Source: an uncultured virus (IMG/VR IMGVR_UViG_3300020421_000004) (taxonomy: Duplodnaviria > Heunggongvirae > Uroviricota > Caudoviricetes). Taken from it: a DNA stretch of 54,511 bases. Position 1 is the stretch's first letter, and every line of letters starts with the position of its first letter. Both the position numbers and the translations under genes were made by a program. Below are positions 1-54,511 of this stretch, in pieces. The notes beneath the pieces are model-generated. The model was given only the letters and a program-made list of their open reading frames with translations, did no database searches and was not told the DNA's origin. Where the stretch lies: IMG/VR virus record IMGVR_UViG_3300020421_000004; one strand, 5' to 3'.

Positions 1-1041
1 ATTAACCGCACTAGGCTCGGCATCTGCTCCAACCACGGTGTTACTAGATCCTGTCGTGATTGTTTCGCCTGCATCGTGGCCCAGCAGAGTGTTGGAATCA
101 CCCGTACTTACTGCTGTTCCTGCATTCTCTCCGATGGCAGTATTGTGGTTACCACCGTTGAGTACAAGGCCGCTTACATACTGTGTTAGTGAGTCTAACG
201 CTCCCTCTCCAAGAGCAACGTTTTCTTGATCTGTTTCAAAATGGAACGGTCCAGTTATTACATCTCTGAAACCACCAACGTCTATTTCATTCATCATCTT
301 TCTTCTGTCTGCACCACCATCTAAAATAATAAACTCGTCTGCATTATCGGTGACATCAGCAGTCATGTCTGTCAATTCTGACATATCAAGTGTTAGTGTC
401 ACACCGCCAGTGGTACCACCTCCACTCAGCCCTACGCCTGCTGTGACAGCGGTTATGTCTCCACCACCTGCAGAACCAACAGAGTCGTCTACATATTTCT
501 TAATTGATTGTTGAGTTGCTAAAGCGGTATCAGAATCAGAAGACATATCGTTTTCGTCTAGGATTGTAGTGACTCTACTGTTAGCACCGCCTAGTCTGAC
601 CCCGCTATCACTGATATCGAGTCTTGTTGAGCCACCTGTTTCATATGTTTGCGTATCAGTACCAAATGCGATCGAATTGTTGGTATCTCCTGAATGTTGT
701 ATTTCTCCTGCTACGGATACTGTGGAAGAAAAGGTCTTAGCCCCTGAAAAAGTTTGTGTTCCCGAAAGATGTGCTGTGTCAGCATCCAAGTAAGCAGAGG
801 CAATCGCTGTTCCCTGCCATGTTCCTGTTCCAATAGTCCCGACTGTGACTATACTTGAACTGCCTGCTATAACACCAAATTTATCGTTGATTCCGGCTGA
901 TGTCATAATATGTGCATCATCATCAGTAAACTCTCCTGAGTCGTCAACACCTGTGATTGTGTTGCCGTCTAAGACAATACCTGAGACCGTTGCATTGCCA
1001 GAGACAATTAATCCATTTTTTACTCTAAACTCATTTGCCAT
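1..1041 (-). CDS. Fibre/spike protein, 3' end runs off the window (absent from ORF track)
   Basis: ATG at 1041 opens a frame with no stop to position 1: MANEFRVKNGLIVSGNATVSG...VGTIGTGTWQGTAIASAY...GDITAVTAGVGLSGGGTTGGVTLTLD...NTAIGENAG..NTLLGHDAG..NTVVGADA. These G/T/S-rich beta repeats and NTxxG repeats are typical of viral fibres/trimeric adhesins. Confidence 0.8.
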   Translation of the reverse strand, partial: MANEFRVKNGLIVSGNATVSGIVLDGNTITGVDDSGEFTDDDAHIMTSAGINDKFGVIAGSSSIVTVGTIGTGTWQGTAIASAYLDADTAHLSGTQTFSGAKTFSSTVSVAGEIQHSGDTNNSIAFGTDTQTYETGGSTRLDISDSGVRLGGANSRVTTILDENDMSSDSDTALATQQSIKKYVDDSVGSAGGGDITAVTAGVGLSGGGTTGGVTLTLDMSELTDMTADVTDNADEFIILDGGADRRKMMNEIDVGGFRDVITGPFHFETDQENVALGEGALDSLTQYVSGLVLNGGNHNTAIGENAGTAVSTGDSNTLLGHDAGETITTGSSNTVVGADAEPSAVN

Positions 1042-1085
1042 GCACGGTTCACTTTCCCCAGTGCAAGGGTTTTAACACATTAATA

Positions 1086-3332
1086 TCATATTGCTGATAT
1101 TCTTTGTGTCACCGCCCTTACCTTAAACGACCCTGTTCCTGCTACGGCAGCGGGCACGAAATTTAATGTTATAGTATCTCCAGAAGTAGTGGCAGTGAAT
1201 GTCCCAAGTTCCACGTTGTTGAAAACAACTGCGTAGACTGTCATGAATGCTTCAGCAGTACTTGGATTGTCGTCTCCTAACAATAGTATTTCTGTAGTCA
1301 TTAAATCATTATTGGTTGTATCTTCAACTATTATGAAATACTTAGTGGCTTGATATACTGAGCAATTGAAAGCGTCTATTGCAGTTGCACCGTCACTCTC
1401 TCCAATTGCGGTTGCACCGGTACCCTTTGCTGCTGTTGCAACTCCTATATTGAACATAGAAGTTCCTGCTGTTTCGAACACAACGTGTTCGTTATCTGCT
1501 ACGTTGAGAACAATCTTTCCGTCAGCATCTAGGTTCATGTGGGCTGCTGCGGCAGCGTTATCGACTGTTGCGAGAGTAAATTCACCATTGGTTGCTGCTG
1601 TCATTGTTACGGTGTCGTTTGAAGAACCAGTCATTGTTATGACTTTTCCATCAACTTCAATATCGTCAACAGTCAAAGCAGATGCTGCTATTTCACCACT
1701 ACTGCCGTAAATAACTGCTTTAGAGTTTACAACAGTGTCTGCAACAGCAGTATCTAGTAAATTCAACTCTGCTGGGGTTGAAGTTATTGTTTCAGTGACA
1801 GCCACAGCCATTATAGCCATATGACCCCCTAGATCTGGCATTGTTATTGTTCTGTCAGCAGTTGCATCCGCCGCAGTAAGTATTACTTCATGGTCATTGC
1901 CATCTCCTGCTCTAAATGCTAATGAGTTGTCTTCTACAACCTGTACTGTTTCACTATGGTAAATAGTATCTCCTGTTACAGTTAAATTACCTGCAATCTC
2001 GACGGTCGAACCTGCTGCATTAGCACCACCAGTAATGGTCATAACGTCTGCGTATGCTCCGGTAGAGCCTCCGCCAGTTGTGTGGACACCGAAGAACATC
2101 TTACCGCTTTCACTGCCGTTAGTGACCGCGTTTGCCTTGACTTGTATTCTTCCGTATTCTGTTTGGGCGTTTGCTGAATCGTCTGCTTTGAAATGAATAG
2201 TTCCTGCTACGTCGTTGACGGCAGCAGAATTAGAGGTTTCGAGTGAAAACTCGAGCGATGGTCCAGTCGCATCGTCATTGGTATTCGAGATGAGCACGTC
2301 AGGTTTATCACTAGTCGAGGAGTGAACGATGAACGATGGTGTGTCCACGTTGACTTCCGTTGATGCGTTGATGTCTATGGTCTGTCCATTTAATTCTATT
2401 TCCGAATCAGAAACAAGATCTAGTACACTATCGGCACTTTGGTGAATATATGTACCTGAATCGCCAAACATAAGTTTGTTTGTCGAATTTAGTGTCAAAC
2501 CACTTCCGTCTGTGTGGGTCAAAGTAGTATCTTTATCTACACCAAAATGGATAACCGCGCCATCAGAAATCAAAATGATGTCGTCACCAATAACAGCATC
2601 AAAAGTAACACTCAGACCACCATCGGTCTGTAATGAACCATCAGTTATAGAAGTTGCAGCAGTCGTATTGTCTGTTTTGAGTATCCCACTGAATGTTCCA
2701 GTAGTTGCTGCTAAAGCCCCACCAACGGTTAATCCTTGGCTGTTTGTAGTAATAGTACCAGACGGTTCGTCAATGGTCTTGTCGTCGCCATCACAGACCA
2801 TGAGGACATTGGCTGTAGTGAATGTACTTCCTGCTGCAACATCTCCAGACCCGCTTGCGGTTGAAGCCAAAGTGTACGCTGGTCGACCAAAAGTGGCCGT
2901 AGTTGATGGGGTGATGGTTATGTTGCTTCCTGCAAGTAATTCTACACCACTCATTTGTGCGGTTGTTGCCTGTCCACCACCGGCTGTCTGATGGAATGTC
3001 ATTGTACGGTTGCTAAGTGTGCCTCCAGAGGTATTGATGGGTGTTCTTGATAGTGTCATCGTTGTAGTGCTTAATGCATCTACGTATGTGTTTGGTCGAA
3101 TATCTCCGCCCTCAACTAACATCCCAACTGACACACCTGCGGCAGCCCAGTTGCCGTTCTTGGTTACGTCGTGGGTTGCTGGAGAGGGTATAGCAATCTG
3201 AGCACCTGTCCCGCTTCCACTGATACTTAGTGCAGCACCGTTAGTTCCACCACCAACTGAAATTAAGTCGGTTTGCATAGGCCCTGCGACCCTTGTGCCT
3301 TCACTATATACCGGCGTACCCATATTACTCAA
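1086..3332 (-). CDS. Fibre/spike structural protein (748 aa)
   Basis: T/S/G/A-rich beta-repeat composition; segments such as TDGSLQTDGGLSV, TLTHTDGSGLTLNSTNKLMFGD, ADRTITMPD, ITSTPAELNLLD. The C-terminal domain (IDAF..SVYQATKY..TTEILL..LGTF) is shared with 4601..5638. Confidence 0.75.
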   Translation of the reverse strand: MSNMGTPVYSEGTRVAGPMQTDLISVGGGTNGAALSISGSGTGAQIAIPSPATHDVTKNGNWAAAGVSVGMLVEGGDIRPNTYVDALSTTTMTLSRTPINTSGGTLSNRTMTFHQTAGGGQATTAQMSGVELLAGSNITITPSTTATFGRPAYTLASTASGSGDVAAGSTFTTANVLMVCDGDDKTIDEPSGTITTNSQGLTVGGALAATTGTFSGILKTDNTTAATSITDGSLQTDGGLSVTFDAVIGDDIILISDGAVIHFGVDKDTTLTHTDGSGLTLNSTNKLMFGDSGTYIHQSADSVLDLVSDSEIELNGQTIDINASTEVNVDTPSFIVHSSTSDKPDVLISNTNDDATGPSLEFSLETSNSAAVNDVAGTIHFKADDSANAQTEYGRIQVKANAVTNGSESGKMFFGVHTTGGGSTGAYADVMTITGGANAAGSTVEIAGNLTVTGDTIYHSETVQVVEDNSLAFRAGDGNDHEVILTAADATADRTITMPDLGGHMAIMAVAVTETITSTPAELNLLDTAVADTVVNSKAVIYGSSGEIAASALTVDDIEVDGKVITMTGSSNDTVTMTAATNGEFTLATVDNAAAAAHMNLDADGKIVLNVADNEHVVFETAGTSMFNIGVATAAKGTGATAIGESDGATAIDAFNCSVYQATKYFIIVEDTTNNDLMTTEILLLGDDNPSTAEAFMTVYAVVFNNVELGTFTATTSGDTITLNFVPAAVAGTGSFKVRAVTQRISAI

Positions 3333-4597
3333 CCACCTGCTACCACTGGCATTTGATGAGCATCAACCATAGCCGTCACCGTTGTTGTCCGGCCAGATGG
3401 GACTTCCTTATATTGGCACCATCCAATAACTAGATATCTTTGATTATTGGATGAATCCCTAGCGTTTGTTGTGTGCATCATAGCACAGAACTCTCCAGGT
3501 TGATTATTTCTGCCGCTATCGTAATTGCCTGCGTACCAATTACAGTCCATCGATTGAAACTCGACACGATTTTGCGCTGCTTTGTAAGTGGCTTTTATTG
3601 TTTCATGTTGTGTAAAGTATGCGTTGTTATTTGATGTCACCTTAGACTGTATTGAACAGTGTGCAATGACTGAGTGATACATTACTTGGTCGGTATCGTC
3701 CAAATCGATGTAAACCAACGGAACGATTTCTTCTGCAAGAATTGTACCTGTGTCAGTAACGACAGCATTTAGGGTTGCGTTACTGTTCTCAAGCGATAGT
3801 CCTGTCCAATGAGTATTGATGTTACCATCTTTGCTGAATGAAGTTTTTTCTTCTAAACTCATTGTAGCAGTATTTGTTACTCTAAATCCAGCCCCTGCAC
3901 TTCCGGACTCTAGAGTGTTATTGTATATTGGAGAAACAGTTTTAACAGCAGAAATGAAAGTACCACCAGTCATAGTCAATGTGTTGGTAGAGTGGGTTAA
4001 AGAAACGTCACCCGCTTCGAAATTTATTATTCCAGTCGCACCAATGTGCAGGGTATTAAACCCAAGAGTGGCAGTTCCTAAGTCGTATGCTAAATCAGTT
4101 TTCGGCACAAGATCTGATGCAAGTCTTCCTGTGAAAGTAATATCGTCACCGGCAGCGTCACCTAAAGTGACAGCACCATCAAGTGTTGTCGCACCGACTA
4201 CATCTAATGCACCGCCAACATTCAAGTTACCAGTGGTATCTATTACACCGGCAGATGAGATAGTCATTTTTGTAGCCGCTGTTCCGTTTGCAGCAGTTTG
4301 GAAAACCATCTTAGTAGCATTGTTATCTGCAGCAAAGGTTCCCTCTGATATTGCCTGAATAGCAGCCCCTACAAGCAGGGCATTTGTTCCTGAGTCTTCG
4401 TCCGGTGCAGAGAAAGTTATCTTACCTAGAACGTCGTCAGCCGCTATTTCTGTTTCTTTTGTCTCGAAAGACAAAATAACTCCTTTGTCATCTCCTATAT
4501 CGGCATCGAGTCGAGTAAGAACAATCTTACCATCTGTTTCTTCCGAAAGAACAGCAGGCGTGATAAGCCCATTCTTTATACGGAATTCATTTGCCAT
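3329..4597 (-). CDS. Fibre/receptor-binding-like protein (422 aa)
   Basis: Starts MANEFRIKNGL like the 1..1041 gene; fibre-like segments (DVLGKITF..., VTLGDAAGDDITFTGRLASDLVPKTDLAYDLG); distinct globular C-terminus. Confidence 0.7.
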   Translation of the reverse strand: MANEFRIKNGLITPAVLSEETDGKIVLTRLDADIGDDKGVILSFETKETEIAADDVLGKITFSAPDEDSGTNALLVGAAIQAISEGTFAADNNATKMVFQTAANGTAATKMTISSAGVIDTTGNLNVGGALDVVGATTLDGAVTLGDAAGDDITFTGRLASDLVPKTDLAYDLGTATLGFNTLHIGATGIINFEAGDVSLTHSTNTLTMTGGTFISAVKTVSPIYNNTLESGSAGAGFRVTNTATMSLEEKTSFSKDGNINTHWTGLSLENSNATLNAVVTDTGTILAEEIVPLVYIDLDDTDQVMYHSVIAHCSIQSKVTSNNNAYFTQHETIKATYKAAQNRVEFQSMDCNWYAGNYDSGRNNQPGEFCAMMHTTNARDSSNNQRYLVIGWCQYKEVPSGRTTTVTAMVDAHQMPVVAGG

Positions 4598-4600
4598 TTA

Positions 4601-5638
4601 TCACACCTTGATTGCTTTTCTTGCTACTTTAATAGTCATTGCATTACTATTTGCCGCAGTAAATCTGAGTCGACAGTTGCTTGACGACACGTCTGTACTG
4701 AACGTTCCTAGTGCAGCGGTGCCTGTAAAGATTACCCCATAAGAGTTGTGTTTTGCGTTACTTCCGTCATGTATTACCATAAGTTCCCCAGTTTGATATT
4801 CATCTGGGTCTGCACCGGTATCTGTTATGTGATATTCATATTTTGCGCTACGGTAAGTTGCAATAGCCCACGAGTCTATTGTGGTTGTGCTAGTACTGCT
4901 AGTAGAACCTTCTGCTGTAGTTAGTATAATCTCTTTTATGCTTAAGTCAGCAGATATAGTAGCGTTACCGCTAGAGTCGAAAAGGATGTTTAACGGAATT
5001 GTTGTATGTATTGTGAACTTGTCATTACTACCAAATGTACCACCGGACTCTTTTGTTAGAACTAGCCCAACATGGTTTGCACCGACTGTTCCACTTTCAT
5101 ATCCAGCATCGCCATCAGTATAGATTGTTGAATCTGTGACTCTATAAACTGCTATATTGTCTTGGTCGTCTATCTGTTGGAAAATCAGCCTCGTACCTAT
5201 TGTATATCCGATACTCGCTAAATATGTCTCTGTATTTGCTACTGTTGTGCAACCAGGAAAAGACGCTTTGTGGAAGTAATGTTTTCCAGAATAGAGACCA
5301 AAATTACCTGCTGCAAAGGTAGAGCCACTGTATTTTGCAACAAATCTACCGATCCTTCCGATACTAGGAATTGTTTCAAACAAAGACCAAGCGCCGGATA
5401 CTTTACGATAGATGTCACCGTTAGTGTAATCTATATTGACGTCAGTATCCTCACCGTTACTATTAGACGGTGCGCCATCTGAATACTGAACAACTCCACC
5501 GGATGTTCCTATTGTTAGAATATTCTGACTGAGACTCATTGTTAATCCAGTGCCGTCTTTAATTCGACGCAAAACACCATCTATACTGCCATCACCGTCT
5601 ATATCGGCTAATGCTGGAGGTGATGTCATATATCCCAT
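4601..5638 (-). CDS. Fibre/spike adaptor-like protein (345 aa)
   Basis: GAPSNSNGEDTD..IDYTNGDIYRKVSGAW motif; C-terminal IDSW.IATYRSAKY...ELMVIHDG...LGTFSTDV domain paralogous to the end of 1086..3332. Confidence 0.7.
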   Translation of the reverse strand: MGYMTSPPALADIDGDGSIDGVLRRIKDGTGLTMSLSQNILTIGTSGGVVQYSDGAPSNSNGEDTDVNIDYTNGDIYRKVSGAWSLFETIPSIGRIGRFVAKYSGSTFAAGNFGLYSGKHYFHKASFPGCTTVANTETYLASIGYTIGTRLIFQQIDDQDNIAVYRVTDSTIYTDGDAGYESGTVGANHVGLVLTKESGGTFGSNDKFTIHTTIPLNILFDSSGNATISADLSIKEIILTTAEGSTSSTSTTTIDSWAIATYRSAKYEYHITDTGADPDEYQTGELMVIHDGSNAKHNSYGVIFTGTAALGTFSTDVSSSNCRLRFTAANSNAMTIKVARKAIKV

Positions 5639-5642
5639 AGTA

Positions 5643-6071
5643 TCACATATCTAACCAAAATAAGTTACAGGTACCACCACTAGGGTCTGTTGCTGCTATA
5701 GCATATATCTTAGATAGTCTTACTATATCTATCATTATAGATTGTCCAGCAACTAACGGTACGCCATCTGTTGCGCTAACTGTCTTTCCACCAATCATAA
5801 CGGTGACTGTATTACTAGAATCGGCGGTTATCAGAAAGCCTGTTTGGGCTACTACATCTTGTAATCCACACAATAATGGTAACTGTTTTCCTATTGTGTG
5901 ACTAGGGACGGTCATTCTAGGGTGACTGGTTGCGGCAAAGTCTTCTCTACCCTGTCTTGTAAAAAGTAATGATGTAGCACTTTCTTGCGTAATTGCAGAT
6001 ATAGGTAAAATATTACCAGAACCAGTAGTACCGTGTACTTGGCTCTTGTCTGAGTCGTTTCCCTGCGCCAC
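5643..6071 (-). CDS. Small beta-rich putative structural (vertex/spike base) protein
   Basis: GTG start; first gene of the fibre operon; beta-sandwich-like pattern ITADSSNTVTVMIGG..DGVPLVAGQSIMIDI..LSKIYAIA. Confidence 0.55.
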   Translation of the reverse strand: MAQGNDSDKSQVHGTTGSGNILPISAITQESATSLLFTRQGREDFAATSHPRMTVPSHTIGKQLPLLCGLQDVVAQTGFLITADSSNTVTVMIGGKTVSATDGVPLVAGQSIMIDIVRLSKIYAIAATDPSGGTCNLFWLDM

Positions 6072-6103
6072 GTAGGTTCCAACTTACACTTAAACAAAAG
6101 GAT

Positions 6104-6118
6104 TCCGCATCACTTAAG
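6104..6118 (+). promoter_or_regulatory. Archaeal-type promoter TCCGCATCAC-TTAAG for gene 6143
   Basis: 14-mer TCCGCATCACTTAA ends 25 nt before ATG 6143; an identical 14-mer lies at the same spacing upstream of gene 50107. Confidence 0.65.
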
Positions 6119-6142
6119 TGAAAAAGGAAGCACCGTAAATAC

Positions 6143-6556
6143 ATGGCCTTGTTTGAAAGAGACGATGTTGCAACCGTATATGGTAACTGTGTTACTTGTG
6201 GTAGAGACACCAGAAGTCATGTTCTAGAGAAAGCAAAATACGAAGAATATACTGCTGAAGTAGTAACTGCTAGGTCTGATGATTATGCTAATAGTTCTTG
6301 GGAAGAAACCGAAGAAGTCACTAAAGTAAGAAAGGTAACAGAAGCGGTTGTTGCTTGTCATTCTTGTTGGTTGAAAAGACATGAAGAAGTCAAAGAAATG
6401 ATGTTAAAAGATTACCAAAAGTGGGAAGCAAGCCCGCAAACTTACTTTTCTAAAATACACGTTGTGACTGAGATATGTCATGCTTACGACTTCCCTGTTG
6501 AACTAAAGGCAATGCGATACTTGATATCTATAATGAAGGAGTCAGTAAACCAATGA
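6143..6556 (+). CDS. Hypothetical Zn-binding protein
   Basis: CVTC...CHSC pairs; apparently leaderless start; ATGA-coupled to next gene. Confidence 0.7.
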   Translation: MALFERDDVATVYGNCVTCGRDTRSHVLEKAKYEEYTAEVVTARSDDYANSSWEETEEVTKVRKVTEAVVACHSCWLKRHEEVKEMMLKDYQKWEASPQTYFSKIHVVTEICHAYDFPVELKAMRYLISIMKESVNQ

Positions 6557-6795
6557 GCGATGAGATGGTTATGGCAAAAGTTAATGCTTTTGCTCAAGAA
6601 CTAAAAGAATTGGGTGTAGAAGATTTCATATTCGCTGCGGGTAGTTCGGCGGGTTTATTAGCCATCCAATATGATGGAGATCCAAGAGGAGTATGCTTCC
6701 TTGCGATGTCGGCATTGATGAATGCAATGTTTGACTCACTAGACAGCGATGCAGGAGAGATGGACGTTGGCAGACGAGAAGATTACAGCGAATGA
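6553..6795 (+). CDS. Hypothetical protein (80 aa)
   Basis: ATGA overlap with upstream gene, GGAG SD. Confidence 0.65.
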   Translation: MSDEMVMAKVNAFAQELKELGVEDFIFAAGSSAGLLAIQYDGDPRGVCFLAMSALMNAMFDSLDSDAGEMDVGRREDYSE

Positions 6796-7333
6796 ATGGG
6801 ATAGTAGGCGCAAGTGTCCTATCTGTAGTGACATTGCTGACAAGAAAATAAACCTTGATGGAGAAGTAATGCTTCATCCTAATACCGGTGAGCCACTTCA
6901 TTGTCCAATGTGTGATTATCCAGAAACCAAAATGTTTCATAAAGTAGTTATTGAAAGTAAGCGTACTGGTGCTAGAGGTGACACGCAACCATGGAATCAT
7001 CTATTCAAAGTCGAGTGTGAAAGTTGTGGCTGGTCGCACGTTGTACAAAACCATGTTTGCTTGGGAGAACCGTGGGATGAAGTCTTTGGCTTCAAAAGGA
7101 AACTAGAGCAAACCGATAATCAAGAGCACGCAATTGCTTGGTCAAACGAGCAAGCAGTGGGTCTTCGTGGCGGGTTGGACAAGTATAACAAAGAAGACGA
7201 ACTTTATGGTAAAGGACACCGTGCAGAACGTAAGATTACCAAGGAAAGAACGGAAGGTCAGGGGAAACTAGAGTGGATTCCGACTAAAGAAGAGAGAAAA
7301 TTACCAAAGTTCAGAGATGCACCAGAATCATAA
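6749..7333 (+). CDS. Zn-ribbon protein
   Basis: CPIC, CPMC and CESC motifs; start uncertain (47 nt overlap with upstream gene). Confidence 0.65.
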   Translation: MQERWTLADEKITANEWDSRRKCPICSDIADKKINLDGEVMLHPNTGEPLHCPMCDYPETKMFHKVVIESKRTGARGDTQPWNHLFKVECESCGWSHVVQNHVCLGEPWDEVFGFKRKLEQTDNQEHAIAWSNEQAVGLRGGLDKYNKEDELYGKGHRAERKITKERTEGQGKLEWIPTKEERKLPKFRDAPES

Positions 7334-7383
7334 CCTATAAGTATAAGTGTAAGTAATCTATAGATTACCGGAAGGTGACACAA

Positions 7384-7539
7384 ATGCGTGAAGATAAGAC
7401 AACAATGGTAACAATTAAGGTAGAACTAATAGGCAAAGAAGTGAAACTTGCTCAAGCAGTAAGCAATCACGAACTAGAAGAAGGCGTAGCCGCACTTCTA
7501 AACTCTGCGATTCTTTTAGAATCTAACCTAAACGAGTAA
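7384..7539 (+). CDS. Small hypothetical protein, 51 aa (absent from ORF track)
   Basis: MREDKTTMVTIKVELIGKEVKLAQAVSNHELEEGVAALLNSAILLESNLNE*; SD GGAAGGTGA just upstream and TATAAG boxes near 7336-7347. Confidence 0.65.
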   Translation: MREDKTTMVTIKVELIGKEVKLAQAVSNHELEEGVAALLNSAILLESNLNE

Positions 7540-7552
7540 ATAAGTACAGGGT

Positions 7553-7990
7553 CTATTGGTACTGAGAACCGTCTATAAGATCCCTAGTACTCGTTGAAAA
7601 TAATACGAACGCCACGCCTGCCACTATTAGGGAGGCTGGCGTTCTTCCTACCATCTTTTTCATCCTAGTCTGACTAGGTTCATGCATAATCCAATCGAGT
7701 GTAGTATAAGCCCCTACTGCAACTAAACTTCCTAGCAAGAAAGTCATTTTAGGATCTGCAAAATTCATATTAGGCTTGTCGGCTGCACCTAAGCCAAATA
7801 ATCCTGGTGTCTTATTATCTGTATAACCAATACCATTTCTACGCTTACTTAGCGGTGCTGCATTTTTTCCACTAAAACTATCGTCCAAAGCCATACGATT
7901 GATGTCAATAAAATCATTACTTAACGTACGTCTTTCCCATTCTAAATCAGGGTGGTATCGTGGAACTTTACGAGCGTGCTTATGCATCAT
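7553..7990 (-). CDS. Small membrane protein (2 TM) with GLFGLG motif
   Basis: Hydrophobic segments FLLGSLVAVGAY and LIVAGVAFVLF; PGLFGLGA. Confidence 0.7.
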   Translation of the reverse strand: MMHKHARKVPRYHPDLEWERRTLSNDFIDINRMALDDSFSGKNAAPLSKRRNGIGYTDNKTPGLFGLGAADKPNMNFADPKMTFLLGSLVAVGAYTTLDWIMHEPSQTRMKKMVGRTPASLIVAGVAFVLFSTSTRDLIDGSQYQ

Positions 7991-8700
7991 TCGTACCAGT
8001 CTCCGCCTGCTAAGGGTGCTAGCCCTGAGAAGCCGAGAATATCTTGGTGTTTCTTTAAGTCGCCCATCATCATTGCCTCACGGTTTTCAAACTGTGTGTC
8101 TAATGTTGCTTCGTAAGATTCTGATGCCATACCGATTCCAGCGTGGCCTATTCTTCTACGAGCAGAGGGTGAGAAACCATTCATTCCATGTGAACCACCA
8201 CAGTGACAGTGAGGATTACTTCTTGTGCCACAGTTGTTACATGCACCTAGTCCTTGTGCTTTGTCAAACATCAAATGTGCCGGCGGATTTGATACTGCCC
8301 TTGTGACAGTTTGTTGATTAAGATACATATCAGTTTGTGGCATTGCTTTTACTGTTGCACCTAGCCCAAACATACCTGACTTTGTAGGGTCGATATACAT
8401 GGACGTCTCGCCATCGCCTGGTCCCGGCATCCTGTGTGAAGATGATGATGTAGTTGAAGTTGAAGTTGTTGCACCTAGTCCAGCCGTTTTCATTCGCTCT
8501 CGTAATATGTGGTCAGTATAGTCACCAGTTGCTAAAACGTCCTGTCGCACTTTTTGTCTTTCGGTAAGCGGGGCTACTGATTGCACCTTAATCATATCAT
8601 ATAAATAATAACCAAAAGTTCCAGCAAGTGCTAAAGTAACATATGGGTGCTTCTCACCGTAATTACTGATTTGCTTAATTACACCTTTCTTTCTAGCCAT
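7987..8700 (-). CDS. Membrane-anchored virion-like protein with several GLG motifs
   Basis: Basic N-terminus, KHP, TM; TAGLG, GMFGLG, AQGLG; Cys/His cluster CNNC..NPHCHC. Confidence 0.7.
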   Translation of the reverse strand: MARKKGVIKQISNYGEKHPYVTLALAGTFGYYLYDMIKVQSVAPLTERQKVRQDVLATGDYTDHILRERMKTAGLGATTSTSTTSSSSHRMPGPGDGETSMYIDPTKSGMFGLGATVKAMPQTDMYLNQQTVTRAVSNPPAHLMFDKAQGLGACNNCGTRSNPHCHCGGSHGMNGFSPSARRRIGHAGIGMASESYEATLDTQFENREAMMMGDLKKHQDILGFSGLAPLAGGDWYE

Positions 8701-8867
8701 TATTGATTCCCCACTTCGAATGCCTTTGTCATCACGTAACTAGTGAAATAAATATTTAATGCGGTATATGCTGCTGCACCACCGATTAATATAGATACAA
8801 CTGGATGCTTGTTTGCGAACTTCTTGGAATCTTTCCAAGCCGTTTTAACATCCTTTTGTATTCCCAT
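8700..8867 (-). CDS. Small membrane protein, 55 aa (absent from ORF track)
   Basis: MGIQKDVKTAWKDSKKFANKHPVVSILIGGAAAYTALNIYFTSYVMTKAFEVGNQ*; TAATG-coupled to 7987..8700. Confidence 0.7.
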   Translation of the reverse strand: MGIQKDVKTAWKDSKKFANKHPVVSILIGGAAAYTALNIYFTSYVMTKAFEVGNQ

Positions 8868-8873
8868 ATGTAA

Positions 8874-9110
8874 TCACGCCGATAGAATTCCTGCTGCTGC
8901 TATTGCACCTATTGCTCCACCGAGTGCAGCATTTCTCTTTGCTATAGTTTTGTAAGTAACACCTTTCTTTTGTGCTCGACCTAAGAAATAACCATCAGCA
9001 AATGCTTGCATTACACCGCCCACAGCGAATGCAACTACTGCGCCAGTGATAAGAACTGTACTGACCGCTACTTTTGGTGCGGTAACTTCTCCTAAATGAT
9101 CTGGATACAT
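8874..9110 (-). CDS. Small 2-TM membrane protein
   Basis: SD GAGGTGAG; two Gly/Ala-rich hydrophobic helices; N-terminal HLG. Confidence 0.7.
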   Translation of the reverse strand: MYPDHLGEVTAPKVAVSTVLITGAVVAFAVGGVMQAFADGYFLGRAQKKGVTYKTIAKRNAALGGAIGAIAAAGILSA

Positions 9111-9121
9111 ATCTTCTCACC

Positions 9122-9466
9122 TCACGCGTACATTGATGCTAAAGGAACGGCTACTGCTGCACCAATTGCTGCTGCTTGCCATGACTTATCTTTGGTCATC
9201 ATTTTACTATACATAGGAACCCTTAGCAATACCATTCCAATTACTGCACCTGCTACTAAACCATATCCTGCTTTTTTAGCAACACTGCGCATAGATGAAC
9301 CGCTAGAACTAGTTGTTGTTATCACTGCTGATTGAGGGTGTAATTGAGCATCAGTCATTCCTGCTGCCTGTTCTTGGCTCATGCCATGAGATCTAAAGAA
9401 ATCTCCATCACTCATATGTGGATGACCTAGGCCACCCATATCCATAGATCCGTACCATCCTGACAT
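9122..9466 (-). CDS. Small 2-TM membrane protein with MGGLG motif
   Basis: GAGGT SD; DMGGLGH; two C-terminal hydrophobic helices. Confidence 0.7.
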   Translation of the reverse strand: MSGWYGSMDMGGLGHPHMSDGDFFRSHGMSQEQAAGMTDAQLHPQSAVITTTSSSGSSMRSVAKKAGYGLVAGAVIGMVLLRVPMYSKMMTKDKSWQAAAIGAAVAVPLASMYA

Positions 9467-9476
9467 CTAAAAGACC

Positions 9477-9740
9477 TCAGAATCCGTAGAAGACGGGGTC
9501 TCCGTCAGCAGGTCCAAAGAAGTGTGAAGCATTTGTGTATGGTTCATTCCTAATTGGAGGGTATGCGTCATACGCATATCTTGCTACTGGAGCACTAGTC
9601 GCTCTTTGGACAGGTGCTGGTGCAAGGCTTGTTGTCATTCCATTGTTCTTCATATACATGTACGCCGCAGCGCCAATAATACCTATAGATAATGCGGTAT
9701 TTCTTTTATAGAAACTTTTTACTTTTTTTGTTAACTTCAT
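9477..9740 (-). CDS. Small membrane protein
   Basis: MKLTKKVKSFYKRN + TM; N-terminus similar to 10138..10542. Confidence 0.7.
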   Translation of the reverse strand: MKLTKKVKSFYKRNTALSIGIIGAAAYMYMKNNGMTTSLAPAPVQRATSAPVARYAYDAYPPIRNEPYTNASHFFGPADGDPVFYGF

Positions 9741-9749
9741 TATAATTCC

Positions 9750-10127
9750 TCATGTTAAATAATCGATACTTCCACCTAGTGTCAAACCGACTGTACCACC
9801 GACTAGGCCAGCGGATATAAGTGATTTGTTTGACATACCGCGTGTACTTGGGTATGCTTTGAGTGCGCCCATTGTAAGCCCTGTTGCTATAACAGGTGCT
9901 ACAACCGTATAATTTTCAATTCTCTGATCTCTCGCAGCGTTAACTAACATACCCATTCCGCCACCAACTAATGCACCTACGCCGGCACCTAATAGTAAAG
10001 AAGAAATACTCATGTTAGAACCGTCTAAGTATTCGACAACAAGAAAGCCTGTGCTACCAAAAAATGCACCAGTGACTGCAAATGGCCCAGCCGCTTTCAA
10101 TTGTTTTTTTGCAGACTCCCAATTCAT
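9750..10127 (-). CDS. Gly-rich multi-TM membrane protein
   Basis: About four Gly-zipper hydrophobic helices; GAGGA SD. Confidence 0.7.
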   Translation of the reverse strand: MNWESAKKQLKAAGPFAVTGAFFGSTGFLVVEYLDGSNMSISSLLLGAGVGALVGGGMGMLVNAARDQRIENYTVVAPVIATGLTMGALKAYPSTRGMSNKSLISAGLVGGTVGLTLGGSIDYLT

Positions 10128-10137
10128 CTTGTCGTCC

Positions 10138-10542
10138 TCAAAGTGTATGTCTCATGCCTGCAAAAATAAGTGGCTCATATCCATGTCTAATAGATGCACT
10201 TTGAACAACAGGTCTCTTGCCTCTTTCTGCTAAAGTCTTTTCTAGTTCAGGATCCATCATAAGTGGTTGAGTGTGATAGTCCGCATCGTAGCGTACTTGT
10301 GGTCCAGATGGAGAGGGCATTACTGTGTCCCATCTTCCTGTTCCTGGTGCTGCGCTTCCGGTGTGTCCGGTTTTGCGGAAAAAAGTATCCATATCGCTTC
10401 CACCAGTCTTGAACTTTGCTTGTCCTAGGCCGTTCATCTGCCCTACATTTTCGAAAGCATACATTATTCCAACCGTACCTAATGCTAACACTGCAAGCGG
10501 GTAGTCGTCTGCGAATTTCATGACTTTCTTTGCTAGTTTCAT
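10138..10542 (-). CDS. Membrane-anchored protein with MNGLG motif
   Basis: MKLAKKVMKFADDYP + TM, followed directly by QMNGLGQ. Confidence 0.7.
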   Translation of the reverse strand: MKLAKKVMKFADDYPLAVLALGTVGIMYAFENVGQMNGLGQAKFKTGGSDMDTFFRKTGHTGSAAPGTGRWDTVMPSPSGPQVRYDADYHTQPLMMDPELEKTLAERGKRPVVQSASIRHGYEPLIFAGMRHTL

Positions 10543-10544
10543 AT

Positions 10545-12146
10545 TTAACTCTCCGAACCAATAACTGTTTGTCTCTTAATGAACAATCCTTTTACGTTTA
10601 TTTTAGGATTGCTGTCTGCGTTAGTGGTAACTATACCAAAGGATATTGTTTCATCACTAGAGTCCGATGATTTACTGAACACTGATGCTGCCGCTCTCAA
10701 GCCTGGAGATACTTGGAAACAATGTGCCCCCGTTGAGTCTCCGTAGTTAGCAGTTGTCTCACTTGTCCATCCATCATCACCTGTATCGCCTGAACGATTG
10801 TATCGGAAAATGTTTTGCACAACTCCTGGGAAGTAAACTGTTCCCTTATTTCTAAAGTATATTCTATCTCCGATCTTTGGGATAGTTGTTGACTTCTTTC
10901 TAAGATTCTCATTGTTATCGACAGCCACAATATTGTTAGCAGTTAATGTAATTAAAGTTGCAGTAATTGCTTCAACAATTCCTACCTTCTGTCCTGTGTT
11001 ATCTAAGACCACATCACCTACGTCGAAATGTTCGAGAGCAGAGGCACCGTCTACTGTCAATGTTAATTGGGCATCTGCGTCTATGTTAGATTCGTTAAGT
11101 AAAACACCCGTTGCCGAATCGAAATTAAGCGTTGAAACTTCTGTGACATCTTTTGATGTGTCTTTGTAGATGAACACGTTCTGATGCGATGGTGCGGTTG
11201 GTGTTCCTGGGAAATTGCCTGAACCGCCTAGTGCTGGGCCCGCTACTGCGTTAGCATCTGCTCCAGCCGTAGCAACTGTTGCGAACTCTATTGTTCCTTG
11301 TGCTGCATCGAACTCTGCATTCAATGCGAATACTGGTTTACCTGCTTGACCTTGATATGGATGACCTGTGCCGACTAAGTGACTGTTTGAATCGAAAACT
11401 GCTTGATTGTATGTATCGTCGACCGAGTAAATAGTAGAGCCTATTGGTTTTGCCATTGCCGAACCGATTGTATCTAAGTTTGCTTCTTTGAGTCCAGTGT
11501 GTGAGAAAGAACCACCTCCCATGAAATCTGTTTTCATTGGTGTAGGGATACCACCTCTACTTGTGTAATTCAAACTGTGTCCAAATACATCTCTAGATGG
11601 TTTGATTCTGTTAGAGACCATTATTCTTAGTTGTTCAGTATAAGGTTCTGGCTTTGTTGGTGTGTAAAGCATAGTAAAGGTTCCATCTGTTGCTATACTC
11701 TTAACATAGAATTGTCCATCTACTCTAGCAGTTCTATTATTCAATAATAACTCCGCTGGAGTTTCTCCTATACCATCTGTAGTATTCTTATATCCATCTA
11801 TCTCTAGGTATACTGCCCCATAGGGATTATCTACTACTACTTCTAGTCCATGAAGGAGACCCGCGCCTTTCTTAGCAAGTATTTCTAATGTTTCTCCACT
11901 GTCTATATTCAAGTTTCTAAACTTGTCAGTTCTCAACTCTATTTCTGCTGTATTGGCATTTCCGCCTGCACCATAGTTAAAGATGTTCGATGCTACATTT
12001 TGTAAAATTTGTGCATTCTTATTCCTTCTTTCGTCGCGCTGTTGTTGACCACCGGTTGAACCAGTACGCTGAACTTCACGTCTAAGACCGTGAGCCGAAA
12101 TTATAGACGGCTTCAGTGCTTCTCTGTCGTAATCAAATAATGCCAT
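10545..12146 (-). CDS. Putative minor capsid/vertex protein (533 aa)
   Basis: Beta-strand-rich (GLLHGLEVVVDNPYGAVYLEIDG...MLYTPTKPEPYTEQLRIMVSN); lies in structural block; fold inferred only. Confidence 0.5.
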   Translation of the reverse strand: MALFDYDREALKPSIISAHGLRREVQRTGSTGGQQQRDERRNKNAQILQNVASNIFNYGAGGNANTAEIELRTDKFRNLNIDSGETLEILAKKGAGLLHGLEVVVDNPYGAVYLEIDGYKNTTDGIGETPAELLLNNRTARVDGQFYVKSIATDGTFTMLYTPTKPEPYTEQLRIMVSNRIKPSRDVFGHSLNYTSRGGIPTPMKTDFMGGGSFSHTGLKEANLDTIGSAMAKPIGSTIYSVDDTYNQAVFDSNSHLVGTGHPYQGQAGKPVFALNAEFDAAQGTIEFATVATAGADANAVAGPALGGSGNFPGTPTAPSHQNVFIYKDTSKDVTEVSTLNFDSATGVLLNESNIDADAQLTLTVDGASALEHFDVGDVVLDNTGQKVGIVEAITATLITLTANNIVAVDNNENLRKKSTTIPKIGDRIYFRNKGTVYFPGVVQNIFRYNRSGDTGDDGWTSETTANYGDSTGAHCFQVSPGLRAAASVFSKSSDSSDETISFGIVTTNADSNPKINVKGLFIKRQTVIGSES

Positions 12147-12168
12147 TTACTTTATCCCACCGTCTTAA

Positions 12169-13152
12169 TTACATAGCGAGGTAATCGCTAAGGAATCCAG
12201 ACGACTGGTAAGTAACTGGGTTGTAGTACATGAATCGAAGTCTGCCACCAGCCTTTGCCTTTAATGTAGCAAGTTGCTCTTGTGACAGTTCTAAGATTTT
12301 GTATTTCCATCCAACCAATCTTACGCGACCGTCTAGAATGTACTCATCAGAATCGTTTACCACACGGAATGCAGGTAATGATGCTTCACCGTGTTCTACA
12401 ATCATACCGAAAGACCAGTTTGGATTTGCTAGAGGAGACATTTCTCCATCTAGGAAACCAGAGATACCTTCTAGAGTCGTTTCGCTTGCAGTTGCTCTTG
12501 CAGACTCACCGTCACTTGCTTCATCTAAAGTATGCTTGGCCACACCGCTAGGCTGTTTTAAGTATAATTTTGCAGATACGCTACCGATTTGTAATAGATG
12601 TTCTGCAGTTCCGTCACCCTTGAAACCAATCGGAAGTCCACCGTTTGATGTGTCATATGGCGGATAAGCATTCTTGGAGTGCCAATCACCAGCCTCTGAA
12701 TCCATATACTTTGGTTGTAGAGGTAGAGTTGGACATAGATGATACAAGTTACCTGCATATGGCTCAAGCGCCTTGAAGGTAATGAAACCGGAATCGTAGT
12801 CAGGTGCAAGAATGTTACCAGTCTTGTCTGTTTCTGCGACAGTTGTTGTTCCTAAGTCGTAGTAAGCACTGATTGAAGCAAGTCCGTATTGTTCTAGTGC
12901 CTCACCATGTGTTCCGTCAAAGTCGGTCGCTACATTGCTTGTTACCGCAGTGATTCCCACATTCACAGTATCTGTAAAGAACAGGTCAACGCTCATTGCT
13001 TCTACACCTGTTACTAATGCATACGTATCACGTATTCTGAGTAAATAACCAGGCTTCAACGCTATGTCTTCGCCTGTGTAATTTTCATAACTCACGTTCG
13101 CTAGTCGCCCGAAGGCGTTTCCACTTCTATATCCTTGATTTAGGTTTGCCAT
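12169..13152 (-). CDS. Putative capsid/penton-like structural protein (327 aa)
   Basis: Own TATA promoter and GTGGTG SD; beta-rich; C-terminal GRVRLVGWKYKIL; jelly-roll inferred, not shown. Confidence 0.45.
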   Translation of the reverse strand: MANLNQGYRSGNAFGRLANVSYENYTGEDIALKPGYLLRIRDTYALVTGVEAMSVDLFFTDTVNVGITAVTSNVATDFDGTHGEALEQYGLASISAYYDLGTTTVAETDKTGNILAPDYDSGFITFKALEPYAGNLYHLCPTLPLQPKYMDSEAGDWHSKNAYPPYDTSNGGLPIGFKGDGTAEHLLQIGSVSAKLYLKQPSGVAKHTLDEASDGESARATASETTLEGISGFLDGEMSPLANPNWSFGMIVEHGEASLPAFRVVNDSDEYILDGRVRLVGWKYKILELSQEQLATLKAKAGGRLRFMYYNPVTYQSSGFLSDYLAM

Positions 13153-13189
13153 TTACACCACTTCTTTGTCTGGTTGGTCTGGGACCAGT

Positions 13190-13216
13190 CTGTCCGAGCC
13201 AGTGCTTGATTATAAG
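13190..13216 (-). promoter_or_regulatory. Promoter CTTATA-N13-TCGGACAG for the 13152 operon
   Basis: Same motif and spacing as 16530..16556. Confidence 0.55.
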
Positions 13217-13224
13217 TCAGTCGA

Positions 13225-13353
13225 TTAACACCATGTTGTTTCTAACTCTAATTCACACGTAGCGCAGAAGTCTACGGGCTTTTCGTATAGGTCTTTTACG
13301 ACGACGTGTTCTAGTTCTAGTATAGGCAGTTTGCAATTGTAGCAACATAACAT
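13225..13353 (-). CDS. Small Zn-finger protein, 42 aa (absent from ORF track)
   Basis: MLCCYNCKLPILELEHVVVKDLYEKPVDFCATCELELETTWC*; two CxxC; CTTATAA box about 25 nt upstream. Confidence 0.6.
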   Translation of the reverse strand: MLCCYNCKLPILELEHVVVKDLYEKPVDFCATCELELETTWC

Positions 13354-13412
13354 AATCTATAACAAAAACCCCACCATTATAAGATACGCTATATTTTTGA
13401 TTTTAAAATAGG

Positions 13413-13447
13413 AAAAAGGCGCTGACCCCACAATTGGGGCCAACGCC
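13413..13447 (-). terminator. Stem-loop plus U-tract terminator after the 14972-13469 operon
   Basis: GGCGTTGGCCCCA-ATTG-TGGGGTCAGCGCC followed by TTTTT on the minus strand. Confidence 0.7.
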
Positions 13448-13468
13448 GTTTGTTGAGAGTTTTAAGTC

Positions 13469-14326
13469 TCAGACTACTTTAGCAAACGATGTCATGCTAA
13501 TAATACCAGCATCGCCGGTAATAGCCGCAGCCATATCGCCAAAGGTAGTCGAAGCCGTAAATGCGTCCACAGTTGCAGCAGCAGCACCAGTTGCAATTCC
13601 AGGTCCATCTTCTAACTGCTGAAGAGCAGTAGTCAGGTTGACCGTAAACGGTCCCTTGTGCATACCAGTGTATTTGCTTTCAGCGTTCAGGTTTCCACCT
13701 GTTGTCGCCATTGCGTTATCATATACGTCTTTAAAAGCCAAGCCTTGAATTGCTTGCGGGAATAATCCTGCCATAGCATTCGGGTCATCTGCATCTGAGC
13801 CACCAGTATCGTTATTGAAAACTCCCACGTTTGCTTGATCAGCAGCGGTGTCGTCTAGGGCAAATGCAGAAAGGCTTAGAACAGATTCGAGAGCCAGGTT
13901 ACCATGTATGTTATCATACGTGTGCAGTGTGTGTGCTTCACCTTCAGCAGCGTGTGCTGCTGTAGTGTCTGCGAACGCACTGTTAACTGCTAGAGGAACT
14001 TGCTGGATATCCCTAAGGATTCCATTAACTTCCAAAGCAGTGGTGTCGGCTGTACCATCGCCGGAGTTATCCTGATTAAACAGACCATTAGCAACAGCAG
14101 CAGTCGTATAACCGCTACCATCTAAATCTGCTACTTCATAGATATACAAGAAGTCAGGCTCAATCACAGTGCCCTTCAGTCCTTCCTTATATGTATTAAG
14201 GATGAATTTAGGGACAGTTGTGGCGTTTGCCAGACCTGTACTTGCAAGAGCGAGGCACATGACGTTCGTACGAACGACTTGCATCCTAGCACCGAAAGCG
14301 ACGTCTAATCCACCTATTGATGTCAT
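13469..14326 (-). CDS. Putative abundant virion protein (285 aa, A/D/G/T-rich)
   Basis: SD GGAGTGA; co-transcribed with candidate capsid gene; followed by strong terminator. Confidence 0.55.
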   Translation of the reverse strand: MTSIGGLDVAFGARMQVVRTNVMCLALASTGLANATTVPKFILNTYKEGLKGTVIEPDFLYIYEVADLDGSGYTTAAVANGLFNQDNSGDGTADTTALEVNGILRDIQQVPLAVNSAFADTTAAHAAEGEAHTLHTYDNIHGNLALESVLSLSAFALDDTAADQANVGVFNNDTGGSDADDPNAMAGLFPQAIQGLAFKDVYDNAMATTGGNLNAESKYTGMHKGPFTVNLTTALQQLEDGPGIATGAAAATVDAFTASTTFGDMAAAITGDAGIISMTSFAKVV

Positions 14327-14357
14327 ATTTGTTCACTCCAATGCCAATCCAAAAGGA

Positions 14358-14972
14358 TTAACTCAATTCTCCAATGTTCTGTGTGAGTTGGATCAATTCG
14401 TGGTGTTGTCCCACAACAGATCCAATTACACGCCACTTTTCTGCGCCACTTATTGTAGAGTTACCGAAATTAGCAGCCCCTCCAACCACACGGTGGTTGC
14501 AGACGATGTTCTTCTCAGGTTCAATAACAATAGGTGATTCATACCACACGAAAGGTTCCTCAAGTACTTCGAAGATTTGCTGATCGATCACAGGTGTTTC
14601 GATCCCGGAAATTTGCCATTGATGTTCTGTTATCAAAAGCGGTGTTACCGGATATTGTATACCCATGGTCAAGTAGAAAAATTCTTCTAGTGACTTGAAG
14701 TTCAAGGTCTTAGATGACCAACCAAAGGAGTCTACAGATGCAGAGGACGGGTTTCCGGATGAACCGGATGATGGGATTAACCATTGCCCGTAAGTTCCTA
14801 ATATACTGAATTGATCAGCACGTAGGATTCCCTTACCGTAGTCGCCTTTCGGCCAGACACCCTGAGATCCTCGACCCCAGTGTGGAAAGTTGCTTGCAAT
14901 TTTTTGCTCAATAAGGCTTAAATAATTCTTAATTTGACCGGTAGGCCGGTCGTAATAAGGTCTTAGTTCCAT
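14358..14972 (-). CDS. Candidate single jelly-roll major capsid protein (204 aa)
   Basis: Size; alternating beta pattern (FYLTMGIQYP, WYESPIVIEPEKNIVC, WRVIGSVVG); own promoter (CCTTATA about 15066-15072) with SD GGAAGTGA; near ATPase. Fold inferred. Confidence 0.45.
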   Translation of the reverse strand: MELRPYYDRPTGQIKNYLSLIEQKIASNFPHWGRGSQGVWPKGDYGKGILRADQFSILGTYGQWLIPSSGSSGNPSSASVDSFGWSSKTLNFKSLEEFFYLTMGIQYPVTPLLITEHQWQISGIETPVIDQQIFEVLEEPFVWYESPIVIEPEKNIVCNHRVVGGAANFGNSTISGAEKWRVIGSVVGQHHELIQLTQNIGELS

Positions 14973-15148
14973 ATTTTTTTCACTTCCATTTTGTTTAATT
15001 CGTTAGTAGTTCACTGTCACTACGCTGTCGACGTTCGAGTTATTACGAGCCACCGACCACTTAGGTATAAGGAGTTTGATTACTTTGTATTCGTTTGTCA
15101 TACAAAATACTACAACAAGGTTATTACTGAATGTATGCTGGATAATGT

Positions 15149-15379
15149 GTGGGCAATAAGACTAGTGCATCAAAAGTAGTCACTCTAAGGTTTACTCAAG
15201 CAGAGTATCAAGAAATACTACGAGAGGCAAACCGAACCAAGATAACAGTGTCTGCATATATTCGTTCGTGTGCACTGATGCGATTGGCAGGTGACTTAGT
15301 TGAAAAGAAGATTACAGAAGATGAGTATGTTAGAAGAAACATAACTATGAAGACTCTCGATGAGAGAGGGACTTTTTAA
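15149..15379 (+). CDS. Ribbon-helix-helix (CopG/MobC-like) DNA-binding protein
   Basis: KVVTLRFTQAEYQEILREANRTKITVSAYIR is a classic RHH pattern. Confidence 0.75.
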   Translation: MGNKTSASKVVTLRFTQAEYQEILREANRTKITVSAYIRSCALMRLAGDLVEKKITEDEYVRRNITMKTLDERGTF

Positions 15380-15397
15380 TTTTATATTAGTACACCG

Positions 15398-15422
15398 CTG
15401 GGAGGTCGCGATGACCCCCCAG
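15398..15422. terminator. GC-rich hairpin between convergent genes
   Basis: 10-bp inverted repeat CTGGGAGGTC/GACCCCCCAG (fully paired with one G-U on the minus strand), 5-nt loop. Confidence 0.5.
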
Positions 15423-15460
15423 GATGCTTTCGTAAAGACTCCCAATTATTTTTTACGTAA

Positions 15461-16519
15461 TCAGAATATATTAGCGCGAACGCCGAATAACTGTTGAGAC
15501 TGAGGTGCTGGAAGCATTTCTGCTCCTACACCCATTCCAGTGTCGTGGTAGTTACCGATGTATCCGTATGAAGCACCACCTAGACCAGCGAGACCGCCAG
15601 CACTTGGTAGGCTAGAGACTAAGTTACCACCAACAGGTAGTGACATAGTCTGTAATGCGCCAACAGTTACAAGACCTAAAGCGATCATGTTTGCTGTTAA
15701 TGCTTCACTAGCACTAATGACTCCTAAACCAGTCATTCCGTATGATACAGCAGCGGTTAGACCAACAGCAAGTGCTGCCTTTCCAACGTTTGTTGTCATA
15801 CCAGGTACCATGTCCACGTAGGACATTGCTTTCATACCAACAGAAGTTGATGCGAGGTAACCTGCCATTGAAGGTAGAGATAGACCAAGAACTACAACAC
15901 CTAATCCGCGCAGATCCATATGGTTCTTTACGAAGGATGTGTATCCCTTGAAACTCATCTTCTTTGATGACTTTCGGCTTCGGCGAACACGAGATGTGCT
16001 CTTTCTTCTTGCAGTCTTTCTACGTGCAGTTTTCCTTCGAGTAGTTTTTCTTCTCTTAGGTGCAGCACGTCTCTTTACTCTACGCCTTCTTGTAGTAGTC
16101 TTTCTCCTTGGAGAAGACTTCCTTCTTGTAGTCTTTTTCCTACGAGTAGTTCGGCGTCTCTTTGGAGCAGCCTTCCTTCTTGTAGTCTTCCTTCTACGTG
16201 TAGTCTTTCTTCTCTTAGGAGCAGCCTTTCTACGTGCAGTCTTTCGACGTGCAGTCTTTCGACGTGTAGTCTTCCTTCTCTTAGGAGCAGCCTTTCTACG
16301 GGTTACTTTTCGGCGGCGAGTAGTTCTTTTGCGCTTCGGTGAAGCGCGTCGACGAGTTGTGGTCTTCCTTCTGGTTGACTTAACTCTTTTTGCAGATTTT
16401 CTTCTTGCCATTTTATTCATTCCTTTGTTTTTCGAACGCACACTCTTCTTCCTCTTTGAGGACTTGCGCTTTGCTGCCGGTCTTCGCGGATTAAGTATAA
16501 CTACTTCGGCTAAAGGCAT
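15461..16519 (-). CDS. Protamine/histone-H1-like genome-condensing protein with C-terminal membrane anchor
   Basis: Likely start ATG 16519 (MPLAEVVILNP) downstream of a TATA box, rather than 16585; about 170 aa of K/R/T/A repeats (RRKAAPKRRKTT), then 3-4 hydrophobic helices and GGLAGLGG. Confidence 0.8.
   Translation of the reverse strand: MPLAEVVILNPRRPAAKRKSSKRKKSVRSKNKGMNKMARRKSAKRVKSTRRKTTTRRRASPKRKRTTRRRKVTRRKAAPKRRKTTRRKTARRKTARRKAAPKRRKTTRRRKTTRRKAAPKRRRTTRRKKTTRRKSSPRRKTTTRRRRVKRRAAPKRRKTTRRKTARRKTARRKSTSRVRRSRKSSKKMSFKGYTSFVKNHMDLRGLGVVVLGLSLPSMAGYLASTSVGMKAMSYVDMVPGMTTNVGKAALAVGLTAAVSYGMTGLGVISASEALTANMIALGLVTVGALQTMSLPVGGNLVSSLPSAGGLAGLGGASYGYIGNYHDTGMGVGAEMLPAPQSQQLFGVRANIF
15990..16350 (-). 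repeat. Imperfect coding tandem repeats (RRK[T/A][T/A], AAPKRRKTT)
   Basis: Repeated units such as CTTTCGACGTGCAGT and TCTTAGGAGCAGCCTTTCTACG. Confidence 0.8.
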
Positions 16520-16529
16520 GCGATCTAAC

Positions 16530-16556
16530 CTGTCCGACAGCAGGGTAGGATATAAG
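16530..16556 (-). promoter_or_regulatory. Promoter CTTATA-N13-TCGGACAG for the basic core protein
   Basis: Same motif and spacing as 13190..13216; also contains ACCCTG. Confidence 0.55.
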
Positions 16557-16658
16557 GAGCGTGTATTGGTATATGTTCGTGTCATACATCTATAGATTAC
16601 GATGCTGTATTATAACCGCTTCAAAAACTGTGATAAGTATGTGTAGGTTGGGAAAGGT

Positions 16659-16868
16659 GTGTCTCGACGGCAGACTGAAAGAGATTTCAGTCGAAAGGTT
16701 CCTGTTTCTTTTACTATGAACAAAGAACTCTATGATATGGTTGACGATATGATTGACCAAAAGATATTCAAAGATAGGTCTCACGCTATCAACGCTGCTG
16801 TTGATTTCTTGCGATGGACTATCAAGCACGAGCCTATGAAGTTTTACGCTCCTCGTAATCCAAAATAA
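16659..16868 (+). CDS. Ribbon-helix-helix (CopG/NikR-like) regulator
   Basis: KVPVSFTMNKELYDMVDDMIDQKIFKDRSHAINAAV. Confidence 0.8.
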   Translation: MSRRQTERDFSRKVPVSFTMNKELYDMVDDMIDQKIFKDRSHAINAAVDFLRWTIKHEPMKFYAPRNPK

Positions 16869-17370
16869 TATCTGTTATACTTTCTGTTATACTAGGGTAT
16901 AGTGTACTACTATCTACATTAACATATATTACTATACTAGGTATTTGATAAACAAACTCACTTAATGCGCTAGAATAGTGTCCAATGGGTAATATTACGT
17001 TGGTTTCGTAAGATGCTTTAGAACCAATAATGTTTTCAAAATCATTTAGCAATTCATCATCGGTATAGCCAACTAACTTACCAAAGACAATATCAGATGT
17101 AGACCACGCTTCGTGTGTATCAAAATCATATGCGTGTAATTCGATATGTAAATCGCTTACAGTAAGTGCTGCTGAGAGTTCTTGATTGTAAGTTGTACCT
17201 CTGGCTTCTGATGTTGCTAAGTTCAACATTGTTTTTAGAGAAGTACCTTTGACACTATAGTAAGCCATGTTCTTTGCATCTAAAAAAGATTCTAGTTGGT
17301 CGACGAATTGTTTGATATTAGGGTCATCAACTGATTCTTTGAAATGAGGTGCGCTAATCGTAATGGCCAT
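16834..17370 (-). CDS. Putative Zn-dependent amidohydrolase-fold protein (N-formylglutamate amidohydrolase-like)
   Basis: ISAPH...LNLATSEARGTTYNQEL...HIELHAY resembles the PH..DxNR..xDxHS layout of that family; divergent. Confidence 0.4.
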   Translation of the reverse strand: MAITISAPHFKESVDDPNIKQFVDQLESFLDAKNMAYYSVKGTSLKTMLNLATSEARGTTYNQELSAALTVSDLHIELHAYDFDTHEAWSTSDIVFGKLVGYTDDELLNDFENIIGSKASYETNVILPIGHYSSALSEFVYQIPSIVIYVNVDSSTLYPSITESITDIILDYEERKTS

Positions 17371-17410
17371 CTAAGCCTCCTGAGGGGCTGGTTCTTATTA
17401 TGCCTTTCAA

Positions 17411-18115
17411 TTAAAACCGACTTAGGTTAAGTGATTTGGTCTTATCAACCAAAGGAACAGGTTCGTGTTTCTTCCACTTGCCCCCGCCTTGTGTATAATA
17501 GAACCAATATTTATTCATTGGGTCGGTAAAGAAATCTAATTGCTCAACATAGTGTTCTAAGTTCCTACTTCTAAGATACTCTGGTCTATCTTCTATTCTG
17601 AAAATTACTTTATTGTCTGATTGTGACCATGCAGTTTCGTTAAGTAATTGGATTCTTTGTGTCAATGCCATACCTACGATTCCAACACCTGCACCAATTG
17701 TCCAAATCATTTCCACTGCACGAGAGTTGCCTTTCTTAACGAATAACTGTATTTCGTCAATTGCAATAACACGTCGGATTCTTTTGAATCCTGCTGTTCT
17801 TTGTAATGTAAACATTAACTCTACTACTCTATCTAATGCTTCTATTCTTTCTTCCGATGTTCCAGGTGTTCTAAAAATAATTGCTGGGTTCTTTAGCAAT
17901 AGTTGTTCGTAAACTTCTATTGGTGTATGACAAATTGTTCCAAGATGTGAATATCCATCATCGTGCTTTGGGTCGATAAATAAAGTGTGACCACCTGTTT
18001 CTTGTATTCGTTGTAAGACCTTTGCAGCCAGAAAAGTCTTTCCACTTCTAGTAATACCTAATACAACACCGTGCCTGTGTTTGAATGATTCAATGAACCT
18101 TCCTGTCAGACGCAT
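17411..18115 (-). CDS. FtsK/HerA (A32-like) genome packaging ATPase
   Basis: Walker A GITRSGKT, FIDPK, Walker B IAIDEIQ, LTQR; 234 aa stand-alone; located between structural blocks. Confidence 0.8.
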   Translation of the reverse strand: MRLTGRFIESFKHRHGVVLGITRSGKTFLAAKVLQRIQETGGHTLFIDPKHDDGYSHLGTICHTPIEVYEQLLLKNPAIIFRTPGTSEERIEALDRVVELMFTLQRTAGFKRIRRVIAIDEIQLFVKKGNSRAVEMIWTIGAGVGIVGMALTQRIQLLNETAWSQSDNKVIFRIEDRPEYLRSRNLEHYVEQLDFFTDPMNKYWFYYTQGGGKWKKHEPVPLVDKTKSLNLSRF

Positions 18116-18288
18116 ATATGTATCAATGATTACCTAATTGATTTTAACTTGTTGTTGTAATTTACTCGTCAAATGCCGATTTCATGAAGTCTTTGAAGAA
18201 CTTGCACTCGCCATTATGGTGTCGTCTATCTGCTGTTGTTTTTGTCATGGTGTAAAAACTACACCGCCTCTATATCATTGTTTTGACC

Positions 18289-21200
18289 TTATGCTTCAAA
18301 CTGATCTGCAAATGGGTCGTCTTCTTCATCCATCGCTTCTCCGTGTCGCCAACCTGGATTACCAATTGGTATTTGTCTGATGATTTCTTTTGCTACTTCT
18401 GAATATTTACCTGTTCTTGATTTAGTGAATAAATCATAGGGCATTGTTTTTGCTGCCGCAACTTGCTTAGGAATTATGCTTGCTCTGGCTTTTGCGTTCG
18501 CTTCCGACATACCACCTCTTGACAATAATCTTTTTTCTATCTCTTTCGGAGACTTATCTGGTTCTAAGAATACTGCAAATGAATCTGGATAAAGTTTTTT
18601 ATATTCTTTCATTCCTTTTAGACTGACTTCTACAATTGATATGTCATCCATGTCTGTTTTTCTTCTGCCGTAAAAGACTCCATCTTTGTGTTGCTTGTAT
18701 TCAACAAACTCGTTGTTATCTATCATTTCTTTGAATTCATCTTTAGAAACGAAGATTCTATCTTCTCCTTCTTTCTCTTTTGGCCTTCTGGGTCTTGTTG
18801 TAACAGTTGGTACAAGAGTGCCGCCAAGTTCTTTTGCTATTGTTTTAGATATGGTTGATTTTCCAGAACCAGATGGGCCACTTACAATAATTACTTTACT
18901 TGGTGGATTTTTCTTATCTTTGGGGCTCTGTTCCTTTACACGTTTCCAAATTTTCTTAATCCTTGGATGCCAAGGAACTCTCTCACCTTTCTTAGCACGG
19001 GCTTTTTTCCTTGCTTGTGTACGAATAACATCTTTTCCTGATTCAGTTCTTAACAAAGACCTAATGACTTCCACAGGTAAACAAAGTCTAGGAGAACCAT
19101 CCGGTGTTTGTGTTCCTTCTGCACCACACTTTTCTTTGTAATCTATTTCTCCTTTGTTGTTTACTTTGATTGAACGCCAGTCTTCTGTGGTCCATGAATA
19201 TGATTGATAACCGGGAGCCATTGGGTTCACTTTTAGTTTTACTTTCATTTCTTTTGTTTTCACTTTCATTTCTTCAATAAATTGCTTGTAAACTTTCTGT
19301 GCTTCTTTGATTCCCTTTGTTGCATTAGGGTGGAATCTTGCTCTTTGTTCCATAGCCATTGCTGCTTGTATCTTATGTGCGTGAGTTTTTCCTGAGTTCT
19401 TAATCAGTCTAATTGATTTCTCTGCTGTTGCTTTGTCTTTAAACCCCAAGCCTTGAATTGTTCCTTCTGGATCTTCATCCGTGTACAGGTCTGAATGTTC
19501 GCTTGGATCTTGTCCTTCGTACTTCTTTGGGATTCGAGGGTTCTGTAAGACCATCAAGTTGGAACCTGGCTCGACTAATTCGAAACCATATCTTTGATAC
19601 CATTCAGGTACCCAAGCCCTAGGCTTCCCACGAGGAGCGTGTAGTTGTATCTTCTTGCCTTTGTGCATCTTTCTCAGTTCATCAAGAAGCAACTTCCCCA
19701 ATCCCTGCTTCCTGTTGTCTTTCTTTACGTTCAGATAATTTATATGAACCACGCCATCCGATTCGCTCCATAACAAATTTCCGACGTTCTTTCCATCTTC
19801 GTGCAAGTCTATCCTCATCATTCCTTCTTCTGCTTCGGGGTCAGGGTCAGGATAGTGTCTTATCTCTATGTGATTCGGATTCATTCTCGTGTTCGTCACA
19901 GCCATGACTCCTTCCATGTTGAATCTCTTCTTGAAGTCGTTAAACGAATCGCGGAGACTTGGTTTGCCCCATAGAATCCATCTTGACAACGCACCTGCTG
20001 TCATTGGGTCATTCCAATCTTCTCCCATTCCACCGTGACGTGCAAGGTAATTCTTCATTCGGTCTTTATCTTTATGCTGTGTGTAATCACTCATTCCTCT
20101 AGCACCGAAGTGGACAGTCTTTGTTCTACCATTTGGTTTGGTAAATACAGCCATCAACTTCTTTTCTGGGTTTGTGCTTTCGTCTATTCTAATTGAAATT
20201 TTTTTTTGAGGGTTGGATTTTGCTGACCTTTCTTGCCAATCGTAAGAAACAGAATCCTCTGTTATTGGCCCACCTGCTGCCCAAGTGTAACAAGTTCTAG
20301 CAGAATGACATTTGAAATTGTGCATCCAACACATTCCCAACTGTCCGTCATCTTGTACAGATCCTGGCATACAATCTAACATTCTTGGTGATATGTCAAA
20401 TGCAACACAGTTAGAGCAGTTTGATTCCTTAGCAACTTCTGGTGTTGTGTTCCAGTGTTCCGCTGCTTTGACCCAGTAATCTTCGTCTGCTAAGTTAAGT
20501 GGGCCGTATTTTATGTAATCTGCTTTTATTGCAGAGTTTCTATTCTTGGTGTTCAATTCCAAGTTCTGCGTTACTGCTGGACAACTATTGTGTGAGGGAT
20601 TGTTTCTAACTCGTAAGTAATAGTTGCCATTTGATGAAACCATCATAGAACCAATTGATTTAGGCATTGGATTTGGTTTTGGGATTATGTTGTATACTTC
20701 TTCAATCGCAGCAGCAGGTCTTTCAATATCATATTCAATAATATGTTCTACTTCGCCTTCTGCCGCATCTAATGTATCGTCAATCATACCTGCAACACGT
20801 TTTGCCTCTTGTGGTGAGACGCTATCTGAAAGATGCGATTCAATCATAGCCTCGGTATTAGTCGGGTGTAGGAAGAAACTGATTACAGATGGTTTAGCAT
20901 TGATTAAAAAATGCAAATCTTGTATCCTTGCATCGACTAACATATAGTCGCCCTTTTGCATATCTCTTCTACTGAAACCTCGTTTGTATCCAGCAAGAGA
21001 CTCAGTTACTACGACTAGTTCTCCGTTTATTTCCATCTTAGTAAAGATGTCATCACTAACTTCTACTATGTTTGGTCTCTTTTCAGATTCTTTCAGTGTC
21101 TTGGTAGTGATTGTCGTTACCACACTAGCGTTCATTCTTTTTGACAATGAATCAATAAACTTGTTTTTAGTTGAACGGACTGGTCCAGTTATCGCAATAA

Positions 21201-23289
21201 TTGTTCCAGCATTCGGGTTACGCATCGGTGCTATTGTGCCAAATGCAATATCACTTGTGTCGATATTGAAATCAAAAGTGTTTAACTTTTCTACAAGCGT
21301 TCTAACTGCTTGCAGAACTGCTTCGTCAGAATCTTCTGGCATTGGGTATCCTTTTGATGGAACAAATATCTGCACATTTCCTGTACCTTGTATTGTGAAA
21401 GATACTGCAGAGTTCTCTACTGGTATAGCAATATTGTATGCATTTGTCTGCCCTACTTGTAAGTCTTTATCTGGTTTTTTATACTCTTCTAAAAGTTCTA
21501 ACAACAACTCAGGATTTTCAAATACTCTTTTTGGTAAGACCATACCGAAGTCACGTCTAGTTCTTTGGACTGGAGGATTAACCCCCACTGTAGATACTGC
21601 TGCTCCATCTTGACCGTAGACCGCTACAGGTGTGCTCATGTTTCTTAGTTCTCTATTCCTTTTTCCCAAGGCATCTGCTACTGCTTTACCCATCTTTTCT
21701 TTGAGCGTAACCATAATGTCATATTTTGCCCGATTCAATTCTTTCTTACCGCTACGGACTTCGTCCATTGCTTCTACGCTCTTTATTGAAAAGTCTGCTA
21801 TTGGTAAAATAAAATTATGTTCTTCACCAATAACTTCCGATAGAGAACCATAAGCGTCTACTGCAACTACCGCATCGTAAAGCATAATGTCTTCTCTAAT
21901 CTCTTCGTTGGTTATTTCTAGGTAATCTAGTATGTCTACTATCCTACTAGGTACTTCTTTACCATCTCTTATCTTAGCATCTCTAATCTTTATATCATTA
22001 CTTATACATAGTATACCTAGTATATCATCATAGGTATATTCACTACCTCTATAATTAGAATAAAGGAAATGCGTAAGTCTTCTGTCGTCACCAGGAAGTA
22101 ATCCCATGTATCCAACGCCCTTTACATCTTTATTCATTGTAAAATACTTTGAATGCCAATATGCGTAATTTTCTTGCGGTTTGTCTTTCGGGCCGAAGTC
22201 TGGCCAAGATGCAGTTCCTGTTTTCAGATCTTTGAGTGCCTTTGCAATGAAAGCATCTTCTAAATGTAAATCGCTACCAGTTGGTTCTTCTGGGTTCTTT
22301 TTTACTTTGTAATGACACTTATATGTTATTGTAAAGTATTTTCCATAAGTTTTGTTTAGCCACTTGACTACTTCCCTGGTAACTTTTTCGCAATACAGTA
22401 GGTCGTCAGCGTATGTTTCGTTAGACATTGTTTCGTCTAATCTTTTTCCTGCTTCATCTATCTGTGCATCTAGTCCTGCGATGAACTTATCTTCATCGAT
22501 TTTAACATAATCTTTCTTCTTAGACGGTTTAGGTACAACGTGAAAGTAGTCCATTCTATCTGCCATAACAGTATAGAAGTGTCTAATGTTTCGTGGTTTA
22601 TGACTCATGTCAAAATACAATAAGAAATCATCTGCGGAACTCAGTGATGGTTCGTCTCTCTTGGGATGTGTATGATAGAACATTTTTGCTTTTTCTGGGG
22701 CTTTGGTTATTTTTATCTTAGGCATAACTAAAGATGCTCTGCGATGATAAATTGATTTGTCGTCACAGTATCCATAGTTTTCTCCCATGTTTGATACGAA
22801 AGAAAACAGTTTAGACCTAAATGCTGGTCCGTCGAATCCTCTATAAGCAAATACTCTAAAATAAGTTTCAGGTGAAGTCATCACCATTTTTTCATATTCG
22901 TTATCAAAATCTTGTAAAGCAGTTAATTGTTTGGCTACTGGGTTGGTAAGACTCAATGGTGTTATTTGCATAGAACCAAGTATGACTGTGTTATTCCTAG
23001 TAGTTCTTGTTTGATAATCGTGGTTTTCTACAACATGATCTACACTATTAATTGTAAATAAACTTGTATTGTAAAACTCTCTTAGTATATTTGGTATATC
23101 ACTACGCCTAACGTTTTTGGGGAATGTTATTCGGTATCTGAAAACATTATCTTTGTACTTAGTTTCTGTTTCGATGACTTTGTTTCCAGAAAGTATTTCT
23201 CCTTTTTCTGGGAAATTCAAAAGGGCTGCGATATCACTCGACGTCGTAGTCTTCATCATCTGGTTCATATTCGACTCCCTCCTCTTCAT
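18289..23289 (-). CDS. NP-delimited multidomain polyprotein: JAB-like, pseudo-guanylate kinase, Cys-rich domain, DUF5754-like, GNAT, two small viral domains, guanylate kinase
   Basis: YHTHP..LSSAD (JAB/MPN-like); HFGARGMSDYTQHKD..RWILW (DUF5754-like); VKKDNRKQGLGKLL..WYQRYGF (GNAT); SGPSGSGKST..TTRPRRPKEKEG..YG (Gmk). Likely start 23268 (GAGGAGG SD). Confidence 0.8.
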   Translation of the reverse strand: MKRRESNMNQMMKTTTSSDIAALLNFPEKGEILSGNKVIETETKYKDNVFRYRITFPKNVRRSDIPNILREFYNTSLFTINSVDHVVENHDYQTRTTRNNTVILGSMQITPLSLTNPVAKQLTALQDFDNEYEKMVMTSPETYFRVFAYRGFDGPAFRSKLFSFVSNMGENYGYCDDKSIYHRRASLVMPKIKITKAPEKAKMFYHTHPKRDEPSLSSADDFLLYFDMSHKPRNIRHFYTVMADRMDYFHVVPKPSKKKDYVKIDEDKFIAGLDAQIDEAGKRLDETMSNETYADDLLYCEKVTREVVKWLNKTYGKYFTITYKCHYKVKKNPEEPTGSDLHLEDAFIAKALKDLKTGTASWPDFGPKDKPQENYAYWHSKYFTMNKDVKGVGYMGLLPGDDRRLTHFLYSNYRGSEYTYDDILGILCISNDIKIRDAKIRDGKEVPSRIVDILDYLEITNEEIREDIMLYDAVVAVDAYGSLSEVIGEEHNFILPIADFSIKSVEAMDEVRSGKKELNRAKYDIMVTLKEKMGKAVADALGKRNRELRNMSTPVAVYGQDGAAVSTVGVNPPVQRTRRDFGMVLPKRVFENPELLLELLEEYKKPDKDLQVGQTNAYNIAIPVENSAVSFTIQGTGNVQIFVPSKGYPMPEDSDEAVLQAVRTLVEKLNTFDFNIDTSDIAFGTIAPMRNPNAGTIIAITGPVRSTKNKFIDSLSKRMNASVVTTITTKTLKESEKRPNIVEVSDDIFTKMEINGELVVVTESLAGYKRGFSRRDMQKGDYMLVDARIQDLHFLINAKPSVISFFLHPTNTEAMIESHLSDSVSPQEAKRVAGMIDDTLDAAEGEVEHIIEYDIERPAAAIEEVYNIIPKPNPMPKSIGSMMVSSNGNYYLRVRNNPSHNSCPAVTQNLELNTKNRNSAIKADYIKYGPLNLADEDYWVKAAEHWNTTPEVAKESNCSNCVAFDISPRMLDCMPGSVQDDGQLGMCWMHNFKCHSARTCYTWAAGGPITEDSVSYDWQERSAKSNPQKKISIRIDESTNPEKKLMAVFTKPNGRTKTVHFGARGMSDYTQHKDKDRMKNYLARHGGMGEDWNDPMTAGALSRWILWGKPSLRDSFNDFKKRFNMEGVMAVTNTRMNPNHIEIRHYPDPDPEAEEGMMRIDLHEDGKNVGNLLWSESDGVVHINYLNVKKDNRKQGLGKLLLDELRKMHKGKKIQLHAPRGKPRAWVPEWYQRYGFELVEPGSNLMVLQNPRIPKKYEGQDPSEHSDLYTDEDPEGTIQGLGFKDKATAEKSIRLIKNSGKTHAHKIQAAMAMEQRARFHPNATKGIKEAQKVYKQFIEEMKVKTKEMKVKLKVNPMAPGYQSYSWTTEDWRSIKVNNKGEIDYKEKCGAEGTQTPDGSPRLCLPVEVIRSLLRTESGKDVIRTQARKKARAKKGERVPWHPRIKKIWKRVKEQSPKDKKNPPSKVIIVSGPSGSGKSTISKTIAKELGGTLVPTVTTRPRRPKEKEGEDRIFVSKDEFKEMIDNNEFVEYKQHKDGVFYGRRKTDMDDISIVEVSLKGMKEYKKLYPDSFAVFLEPDKSPKEIEKRLLSRGGMSEANAKARASIIPKQVAAAKTMPYDLFTKSRTGKYSEVAKEIIRQIPIGNPGWRHGEAMDEEDDPFADQFEA

Positions 23290-26200
23290 CTTCTTCTTCT
23301 AGCGTTTCAAATAAATCATCAAGTGGACTTTCTAATAAATCCCCTGTGGTTTCTGCACTAAAGGTTTCGTTGACTATACGCAACTCATCTTCTGTTAACG
23401 AATGTTCGGACTGTGCTTTTAACAATAATCTTTCCTTTTCTAGCATTTCAACAAAGTGTACAGGGAATGCGCCCATGCTGTATCTTTCCCATGTTTCTTT
23501 TGGTTCGGGTTCAGCATCCCAAGAAGCATGGGTGCTAACGTATTTATTGACATATTGCGACCACGCTTCTTGTTTGATTGGTGGATTTCTTGCAGCACCA
23601 AAGTGAGCAAAAAGTGTAGGCTTCAACGCTCTTTTCAATCTGGCGTTATCACCGTCGTAAGCACTTTGATATTCTGCACTAAAGCCGGAACCAGTTCTTG
23701 TTTCCGTTTCTTTCGCATCTTTGTCGATAACTTTGCCTCCTGGCACATAGTTGAACATAGAGGTTAGTATTTTTGCATCTTCCTTTGCTTGTTCTTTGTT
23801 TGATAAGTCATGTAAATCCATTTCAGTTTTGAAAGACTTTGTGTTGTACTTATCTGTGATTTTTGTTAGTTTGTCTGGGTCTTTCCCGAACATAACTCTA
23901 TTTCCATCTTTACCATAGCCTAGTGCGTCGTCCACAGCCGTAGAATAATAAAATGGTAAATCAGTCATGGTGTAATGTGGTGTCTTGTTCATACTGTTTG
24001 CAGATTGTGTATCAATGAATACTTTGTAACCTGGTTCTCCTTTGTCGAATCTTTCGACTGCCCTGTTTAGTTCTCCTGGGACGTCTGATGTCCCTCCGAT
24101 TAAGGGAACGTCTGCCTTTCTTCCGCCGTAAGTAGTCATAGGTACTATCGTTCCACCGGCTTCTACATACCTATATTTTTGCTTACCATCTTCATCTGTA
24201 CCCAACTCTGTGCCATCAATGTAAACATCCATCCATGAGTTAAGTTTCTTTGGTACGCCATAAAAAGCAGGGTTTTGTTTAATCTTCTCAACAACTGTCA
24301 CGTCAAATATAAAACCTGGAACTCTTGCGTCTTTTACTTCTTCTTTTGGAGAATAAGTAGAGTTTACTGTGTGTAATAGGTCGGATAAAACTTCTTCTAT
24401 ATCACCATCGTAGTCTTCATCTTTGATGTACTTGGCGTGCTCCTTACGAATTTCGCTGTTCTCTATGTCACAGTAAAGCCAATAGAAAGTATTTTCTGAT
24501 ATTACTAAATGCCAATTGATGCCATACTCTGCGCACATTTTTGTTGCGTTCATTATGTCAATGCCTCGTAACTTAAATGGAGATGTTATAGATTTGAATG
24601 TCATTGATGCCCAAAAGAAGTCTTTGTTATTTCCATGCATGACCCAATTTTTTGCATCATTATAGTATATTCTTTTACCATCTACATAGCCAATTATTGC
24701 GGTATCTTTTGTTAGTTTACTAAGTTTATTGAATGCCTTTTCCGACATCTTCCACGGTACTTTGGTGTCTATTTCTTCACCTAGATACTTGTCGTAAGCA
24801 AAATACATGTCGTCTCTCTTGATTGGATTTGGTAGAGACTGAACTATTGTAAAGCCACCTTTTGGTGCAGTGCCTTGTATTTTAATTAAATTATCTTGGT
24901 TAAATGCCACATCAGTTTGTTTGAGTGGGTTGAGGTCTGCTTTGATTGAAATTATTTTTGCGCCAATCATTTTTGTAATGTATCTCTTTGCTGGCACAAC
25001 TCTGTATATCGCTGGTCTTCCAGCCGCTGTACTTGGTAAGTAATGGAACGGTAGTGCGTTAGTCATTCTCTTACTAATATCTTCATACGCAACTTCTACA
25101 ACAATAGACGGCTCTACTACAACTATATCTTCGATGAAAGCATCGTCTCTTACATTGTTTGGTACTATGTTATTGTTGTTTTCACCTACAACCAAGTCTT
25201 TGAGTTTTATTCTATCTTCTTTCTTTAACGCTATTTCTGCCTTTGCCATGACATAATAAATCGGACCTCTATTTCGGTCTGTTTTGATTACGCCAACATA
25301 TACATTTCCTATTTCTTTAGAATTTTGTTGATACGCTGTTGTCTTTGGATCCATACCCAAGATGGCCATGTTCATTGTTTGTGTTGCCGCAACCAAGTAT
25401 TTTTCTTCACCTAAAATAACTAATTCTCTGCCGATGTATTGGTTTCTCATTGTTTTATAGAATCCTTTTACCTTATTGCCTAATGGTTTAGTGTAGTAAT
25501 TGTTTGCTCCAGATAACAATCTATTTGTGGTCAATTCCCTGACTGTTTCGCCCATCACTTCTAATGGTACAACATCGTGATTGTAAGATGTTATCTTATT
25601 TACAACAAACTTTAGTAATTTGAATTCTTCTGGTAAGACACCATTCTTCCTCGCTATGATTCCACGTATCTCTCCTTCTTCTAATTCGTTACCTAAGAAA
25701 TCCACACTAACTAGTTGTCCTACTAATGTAACCTGACTAATGTTCTTAGATTGACAATATCGTTGCAAGTCTCTAGATATGTGGTCGTGGTGTATGACAA
25801 TGCCAGTTCTAGTAATTATTGCTGACAATGCGTTGTCACTAACTGCTTCTTTCTTCATGCCAATAGTTTTGACTTTAGAAGATGTTAGGGTATTGCCACC
25901 GAATCGGATGCCACCTCTCTCGTTATATGTTATTACTGCGTCGATTCCTCTTGCTTTAGCGTAAACAAATGCAGACTCTTCATCTTCTATCTTATTAGAT
26001 ATATCTTTTAACTTTACCCCTATAGTATTACTCTTACTATCTATTAGAGATATTAGTTCATGCTCTGGGTATTTATTGTCTAATCTAATGCATTCTGGTG
26101 CGGTTTCTGTATCGGAACCAAAATCTTGTCCAACTTCTACTTCGTCAAAGAATGCAGAAATAATCCCAGCGTATGTATCGAAATTTAATAAAACTACATC

Positions 26201-27373
26201 CGGATGTGCATGCTTGTAGGGGTCGAAAGTCTTTACTTCATCAATGCTAACTGGTACTGCTGCTAATCCACTGTATGTCTTTTCTAAGTTTCTCAACGGG
26301 TAGTGTAAACTAAAGAACATCCTAGTTGGTAATTCTTTACTGGCTAGAACGCTTTCGTCAAACCATACTTCTTCTGCTTCAATGGCTTGTTGTTTGCCTT
26401 GAAAGTTTCCTAATCCATTTAGTAGTGCTCGAAGGTAGTCTATGACGTCCGGTGCATCTCCTAATGGTTGGTCTTTGTTTTGACCTATCCATATCTGAAA
26501 GTTTTTTCCGGTATACATAATGATGTACGGGTGACCTGCGTTTGCTATTCTAATGGCCGCCTTATGTGTAACATCTCTTAGTTTCGCTTTGGGTACTTTT
26601 GCAGGATTGTCTATATCTATGACTGCTAGTTTCAAACCTTTTCTTGTAGGAGATGGATCCCAAACTAGACCACGTATTTGACTGTCTTTGGCACCAGGGA
26701 AGTTTGTATCTCTATATCGCTCGCTACTAAGCATTTCTTGCAAGTCTTCTTCCGAATGCAGAGTTACTTCGTTAACGTCTTTAGTATTCCTTATTGGTGT
26801 GGGTATGTAGCCCCGTGTTTGACTAAACTTGATGAATGATATTGGATGGTGCATTGTTTTTCTCAGCATAAATGGTAATACTTTGGCGTGGTATTGTTCC
26901 AACCTACTCTTGATTGCATTGGCTGTCACCTGCGCGTTGGCTGTTACGGGATGTTGTAGCCTTTCTATTTCAGACATTTCTTGCCACTTTTTTGCATTTA
27001 ACCCTGCCTCATAAGCCAAACTTGTTGCCATCTCTTTGACTGTTTTTGGTTCAGGGTTGTAAGCGAATGCATTAGCATCTTTAGAAACACTTCCGTAACT
27101 GTCTCTTACTTTTTTACTTAGTAGCGGCTTTAATTCGTTAATTGCTTCTAAGTATGTTTTTCCTTCCATGTCGTATGGTTTTTCACCAGTTTCTCTATCT
27201 TCTGCATTCGCACAAAGTATGCGTAATCCTTCGTGATAGAAGAATACATTTCTTGGAGAAAGAAATTTATCCAAAAATACATCTATGTCATCTTCTGAAA
27301 GCGTTTCTTTGTCAATGGTTTCTAACTGAGCGAACTTATCAAACTCACGGAATAGTAATGCGTTGTCACTCAT
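23234..27373 (-). CDS. Polyprotein with AEP primase/polymerase-like and ATP-dependent ligase-like domains (LigD-like) plus further NP-delimited modules
   Basis: AVIDID, YTGKNFQIW, FSLHYP..GLAAVPV (AEP-like); YAKARG, LVGQL, VVEPSIVVEVAYEDI (ligase NTase and OB fold). Several catalytic positions are non-canonical. Confidence 0.65.
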   Translation of the reverse strand: MSDNALLFREFDKFAQLETIDKETLSEDDIDVFLDKFLSPRNVFFYHEGLRILCANAEDRETGEKPYDMEGKTYLEAINELKPLLSKKVRDSYGSVSKDANAFAYNPEPKTVKEMATSLAYEAGLNAKKWQEMSEIERLQHPVTANAQVTANAIKSRLEQYHAKVLPFMLRKTMHHPISFIKFSQTRGYIPTPIRNTKDVNEVTLHSEEDLQEMLSSERYRDTNFPGAKDSQIRGLVWDPSPTRKGLKLAVIDIDNPAKVPKAKLRDVTHKAAIRIANAGHPYIIMYTGKNFQIWIGQNKDQPLGDAPDVIDYLRALLNGLGNFQGKQQAIEAEEVWFDESVLASKELPTRMFFSLHYPLRNLEKTYSGLAAVPVSIDEVKTFDPYKHAHPDVVLLNFDTYAGIISAFFDEVEVGQDFGSDTETAPECIRLDNKYPEHELISLIDSKSNTIGVKLKDISNKIEDEESAFVYAKARGIDAVITYNERGGIRFGGNTLTSSKVKTIGMKKEAVSDNALSAIITRTGIVIHHDHISRDLQRYCQSKNISQVTLVGQLVSVDFLGNELEEGEIRGIIARKNGVLPEEFKLLKFVVNKITSYNHDVVPLEVMGETVRELTTNRLLSGANNYYTKPLGNKVKGFYKTMRNQYIGRELVILGEEKYLVAATQTMNMAILGMDPKTTAYQQNSKEIGNVYVGVIKTDRNRGPIYYVMAKAEIALKKEDRIKLKDLVVGENNNNIVPNNVRDDAFIEDIVVVEPSIVVEVAYEDISKRMTNALPFHYLPSTAAGRPAIYRVVPAKRYITKMIGAKIISIKADLNPLKQTDVAFNQDNLIKIQGTAPKGGFTIVQSLPNPIKRDDMYFAYDKYLGEEIDTKVPWKMSEKAFNKLSKLTKDTAIIGYVDGKRIYYNDAKNWVMHGNNKDFFWASMTFKSITSPFKLRGIDIMNATKMCAEYGINWHLVISENTFYWLYCDIENSEIRKEHAKYIKDEDYDGDIEEVLSDLLHTVNSTYSPKEEVKDARVPGFIFDVTVVEKIKQNPAFYGVPKKLNSWMDVYIDGTELGTDEDGKQKYRYVEAGGTIVPMTTYGGRKADVPLIGGTSDVPGELNRAVERFDKGEPGYKVFIDTQSANSMNKTPHYTMTDLPFYYSTAVDDALGYGKDGNRVMFGKDPDKLTKITDKYNTKSFKTEMDLHDLSNKEQAKEDAKILTSMFNYVPGGKVIDKDAKETETRTGSGFSAEYQSAYDGDNARLKRALKPTLFAHFGAARNPPIKQEAWSQYVNKYVSTHASWDAEPEPKETWERYSMGAFPVHFVEMLEKERLLLKAQSEHSLTEDELRIVNETFSAETTGDLLESPLDDLFETLEEEDEEEGVEYEPDDEDYDVE

Positions 27374-28209
27374 TTGCTATCACCATACATTCTTATTGTG
27401 TCGTCTTTGTGGTTTTCATACCAATTTTTGAAAAATGGTTCAGCATTTTTGAAGTTGTTGTATGAGAGGTCTATGAAGCCATTCAGACATCTTATTTGGT
27501 TTCTATCATTCCCAGACTTCCTGTCTGTTACGCAATGTAGGGTGGGTTCAAATGGGTGTTCGGAACCTCCATAGTGTAGGTCTCGCAACGCTACTTCGGG
27601 TCGAGACCTTTCTCGACCTTCCTCATACAATTTACCGAAGTCAACACACAATCTATGAGCCGTGAACTCATGTACCATTATTGTGAGTGCCTGTTCTGGG
27701 CGCATATTCAATAGTATCCCAGATTTGAAAGTGACTTCCCTATAGCCTCCCATGAACGCATATGAAGGTCTGGGTTTATCACCCATGTGTAGTGTGTTCA
27801 AAGGAAGATCCTGTAGTCTCATTTCTACAGTATTGAAATCGTCTTCTCTATTGGGTCCCCATGCCTCTTTTATTACTTTATTATCCTGCACATAAAATGA
27901 CCCTTTGTCCATGATACCTTTAACGAATGTGAAGGTTGGTTCTACCCCTGTAAAGTGATTCATGAATGCTGCCCACGCTTTTAGCAGCGGCATCATTCCA
28001 GCCATTTTTTCTCCTCTAGAATCTGGGTGAATTGATAGCAAGATGTGATGATCCATATGCTCGTTAGTATTGTACATGTTCAAGCAGTTTTTACAAAACA
28101 AGTGGTGGGTATCAGATGGCGGATCGAACGGGTCATAAACTGTATATGATGTGGAAATTTCGTGCACCTTGGTGTCTGTTCTTTTTAAACCACTCATGGC
28201 GACCACCAC
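27370..28209 (-). CDS. Putative zincin-like metallopeptidase / hypothetical
   Basis: ALTIMVHEFTAH...HPFEP; N-terminal H..HLFCKNC. Confidence 0.4.
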   Translation of the reverse strand: MVVAMSGLKRTDTKVHEISTSYTVYDPFDPPSDTHHLFCKNCLNMYNTNEHMDHHILLSIHPDSRGEKMAGMMPLLKAWAAFMNHFTGVEPTFTFVKGIMDKGSFYVQDNKVIKEAWGPNREDDFNTVEMRLQDLPLNTLHMGDKPRPSYAFMGGYREVTFKSGILLNMRPEQALTIMVHEFTAHRLCVDFGKLYEEGRERSRPEVALRDLHYGGSEHPFEPTLHCVTDRKSGNDRNQIRCLNGFIDLSYNNFKNAEPFFKNWYENHKDDTIRMYGDSK

Positions 28210-31200
28210 TCCGGTTCTTCTGAATTATCACTGACTATATCTATATACTCATCCAATGAATGTTCTACAATTTCTAATTCACCTTCTCTTGGTGTAGATT
28301 CTGATGTTACTGGTAGTGTTTCTGCTGGAGGTGTTTCTGAAGGTATTTTTTCTCTTGGTTCAAACAATGGGTGTTCTCTAGGAAGTAGTGGTCTAATGTC
28401 ATTGTGATACATATGTCTGCGTATCTCCGTGCGCATATCTTCGTCTACTTGCTGTGCGACAAACTCTGAGCGATCGTCTTCACTGATTTGTAAAACACTA
28501 CGCATGATAGCCACTGTCATTGCATACGGTTTGAGAATATAATTAGTCGTTACTAATTGTGGACTTGCTGCATCTTTTGCGAGTCTTTCCATAAACGCCA
28601 TCTTTAGTTTCTCTGGGTTTTTGTTATATTTGATACGACCCATTTGTGTTTGTGTCAATAAAACTGATGGAATTAAAAAATTGCTCATGTATCTTTTTTC
28701 TAATGCACCAATGTATTCTGCTAGTTTTTCTTCGTAGTATCTTATCTCGACGGTCTCTCCTAATTGCATAGGGTCGGTAATTAACTTGTCAACAATGTTT
28801 GTACCAAACCATGCTTCAGGGTATGGTGCTTTGATTAACTTAGACCTTGAGAGAACTTTCTCCATCTCCGCGAATAACAGGTGCATAAATTCGTGAGGTC
28901 TTGCACCTTCTAAGTCAAACAGTCCTGTTGTTCTTGTTTTGACAGACTGCCATATGGTTCTTGCAAGGTCGGCTTCTTTTACAGGGGCTCTAGTTGTTCT
29001 TGTGGTTGTGCCGTATATTGATTCGCCAGTAGCCTCGGCTGCTAGTGCATCGGGATAGCCTGGGATTTTCTTCGCACCAGATATGTTTCTAGGAATTTGT
29101 ATTTTTTCTACGTGGTAATTAAAGTTTCTTGGGATATAAGTAATTCCAGGATATGGTGAAGGGTCGTCTTTTGTTTTTGCTTTCTTAGTCTCGGAATCCC
29201 AGCCATACGGCTGATCTACTTTGAACGCTTTTGGTTGTAATGCCATTGCTTGACCTAGTAGTTGATTTTTCAAGTCTTTATTATCTGCTTGATTTGCATC
29301 ATATGCTTCTTTAACCAATGTCTTTACGTCGTCAGTTTCGGTGACTGTGGTTTTGTCCTTTGTGTTCTTTGCTGTATTGAACGCACGATATATAACAGAT
29401 TTATTGTAAACATCTGTGTAAGTCATTATTACTTCTTTCAACAAAGGTACGTCAACTTCGTAGAAAACAGTTTCCTTTGGTGCAACGGCTGTTTGTTGCA
29501 GTAAGTCGTTACCGTCCTTATCCTTCGGTACACCTGAAACGTATGTATATTGAATTTGTGACATCAAGCCTCTTGGTTCTTTTTTCTTAGAAAGTACTTT
29601 TGAGCCGTCACTTAAGGCAGTCGCCATCCAAGCAATTTCTTTTAGTAAAATATCGGATGAGTAAAAAGTGTCCATAGACTGCCTGTCGTATGATTTCTTT
29701 CTTGCTTTGGCTAGCACTGAGAGTGTGTAAAATCCTCTCCAATCTGCTAATTCATCTAACAAACCCCGATTTCCTAATTTTGCTTTACTGTCTTTATTTG
29801 GTGGTATTCCAACTACACTTCCCCTGTCAAAATGTGCTATTTTAGGGAATGAATCGTAAATATCAATTGGTTTTATTTTGCCTTTTTTGTTATTATTTCC
29901 TTTCTGTTTATTTTGATTGTTGTTTTGTGTTGAAGCATATACGTTAACTCCCCTAGAAAGAAATCGCATTTTTGCTTCGGTTTTGGCCTCTGCATTGTCA
30001 CCACCCTGTCTTGCCCATTCATTAGTGTGACACAATATCTGTATGGCAGAAAACGTATCGAGTAGAATCCTTTGATAAATAATTAACGCTGGCTCTAATA
30101 CGACTTTACCACCGCCTTTCTTCTTTTTCTTACCACCGGTGGTTGTGACGTCACCAGAATCTTTGTCGTAATCAAATTCCTCTGTAGTTGATTTAATCAA
30201 ATCGTTTTCTTCAATTTTTATGTCATCTGGCGAGTCATTCAAATCTAGTCTGTCAGAGCCACCACCAACTAAATCTACAGTACGCAAAACATATCCACCA
30301 GTCTCACTAAATCCGATTATGACATAGTTGGATGCCATTATCTCTTCTTGGTCTACTTCTAATAAATCTGCTATTGCGGTTAGTTTTGTACTTGACAGAT
30401 TGTCTGAAAACATTACTCCTTCGTCAATATTGAACTTTTGTGTGGACTTTGCAAACAATGTCGATACTATTTTGCTAATGGCTCCTTCTGTGTCATAATC
30501 GTTGTCTATGTCATATATATCTCGTAAAGTTTTAAAAATATTTTTCTCTAGTGGTAGAGGATTGGTTTTTTCGTCTGGATACGTGCCGTAGAGTTCACGA
30601 TACTCTGAATTTGTCAAAAATGATTCTATTAAGACGGCTATGGATTTTGATACACTTCCATTAAACTGATCTATGTCCGTGAATGGGTTTCCGCCGAGAA
30701 ATTTGTTAACTAAGTCTATAGCGTCTTCACCGTATAATGCCGGATACTCATTTCTGTTATCTTCTGAGTCTAAGAACTCACTCAATGCATACATTTCGTC
30801 AATCAAGCCTTTTTTAATATCATCCGAAGCGTTTCCGTAAGCATGCATTTTTACAATCTCTGTACCAATGCTTGGTAAGTTAAATTTGGTTCCTGTGCCT
30901 CTTTTTTGTAGTTCGGTGTTTAACCAGTCTACTTTTTCCGTGTCGTATTTTAATGCGCCATCATTTTCTACAGAATTATATACGCCATTGATAATGCCTT
31001 CTTCTTCTTTGTTTAGAAAACTGTTTAGATAATACTCATTCATCGGTGCGCCCAACAATATATTTGTTTCTGTATATCCTGTTGTTTTGTAAACAAACTT
31101 AGGTTTACTGTCGTCTAATACCAAACGATAATCACCGTAAACATGGTAATACAATAACTGATGAGAAGTTAAATTGGCACGATTGTGACTATTGACGTGT

Positions 31201-31319
31201 ATTTCATAGTGTTGAAGTATATGGTCAATGACGTGCTTTTTGTATCTAGTCAATACTGCGTCTTCTGTATCTTTGTCGGTAAATTCACCGAACGATTCAG
31301 AAAAAGCATATTTACTCAT
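28194..31319 (-). CDS. Large hypothetical protein (1041 aa)
   Basis: Long ORF with GGAGGT SD; low-complexity GGKKKKKGGG and N/K linkers; no family recognised. Confidence 0.75.
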   Translation of the reverse strand: MSKYAFSESFGEFTDKDTEDAVLTRYKKHVIDHILQHYEIHVNSHNRANLTSHQLLYYHVYGDYRLVLDDSKPKFVYKTTGYTETNILLGAPMNEYYLNSFLNKEEEGIINGVYNSVENDGALKYDTEKVDWLNTELQKRGTGTKFNLPSIGTEIVKMHAYGNASDDIKKGLIDEMYALSEFLDSEDNRNEYPALYGEDAIDLVNKFLGGNPFTDIDQFNGSVSKSIAVLIESFLTNSEYRELYGTYPDEKTNPLPLEKNIFKTLRDIYDIDNDYDTEGAISKIVSTLFAKSTQKFNIDEGVMFSDNLSSTKLTAIADLLEVDQEEIMASNYVIIGFSETGGYVLRTVDLVGGGSDRLDLNDSPDDIKIEENDLIKSTTEEFDYDKDSGDVTTTGGKKKKKGGGKVVLEPALIIYQRILLDTFSAIQILCHTNEWARQGGDNAEAKTEAKMRFLSRGVNVYASTQNNNQNKQKGNNNKKGKIKPIDIYDSFPKIAHFDRGSVVGIPPNKDSKAKLGNRGLLDELADWRGFYTLSVLAKARKKSYDRQSMDTFYSSDILLKEIAWMATALSDGSKVLSKKKEPRGLMSQIQYTYVSGVPKDKDGNDLLQQTAVAPKETVFYEVDVPLLKEVIMTYTDVYNKSVIYRAFNTAKNTKDKTTVTETDDVKTLVKEAYDANQADNKDLKNQLLGQAMALQPKAFKVDQPYGWDSETKKAKTKDDPSPYPGITYIPRNFNYHVEKIQIPRNISGAKKIPGYPDALAAEATGESIYGTTTRTTRAPVKEADLARTIWQSVKTRTTGLFDLEGARPHEFMHLLFAEMEKVLSRSKLIKAPYPEAWFGTNIVDKLITDPMQLGETVEIRYYEEKLAEYIGALEKRYMSNFLIPSVLLTQTQMGRIKYNKNPEKLKMAFMERLAKDAASPQLVTTNYILKPYAMTVAIMRSVLQISEDDRSEFVAQQVDEDMRTEIRRHMYHNDIRPLLPREHPLFEPREKIPSETPPAETLPVTSESTPREGELEIVEHSLDEYIDIVSDNSEEPEWWSP

Positions 31320-31328
31320 ACCTCCGCC

Positions 31329-31535
31329 TCACTTGCGGATTATTCCATATGGGTTGTTCTTAACCCCGTTTAATCCTGGTATTTTGAATCCTTTCTTACC
31401 AGCGTAATCTGCTACAATCATCACAACTGCGATGCTTCCTATCCATCTCCATGTGTTATTATTTATTGCGGTTTTCTTTGCTAGTTCTTTGTACACGGGA
31501 TTTCCGTCATCGAAGGGGTTCCATATTTCTGCCAT
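31329..31535 (-). CDS. Small membrane protein
   Basis: GGTGA SD; TM WIGSIAVVMIVA; C-terminal KNNP. Confidence 0.7.
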   Translation of the reverse strand: MAEIWNPFDDGNPVYKELAKKTAINNNTWRWIGSIAVVMIVADYAGKKGFKIPGLNGVKNNPYGIIRK

Positions 31536-31539
31536 TGTA

Positions 31540-31842
31540 TCACCAAAATTGTATCGTTTCTTTTCCTTGTTCTCGTATCTTTGCTAATTTGACTAAATTG
31601 TCATGGCTACTTTCTACCATTGTTATCGCAATTAGTCCTAATGAAAGTGCTTGTATTGATGACCACGTCTTCTCCTTGCCCTTGCCATAGGTTGCAAGTT
31701 TTTGACTCTTCCCGTAACCAAACACACCATCGCTACCAATAGTATTGGCTGCTGTGCGCAAAGAACTCATCAAAAGTAGTGTACCGGATGCCACACCAAT
31801 GTATGTCCATGTTTTCTCAGATATGCCTAATTTATAATTCAT
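31540..31842 (-). CDS. Small 2-TM membrane protein
   Basis: GAGGTGA SD; two hydrophobic segments. Confidence 0.7.
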   Translation of the reverse strand: MNYKLGISEKTWTYIGVASGTLLLMSSLRTAANTIGSDGVFGYGKSQKLATYGKGKEKTWSSIQALSLGLIAITMVESSHDNLVKLAKIREQGKETIQFW

Positions 31843-31851
31843 TTAATCACC

Positions 31852-33810
31852 TCAATCGTATATCCATGCTGTTCCTGTAGCGTCTGTTTTAATCTTCCAT
31901 GTGCCACCGGTAATGATTAGCATTGGTTTACCGTTTTCTGGCATTGTTGCGTACAACTTAGGGAAGTTGCCGTCTTTGGTTTCTTCATTGAAAACATGGG
32001 TGTACTTTTGGTCATCTCTGCCGTTATCTTTACCAGATATGTAACCAATTTGCCAACATCCACCTTCACCAACTTGATACCATACGTCACCTAAGTCAAG
32101 TTTCTTTTTCTCGATCTTTGCTGGTTCTTTACCATTCATGTGCTTGTAAAGTTTTTTAGCCTTCTCTACTTTACTTGGATGTGCTGGATTTGTTTTGACT
32201 GCTCCTGTATAATGTATGAGCATTAACTTAATACTTGACTTGGGGGTTTCTCTTACTAGTGCAATAGTCGGATATTGTATAGTCGCTGGCAATTCTTTTT
32301 TATCGAATCTCAACTTTTCTTTGCCGTCCCACAAGTAGAAGCCATCTTTGTCTTGACAGATTTGAGAAACAGTATATCCTACACTTTCAAATGATTCGGT
32401 ATCGTATTGGCCTTGCGCTTCATACATCTTGCTCTTGAAGTGCGTGTCGTATTTGTGAAATGTTCTCCATCCATTCATTAAGTAACCATCGACGACAAGC
32501 GACTTTCCTGATACTTTCGTTTTCATCGAAGGTTCAGACATGGCGTGGATAAACAACGGATTGTCTCCTTCTGACATTGTGTCGTTGTATGTTATTACCT
32601 TAGATGGGTCTTTTACTTGTTTGAATGTAACTTTCACGTTTTTTGTTCCGACACCTTTGAAAGAAATCTTGTCGCTACTTATTTTTGCTGGCGTTTTGGC
32701 ATCCATTAATTTAGCGAATTTCGTGTCATTAATTGAACCCGTGTCTAGTAAAGCACCAAAGGTATTGGCTAAATTGTTTGCTGGGTTTGCTTTTGTTTTA
32801 CCATAGAACTTTTCCACAAGTGTCATAGTAACTGCATATCTTTGCTTCCTATCTGGGAAGTCGGTTTTCATCTTCTTAGTTTCCATCATTCTATTGACGT
32901 AAGTTTTCTTTGGTTCTTTGCGATACTTACCGTTTGAAAGTTTCTTTTTCTTTGGTTTTGGTAGTGGATTTGGTAGTGGGTTTGGTCCCATTGGGTTCAT
33001 GTTTTCTCCAACGGTTCTTTCCACACCAAATATTTCGTTATCGTCGTCATCTGGGTCAATCAACACATTTGTTGCTTCGGTTATGTCATCTGTTCCGGTG
33101 ACATTTTGACCACCGTACTTGTTGTCATGTGCTTCTGGATTGTGCTTAACATGATCTGAAAGTGACGCATACAGACCTGGGATTCCTAACTTAGCAATTT
33201 CTTCTAGATTGCTTTTGTTGTCATCAAAGACCATTTCTACTTTGTAATTACCAAGTAGTTCTCTAACTTTATTTCCTTTGAAGGCAGGAACTTGTGTTTT
33301 ATCTGCTGGTTTAGAAAACACTAATGAGTTACCATCCACATCTCTAAACAATGGAAAGCCGTTACTTTCCAGTTGTTGAATTGTTTGTTCTTGGTACTTT
33401 TCTGGTCTTGCAGTAAGATAAATTATGGTGTAGCCATCGTTTTTCAAATCACTAACTAACTGGGTTGCACCCGGAATCACAACATCTTTTGCTAACTCTT
33501 TATTGGAATAAAGAAACTTATTTCTTTTGTTGAATGCTTGTCTTTTACTCATCATTCCTTTTACTTTGGGCTTTCCTGCTTTGTCAACAAGTCCTGCCCT
33601 TCTTGCATCTGTGAATCTTTGTGAGTTGTCAAATAATGTCATGTCTAGGTCAAACACGACTGCCTTTGGCCTGTCTTGTGTTAGTTTTGCATACAGTGGG
33701 TTTTGACGTGCAGGCATGGGTAATTTACTATTACACATTTTACAATTCATATGTGAAGGATTGTTTCTAATACCACAATCGCTACAATAGACTGCGCTAG
33801 CCATACTCAT
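31852..33810 (-). CDS. NP-delimited polyprotein: Zn ribbon, HAD phosphatase (PNKP 3'-phosphatase-like), small viral domains
   Basis: CSDC..CKMC; HAD motifs VFDLDMT, YLTARP, K, VFDD; DFPDRKQRYAV mini-domain; nine NP dipeptides counted. Confidence 0.75.
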   Translation of the reverse strand: MSMASAVYCSDCGIRNNPSHMNCKMCNSKLPMPARQNPLYAKLTQDRPKAVVFDLDMTLFDNSQRFTDARRAGLVDKAGKPKVKGMMSKRQAFNKRNKFLYSNKELAKDVVIPGATQLVSDLKNDGYTIIYLTARPEKYQEQTIQQLESNGFPLFRDVDGNSLVFSKPADKTQVPAFKGNKVRELLGNYKVEMVFDDNKSNLEEIAKLGIPGLYASLSDHVKHNPEAHDNKYGGQNVTGTDDITEATNVLIDPDDDDNEIFGVERTVGENMNPMGPNPLPNPLPKPKKKKLSNGKYRKEPKKTYVNRMMETKKMKTDFPDRKQRYAVTMTLVEKFYGKTKANPANNLANTFGALLDTGSINDTKFAKLMDAKTPAKISSDKISFKGVGTKNVKVTFKQVKDPSKVITYNDTMSEGDNPLFIHAMSEPSMKTKVSGKSLVVDGYLMNGWRTFHKYDTHFKSKMYEAQGQYDTESFESVGYTVSQICQDKDGFYLWDGKEKLRFDKKELPATIQYPTIALVRETPKSSIKLMLIHYTGAVKTNPAHPSKVEKAKKLYKHMNGKEPAKIEKKKLDLGDVWYQVGEGGCWQIGYISGKDNGRDDQKYTHVFNEETKDGNFPKLYATMPENGKPMLIITGGTWKIKTDATGTAWIYD

Positions 33811-33832
33811 CGGACAGGGTCGCTACTTATAC
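33811..33832 (-). promoter_or_regulatory. Promoter GTATAAG-N5-ACCCTGTCCG directly before ATG
   Basis: The 10-mer ACCCTGTCCG is also present before the protease gene (46360..46369). Confidence 0.55.
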
Positions 33833-33843
33833 AGGTAGTGTTC

Positions 33844-35187
33844 CTAGTAAGCATTCCTTAATGCTCTGGCCAATGCTCTATTTGCTAGTTGTATGTTGCT
33901 TCGGGCTGTTTGCCTGGACTTGATTTCTTTCGGCTCTTGGTACGCCCAAGTTGGTCCACCAGCATTCCTAGCCTCTACGTTTATCTTAATATAAGCGGTA
34001 GAAAGCCGATCATTTGTATCTTCGAGGTCTGCGGTGAATTTTGCTAACAATTTACTCATAGACGACGACATTCTCTGCGCCCTTTCTCTTATGAAATCTT
34101 TTCCGGGAGCCTCTTCTGCATATAAAGCGGCTGAATCTTTTAACTGATCCAATAGGACACCGGCTGGTTTCCTTGGTGCATCTATTGCTTTACCAAACAG
34201 GCCACTAGTCATTTCGGCGGTTTTTGTATCACGTGCCGTACTTGCAACTCGACCAACCAAGTCTTTACCTCCTCTGAGTAAGTCGGCACCTCTGGAACCA
34301 CTTACATATGACTGCGCTTTCTTCAACATTTCTATGTCGTTGTAAACTTCTATGAAATTGCTATCGGTTGCTGCATTTATTTGCGTTATAGTTGACTCTA
34401 TTTCTCTCGCCTGTGCTTCCAGTGCATAGACTTCGTGAACATAATCAAGATACGCTATTGAAATTTCGAAGTACAAGGGGTCGACAGCGGAATAATTTTT
34501 AGTCAATTGGCCCGTAACTGTTCTAGGCGATCCTGTTCCTTTTCTTTTTTCTATAAAATCTATTTCGCCAAATTTTCTCATAAATGTCATTGCTTGTTTA
34601 TTTCTTGCTCTGATTTTTTTTACTTTCGCGACGAATTTTTCCTGTTGCTTAAGCAAACGTTGTATGCTTTGAGGTCTAGTGTTTTGGCTAAACAAATCTT
34701 CTTTGTCTGCTAATTTTATTTGTAATTTGAGGATGTCCGCTGTTGCGGTAAAATTATATGCAATTTCGCTAAACATCATTGACTGTTTGGTCAATTCGTA
34801 AACATGCTCGGCATACACTTCGTGTTGTTCCGCGAACTGCGCTTTTATCTCTTCGTCACTACCATGTATGTCTACTATCTTAATCGGACCCATTGTTGCA
34901 AAATCAGAAAATGTGTCCCAAACAGTATTTGCTTCGGTCTGTATACTCTTGGCACCGTTAAGCATTTTCTCTATTGCTTTCTCGGTTTGTTTGTCTACTA
35001 CTCCGACCATACCATCTAGACTGGCTGGTTGCATGTCTAACCTGAGGACATCGTTTTTGATTTCCCTGAGATCAGCGTCTAGGTACATAGGTTGACCCAA
35101 TGCACCTTCCTGTAAATCTACCGTGCCTAACCAATCTTGTAACTCTTGAACCTGTTTCAACTTTAACATTATATCACCTGACTTCAC
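33844..35187 (-). CDS. Helical/coiled-coil hypothetical protein
   Basis: Likely start ATG 35169 behind AGGTGA SD; heptad-rich. Confidence 0.7.
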   Translation of the reverse strand: MKSGDIMLKLKQVQELQDWLGTVDLQEGALGQPMYLDADLREIKNDVLRLDMQPASLDGMVGVVDKQTEKAIEKMLNGAKSIQTEANTVWDTFSDFATMGPIKIVDIHGSDEEIKAQFAEQHEVYAEHVYELTKQSMMFSEIAYNFTATADILKLQIKLADKEDLFSQNTRPQSIQRLLKQQEKFVAKVKKIRARNKQAMTFMRKFGEIDFIEKRKGTGSPRTVTGQLTKNYSAVDPLYFEISIAYLDYVHEVYALEAQAREIESTITQINAATDSNFIEVYNDIEMLKKAQSYVSGSRGADLLRGGKDLVGRVASTARDTKTAEMTSGLFGKAIDAPRKPAGVLLDQLKDSAALYAEEAPGKDFIRERAQRMSSSMSKLLAKFTADLEDTNDRLSTAYIKINVEARNAGGPTWAYQEPKEIKSRQTARSNIQLANRALARALRNAY

Positions 35188-37315
35188 CAGTTGCCGCAGT
35201 AATTCTTTCGATAGCCCAGTAAGGCAATCCTTTTATTTTTTGTAACTGCATTATTTCATTTCTTAAGTCTTCTGTAGTTTTATCTTTTTGATCATCAGGT
35301 GCCGCCATTATTTCTTCTTTTGCTGCGTCAACTATTAGATCTATCATTGCTTCAAACTTTATTCGGTTACGAAGTTGCTGATCGTCATTACCACCCTCAT
35401 CTTTATATCCTTCTAATATTTTTAACAATTGTCGGTTCTCTGCATCTCCAGCAGAAGGTGTCACTTCTCCAGTTGAACCTTTCGTAGTTTTTCTCATGTA
35501 CGTTACTACAGTATCTAGCATATACAATGCAAAGGCTCTATCGTTCTCACTCATAGTATAGTTATACTTACTTCTAGTAGTTTCTTCTATCTCCATAAAT
35601 ACACTTAGCATATGTATAGTCTTTTTAGGTACTTCAGTTGATACAGTTGACATTCTTTGTTCAGCAAGTATCTGTCCTATTTCATCTGCTGCTACTTTAA
35701 TTTCCCTTGCATTCCATTGAGTTTGTTTATCTTCTTTACCCTTGTATCGGAATCTTGCAGAGGTTTCTCTCCATTGTTTGTATAGGGCTTTATTACTTGG
35801 TTTATTGGTGTCCTTTAACATTTCTTGCTTTGTCTTAGGATCGATATCATCCGAAGTTAATACCTTATGCTTATTTTCTAGTGTCTTATATTCGGCGGGT
35901 AAGTCGCCTTCACCTTGAATCGACATTGGCATAAATGCAGCCGATACGTCTAGTGATGCACCGTCTAGTAGTTGGTGAATGTGATTTCTCAATGTGTCCA
36001 TCAATGCCAACACAACTGGTTTTGGCCAGTATGGAGGTGCAGTAGGTCTGAAACCTGCTATGTCTTTTTGATACGAAACTAAAGATGCTGAATCTATTGA
36101 CTGAGTATACTTGACAATATCCATGTCTCTAGTTTTCCTATCAAAGATCGTTTGTAATGCTTTCATTGTTTCTTCTGGTGTAGTACCGTCTTTCATTATA
36201 TCAGACTGGCTTTTTACCATTTGCCACATCAATTCGTTTTCTGGTTGGAAACTTTCTTTAAACGTGTCCCAAATACTTCGTCTTTTTGAGAACGACCTAC
36301 TGTTCTGTGCATCTTTGGTGTTTTGTGGATACTTCTCAACTATTTTTGCAATATGCTTTATTAGTTTTTCATTCATAACTGCTAGCCCTAAACTACTACG
36401 CAAAAACAATGGATGGGCAATCAAACCGTAATCCATTCCATCGTAGAACTCTTCGGCTCTAGTTGGAACCATAGAAATTAATTTCTGCCATTTGGGGCCG
36501 TCTTTTGATTTCTCTAGTTGTTTATTGGTCACTTCAATGTAATCTTGATGTTGCATGGCTTTCAATAATCCAGCATTAGACATTGAAACCACTAAGAACG
36601 GTGTTAATACATCGTCAACAAATTCTCTCATATTATCTCGGTTATCTAAATCATACATGTTTACAATTCTTGATTTTTCTATAATGTAAGATGCTGCCCT
36701 GTTGTCTGTCGGATCGAACTTGCCTAGTTCGGATGGTATTCCGAATTGCTCAGAAATAAACCCTCTAGTTGCTTCTTGTGGAGAAACAACACCTCTAAAT
36801 CTATCATTAATACTTGTAGCAAAGAATGGTCTACCTGGGTTCTTTTTTACTGCCATTGCGTTAGCATATGTTTGTAGTAGTGCGGCGATTTTAGGGTCTG
36901 TGCCTAATTCTTTGTTTTCTGTTGTGTAAAGAAGTTTAGTAACTGTATTCAATGCGCTAAACATTCCATTTTGCGCAGCCAATCTTTCAACCATCGAAGG
37001 GTCTAGGTCTTTTGCTAATAGTTTAGTAACTTTGTTGCCTAGTCTCTTATTTGACTTGTAAGAAGGGTATCCCCAGTTTTCTTGGGGTACTGGGTAAGGA
37101 TTACTTCTTGCACCAGTGAGTACTAACACTTCGTCGTATGTTCTGCTTGTTAAATCACTAAGTGTAAGTGGTGTACCGTCGACTGACTGTATTTTATAGT
37201 CAGATGTTGAACTGTGTGGGTTTGACTTTGCTACGCTTGACTTTACCCACTGGTGGGCCTTAAGTAGCGAACCACCTGCTAAATTTCTTGGTACCTTTAC
37301 TCTCATTCGAATCAC
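35174..37315 (-). CDS. Hypothetical protein with N-terminal NP motifs (713 aa)
   Basis: KSNP, RSNP, KKNP within the first about 160 aa; likely start 37306. Confidence 0.7.
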   Translation of the reverse strand: MIRMRVKVPRNLAGGSLLKAHQWVKSSVAKSNPHSSTSDYKIQSVDGTPLTLSDLTSRTYDEVLVLTGARSNPYPVPQENWGYPSYKSNKRLGNKVTKLLAKDLDPSMVERLAAQNGMFSALNTVTKLLYTTENKELGTDPKIAALLQTYANAMAVKKNPGRPFFATSINDRFRGVVSPQEATRGFISEQFGIPSELGKFDPTDNRAASYIIEKSRIVNMYDLDNRDNMREFVDDVLTPFLVVSMSNAGLLKAMQHQDYIEVTNKQLEKSKDGPKWQKLISMVPTRAEEFYDGMDYGLIAHPLFLRSSLGLAVMNEKLIKHIAKIVEKYPQNTKDAQNSRSFSKRRSIWDTFKESFQPENELMWQMVKSQSDIMKDGTTPEETMKALQTIFDRKTRDMDIVKYTQSIDSASLVSYQKDIAGFRPTAPPYWPKPVVLALMDTLRNHIHQLLDGASLDVSAAFMPMSIQGEGDLPAEYKTLENKHKVLTSDDIDPKTKQEMLKDTNKPSNKALYKQWRETSARFRYKGKEDKQTQWNAREIKVAADEIGQILAEQRMSTVSTEVPKKTIHMLSVFMEIEETTRSKYNYTMSENDRAFALYMLDTVVTYMRKTTKGSTGEVTPSAGDAENRQLLKILEGYKDEGGNDDQQLRNRIKFEAMIDLIVDAAKEEIMAAPDDQKDKTTEDLRNEIMQLQKIKGLPYWAIERITAATGEVR

Positions 37316-39339
37316 TTCTTACCGATTTTGTTACGCATATCTTTGTAGTAAGGGCTACGTGCTTTTTCTACATTTGGTATAATAAATCGGTTGTAAGTAT
37401 CTTTCGATGGCGAATGTTTTGGAACTCCATAGTGGTCTATGAAATCTTGGTACGCCGCGATAAATGCTTTGTTTGCTTTTTCCTTCTTTGGCATTAAAGT
37501 TCTATACTTCAAAGTTGGATGATTTACTATTTTGAAAGTAGATACGGGGAATTTAATCCTGTATGGTGCTTCTTCGCCTGTTTTCTTGTGTGTTCCCATC
37601 ATTAACAATTGAACACCTTGCATATCTTTGGCGTGCTTACTGACACCTCTAGTCCAATATGATTGGCCTTTTTTCGACTTACCGGAACCATGTCGTGTTC
37701 CGCCAGCCATACCAGAAACAGGTTCTCTTTTCTTAATATCTAATTGTGTTGTTGGCCATAATTCGACAAAGTGATATTTGCCCCTACCAACACCACTTGG
37801 GTTCTTCTTTGCTTTCTTAGCAGGGTTTTTCTTACCAAGTCCTCTTCTGATTCCTTGTGCTTTTTTACCAGCATTGTCATTTTTACCAAGTCTTAGATAG
37901 TCTTCGTTGTACTTGATTATCTTCCACTTGCCGCCACCGCCTTTCTTTTTACCTTGTTGATTCTTGTTTTTGTTGCCGCCACCTTTGCCGCCGGAAACTG
38001 CCACTGCAACATACAATGGTGTTGGGTCATACTGACTTGCTGCAATTACTATTGTAGGATAGTCGGCGATGCGGTCTTTACTAATTTTCAACTTATTGTT
38101 TTCATCCAAGTGAGTTGATTCGATATTAAGAGCATAAGCGCCAACCTTCTCGTTGCTTAGTTTCTTACCACTACCATTACTAGTCATTTCAGTCATCACT
38201 TCTTTGTTCTGTAGATTGAACTCCATAAATGTTGTACCGCTAGCCACTGCTGCGCTACTTTGACCTGATGCCATTGCTACGTCAACTGCTCTTGCTCTGT
38301 AGTTATATGGTGGTGCTTGTAGTGTCATTAACAAAGTTCTAACATTTATTGTATCACCAACTTCATAATCAGCAACTGCTGCACGCATTAATTGTGAAGA
38401 TAGTATTCCGGTTTGTTCATTGGTCGTAGTTCTAAATGCGTATGCATCGCCTTCTGATGCCAATGCTCTTTGCATTTCTAATACCATTTCTACCTCTGCT
38501 GTTTCTAAAGGAATGTATCTGCTTTTGAACTCAGCGTAAACTTCGTTTCCTTCATCTGGATGAAGTTGATAGAGTGTGTAATAGTTATATTGCTTTACTG
38601 GCATTGAGCGCAGTATGTCGAAAACAAGTTTATGCATTACTTGTTGTTGTGTAGCACCGTATCCTTGTTGCGAAAGTAATTCTCTACCTCTAGTCAATAC
38701 ATCGTAAGCAATTTGACCTTTTGCTATTGCTTCTTGATTATCTGCACCAGGAAGTAGTCTTCCCATTAAGTTGTGGTGACTTGGGTCACTCTCCCATTCG
38801 TGTGCGAATAACGCATTAGAAGAACGTTGTGCGTGTGAAACACCGGCAGCAAATTCTGCACCTATGTCAACTGTGTTCATATTTTTAATGTAAGCATACC
38901 AATCTTGAGCACTAGCAATGAATAACAATGGGTCATCTCTTACAGACATTTCATTTGTAATTCCGCCTGCTGCGATACTGCTTCCTGCCTTTCTAGCAAT
39001 TTTGTCAAGTAATGCAACACCTGATCCGATTCTTCCTCTAACGACTGTTTCCCCTTGTATTGCACTCTGCAATCTAAGGTTTCTCCATGTTATTTTGGAT
39101 GTTTTCTTAGGATTTGCCAATACTTCGTTATATTCTGGTTGTCCTGAATCGTTGTCTGCATACTCTTCCGTAGCCTTTGATACATTGTTGTTGTATACTA
39201 CGCCTACCATCTGCTCGCCGCTTGGGTTGTGTCTTGCACCAAAGAGTGTGTACTCTTTTGTTTTTTCTAAAGTTTGGACATCTTTGTCATTAACTTCTAC
39301 TACTTCACCGTTATTTCTTATAAAATTCATTTTGTTCAC
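37312..39339 (-). CDS. Hypothetical protein with NP motifs and basic C-terminal domain (675 aa)
   Basis: RHNP, LANP, KKNPAKKAKKNP; likely start 39330 behind AGGTGA SD. Confidence 0.7.
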   Translation of the reverse strand: MNKMNFIRNNGEVVEVNDKDVQTLEKTKEYTLFGARHNPSGEQMVGVVYNNNVSKATEEYADNDSGQPEYNEVLANPKKTSKITWRNLRLQSAIQGETVVRGRIGSGVALLDKIARKAGSSIAAGGITNEMSVRDDPLLFIASAQDWYAYIKNMNTVDIGAEFAAGVSHAQRSSNALFAHEWESDPSHHNLMGRLLPGADNQEAIAKGQIAYDVLTRGRELLSQQGYGATQQQVMHKLVFDILRSMPVKQYNYYTLYQLHPDEGNEVYAEFKSRYIPLETAEVEMVLEMQRALASEGDAYAFRTTTNEQTGILSSQLMRAAVADYEVGDTINVRTLLMTLQAPPYNYRARAVDVAMASGQSSAAVASGTTFMEFNLQNKEVMTEMTSNGSGKKLSNEKVGAYALNIESTHLDENNKLKISKDRIADYPTIVIAASQYDPTPLYVAVAVSGGKGGGNKNKNQQGKKKGGGGKWKIIKYNEDYLRLGKNDNAGKKAQGIRRGLGKKNPAKKAKKNPSGVGRGKYHFVELWPTTQLDIKKREPVSGMAGGTRHGSGKSKKGQSYWTRGVSKHAKDMQGVQLLMMGTHKKTGEEAPYRIKFPVSTFKIVNHPTLKYRTLMPKKEKANKAFIAAYQDFIDHYGVPKHSPSKDTYNRFIIPNVEKARSPYYKDMRNKIGKK

Positions 39340-40604
39340 CTACTTGATAATACTACTAATCCGACTATGCCGCCTATTAAAACAACTCCGCCAAGACCAG
39401 TGATTCCCAGACCAGCATTCACCATTTTTCTACCACTCGACTGTTCTCGTATTGTGTGCGACGCTGCTGTTGCATCAGTCGCTGGTACTTGCCCAAGATA
39501 ATTTACTCTGCGGTCTAAATCCATTGCCATTACTCCGCCATCGGGTTCGAACCCATATGCTATTGCTGAATCGTGTGCTTCTTCAAATGTTTGCCCTTGA
39601 TTCATAAAATACTGCATTGAACGAATGTGTGCCGGATTTGTTCTTTCTGGATGTTTGTTAGCGATTTCTTCTGCTGATACCATTGCACCAAACCCGTCGA
39701 ATGAAAAGTTTCTTTTGTTTGTTCTTCTATGTGTGGAACCAAATATGCCTGCAACAGCAGAAACTGTTTCACTAACACTACCTTCCATATCGTTTAGTAT
39801 TCTAAATTGATCTTGTAATGCACCAATATGTGCTTTCAATAACTCTTGGTCACTAACCAACCTTCTGTTGGTTTTGATTTCTCGCATCATTGCTTTGATT
39901 GAAGATACTTGTGCATTTACTGCTTTAACTTCTGCAGGCTTCATTGCTTTGCGTAATTGTGAAAAAGATGCCATATAGCGTCTTAGTTGCTCGTTAAAAT
40001 CATTGTAAATCATATCTTGCTTTGTTTTTAAAGCATTTTTACTAACTTTCTCTAAGTGTGATTCTACTTTGCGCAATTCCTTCATTGATGCTTTTTCTGC
40101 GTTAACTGCGCTTTGTGCAGAGGGGTCTCTGCTGTGTCTAAATCTAACTTGGTCGACAACTGTTGAAAACATTCCGTCCATAACTTGCTGTTGTTGTTTG
40201 GGCAACATATTCATCAAGTCTGCGTTTTTTACTGCGATTCTGTCTACTTCTCTAGCAACAGATGTGATTGTTCTATCCCAGTTGGCATCTTGCACTGGTG
40301 GCTTTGTCGCGTGTGCTGATGCAATTCCGTTTAAGGTAGCACTTTGGTTTCTGGAAACTTCCAGCACTTTTTGCTCAATTGTTTTCAAGTATAATCTTTT
40401 TTCTGACTCTAACATTGATTCAGTCATTGTTTGATTTAATGAACTTCCTTGTGCCAATGTAATGAACTCTGCCCCTAATTTTGAAACAGGATCCATTGCG
40501 GCTGTTCCTCTTAAGTGGGTTAATGAATATGCATCGATAATTTCTTTAGACTTCTCCTTGAAGTCGTAAATAACTCTATCAGCAAAGTCAGGACTGACTA
40601 CCAT
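39336..40604 (-). CDS. Coiled-coil protein with C-terminal TM anchor
   Basis: Long helical region, then FDGFG - small domain (HIRSMQYFMNQGQTFEEAH) - NYLG, then TM GLGGVVLIGGIVGLVVL. Confidence 0.7.
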   Translation of the reverse strand: MVVSPDFADRVIYDFKEKSKEIIDAYSLTHLRGTAAMDPVSKLGAEFITLAQGSSLNQTMTESMLESEKRLYLKTIEQKVLEVSRNQSATLNGIASAHATKPPVQDANWDRTITSVAREVDRIAVKNADLMNMLPKQQQQVMDGMFSTVVDQVRFRHSRDPSAQSAVNAEKASMKELRKVESHLEKVSKNALKTKQDMIYNDFNEQLRRYMASFSQLRKAMKPAEVKAVNAQVSSIKAMMREIKTNRRLVSDQELLKAHIGALQDQFRILNDMEGSVSETVSAVAGIFGSTHRRTNKRNFSFDGFGAMVSAEEIANKHPERTNPAHIRSMQYFMNQGQTFEEAHDSAIAYGFEPDGGVMAMDLDRRVNYLGQVPATDATAASHTIREQSSGRKMVNAGLGITGLGGVVLIGGIVGLVVLSSR

Positions 40605-40649
40605 CGTCTATCCGCACTAGGTGGTTTGTTAAGAGTGTGTTGCTTCAGA

Positions 40650-43600
40650 CTAACTCTTACTTGGAATTGAATCTGTAGCCTTTTTGAGTCCTATCTCTGT
40701 TGCCTTTCGTATTTTTATCGCTTGCACAGAAGATATTGACGCGAACATAAGAGCCGAGCCTGCTAGACCTATTCCGGCTATTGCCAAACCGGAACCTCCG
40801 AGTATGCCAAGATACTTGGCTCCTTCTCCAACTCCTTCTGTAATAGCATCTGTCCCGACTGCTTTGTCTAACAAACTATTGCCTAAATTATCAACACCAT
40901 CTAAGTTACTCATCGCCATATAACCCATCTCTTCTCCAGCAACGTCTGCAGCGTATGGTACCATGGACATCCCGATATCTCCGGTGTAACGTGGGCTTGC
41001 AGAACCTATTGCACCCCACTTAGCGGTGACGTCTGTTATTGTAAATCCGGATGCATCGGTAAAGCCACGGAACCCTGCTAAACCAGAACTAGGTAAACTA
41101 ATGTTTGCAGTTTGCGCGTCTTGCGACTCTGCGTCGGTTTGTTGTGTCACCATTGGTATTCCTAGTTTAGCAGCCTCTTGGCGATATGCTTCATAATCTA
41201 CACCCGGTATCGGATATCCTGCTTCGAGTAACATCTTTCCTGTAACGTAATCTTTATTCCACCATTTAAGGTAGGCTTTGGGTGTTGTATCAGTATATCT
41301 TACATTACCGTATTTGTTCATTAACTCATTATACATCCAATTCTTAAAAGTTCTTTCTGTGAATATTTCTTGCTCGTCTTCGGTGTATCGACCTTCGTCA
41401 ATTCCACCTTCTTCTGTTTGTTGTTCGAAGAGACCACCTTCATTACTTACATCTGTTGTTCCATCTGTAACTACTGGGTTACCGTATTCGTCTAACTCAA
41501 CAGTATCTAATTGACGTTGAATTTGTTTGTCTAGACTAATTACTGAACTATTTACTTCTCCGAATGGTGTCTGGTAAACCAATTTTATATCTCTTGTTCC
41601 AATATATCCTGGTTTGGCTGCTGTTGGTCCAACTGGTTTGTAATTACCATTAGCATCTACTTCTGTACTGTACTTCAAAACGGGTCCCATATGGTGTTGT
41701 GGTACGCTAAATATCGCAATTGTAAATGGGTAACTAAATGTTCCATAGTCTGTATTGATTGTGTATCGCAACGGATCGTTTGGGTCTCTTACACCGTATG
41801 TCCCTGGATTATCGTTTGCGCCAACGTTCGGTAATGCAGCGAAAGTTGCTACGCTTAATTCGTTACCCATTGTCTTTCGCCATGCTTCTCTAATTGCTTC
41901 CATTCCAACTGGCTCTTGTATCAAGCCTTTTTCTATATTAACTAAATCATCAGTAGTGATTGTTTTTATTGGCGGTAAATAATCTGACGTATAATTACCC
42001 GCAGCAGAACCATCGTTTGGTCTACCGTGTGGGTTTAATTCAAAGGAAACCAAATTAAAGTCCTTCCTCATTGTTACGCTGTCCATCCTTTTCGTTTCTG
42101 TTGTAATTATTATTCTTTCAGAGGCGTGAGGTAAATTAATTACTGGTTCGTTTTCACCTAACTTAGCATCAACTGATGGACTTGCCATATCGTAAGTTAG
42201 CATACAGTGACCGATTGCGAAAGCGGTACTTCCCACATCTAAATTTCCTTTCGGGAAATATGCGTTAGTTAATCTTCCACTACCAAGATATGCTTTTTTG
42301 TATGGGTCGGTTACAGATATCGCTGCACCTGTCATACCAGTACGAGTTGTAGTATCGAAACAGAACCAATCTGTTGCTTTAAATAAATCTGGGTCGTTAG
42401 AAAATACTCCAGCAACCAAGGGATTGTTTACTATTTGGTCAAACCAAGATTGGCTTTGAGAAATAAGATACGGTCTATGTCTGTTACCTGGGGGTAAATT
42501 AGGTGAAATCATTGGTACCAAATTTATTTTTCTTCTTCCAGCATATGTTTTTCCACCATATTCTGCTTCATACATTTCGGAGTCTAATTCGTCTGAACTA
42601 GTTGGTGCCAACCTTCCAATCAAACCATACTTGTCTTTATTTCTTAGTATTTTACCGTCACCAGTTGTTAGAGGATTGCTGGCTTTACTTATGTTGGGCA
42701 TTGGGTAGCACTCCCCTGTGTTTGTTATACTATAGTCTGGCATCTGGTTTCTTGCATAATACGCTAGTAATTCTTTGTCTAACATTTCATCCAATTGTCT
42801 TGGAAACCTGTAAACAACCATTGTTTTACCTTGCTCTGGATCGCAATCAGGCATACTTGGTGGGTGTGCAGAAAACGAACTAAAGGCACCGTCTTCTCCA
42901 AGCCACTCCATTTTAACAGCGTAATTTACTTTACTTTTTTCTGGCGCAATAATACTTTCAAAATTGCCAACCTTTAGTGCTTGGCGAAACTCTCTGTCAA
43001 GAGTCTTTGCTCTTGGCTTACCATCAGGAAAAGAACTCTTAGTAAATACTGTGGGTATTTTATTGTGTCCTTTACTATAAACCGATTCAAAATCTCCTTT
43101 ATCGAATCCGTGAGTGCCCTGAACAACAATTTGTTTATCGTATCCACCATCTGGTACATTTATCTTATTTCCTGTAGCAAGTGCTTCCTCTACGAAAAAG
43201 AAACTCTTTGGATTCATTGGCATGTCTAATGCCTTTCTCCAAATAGGTTTTACTTCTGTATCTAATATGAAATTCCGACCATTGTTTGAGAAATCATTAT
43301 CAATATCTAATAAGCCTCCTATGACCTTTCTTTCTCTAACCTTTGCACATTTTGTGAACATCTGCATAACTGTTGCCATTGGTATTCCTGCTGGGATTCC
43401 TCCGGCGAGTTCTGAAGCGGATAGCACTCTGAATCCAAGAAAAACACCATCTGAGTAAGAAGCAATATAGTGACTAAGTGACATTGCATATCCACCAAAA
43501 GAGTCTACAATTGGTCGAGGATAGTATCCTCCATCTCCCACTCCACTTGCTTTGGGTGTAGAGTGTCCATGTGTTCTCCAATCATGTGTTGACAAATTAC

Positions 43601-44060
43601 CGTCCCAATAACTATACTGTTTATTTGTTGGTATGGCTTGACCTGCTGCTGTTGCTTGCCCTACACTTGGTAGAAAGTATTCTCCTGCTTCGTAGTCTAC
43701 GGTTGGAATTTGGGGGCTGTACGTCTCTGATTTTTCTGTCGTCTTGTCAGTAATTGTATTAATTACATCGGAGACTTCGCCACTGACATATGTCGCCGCA
43801 CTTGATGCCGCTTGTTCAGCAGATGTTGCTGCATCACTGACATATGTCGCCGCACTTGATGCTGCATCACTGACATATGTCGCCGCACTTGATGCCGCAC
43901 TTGATGCTGAGTCTAAATAACCTCCACCCTTTTTCTTAATTTTTTTTGCTAGTTTTTTATGTGAAAGGCCAATATCATTGAAATCATCTGCTTGTTGTGC
44001 ACCAAGTGGTCCAGTATCAAACACATCACGATTTCTCTGATAACGATGTCGCATTGTCAT
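40650..44060 (-). CDS. Large C-terminally membrane-anchored virion-like protein (1136 aa)
   Basis: N-terminal PLG and AASSAATYVS repeats; C-terminal LAGFRG, NLDG, NLG, then TM. Confidence 0.7.
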   Translation of the reverse strand: MTMRHRYQRNRDVFDTGPLGAQQADDFNDIGLSHKKLAKKIKKKGGGYLDSASSAASSAATYVSDAASSAATYVSDAATSAEQAASSAATYVSGEVSDVINTITDKTTEKSETYSPQIPTVDYEAGEYFLPSVGQATAAGQAIPTNKQYSYWDGNLSTHDWRTHGHSTPKASGVGDGGYYPRPIVDSFGGYAMSLSHYIASYSDGVFLGFRVLSASELAGGIPAGIPMATVMQMFTKCAKVRERKVIGGLLDIDNDFSNNGRNFILDTEVKPIWRKALDMPMNPKSFFFVEEALATGNKINVPDGGYDKQIVVQGTHGFDKGDFESVYSKGHNKIPTVFTKSSFPDGKPRAKTLDREFRQALKVGNFESIIAPEKSKVNYAVKMEWLGEDGAFSSFSAHPPSMPDCDPEQGKTMVVYRFPRQLDEMLDKELLAYYARNQMPDYSITNTGECYPMPNISKASNPLTTGDGKILRNKDKYGLIGRLAPTSSDELDSEMYEAEYGGKTYAGRRKINLVPMISPNLPPGNRHRPYLISQSQSWFDQIVNNPLVAGVFSNDPDLFKATDWFCFDTTTRTGMTGAAISVTDPYKKAYLGSGRLTNAYFPKGNLDVGSTAFAIGHCMLTYDMASPSVDAKLGENEPVINLPHASERIIITTETKRMDSVTMRKDFNLVSFELNPHGRPNDGSAAGNYTSDYLPPIKTITTDDLVNIEKGLIQEPVGMEAIREAWRKTMGNELSVATFAALPNVGANDNPGTYGVRDPNDPLRYTINTDYGTFSYPFTIAIFSVPQHHMGPVLKYSTEVDANGNYKPVGPTAAKPGYIGTRDIKLVYQTPFGEVNSSVISLDKQIQRQLDTVELDEYGNPVVTDGTTDVSNEGGLFEQQTEEGGIDEGRYTEDEQEIFTERTFKNWMYNELMNKYGNVRYTDTTPKAYLKWWNKDYVTGKMLLEAGYPIPGVDYEAYRQEAAKLGIPMVTQQTDAESQDAQTANISLPSSGLAGFRGFTDASGFTITDVTAKWGAIGSASPRYTGDIGMSMVPYAADVAGEEMGYMAMSNLDGVDNLGNSLLDKAVGTDAITEGVGEGAKYLGILGGSGLAIAGIGLAGSALMFASISSVQAIKIRKATEIGLKKATDSIPSKS
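43781..43907. repeat. Three copies of CACTGACATATGTCGCCGCACTTGATGC (coding ASSAATYVS)
   Basis: Exact direct repeats, in frame within 40650..44060. Confidence 0.85.
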
Positions 44061-44064
44061 TGAA

Positions 44065-44931
44065 TCACAGTAGCCTTCGCATAGCGCCTCTCGTTTTAAC
44101 GAATGCGCTTCCTACGTTTTCTACCTGATTCGTGGTTGGTTTAGGTGCTTCTGACATGATGTCTAAAGTGTCTACTGGTGCATAGAGATTGATGTCCATA
44201 CCACTTTTCATGTTTCTTAGTGTCATTTCCCTTGTTGCAGATATTTCACGTTGATCGTAAATTTGTCTTGCCGCATCTTTAGTCCATGCGTGCATACCAC
44301 TTATTGTACGTGTTCTTCTATTGCCTGCAAGGTTGGTTGATTGTCTACCATTTATTCCAACTCCTGGGTCATAGTGACCTGCAATATTTTGGCGAATTGC
44401 CATTCCTTGTACCGATTCTGCTGTTGGTGTGGTTGTCGAAACAGTTCCTCCTGGTAGTGGTACGCGTTGTTCATTAGGTATTTGCATTACATTATAGATA
44501 GGTAATAGATGAGCATATATCTCTCTTCTATCTCCTACAGTTCTATTCCTACTATTATATAGATTCTCTAATCTATTTACTACACTAGGGTATCCTTGGT
44601 TTCTTATCTTTGTTGCTTCGCTTTCAGAAACTTCCTGTGGCATACCTCGTGACATCAAATGTGTCACTGTTGCGTTATATGTGTAAGGAATAATAATCGT
44701 TGGAACGTTTGGTGCCAATGCTGTTTGGATTATTTGATAGTCATTCCATTCTGTGGATTCTGATATGTAGTGAAACAATCCTGGCGTTACACCTGCGTAA
44801 GATGGATCTTGTGCAATTGATTGTCTTGCTGCATTAGTTGGTCCGAGTGAGTTACTGTTCTTTGTCAGAAGATACAGGCCGCCAAGTAATAACCCACCCG
44901 CCATATAGGGCCCGTAGTTTTTTTTAGCCAT
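44065..44931 (-). CDS. N-terminally anchored membrane protein
   Basis: TM YMAGGLLLGGLYLL followed by SLG; several (I/L)xG motifs near the C-terminus. Confidence 0.7.
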   Translation of the reverse strand: MAKKNYGPYMAGGLLLGGLYLLTKNSNSLGPTNAARQSIAQDPSYAGVTPGLFHYISESTEWNDYQIIQTALAPNVPTIIIPYTYNATVTHLMSRGMPQEVSESEATKIRNQGYPSVVNRLENLYNSRNRTVGDRREIYAHLLPIYNVMQIPNEQRVPLPGGTVSTTTPTAESVQGMAIRQNIAGHYDPGVGINGRQSTNLAGNRRTRTISGMHAWTKDAARQIYDQREISATREMTLRNMKSGMDINLYAPVDTLDIMSEAPKPTTNQVENVGSAFVKTRGAMRRLL

Positions 44932-45015
44932 TTATTCCACTCTTCCTATGATAGATAGCGCAAAGATTGACCCAACAAGGCCAACTAAGAACCAACTATT
45001 CTTATCGTTCAACAT
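44932..45015 (-). CDS. 27-aa single-TM microprotein (absent from ORF track)
   Basis: MLNDKNSWFLVGLVGSIFALSIIGRVE*; fills the gap between two co-oriented genes. Confidence 0.55.
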   Translation of the reverse strand: MLNDKNSWFLVGLVGSIFALSIIGRVE

Positions 45016-45021
45016 TCCATA

Positions 45022-45459
45022 TCACTTTCTCAGACGATACATTACTCCAGCAACTAATGCTAGTGGTATCCAGTTCTGAGTAACGAATGACTGCACGCCG
45101 AATAATCCTGGTGTTCCCCAGTGTGCTGGTTTGTTGTCCATAGATGATGTCATCATTGTTTCTTCACCAGGTGCTGAACCAATGCCGAATATTCCTGGGC
45201 CTGGTAGTGAACGAACTCCATCGTTACCGTACCATGCGCTTGACATACCATCACCCATTTCATTTCCGTGGTGTCCCTTCATGGATCCTTTGTGTGCGCT
45301 ACCCAGTCCAAAGAAACCTTTGGATGTTGGTGTTGGTACTCTCGAACCATATCCTGCGTGACTGTTTTCAAATATCGTAGGTCTGATATTATCCAAGTAA
45401 TCTGGGCTTTTAGGTAGTTTACCTATTCTTCGTTGTAGTGATATATTCATTGCTGGCAT
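45022..45459 (-). CDS. C-terminally anchored protein with three GxFG(L/I/V) motifs
   Basis: GFFGLG, GIFGIG, GLFGV; TM WIPLALVAGVMY. Confidence 0.7.
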   Translation of the reverse strand: MPAMNISLQRRIGKLPKSPDYLDNIRPTIFENSHAGYGSRVPTPTSKGFFGLGSAHKGSMKGHHGNEMGDGMSSAWYGNDGVRSLPGPGIFGIGSAPGEETMMTSSMDNKPAHWGTPGLFGVQSFVTQNWIPLALVAGVMYRLRK

Positions 45460-45470
45460 TGTTAATCATC

Positions 45471-45653
45471 TCATTTGTAGTAGCGGTTAAACAGTGTCAC
45501 CGTCATGACTCCCACTATGGCACCGCTTAATAGGGTTCCCCAAAATTCGTTGCTTGTCCATGATATGTCACCAACGTTAGAATAACCGCTTATTCTATTG
45601 TAACGAGGTGCTTGTAGTATCCTGTAAGCAGAGTTGTCTTTTGGTATTGGCAT
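45471..45653 (-). CDS. Small membrane protein
   Basis: ISGYSNVG then TM FWGTLLSGAIVGVMTVTLF. Confidence 0.65.
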   Translation of the reverse strand: MPIPKDNSAYRILQAPRYNRISGYSNVGDISWTSNEFWGTLLSGAIVGVMTVTLFNRYYK

Positions 45654-45657
45654 AAAA

Positions 45658-46353
45658 TTACTTCCTATTGAATAGTTTGACTAACGGATGCTTTGAAAGC
45701 ATATCTCCAAACTTATTTCCTTGTGGCTTTAGTGTTCTAACAACCCTAGCACTACCTAGTCCACTGATTGTATTACGTGTAATTGGTGAGCGTATTGTTT
45801 TTGCATCGGCCATCAACGGATATACTTTCGATATGGGTACACTTTGTCCTAACTTGAATTCTGGATAAATTAACTCACAAGGTATCCAGTTGTCACCGAA
45901 CTCCCTGTTTGGAGAAAATGTCTTTGTAACTAACATTACGTGATTGAAAACTCCGTCACCTGAAGAATCTACAATTAATGCACCAACAGGATAACCTAGA
46001 GAACCGAGTAGTGAACCACCTAATATAACAAAGTCGTCACAATCACCAGCAGACATTCCATTGTCTATGTCACGTAGTAGCCTTCTTGCCGTGTGAAAGT
46101 ACTCCACACCAATTGGTTCTTTACGATATACCATATGAGTCTGTACCCATTTTACAATTGCTCTTATTTCTCCGACTTCATCGTGTCCTCGAATATTTGC
46201 TGCTTGTACAATTGAGATTGCTTTTTGTCTGACTGCTTGGTCACGCATTCCATCTTCTATCATATCAACTATTATTCTAACGATGCTCTCAAATCGCTTC
46301 TGTATAGGGACGTTTGCTCCATACTTGATGTGATACACCTGTCCCTCATCCAT
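45658..46353 (-). CDS. Transglutaminase-like cysteine protease (candidate maturation protease)
   Basis: WVQTHMVYRKEP..EY; AGDCDD (Cys); FNHV (His); WIPCE (acidic residue) match the transglutaminase-like triad; own C-tail has ISGLG. Confidence 0.8.
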   Translation of the reverse strand: MDEGQVYHIKYGANVPIQKRFESIVRIIVDMIEDGMRDQAVRQKAISIVQAANIRGHDEVGEIRAIVKWVQTHMVYRKEPIGVEYFHTARRLLRDIDNGMSAGDCDDFVILGGSLLGSLGYPVGALIVDSSGDGVFNHVMLVTKTFSPNREFGDNWIPCELIYPEFKLGQSVPISKVYPLMADAKTIRSPITRNTISGLGSARVVRTLKPQGNKFGDMLSKHPLVKLFNRK

Positions 46354-46359
46354 GCTTCT

Positions 46360-46381
46360 CGGACAGGGTACAATACTTTAA
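46360..46381 (-). promoter_or_regulatory. Promoter TTAAAG-N6-ACCCTGTCCG for the protease/membrane-protein operon
   Basis: Shares the 10-mer with 33811..33820. Confidence 0.55.
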
Positions 46382-46424
46382 CGCCTTTCACAACCTTGAA
46401 TACTAAGTAGTTGTAGTTAGTACT

Positions 46425-46865
46425 ATGAAGAAAGAACTCACGATAGTGATTCCGGGTGAGCCGGTGTCTCAAGGCAGACCTCGGTTTAGTACACACGGTG
46501 GTTTCGCTAGAGCCTACGATCCAAAGAAAAGTAGAGAGGGTAAACAGTCTGTAAAGTATTTTGCAGATGCAGCAATGTTGGATGCAGGCATTGGTGTACT
46601 TATCGGCCCAATAGGAATGCAAATACAATTTGGAATTAAATTACCAAAAAGCCAAGAACGTAAGAGAACACCTGTTCCTAGAAAATGGCGAACTAAGAAA
46701 CCAGACTTAGATAATATGATTAAATTGGTAAAAGATGCTTGTTCCGGCATTGTTTTCTTAGACGACAACCAAATAGTAAAGATGTCAGCGGAAAAAATAC
46801 AATGTGCTCAAGGTGAAGCACCATTTACTAGAGTCCGGTTCTTTGAACTAGAAGAAATAAATTAA
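46425..46865 (+). CDS. rusA: RusA-family Holliday junction resolvase
   Basis: IPGEPVSQGRPRF...KKPDLDNMIKLVKDACSGIVFLDDNQIV. Confidence 0.9.
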   Translation: MKKELTIVIPGEPVSQGRPRFSTHGGFARAYDPKKSREGKQSVKYFADAAMLDAGIGVLIGPIGMQIQFGIKLPKSQERKRTPVPRKWRTKKPDLDNMIKLVKDACSGIVFLDDNQIVKMSAEKIQCAQGEAPFTRVRFFELEEIN

Positions 46866-47632
46866 TTTCTTCTTCTTGGTGGTGTTAGGTTTAGTGACCT
46901 AGTAGTTGGTGGTGTTAATGTCAAAGATGGTGTATTGACACTACCGCCAAAGAAGTCAGCATCATCATCATCTGCTTCAAACTCTATTCCTATTTCTGGT
47001 AATGTAACTGAACTAACTGCTGGCTTTGGTACCTTCAATGAACCATCGTTTCTTGCTTGAATGAATCCCATTATCTCTTCTGCAGAATCTAACATAGCCT
47101 GCCAATCGATCCTCTTTGCTTGGTTGATGTAGTGTGTGACGTCTATTTCTTTTAGGTTATCAAGTATTTCTGTGAAACCATCTTTGTTTTCTTTTAGTTT
47201 TTCTACGACTTCTGCTAGTGGTTCTAAATCTAATTCTGTCAAATCCACACCCACTTTAGCAAATACTGACTTTGCTTCTTCTAAATCTGTGTTGAAATTA
47301 GACACCATTTCACTCGCTGCTTCCATTGTGTCATCTAGGTTTTCCATGCCCAACATTATTTCATCCATATGTTCAATGGCGTCATTAGAGTGTCCGTCTA
47401 ATCTAATTGTCATCCAAGCAATCACGGAATTGATTGAACCATTCATTACTGCTAATGCTATGATAGCCGTAGCGGTGGTATCCAATGTTGTATTATACGA
47501 TAGATATCCTAGAGTAAGTATAGAAGGCCCTAAGAATAATAATATAAATCCCCATGTAGGTATTACTAGTCTATCTAAGTTATATCTATCATTACTATAC
47601 TTATCTTCTGTATAATCATCTTCTAGCATCAC
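46862..47632 (-). CDS. 2-TM plus coiled-coil membrane protein
   Basis: AGGTGAG SD; two N-terminal TM helices, acidic heptads, SLTLTPP/SLNLTPP tail repeat. Confidence 0.7.
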   Translation of the reverse strand: MMLEDDYTEDKYSNDRYNLDRLVIPTWGFILLFLGPSILTLGYLSYNTTLDTTATAIIALAVMNGSINSVIAWMTIRLDGHSNDAIEHMDEIMLGMENLDDTMEAASEMVSNFNTDLEEAKSVFAKVGVDLTELDLEPLAEVVEKLKENKDGFTEILDNLKEIDVTHYINQAKRIDWQAMLDSAEEIMGFIQARNDGSLKVPKPAVSSVTLPEIGIEFEADDDDADFFGGSVNTPSLTLTPPTTRSLNLTPPRRRN

Positions 47633-47641
47633 TTAACTCAC

Positions 47642-49249
47642 CTACGCCAAAGTAGGTACGCTAGGCATACCGTTCATCGTTGCATCGTTTGTTACTGCAA
47701 CCAAAAGAGGTCTGCAAACTTCTTGTACTTGTGGTTGTAATAGGTATCCGAAATCTTGCTCAACGGCACCTGTGTGCTTGAATGGTTCTATCTTTGCCAT
47801 TAGTTCATCGTAAGTGTTTTCTGCAAATATCTTGTAAAACTCAGGATTCTTTCTTAATTCGCCAATCACTGCTGCGGTTACTAAAGTAGACGGTGTTTCA
47901 CCTGCTGGGGTTCTTTCTCTCAAATCCATCATACCCATTCCTATGTCTCTAAGATTTCTAATCAATAGCAATTTTTCATTCATTGCTTGTAATTTAATCT
48001 GCGGTAATGCTTGTGGTATTTCTCTCAATGTAGTGTCTACAGCAACGTCAACTTGTTGTTGTAATGCTAGTAATACTTGTTGGTCTTGTGCTACTGGACC
48101 CATTGCCTCTACAAAAGCAGAAAAGAGTATTTTTCTATACTCGTCGTCATTAAATTGTGCTTGTGGTTGTGTTACTTCTGCCACTGGTTGTGCTATTGGT
48201 TGGGGTTCGTCTTCGAAGAATACTCCATCCAAGTCTTGTTGTATTGGCTGCCCAACTGGTTGTTGTATTGGCTGCCCAACTGGTTGTTGTATTGGCTGTG
48301 CAGTTGGTTGTTGTATTGGTTGTGCAATTGGTTGTTGTATCATTGCTGTTTGTGCATATGGATTGTAGTCTGGATTGTCATACCCTGCTGGGATTTGTGG
48401 TCCACCTCTTGTTGCCAATGCTGTGCCGAGACCACCGACAGCGGCTTTCAGTGTGTCACTTCCTAATACATCTTTGATTGAGTCTTTCCAACCATCATCC
48501 TTTTCTCCGTTCATAAAACTGTCAAGTACTTTTTCTTTGAATATTCCTTTAAACTCTGAATCAAAGAAGCCGTCACCGTCACCTGCTTTCTTAGTAATGT
48601 CGCGCATAAAGGCCATTTGTTGGTTCATGAATTGTTGGTCACGAGCCATTGCTTCTCTACGTGTATCTCCTTCTTTCTGTTGGTCAAGTCTGCGTTGTTC
48701 CATCATCATCTGCATCTGAAACTGCTGTTGCTGCATTTGCATACTTTGTTGTTGTGTAAGGAACTGCATCATTGCCCACATTTCGTTTCCACTATCAGAC
48801 GGCGGTGGTTGTAATGTAGGTAAAACCGCAGGTTGTGCTTGAGGTATTGTACCGATAGGTGGTGGTGTTGTTGCTGCAGAATATGATGTTTGAGGCTGAG
48901 TTGGTTGTCTATTATCAGACTTCAATGCTTCTGCTGGACTAAATCCTTGACTCTTCAACCATGCCGCATAGTATCTCTTTACTTCTCTTACAGGTGCACC
49001 TGCTTTTTCCGATATCTCTTCAAACATTGGATTTGCTTGTCCACCTTCGAAAACTGGAGACCCGTGTGATTCATCGTACCAGTCTGGGTTGCCAAAAACA
49101 TTTTTCATCAATAGTTTTCTTTCTTTGGGTGAAAGTGTGCGCCACTGTGGGTTTGTTTTACTTTCGCTATCATCGTCGTCGTATTCACTATATTCTTCAT
49201 TGTATTCTTCCATATTTAGTCCTCCAATGGATTCCCTAAGTGATCGCAA
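47642..49249 (-). CDS. Q/P/M-rich hypothetical protein
   Basis: Likely start ATG 49213 (GGAGG SD); MQMQQQ tract, QQPVGQPI repeats, three NP near the N-terminus. Confidence 0.7.
   Translation of the reverse strand: MRSLRESIGGLNMEEYNEEYSEYDDDDSESKTNPQWRTLSPKERKLLMKNVFGNPDWYDESHGSPVFEGGQANPMFEEISEKAGAPVREVKRYYAAWLKSQGFSPAEALKSDNRQPTQPQTSYSAATTPPPIGTIPQAQPAVLPTLQPPPSDSGNEMWAMMQFLTQQQSMQMQQQQFQMQMMMEQRRLDQQKEGDTRREAMARDQQFMNQQMAFMRDITKKAGDGDGFFDSEFKGIFKEKVLDSFMNGEKDDGWKDSIKDVLGSDTLKAAVGGLGTALATRGGPQIPAGYDNPDYNPYAQTAMIQQPIAQPIQQPTAQPIQQPVGQPIQQPVGQPIQQDLDGVFFEDEPQPIAQPVAEVTQPQAQFNDDEYRKILFSAFVEAMGPVAQDQQVLLALQQQVDVAVDTTLREIPQALPQIKLQAMNEKLLLIRNLRDIGMGMMDLRERTPAGETPSTLVTAAVIGELRKNPEFYKIFAENTYDELMAKIEPFKHTGAVEQDFGYLLQPQVQEVCRPLLVAVTNDATMNGMPSVPTLA
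48236..48340. repeat. 24-bp coding tandem repeat (QQP[V/T/I][G/A]QPI), about 4 copies
   Basis: TTGTTGTATTGGCTGCCCAACTGG repeated with variants. Confidence 0.85.
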
Positions 49250-49719
49250 TCTATTTCATCACCTGTATCGGGATCGATAAAGTAGTAATCATCTGTCTCT
49301 GGATCATGGTAAACTTCGAAGTCTTCACTGTTGCGATAGTCTTCCCAAGTTTGCTGGAAACTTCTTTTTGCTCTAAGTGCTGCTATTGCTCCCTTTGCTC
49401 CTAGTAGTCCGCCTAATTCTGCTAAGGACTCTCTGATTATATCATCTGCACTCCTTTTCTTACCTTCGTGTTGTAGTGGAATATTATATTCCATTAACAA
49501 ACCAACTGTTCTAACCAAAGAACTTCGTGCGTCATCTACAAGGTCTGGTGCCATATATGGATTTGCTATTAACTTGGAGTAAACCAAATTTATTTCTCCT
49601 TTGATTTCTTTCAAATCAGATATTAATTGTTTGTCAACAATGCCTTCCGATTCTACTTCAACGTATTCTGTCCTATTCTCTTGGGACTTCCTGTATGCAT
49701 CTTCTACTGGGTCGCTCAT
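49216..49719 (-). CDS. Hypothetical acidic protein
   Basis: GAGTGA SD; C-terminal YHDPETDDYYFIDPDTG beta-hairpin. Confidence 0.7.
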   Translation of the reverse strand: MSDPVEDAYRKSQENRTEYVEVESEGIVDKQLISDLKEIKGEINLVYSKLIANPYMAPDLVDDARSSLVRTVGLLMEYNIPLQHEGKKRSADDIIRESLAELGGLLGAKGAIAALRAKRSFQQTWEDYRNSEDFEVYHDPETDDYYFIDPDTGDEIDCDHLGNPLED

Positions 49720-49723
49720 CTAA

Positions 49724-50107
49724 TCACTCATCCTTCTTGCCGTATGGGTTAAATTCGGGGTCATCTCTTCTGTCTGCTTTTGGTGTACCTACTACCTCTT
49801 CTTCATCAGAATCATACTCTTCGTAATTGTCTAAAAGATGCTCGAACTTGTCTTGTATTATCTCTGCCAATACATTTTCTTTGACGCTGTCGACCAATGC
49901 ATTTTCAGTCCAGACTATCTTTAAAATACATTCTCTCCTGTAATATGTCAATCGTCTTTGAATTAGATCTTTACCATCTTCACTAGTTCCTAACTTAAAA
50001 CTGTCTTCAATGTAAAGACCATCTTCTGTTTCAATTATCTTTACATCTTTGAGTGTCAGTACTTCGCTGTTTAATAGCAAATGGATCTCGTTAGCCTTCT
50101 GTTGCAT
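49724..50107 (-). CDS. Hypothetical acidic protein
   Basis: Apparently leaderless start 25 nt behind the TCCGCATCACTTAA promoter. Confidence 0.7.
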   Translation of the reverse strand: MQQKANEIHLLLNSEVLTLKDVKIIETEDGLYIEDSFKLGTSEDGKDLIQRRLTYYRRECILKIVWTENALVDSVKENVLAEIIQDKFEHLLDNYEEYDSDEEEVVGTPKADRRDDPEFNPYGKKDE

Positions 50108-50130
50108 AAGTCAAGATGATTTGCAATTAG

Positions 50131-50146
50131 TATTAAGTGATGCGGA
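50131..50146 (-). promoter_or_regulatory. Archaeal-type promoter TCCGCATCAC-TTAATA for gene 50107
   Basis: Identical 14-mer and spacing as 6104..6117. Confidence 0.65.
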
Positions 50147-50224
50147 GATTTAAACCAAAACGTCTTTACATAATTGACTAAAATACAGCAATGTATTTGA
50201 TTAAGGAGTAGTCAAGTATAGAAT

Positions 50225-50845
50225 ATGGGCGGAAAGGGGAGCGGTAGGCCATTTGGTGATAAGAATAAAATCGACGCATTCGACCCAGACACATGGCCTG
50301 CTAATGATAAAAGAAGATTGGAACGAGAAATGCAAATAAAAGATGTATTAATGGGAAGTAAGGTAGTTAATTCGCCAAAGAAGTTATGGATGCGGGAACG
50401 TACCGCGCACTTAGAAGGCGGTAGAGTCAACGTACAACTAGACCAAACTATGTTAGACACCGTCGCTGATATGCAGGCAATGTACAAACTCGGCGCTTTC
50501 AGATACTTGCCTTTGTCGGTACGTGAAGTGTTCTTACGAACAGGTATGTATAACATGCCATTCGATAAAGACGCAGCATTTAGTAATGACCCTAAAGCAA
50601 GACCTTGGAATACTACCGCACTTGTAAGAATGTCTTTAGAGATAATGCGTCTTTACCTAATGGGTTTAGACCCATACATGAGTAGGGCTATGCGGTCTTA
50701 CCTTTCCGTTGACCTACACAAGATAGGAATGAAGAGAATGACAAACTCTGTTCAACGCGCAGCAGAGTTTGACAAAGTCTACGACTATGAAGATGATTCC
50801 GAATTCGACTTCAGTGGTCTAATGGATGAAGATCTTGAGTTTTAG
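50225..50845 (+). CDS. Hypothetical protein (206 aa)
   Basis: MGGKGSGRP N-terminus; acidic tail overlaps the nrdJ end. Confidence 0.65.
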   Translation: MGGKGSGRPFGDKNKIDAFDPDTWPANDKRRLEREMQIKDVLMGSKVVNSPKKLWMRERTAHLEGGRVNVQLDQTMLDTVADMQAMYKLGAFRYLPLSVREVFLRTGMYNMPFDKDAAFSNDPKARPWNTTALVRMSLEIMRLYLMGLDPYMSRAMRSYLSVDLHKIGMKRMTNSVQRAAEFDKVYDYEDDSEFDFSGLMDEDLEF

Positions 50846-52763
50846 TTTCCTGTGGATAAACAATGTCTATCTCACAAACACCTCCTGCACAAGCGATTTC
50901 TCCTTGCAAAGATGTTTGATCTTCTGCTTCCCATATTTGTGTTAAGTCTAAATTACTTAGTGTCTTACACATATTGTTGTAAGTTTCTTCGTCACAATCT
51001 TCGAACGGTGCTTGTTCGTAGCCACCACCATCGTATGGTAAGACAGCGATACCATTGTATGCGTCTCTATTATTCCACATCCACTCACTGACTTCATTCC
51101 ACTCATCAGGTCTTACAGATACGGTAGCAGACACATTATGTGAATTAATTCCGGCTACGTGACCAGGCTTAATCCATTCTTGACTAAACTTCTTTACTCT
51201 GTTCAGTAAATCCAAAGATGACTCTGTTCTTAGTATAGAACCGTGTGGAGCCATTTGTGGTACAGAAATTACTGCACCGTCTTTGTCAAACTTATCATCT
51301 TCGATTAACTCTGGGTGGTTCATGTAAAGATGATTGTAGATTGGCTCGTTCTTTTTGACACGCAATCTTCTGATATAATATTCTGAGTGCCATGCGTGTA
51401 TACCAGATGACGTACCTAAAGTTAGGCTAGTTGTTCCTGCTGGTTTGACACAGGTTGTTCGTGCTGCCGAATTGATACCAATTAAATCAGCACACTTCTT
51501 GTTTACTGACTTTACTAATTCAGACATTTCTACCAAGTCGTGTTCTAATATGTTGCCAGAACCAATACCAGTCATACTGACTCCGATGAGTGCATCTTCT
51601 TCTGTAGTTGTTTTCCATTCTTTTCTAAGATAATGGAAGTCTGTGTAAGATGCTTGTAGTGTTCCTAAGAACGTAGCAGCAGTAACTCTCTCTGCTAAAT
51701 CTATTTTATCCTCTACATCACTAACATTTATTTCGGTCAAGTTGCAGAATTGATGCATTTTTAATCCGATCTCGCAGCAAGGATTTGTACCCCATGTGGT
51801 ATCATTAGTGAAATAAAATCCTGGTTCTCCTGAATTGTTGTCACGGGCAACAGACCATACTCTTTCGAAATCTTCTTTTGTTACAGTTGCTCTGTCTAGT
51901 ACTACTGAATTGTTTGCTCGCATACGCTGTGGGTTCTCTGTCCAGAAACCATCGTCACCATTCGACCACTTTGACAGTAGCATTTCATTGTCGTCTTTGT
52001 CGAACAAACTAATCATTGCTGCTCTTCTAATTCCGCCGGATAATACAGCGTCTGCAAGATAACACATTATATCGTGTGCGTTTAGTGATGACATTCTTTC
52101 ACCAGCGTTTATATTTTCTAACACTTTTTGTATTTCTTCTAAACATAATTTAAGTGGTTCGTGCCCTGGTGCTCTACCACCAGAGGTCTTTAAAATAGCC
52201 CCCTTTGGTCGTATTTGTTTATAGTCGAAGTCTAAAGGGAAACCGTAGAGTTGACTCAAGACGCACATCTTTACAGCATCAGCCCAACCTTCAATACTAT
52301 CTGGGATTTGATATTTTATTGGTATTATATCTTGCATTGTTTGTTTGATTGGTAATTTATTGATGTTATCATACTGCACTGAATAACCAACACCTGTTCC
52401 ACCTAGTAGTAAAAACATTGCTTCTGAGAATGCATTGATTGAGTCGATTGGCATGAAAGCACAATTGTAAACTCTATTGTTAGATACTTCTATTGCTTTG
52501 CCGCCAAACTGCATTGACCTCATGGATGGTAAAACTTTTTTCTGCTGAATTAAATTGTAAGTGTTATCTAGCATATTTTTGAATTCTATATTATTATTGT
52601 AAAGAAGATTAAACTTCTCTACGTGCATTGCTTTGTTTCTTTCTACAATCTCTGACCAAGTTTCTCTGCGTTCCTCTTCTGGCTTAAATCTGGCGTATTT
52701 CATGTGTACGGTTATGTCGCTAAGTATGCTTCTATCGGGTGTCATTTGTCTCACTCTTACCAC
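50811..52763 (-). CDS. nrdJ: Class II (adenosylcobalamin-dependent) monomeric-type ribonucleotide reductase
   Basis: LPSMRSM, YNCAF, GGTGVGYS, GGIRRAA, GTNPCCEI, FCNLTE, TCVKPAGT, C-terminal CAGGVC; likely start 52745 (GAGTGA SD). Confidence 0.93.
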   Translation of the reverse strand: MVRVRQMTPDRSILSDITVHMKYARFKPEEERRETWSEIVERNKAMHVEKFNLLYNNNIEFKNMLDNTYNLIQQKKVLPSMRSMQFGGKAIEVSNNRVYNCAFMPIDSINAFSEAMFLLLGGTGVGYSVQYDNINKLPIKQTMQDIIPIKYQIPDSIEGWADAVKMCVLSQLYGFPLDFDYKQIRPKGAILKTSGGRAPGHEPLKLCLEEIQKVLENINAGERMSSLNAHDIMCYLADAVLSGGIRRAAMISLFDKDDNEMLLSKWSNGDDGFWTENPQRMRANNSVVLDRATVTKEDFERVWSVARDNNSGEPGFYFTNDTTWGTNPCCEIGLKMHQFCNLTEINVSDVEDKIDLAERVTAATFLGTLQASYTDFHYLRKEWKTTTEEDALIGVSMTGIGSGNILEHDLVEMSELVKSVNKKCADLIGINSAARTTCVKPAGTTSLTLGTSSGIHAWHSEYYIRRLRVKKNEPIYNHLYMNHPELIEDDKFDKDGAVISVPQMAPHGSILRTESSLDLLNRVKKFSQEWIKPGHVAGINSHNVSATVSVRPDEWNEVSEWMWNNRDAYNGIAVLPYDGGGYEQAPFEDCDEETYNNMCKTLSNLDLTQIWEAEDQTSLQGEIACAGGVCEIDIVYPQETKTQDLHPLDH

Positions 52764-52850
52764 AAATGTGACTAGACATTTAGTGGGTAAGTTTGACGAC
52801 GTAGGTTAGGTCCTTAAACTATACTGTGGAAAGAATAAACTTTCCAAAAC

Positions 52851-53297
52851 TTATGCAGTGATAACTATTTCTGATAATCCAATCTCTGGTGCGTCTTTAC
52901 CGCTGAGAGTTGCTCTATTCATCCGAAAGTAGTCCTCTATGAATGTGGTTGCTTTCTTTTTGGAAGTGAAAGATGCTATCACACCTAAATCATGGTGTTT
53001 TATCTTCGGAGAACTTAATCGCATTACTCTAGCATTGTAATCTCCACTCTTTGATTCTTCTTCAGATAGACCTGTTTTAATTATTGACTCTAATTCACCG
53101 TCATCACTTTCTTCTTCTTTGACCACATCGTATGTTACTTCTCTTCCTAATAATGGACAATCTGTTTTGCTACACCAAACTGATATCTTAGATGCATCGT
53201 AAACCACCCATATTGAAGCAACACTTGGTGCTAACTCTGTGTTGCTACTCATTAACATAGCCATTTGTGCTTTGAGCGCGGCTAGTTCAGAAACCAA
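52851..53297 (-). CDS. Hypothetical protein
   Basis: Co-oriented ORF; start uncertain. Confidence 0.6.
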   Translation of the reverse strand: MVSELAALKAQMAMLMSSNTELAPSVASIWVVYDASKISVWCSKTDCPLLGREVTYDVVKEEESDDGELESIIKTGLSEEESKSGDYNARVMRLSSPKIKHHDLGVIASFTSKKKATTFIEDYFRMNRATLSGKDAPEIGLSEIVITA

Positions 53298-53316
53298 ATT
53301 GTCATCGGAGATGGTA

Positions 53317-53937
53317 TCAACCTCGCATTCGGTATTCTGCTGCGGATGTTGGTAGCATTATCTCTACGTCTGGTAATGGTGCTCTCTTGACTAATTTTCT
53401 TCTCATCTCATAACTAGAACGCATTCTTGCTATTTGTTTTTCGTCATTAACTAACTCACGCTGTACATACATTGCGTTTAGGTATCTTTTTTGCCACCAA
53501 GAACGAGAGCACGTAAATGCTAGTTTCCTAGTTGTATTAATTAACAAACATTGTTGGGTTGGTCCGAACCAAATCTGCCAACCATCAGTTGGTGTACACT
53601 TGTAGTTGTCTGGTATAGTTTCTCTTGCTATTTCTGCCAGTCTTGCTTCTATTGTTCTTTTTTCATCGACTGTCATACTGATACCGAATCGGTTTAGTCT
53701 CCTACCTAATTTAGCATACTCCCCAAATACGGTATCTTCTTCAACCGTAACAGGTGTATCCTCAACAGTCTCTACAACCCCTACGTCTAAAGGAGTTTCA
53801 AAACTTGCCTCTTGGCATATACTTAGGTATTCTTTGAAGTCATCTTTTTTGTAAGCATTCCATGCTGATGACTTGAGTTCTCTACTAATTCCACTGTGTA
53901 TTTTTCTAAATTCTGTCCATGCGACCTTGTCTACCAT
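53317..53937 (-). CDS. Hypothetical protein
   Basis: Co-oriented ORF with GAGGA SD. Confidence 0.65.
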   Translation of the reverse strand: MVDKVAWTEFRKIHSGISRELKSSAWNAYKKDDFKEYLSICQEASFETPLDVGVVETVEDTPVTVEEDTVFGEYAKLGRRLNRFGISMTVDEKRTIEARLAEIARETIPDNYKCTPTDGWQIWFGPTQQCLLINTTRKLAFTCSRSWWQKRYLNAMYVQRELVNDEKQIARMRSSYEMRRKLVKRAPLPDVEIMLPTSAAEYRMRG

Positions 53938-53975
53938 ATTGGCTTCCTCAAGACAAGGGTGCTTCCAAAGAGTCT

Positions 53976-54511
53976 TTAAGATTGCGGAAGATTACGGTAA
54001 GATTCTATGGCTCTATTTAATGCACTTCTAGAAAGATTAGATATCTTATCGAATTCTTGTTTGGTTATCTTATAATTTTTCTTTTTAGCAAATAAATACA
54101 ACCATGCGGCTGCTCTTGCTAGTGGTTTCGGTTCACTATTACTTGGTGTTGTCTTTTCAAACTCCTCTATTGCTAGACTGGTTATAGTCTCGGGTACACC
54201 TAGTTGATTACCTATATTATTAATATTCATAGCCATAGGATTACCTATATCTGTTCTATACATATTATCTATTACAGTTTTTCTTTTCCTGATGTCATTA
54301 GACTTGACTTTACTGGCACGCATTGCATTGCTTGTTGGTAGGCGTTTCATATAATGAGAAGTTACAGAAACTACTTTTGGCTTAATGTTCCTTTCCCCTT
54401 CAAAGCCTGGTACATTGTCTTTTGATAGATTCATAACCATCGAAGCAATTTCATATTCATTCTTTTTCATATACATCGCAAACGGTTGATCTAGTTGATT
54501 CATATTAGCAA
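53976..54511 (-). CDS. tfb: TFIIB/TFB-like transcription initiation factor, probably 5'-truncated by window end
   Basis: INNIGNQLGVPETITSLAIEEF...PLARAAAWLYLFAKKKNYKITKQEFDKISNLSRSALNRAI matches a TFIIB cyclin repeat with terminal HTH; frame stays open to the window edge. Confidence 0.65.
   Translation of the reverse strand, partial: ANMNQLDQPFAMYMKKNEYEIASMVMNLSKDNVPGFEGERNIKPKVVSVTSHYMKRLPTSNAMRASKVKSNDIRKRKTVIDNMYRTDIGNPMAMNINNIGNQLGVPETITSLAIEEFEKTTPSNSEPKPLARAAAWLYLFAKKKNYKITKQEFDKISNLSRSALNRAIESYRNLPQS

Follow-up and report, generated by a model that had tools for sequence, protein, structure and literature searches.

A glycine motif in small membrane proteins of an archaeal virus suggests particle maturation by a candidate transglutaminase-fold enzyme

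Numerous small membrane proteins of an archaeal virus, large and of marine origin, carry at their internal joints a conserved glycine motif which, together with a co-travelling enzyme, suggests at the sequence level an undescribed way of virus particle maturation. The reading we favour, at a probability of about 0.55, is that a transglutaminase-fold protease matures the virion by acting at glycine sites, in analogy to adenovirus and poxvirus maturation. Genome-wide statements for the window, the whole 54,511-nt stretch of DNA analysed here, rest on its relatives G001 (79% complete), G002 (complete) and G003 (44%).

Results

The virus and its packaging ATPase

The virus had been proposed to be archaeal, and this was supported. 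Genomes of its clade are about 140 kb long and carry an RNA polymerase subunit, PolB, MCM and a thermosome; a relative encodes the RNA polymerase large subunit, and the host of this 140 kb virus type is probably a Poseidoniales archaeon. PMC13108676 describes a tailed family and not the window virus, the accessible part of 10.1101/2025.08.03.668216 deals with a topic unrelated to it, and the accessible part of PMC5332951 does not mention processing.

17411..18115, minus strand: FtsK/HerA-type packaging ATPase

Among 10 tested references, this ATPase was closest to those of SH1 (E 2e-13) and HHIV-2 (6e-12). No portal or HK97 family was found among the scanned G002 ORFs, and the virus shows the Halopanivirales-like combination of an FtsK/HerA-type ATPase without terminase, portal or HK97 capsid. 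The ATPase is matched as well by a PHROG that bears the label terminase. No single-jelly-roll capsid was matched by hmmsearch to PDB or by hhalign; Atlas lists VP17 at 0.77 for 12169..13152, which we treat as a lead only.

Glycine sites in the small membrane proteins

The cluster comprises eight genes, given here with their sites.

7553..7990, minus strand: 145 aa protein, two transmembrane (TM) segments (aa 82-98, 113-135)
7787..7801, minus strand: LFGLG site, aa 64-68 of the 7553..7990 product
7826..7840, minus strand: RNGIG site, aa 51-55 of the same product, strongly conserved and not listed in the preliminary description
7987..8700, minus strand: 237 aa membrane-anchored modular protein
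8473..8487, minus strand: TAGLG site, before the S/T-rich module of the 7987..8700 product
8359..8373, minus strand: MFGLG site, same product; LFG/MFG conserved, second Gly variable
8245..8259, minus strand: AQGLG site, same product, in a lineage-specific insert
8020..8031, minus strand: FSGL site, 12 residues from the C-terminus of the same product
8700..8867, minus strand: 55 aa protein, single TM segment, no site
8874..9110, minus strand: 78 aa hairpin membrane protein with an N-terminal HLG/GIG/GFG leader
9090..9104, minus strand: HLG site (PDHLG) of the 8874..9110 product
9122..9466, minus strand: 114 aa hairpin membrane protein with an N-terminal MGGLG leader
9425..9439, minus strand: MGGLG site of the 9122..9466 product
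9477..9740, minus strand: 87 aa protein with FYGF as its last residues and a hydrophobic stretch at the N-terminus, without a soluble G-hydrophobic-G
9750..10127, minus strand: 125 aa multi-TM protein whose sole match (GMG) lies inside a TM segment
10138..10542, minus strand: 134 aa protein, N-terminal TM segment at aa 14-31
10423..10437, minus strand: MNGLG site, just after the TM segment of the 10138..10542 product
10153..10164, minus strand: FAGM site near the C-terminus of the same product, absent from the preliminary description

The preliminary description had reported seven glycine sites in soluble segments of these proteins, and the motif proved real: all seven were in frame on the minus strand and outside hydropathy-called TM segments. 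Four of the seven fit the pattern it had proposed, (M/I/L/F)xG(L/I/F)G, whereas TAGLG, AQGLG and HLG do not. The conserved core is better written as hydrophobic-x-Gly-hydrophobic-(Gly), relaxing to N/Q/H-Leu-Gly; it is degenerate, occurs in two registers and is retained in orthologs from 93 loci.

Conservation differed from site to site. The conserved N-terminal part of the 7553..7990 product ends at KRRNGIG and GLFG and is followed by a hypervariable linker; LFG/FFG/QLG occurs in 23/28 family members and the full LFG-hydrophobic-G in 8/28. The leader motif of the 8874..9110 family is present in 10/14 members, and xLG in 8/9 members of the 9122..9466 family. In the 10138..10542 family, G[LI]G follows the TM segment in 12/28 members, and the C-terminal F-x-G-hydrophobic (28/28) is better conserved than the listed sites. 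Of the eight genes in the cluster, 8700, 9477 and 9750 lack a soluble G-hydrophobic-G site. One ortholog has Pro directly after Gly (FFG-P), and the charges flanking the sites indicated no consistent membrane side.

Two further genes carry sites.

15461..16585, minus strand: core-like protein with a long K/R-rich N-terminus, hydrophobic segments and a motif-bearing C-terminal tail
15578..15592, minus strand: LAGLG site in the C-terminal tail of the 15461..16585 product
15479..15490, minus strand: LFGV site in the same tail
45022..45459, minus strand: 145 aa protein anchored at its C-terminus and carrying three sites
45301..45315, minus strand: FFGLG site of the 45022..45459 product
45178..45192, minus strand: IFGIG site of the same product
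45094..45105, minus strand: LFGV site of the same product

The tail of the core-like protein also carries YIG and GMG, and the composition of this protein points to a possible DNA-binding role.

Enrichment outside TM helices

Relative to shuffles, the motif was enriched about tenfold. The preliminary pattern occurred 4 times in the eight cluster proteins versus 0.40 expected (2000 shuffles, p=0.001), and G[LIFM]G 9 times versus 2.6 (2000 shuffles, p=0.002). The comparison with non-structural genes bore out the expected contrast, with 2 versus 2.7 expected in 74 non-virion ORFs of a complete relative; nor was the pattern enriched in the capsid-candidate and ATPase genes (0 versus 0.55) or the fibre genes (0 versus 0.74). 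The same cluster in G002 alone did not reach significance (1 versus 0.29, p=0.26). Across 227 dereplicated cluster proteins, hydrophobic-x-G-hydrophobic-G occurred 65 times in soluble segments (8.2 expected) and 14 times in TM segments (8.7 expected). The motif was found 139 times outside TM segments versus 47 expected and 39 times inside versus 31, in line with the claimed soluble placement. TM packing through GxxxG was rejected: GxxxG was enriched only in TM segments (161 versus 87), and the motif only outside them.

Module joints and the DNA level

S/T-rich, NPHCHCG and KHP-type modules are exchanged between motif sites in the 7987..8700 family. The N-terminal hydrophobic stretch of the 7987..8700 product, below the TM-call threshold, was placed by eye at aa 20-36. 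The S/T-rich module is present in 27/34 members, and its junction carries Gly in 27/27 and hydrophobic-Gly in 23/27; the AQGLG region is a gap in 26/34. Near a site (an edge within 3 residues) lay 33 of 69 indels of at least 6 aa versus 17.1 expected. This excess is overstated, since aligners behave peculiarly at repeats and the motif set was picked with the data already in view. These alignments indicate that the motif marks joints where short modules get swapped.

A flexible membrane-interface linker, repeated through DNA microhomology-driven module shuffling and read by no enzyme, would also produce indel edges clustered at sites, and three sites of the 7987..8700 gene do have in common a 9-mer encoding Leu-Gly-Ala. 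We consider this explanation improbable. Synonymous codons at motif positions vary at near-background entropy, with 49 different 9-mers among 84 GLG sites; viruses with GC contents of 44-67% show the same consensus; and a linker has no need for the invariant F-x-G five residues from the C-terminus. A fixed DNA repeat was likewise rejected because synonymous codons vary freely at the motif.

A candidate maturation enzyme

45658..46353, minus strand: candidate maturation enzyme with a transglutaminase-like fold, first gene of the virion module
46039..46041, minus strand: Cys105 of the 45658..46353 product
45940..45942, minus strand: His138 of the same product
45874..45876, minus strand: Glu160 of the same product
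45754..45768, minus strand: ISGLG at the enzyme domain end, where the variable tail starts; present in 115/120 homologs

The 45658..46353 product, suggested earlier as the enzyme, remains the best candidate on sequence and model. Cys105, His138 and Glu160 were invariant (68/68 aligned, 120/120 by pattern), and DCDD, NH[VI][ML] and WIPxEL occurred in 120/120 homologs. Homolog identity to the window enzyme was 0.77 at aa 196-198 but 0.17 beyond aa 200. Among distant homologs, of which 101 were analysed, G[LIFM]G was most frequent at 60-140 residues past the Cys, with 40 sites per 4462 aa there compared with 10 sites per 13863 aa across the domain. Neither a signal peptide nor a TM segment was seen in the enzyme. 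Its family has 2655 representatives at E<=0.001, counted irrespective of whether they are viral.

The structural model reached pLDDT 73.7 with an alignment and 39.7 without. It matched 3kd4 (Z 13.0, rmsd 3.1 over 148 residues), factor XIII (Z 11.7), LapG (Z 9.4) and PeiP (Z 8.8), and Foldseek returned 3isr (E 1.5e-4). A PDB sequence search with the enzyme profile gave 0 matches, and the G002 ortholog matched Transglut_core weakly, below the cut-off (E 4e-4). The product is thus predicted by modelling to have a transglutaminase-like core fold with Cys-His-acid order. LapG, PeiP/PeiW, 3isr and 3kd4 resemble it in fold and Cys-His-acid arrangement but differ in identity (9-18%), in the Asp that Glu replaces in the window enzyme, and in substrates. 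Cross-linkers, acyltransferases and peptidoglycan hydrolases are likewise found among proteins with this fold.

The enzyme might instead be a transpeptidase that cuts at Gly and passes the acyl part to an amine of a virion protein or lipid head group, thereby cross-linking or anchoring membrane proteins. The presence of true transglutaminases and acyltransferases among the top fold matches fits this, as do several sites 5-12 residues from the C-terminus. Nevertheless, 98/164 sites in distant viruses are N-terminal to the first TM helix, fitting leader removal, and of the alternatives we rate this one lowest.

Other candidate cutters

The gene 27370..28209, which has an HE..H-type motif, is missing from G001-G003 and was dismissed as the enzyme for that reason. 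The sites could also be cut by a JAB/JAMM-like domain, the retropepsin of complete relatives or, at the site that follows the 10138 TM helix, host signal peptidase.

22627..22674, minus strand: HTHP...S..D motif in the 1666 aa protein (18289..23289), JAB/JAMM-like, a rival Gly-cutting enzyme candidate

JAMM enzymes cut after Gly, and the HTHP...S..D motif, which we take to be JAB/JAMM-like, is present in the window, G001, G002 and G003; this region of the 1666 aa protein had no Pfam match. Across 27 distant enzyme-bearing loci (at most about 20 kb each) and the genome of phage SSIP-1, however, the JAB pattern is absent. The retropepsin occurs in G002 and L001, yet it was found in 1/5 records and is absent from the complete, motif-positive G006. 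Signal peptidase I prefers small residues at -3 and -1, which G-L-G offers; against this, just 14/181 sites lay within 10 residues after a TM helix (looser TM threshold). We consider another cutter unlikely, if less so than a passive linker.

Co-occurrence of motif and enzyme

In membrane proteins near the 27 distant enzyme homologs the motif occurred 169 times versus 83 expected, compared with 20 versus 23 in 9 tailless enzyme-less isolates, which are few, small and not kinship-matched; enzyme-bearing and enzyme-less loci differed by rank test (p=0.001). Individually, 15/27 enzyme-bearing loci were not significant, SSIP-1 (5 versus 3.1) included. M/L/F was enriched two places before the first Gly across distant viruses. 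From the distant set, L005 was excluded as a tailed T4-like phage and L006 as a weak match, and L151 is the same contig as L004. For L004 and SSIP-1, tailless nature was judged by inspection; a packaging ATPase search in the distant loci found none, the gene being possibly out of range or the profile having failed. P23-77, with no detectable enzyme, carried 17 G[LIFM]G versus 7.7 expected when TM segments were left unmasked (p=0.008); VP19, VP22 and ORF18 have such sites.

These sites bear on the main rival, an uncut assembly tag: the hydrophobic-Gly peptide would bind a capsid inner-face pocket, a scaffold or the enzyme-like protein, so that membrane proteins, along with cargo modules, are drawn to the particle. 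Besides the sites in enzyme-less P23-77, such a tag would suit the tandem degenerate copies, the period-3 hydrophobic-x-Gly runs in the enzyme tail and the lack of a fixed residue after Gly. It fits poorly with a motif that tracks the enzyme family across viruses and lies exactly at domain ends and ahead of short terminal tails, and with invariant catalytic-type residues in the enzyme. We regard the tag as unlikely, while giving it more weight than any other alternative. Some tails of core-protein homologs carry tandem copies (GYLGYLG), more than cutting needs.

SSIP-1 gp34 is an enzyme homolog (E 6e-33), the sole match among 50,697 phage records. It is annotated as a structural protein and is the first-listed structural gene of the late block, and gp34, gp36, gp37 and gp53 carry the motifs RGMG, QGMG, RGLG and PGMG. 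SSIP-1 differs from the window virus in its bacterial host and 44 kb genome, and gp34 from the window enzyme in a C-terminal membrane anchor and Asp as third residue.

Comparison with known maturation systems

The available portion of PMC4246237 gives the adenovirus protease (AVP) consensus as (M/I/L)XGG-X or (M/I/L)XGX-G with relaxed P4. The sites had been described as adenovirus-protease-like, and this specificity did not hold: the consensus fits 4 of the seven listed sites, occurs at 3/27 orthologous junctions and 24/120 enzyme-tail sites, and (M/I/L)xGG was not enriched (40 versus 37 expected). The likeness to AVP (MEROPS C5, clan CE; precursors compared: pVI, pVII, pVIII, pIIIa and pTP) is broader: several minor virion and core proteins, putative ones in the window, have sites built around Gly with a hydrophobic residue upstream, short basic C-terminal tails follow a site, and the (here candidate) enzyme is of the cysteine type. 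AVP is activated by DNA and a cleaved peptide cofactor. It needs a P2 Gly, which the window motif does not keep (NLG, QLG, LFG-V); the window enzyme has Cys-His-acid order in a transglutaminase-like rather than clan CE fold; and its putative substrates are membrane proteins, in an archaeal host.

The expectation that no clan CE protease is present was supported in the complete relative G002 (~140 kb), whose 109 ORFs gave none in a Pfam scan that very divergent members could escape; PF00770, PF02902 and PF03290, marking C5/C48/C57-type genes, were found in 0/3 records, G002 included. Poxvirus I7 (AG-X) and ASFV pS273R (GG-X) are clan CE maturation enzymes. They resemble the proposed system in cutting after Gly, in membrane and core precursors and in an internal-membrane virus, but belong to clan CE, with PF03290 and PF02902 not found in the tested records. 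SH1 and HHIV-2 (Sphaerolipoviridae) have the most similar packaging ATPase and likewise small membrane genes after capsid-like genes; these and other single-jelly-roll viruses lack the enzyme and motif enrichment, and the window clade differs from Sphaerolipoviridae in its genomes of about 140 kb.

Discussion

On the favoured reading, the Cys-His-Glu enzyme encoded by the virus itself (45658..46353) would recognise the motif as a signal for processing. Synthesis would yield precursor forms of the enzyme, the basic core protein and the small membrane proteins, bearing leaders, tails and exchangeable modules, and these would come together at the internal membrane of a particle without a tail. 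Once packaged, the enzyme would cut hydrophobic-x-Gly or x-hydrophobic-Gly joints, with cleavage behind the final Gly as the simplest option, trimming leaders and short C-terminal tails, freeing modules from their anchors and releasing itself from its own tail. We infer the proteolytic activity, substrate pairing, bond cut and timing from the pattern as a whole, and the virion location of the motif proteins from gene order and the SSIP-1 annotation. Counting against the reading are the motif's degeneracy and two registers, the tandem copies, the enzyme-bearing loci that fall short of significance on their own, the sites of P23-77, the FFG-P ortholog, the inconsistent flanking charges, the lack of a visible signal peptide or TM segment in the enzyme, and the range of reactions found within its fold class.

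To our knowledge, proteolytic maturation in jelly-roll virus lineages belongs to eukaryotic members and uses clan CE enzymes, and cultured prokaryotic members such as PRD1, PM2 and SH1 have no maturation protease. More tentatively, at somewhat less than even odds, bacterial and archaeal viruses that are tailless and have an internal membrane may, as a broad group, possess their own glycine-directed maturation, with a transglutaminase-fold enzyme replacing clan CE. The sites would let their virion membrane proteins behave as small polyproteins, with cargo modules being acquired and shed. The enzyme may both join and cut, by transpeptidation at exposed Gly. The system is directly testable because the cultured phage SSIP-1 has both homolog and motif. 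In genomes without annotation, the motif also serves as a pointer to likely virion proteins. If the favoured reading is true, it would represent convergent evolution, an unrelated enzyme having come to a similar Gly code, and a large family of viral enzymes would have a function assigned to it.

Glycine sites in the small membrane proteins

Eight short minus-strand ORFs, the majority with hydrophobic segments, lie together at 7553..10542. All seven glycine sites named for them in the preliminary description (LFGLG, TAGLG, MFGLG, AQGLG, HLG, MGGLG and MNGLG) were in frame and, as it had held, outside the transmembrane (TM) segments called by hydropathy; its pattern, (M/I/L/F)xG(L/I/F)G, described four of them and failed at the other three. 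In the eight proteins (975 residues), this pattern occurred 4 times compared to 0.40 in shuffles (p=0.001). In a complete relative, 74 non-virion ORFs gave counts no higher than chance, the comparison with non-structural genes that the preliminary description had asked for, and the capsid-candidate and fibre genes had zero occurrences. Eight further small module proteins, a set chosen once the motif was known, contained 8 compared to 0.38. A second gene block of the complete relative G002, apart from the main module (18127-26300, L015-L016), was motif-enriched (5 compared to 0.67, p=0.002).

From 93 loci we collected 339 distinct cluster proteins, reduced to 227 at 85% identity. These share kinship and the counts are not independent events: G[LIFM]G occurred 139 times compared to 47 in soluble segments and 39 compared to 31 in TM segments, and hydrophobic-x-G-hydrophobic-G 65 compared to 8.2 and 14 compared to 8.7, respectively. 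GxxxG was the pattern enriched inside TM segments, which sets aside the reservation that the motif might be a GxxxG packing face. Orthologs carried GLG, GIG, NLG, QLG, HLG, LFG-V or FAG-I. The site preceding an S/T-rich module in the 7987 family kept Gly in 27/27 and hydrophobic-Gly in 23/27; the 7553 family retained LFG/FFG/QLG in 23/28 (complete five residues in 8/28), and the 10138 family a C-terminal F-x-G-hydrophobic in 28/28 (G[LI]G behind the TM helix in 12/28). Codon choice at motif sites varied freely. As judged from sequence, the motif is real, conserved and restricted to one class of proteins. It may be an assembly tag that is never cut, a reading to which we give limited credence.

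Identical modules recur in different proteins, each directly behind a motif site, and 33/69 indels had an edge at a site compared to 17.1 expected, a test biased upward by repeats. That the motif is a linker spread through recombination seems very unlikely.

Two other motifs recurred. In 57 matches among the 227 proteins, [HYN]-P-hydrophobic came after a basic N-terminus and immediately before the first TM helix, possibly a shared membrane-targeting signal:
window 7987-8867, 10138-10542 and 45658-45700: [HYN]-P-hydrophobic stretch (a similar KHPLV stands at the end of the candidate enzyme's tail)
Separately, [RKS]x-N-P recurs in large proteins (window 18289-40604 (-)), with raw NP counts of 14 in a 1666 aa and 9 in a 652 aa protein; it and the glycine motif lie mostly on different protein classes.

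A candidate maturation enzyme

The virion module begins with 45658..46353 (-), the candidate enzyme. Structural matches of its model (pLDDT 73.7; <50 for most residues beyond 181) suggest a transglutaminase-like protein, and Cys105, His138 and Glu160 are invariant among homologs. In 115/120 homologs, hydrophobic-x-G-hydrophobic marks the end of the conserved domain, and tails of widely differing length and content follow; in 101 distant homologs, the motif peaked immediately beyond the domain. The sole match among phage records was gp34, annotated structural, of SSIP-1, a cultured phage with a bacterial host; the top BFVD match (304 aa) is taken to be the same protein, judged by shared length. 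The view that a clan CE protease is lacking extended to relatives, with none found in G001-G003 (G002 complete); two families were also searched in G004-G008 and were not found.

The simplest account (probability about 0.55) is that the transglutaminase-fold enzyme would process precursors inside the particle as it assembles, cleaving them at the junction Gly. Charge flanks did not assign all sites to one membrane side, leaving the enzyme's access to them unexplained. Transpeptidation appears the least probable reading. Cleavage by another enzyme (JAB-like domain, retropepsin or signal peptidase) is unlikely; the JAB-like domain is conserved in four genomes, and retropepsin was found in 1/5 records searched:
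window 22627-22674 (-): presumably a JAB/JAMM-like motif, close to the N-terminal end of the 1666 aa multidomain protein, kept in G001-G003
L020:2175-2513 (-) and L001:2331-2684 (-): aspartic protease resembling retropepsin, encoded by two relatives in their non-virion region
The 1666 aa protein further matched GNAT, guanylate kinase and DUF5754; a protein adjoining its G002 counterpart carries a second HTHP-type motif.

Co-occurrence of enzyme and motif

The co-occurrence test counted sites in 26 distant loci and SSIP-1, taking the soluble segments of those membrane proteins that are encoded on the same strand as the enzyme. With crude ORF and TM calling and enzyme-less controls unmatched for kinship, the 27 enzyme-bearing loci contained 169 sites compared to 83 expected (12/27 individually significant; 19/27 above 1.5-fold), and nine cultured tailless viruses without detectable enzyme 20 compared to 23 (0/9 significant; 1/9 above 1.5-fold). 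SSIP-1 gave 5 compared to 3.1 (not significant) in this test and 17 compared to 8.9 (p=0.005) in its annotated late genes. The tailless virus P23-77, without detectable enzyme, was motif-enriched if TM segments were left unmasked. GLG-type stretches occur in its small virion membrane proteins VP19, VP22 and ORF18 (L127); processing by the transglutaminase-fold enzyme leaves these unexplained.

The virus and its relatives

Relatives were located through the 45658 and 12169 proteins, and genome-wide statements rest on them. The complete G002 record (140 kb) has the window's gene order and encodes, above archaeal cut-offs, PolB, a fused single-chain RpoA'/A''-like RNA polymerase subunit, MCM, primases and a thermosome, as well as a SWIB domain:
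L016:16157-19219, L017:529-5523, L019:17789-19999 and L015:16367-17899: these genes in G002
Among 120 thermosome matches listed, the named cellular ones were Poseidoniales, matching at 43-44%, with one match labelled Halieaceae; two genome-bin matches were labelled Flavobacteriales and Methanobacteriota. Mis-binning probably explains the bacterial labels. As a search of the module identified no capsid protein, we infer a tailless virion with internal membrane from the packaging ATPase, whose nearest counterparts in a set of ten references belong to SH1 and HHIV-2, together with the clustering of membrane genes and the absence of portal and HK97 matches in G002. G002, large and apparently tailless, is an archaeal virus; no paper on its clade was found in the literature searched. 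Other genes were:
14358-14972 (-): highest conservation in the module (77-99% identity), likely a capsid protein, though without database match
15461-16585 (-): ~200 residues of K/R-rich repeats joined to hydrophobic segments; the tail ends at LFG-x-x-x-N-[VI]-F in many homologs
23234-27373 (-): N-terminal part that we take, by eye, to be primase-polymerase-like, conserved in G001-G003, no Pfam match
46425-46865: RusA resolvase
50811-52763: class II ribonucleotide reductase
53976-54503: TFIIB-like fragment, weak match

Comparison with adenovirus maturation

The adenovirus maturation consensus is (M/I/L)XGG-X or (M/I/L)XGX-G, as given in PMC4246237. It occurred at 3/27 orthologous S/T-module junctions of the 7987 family, and the adenovirus-like specificity proposed earlier found no support. 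The likeness would lie in the mode of working, glycine-directed virion maturation; the differences lie in the enzyme family, here predicted to be transglutaminase-fold, and in the P2 Gly, which the sites do not keep. No paper describing transglutaminase-fold glycine-directed virion maturation was found in the mostly open literature searched (the SSIP-1 description is a subscription paper). The system, with its predicted activity, may represent a novel variant of glycine-directed virion maturation.
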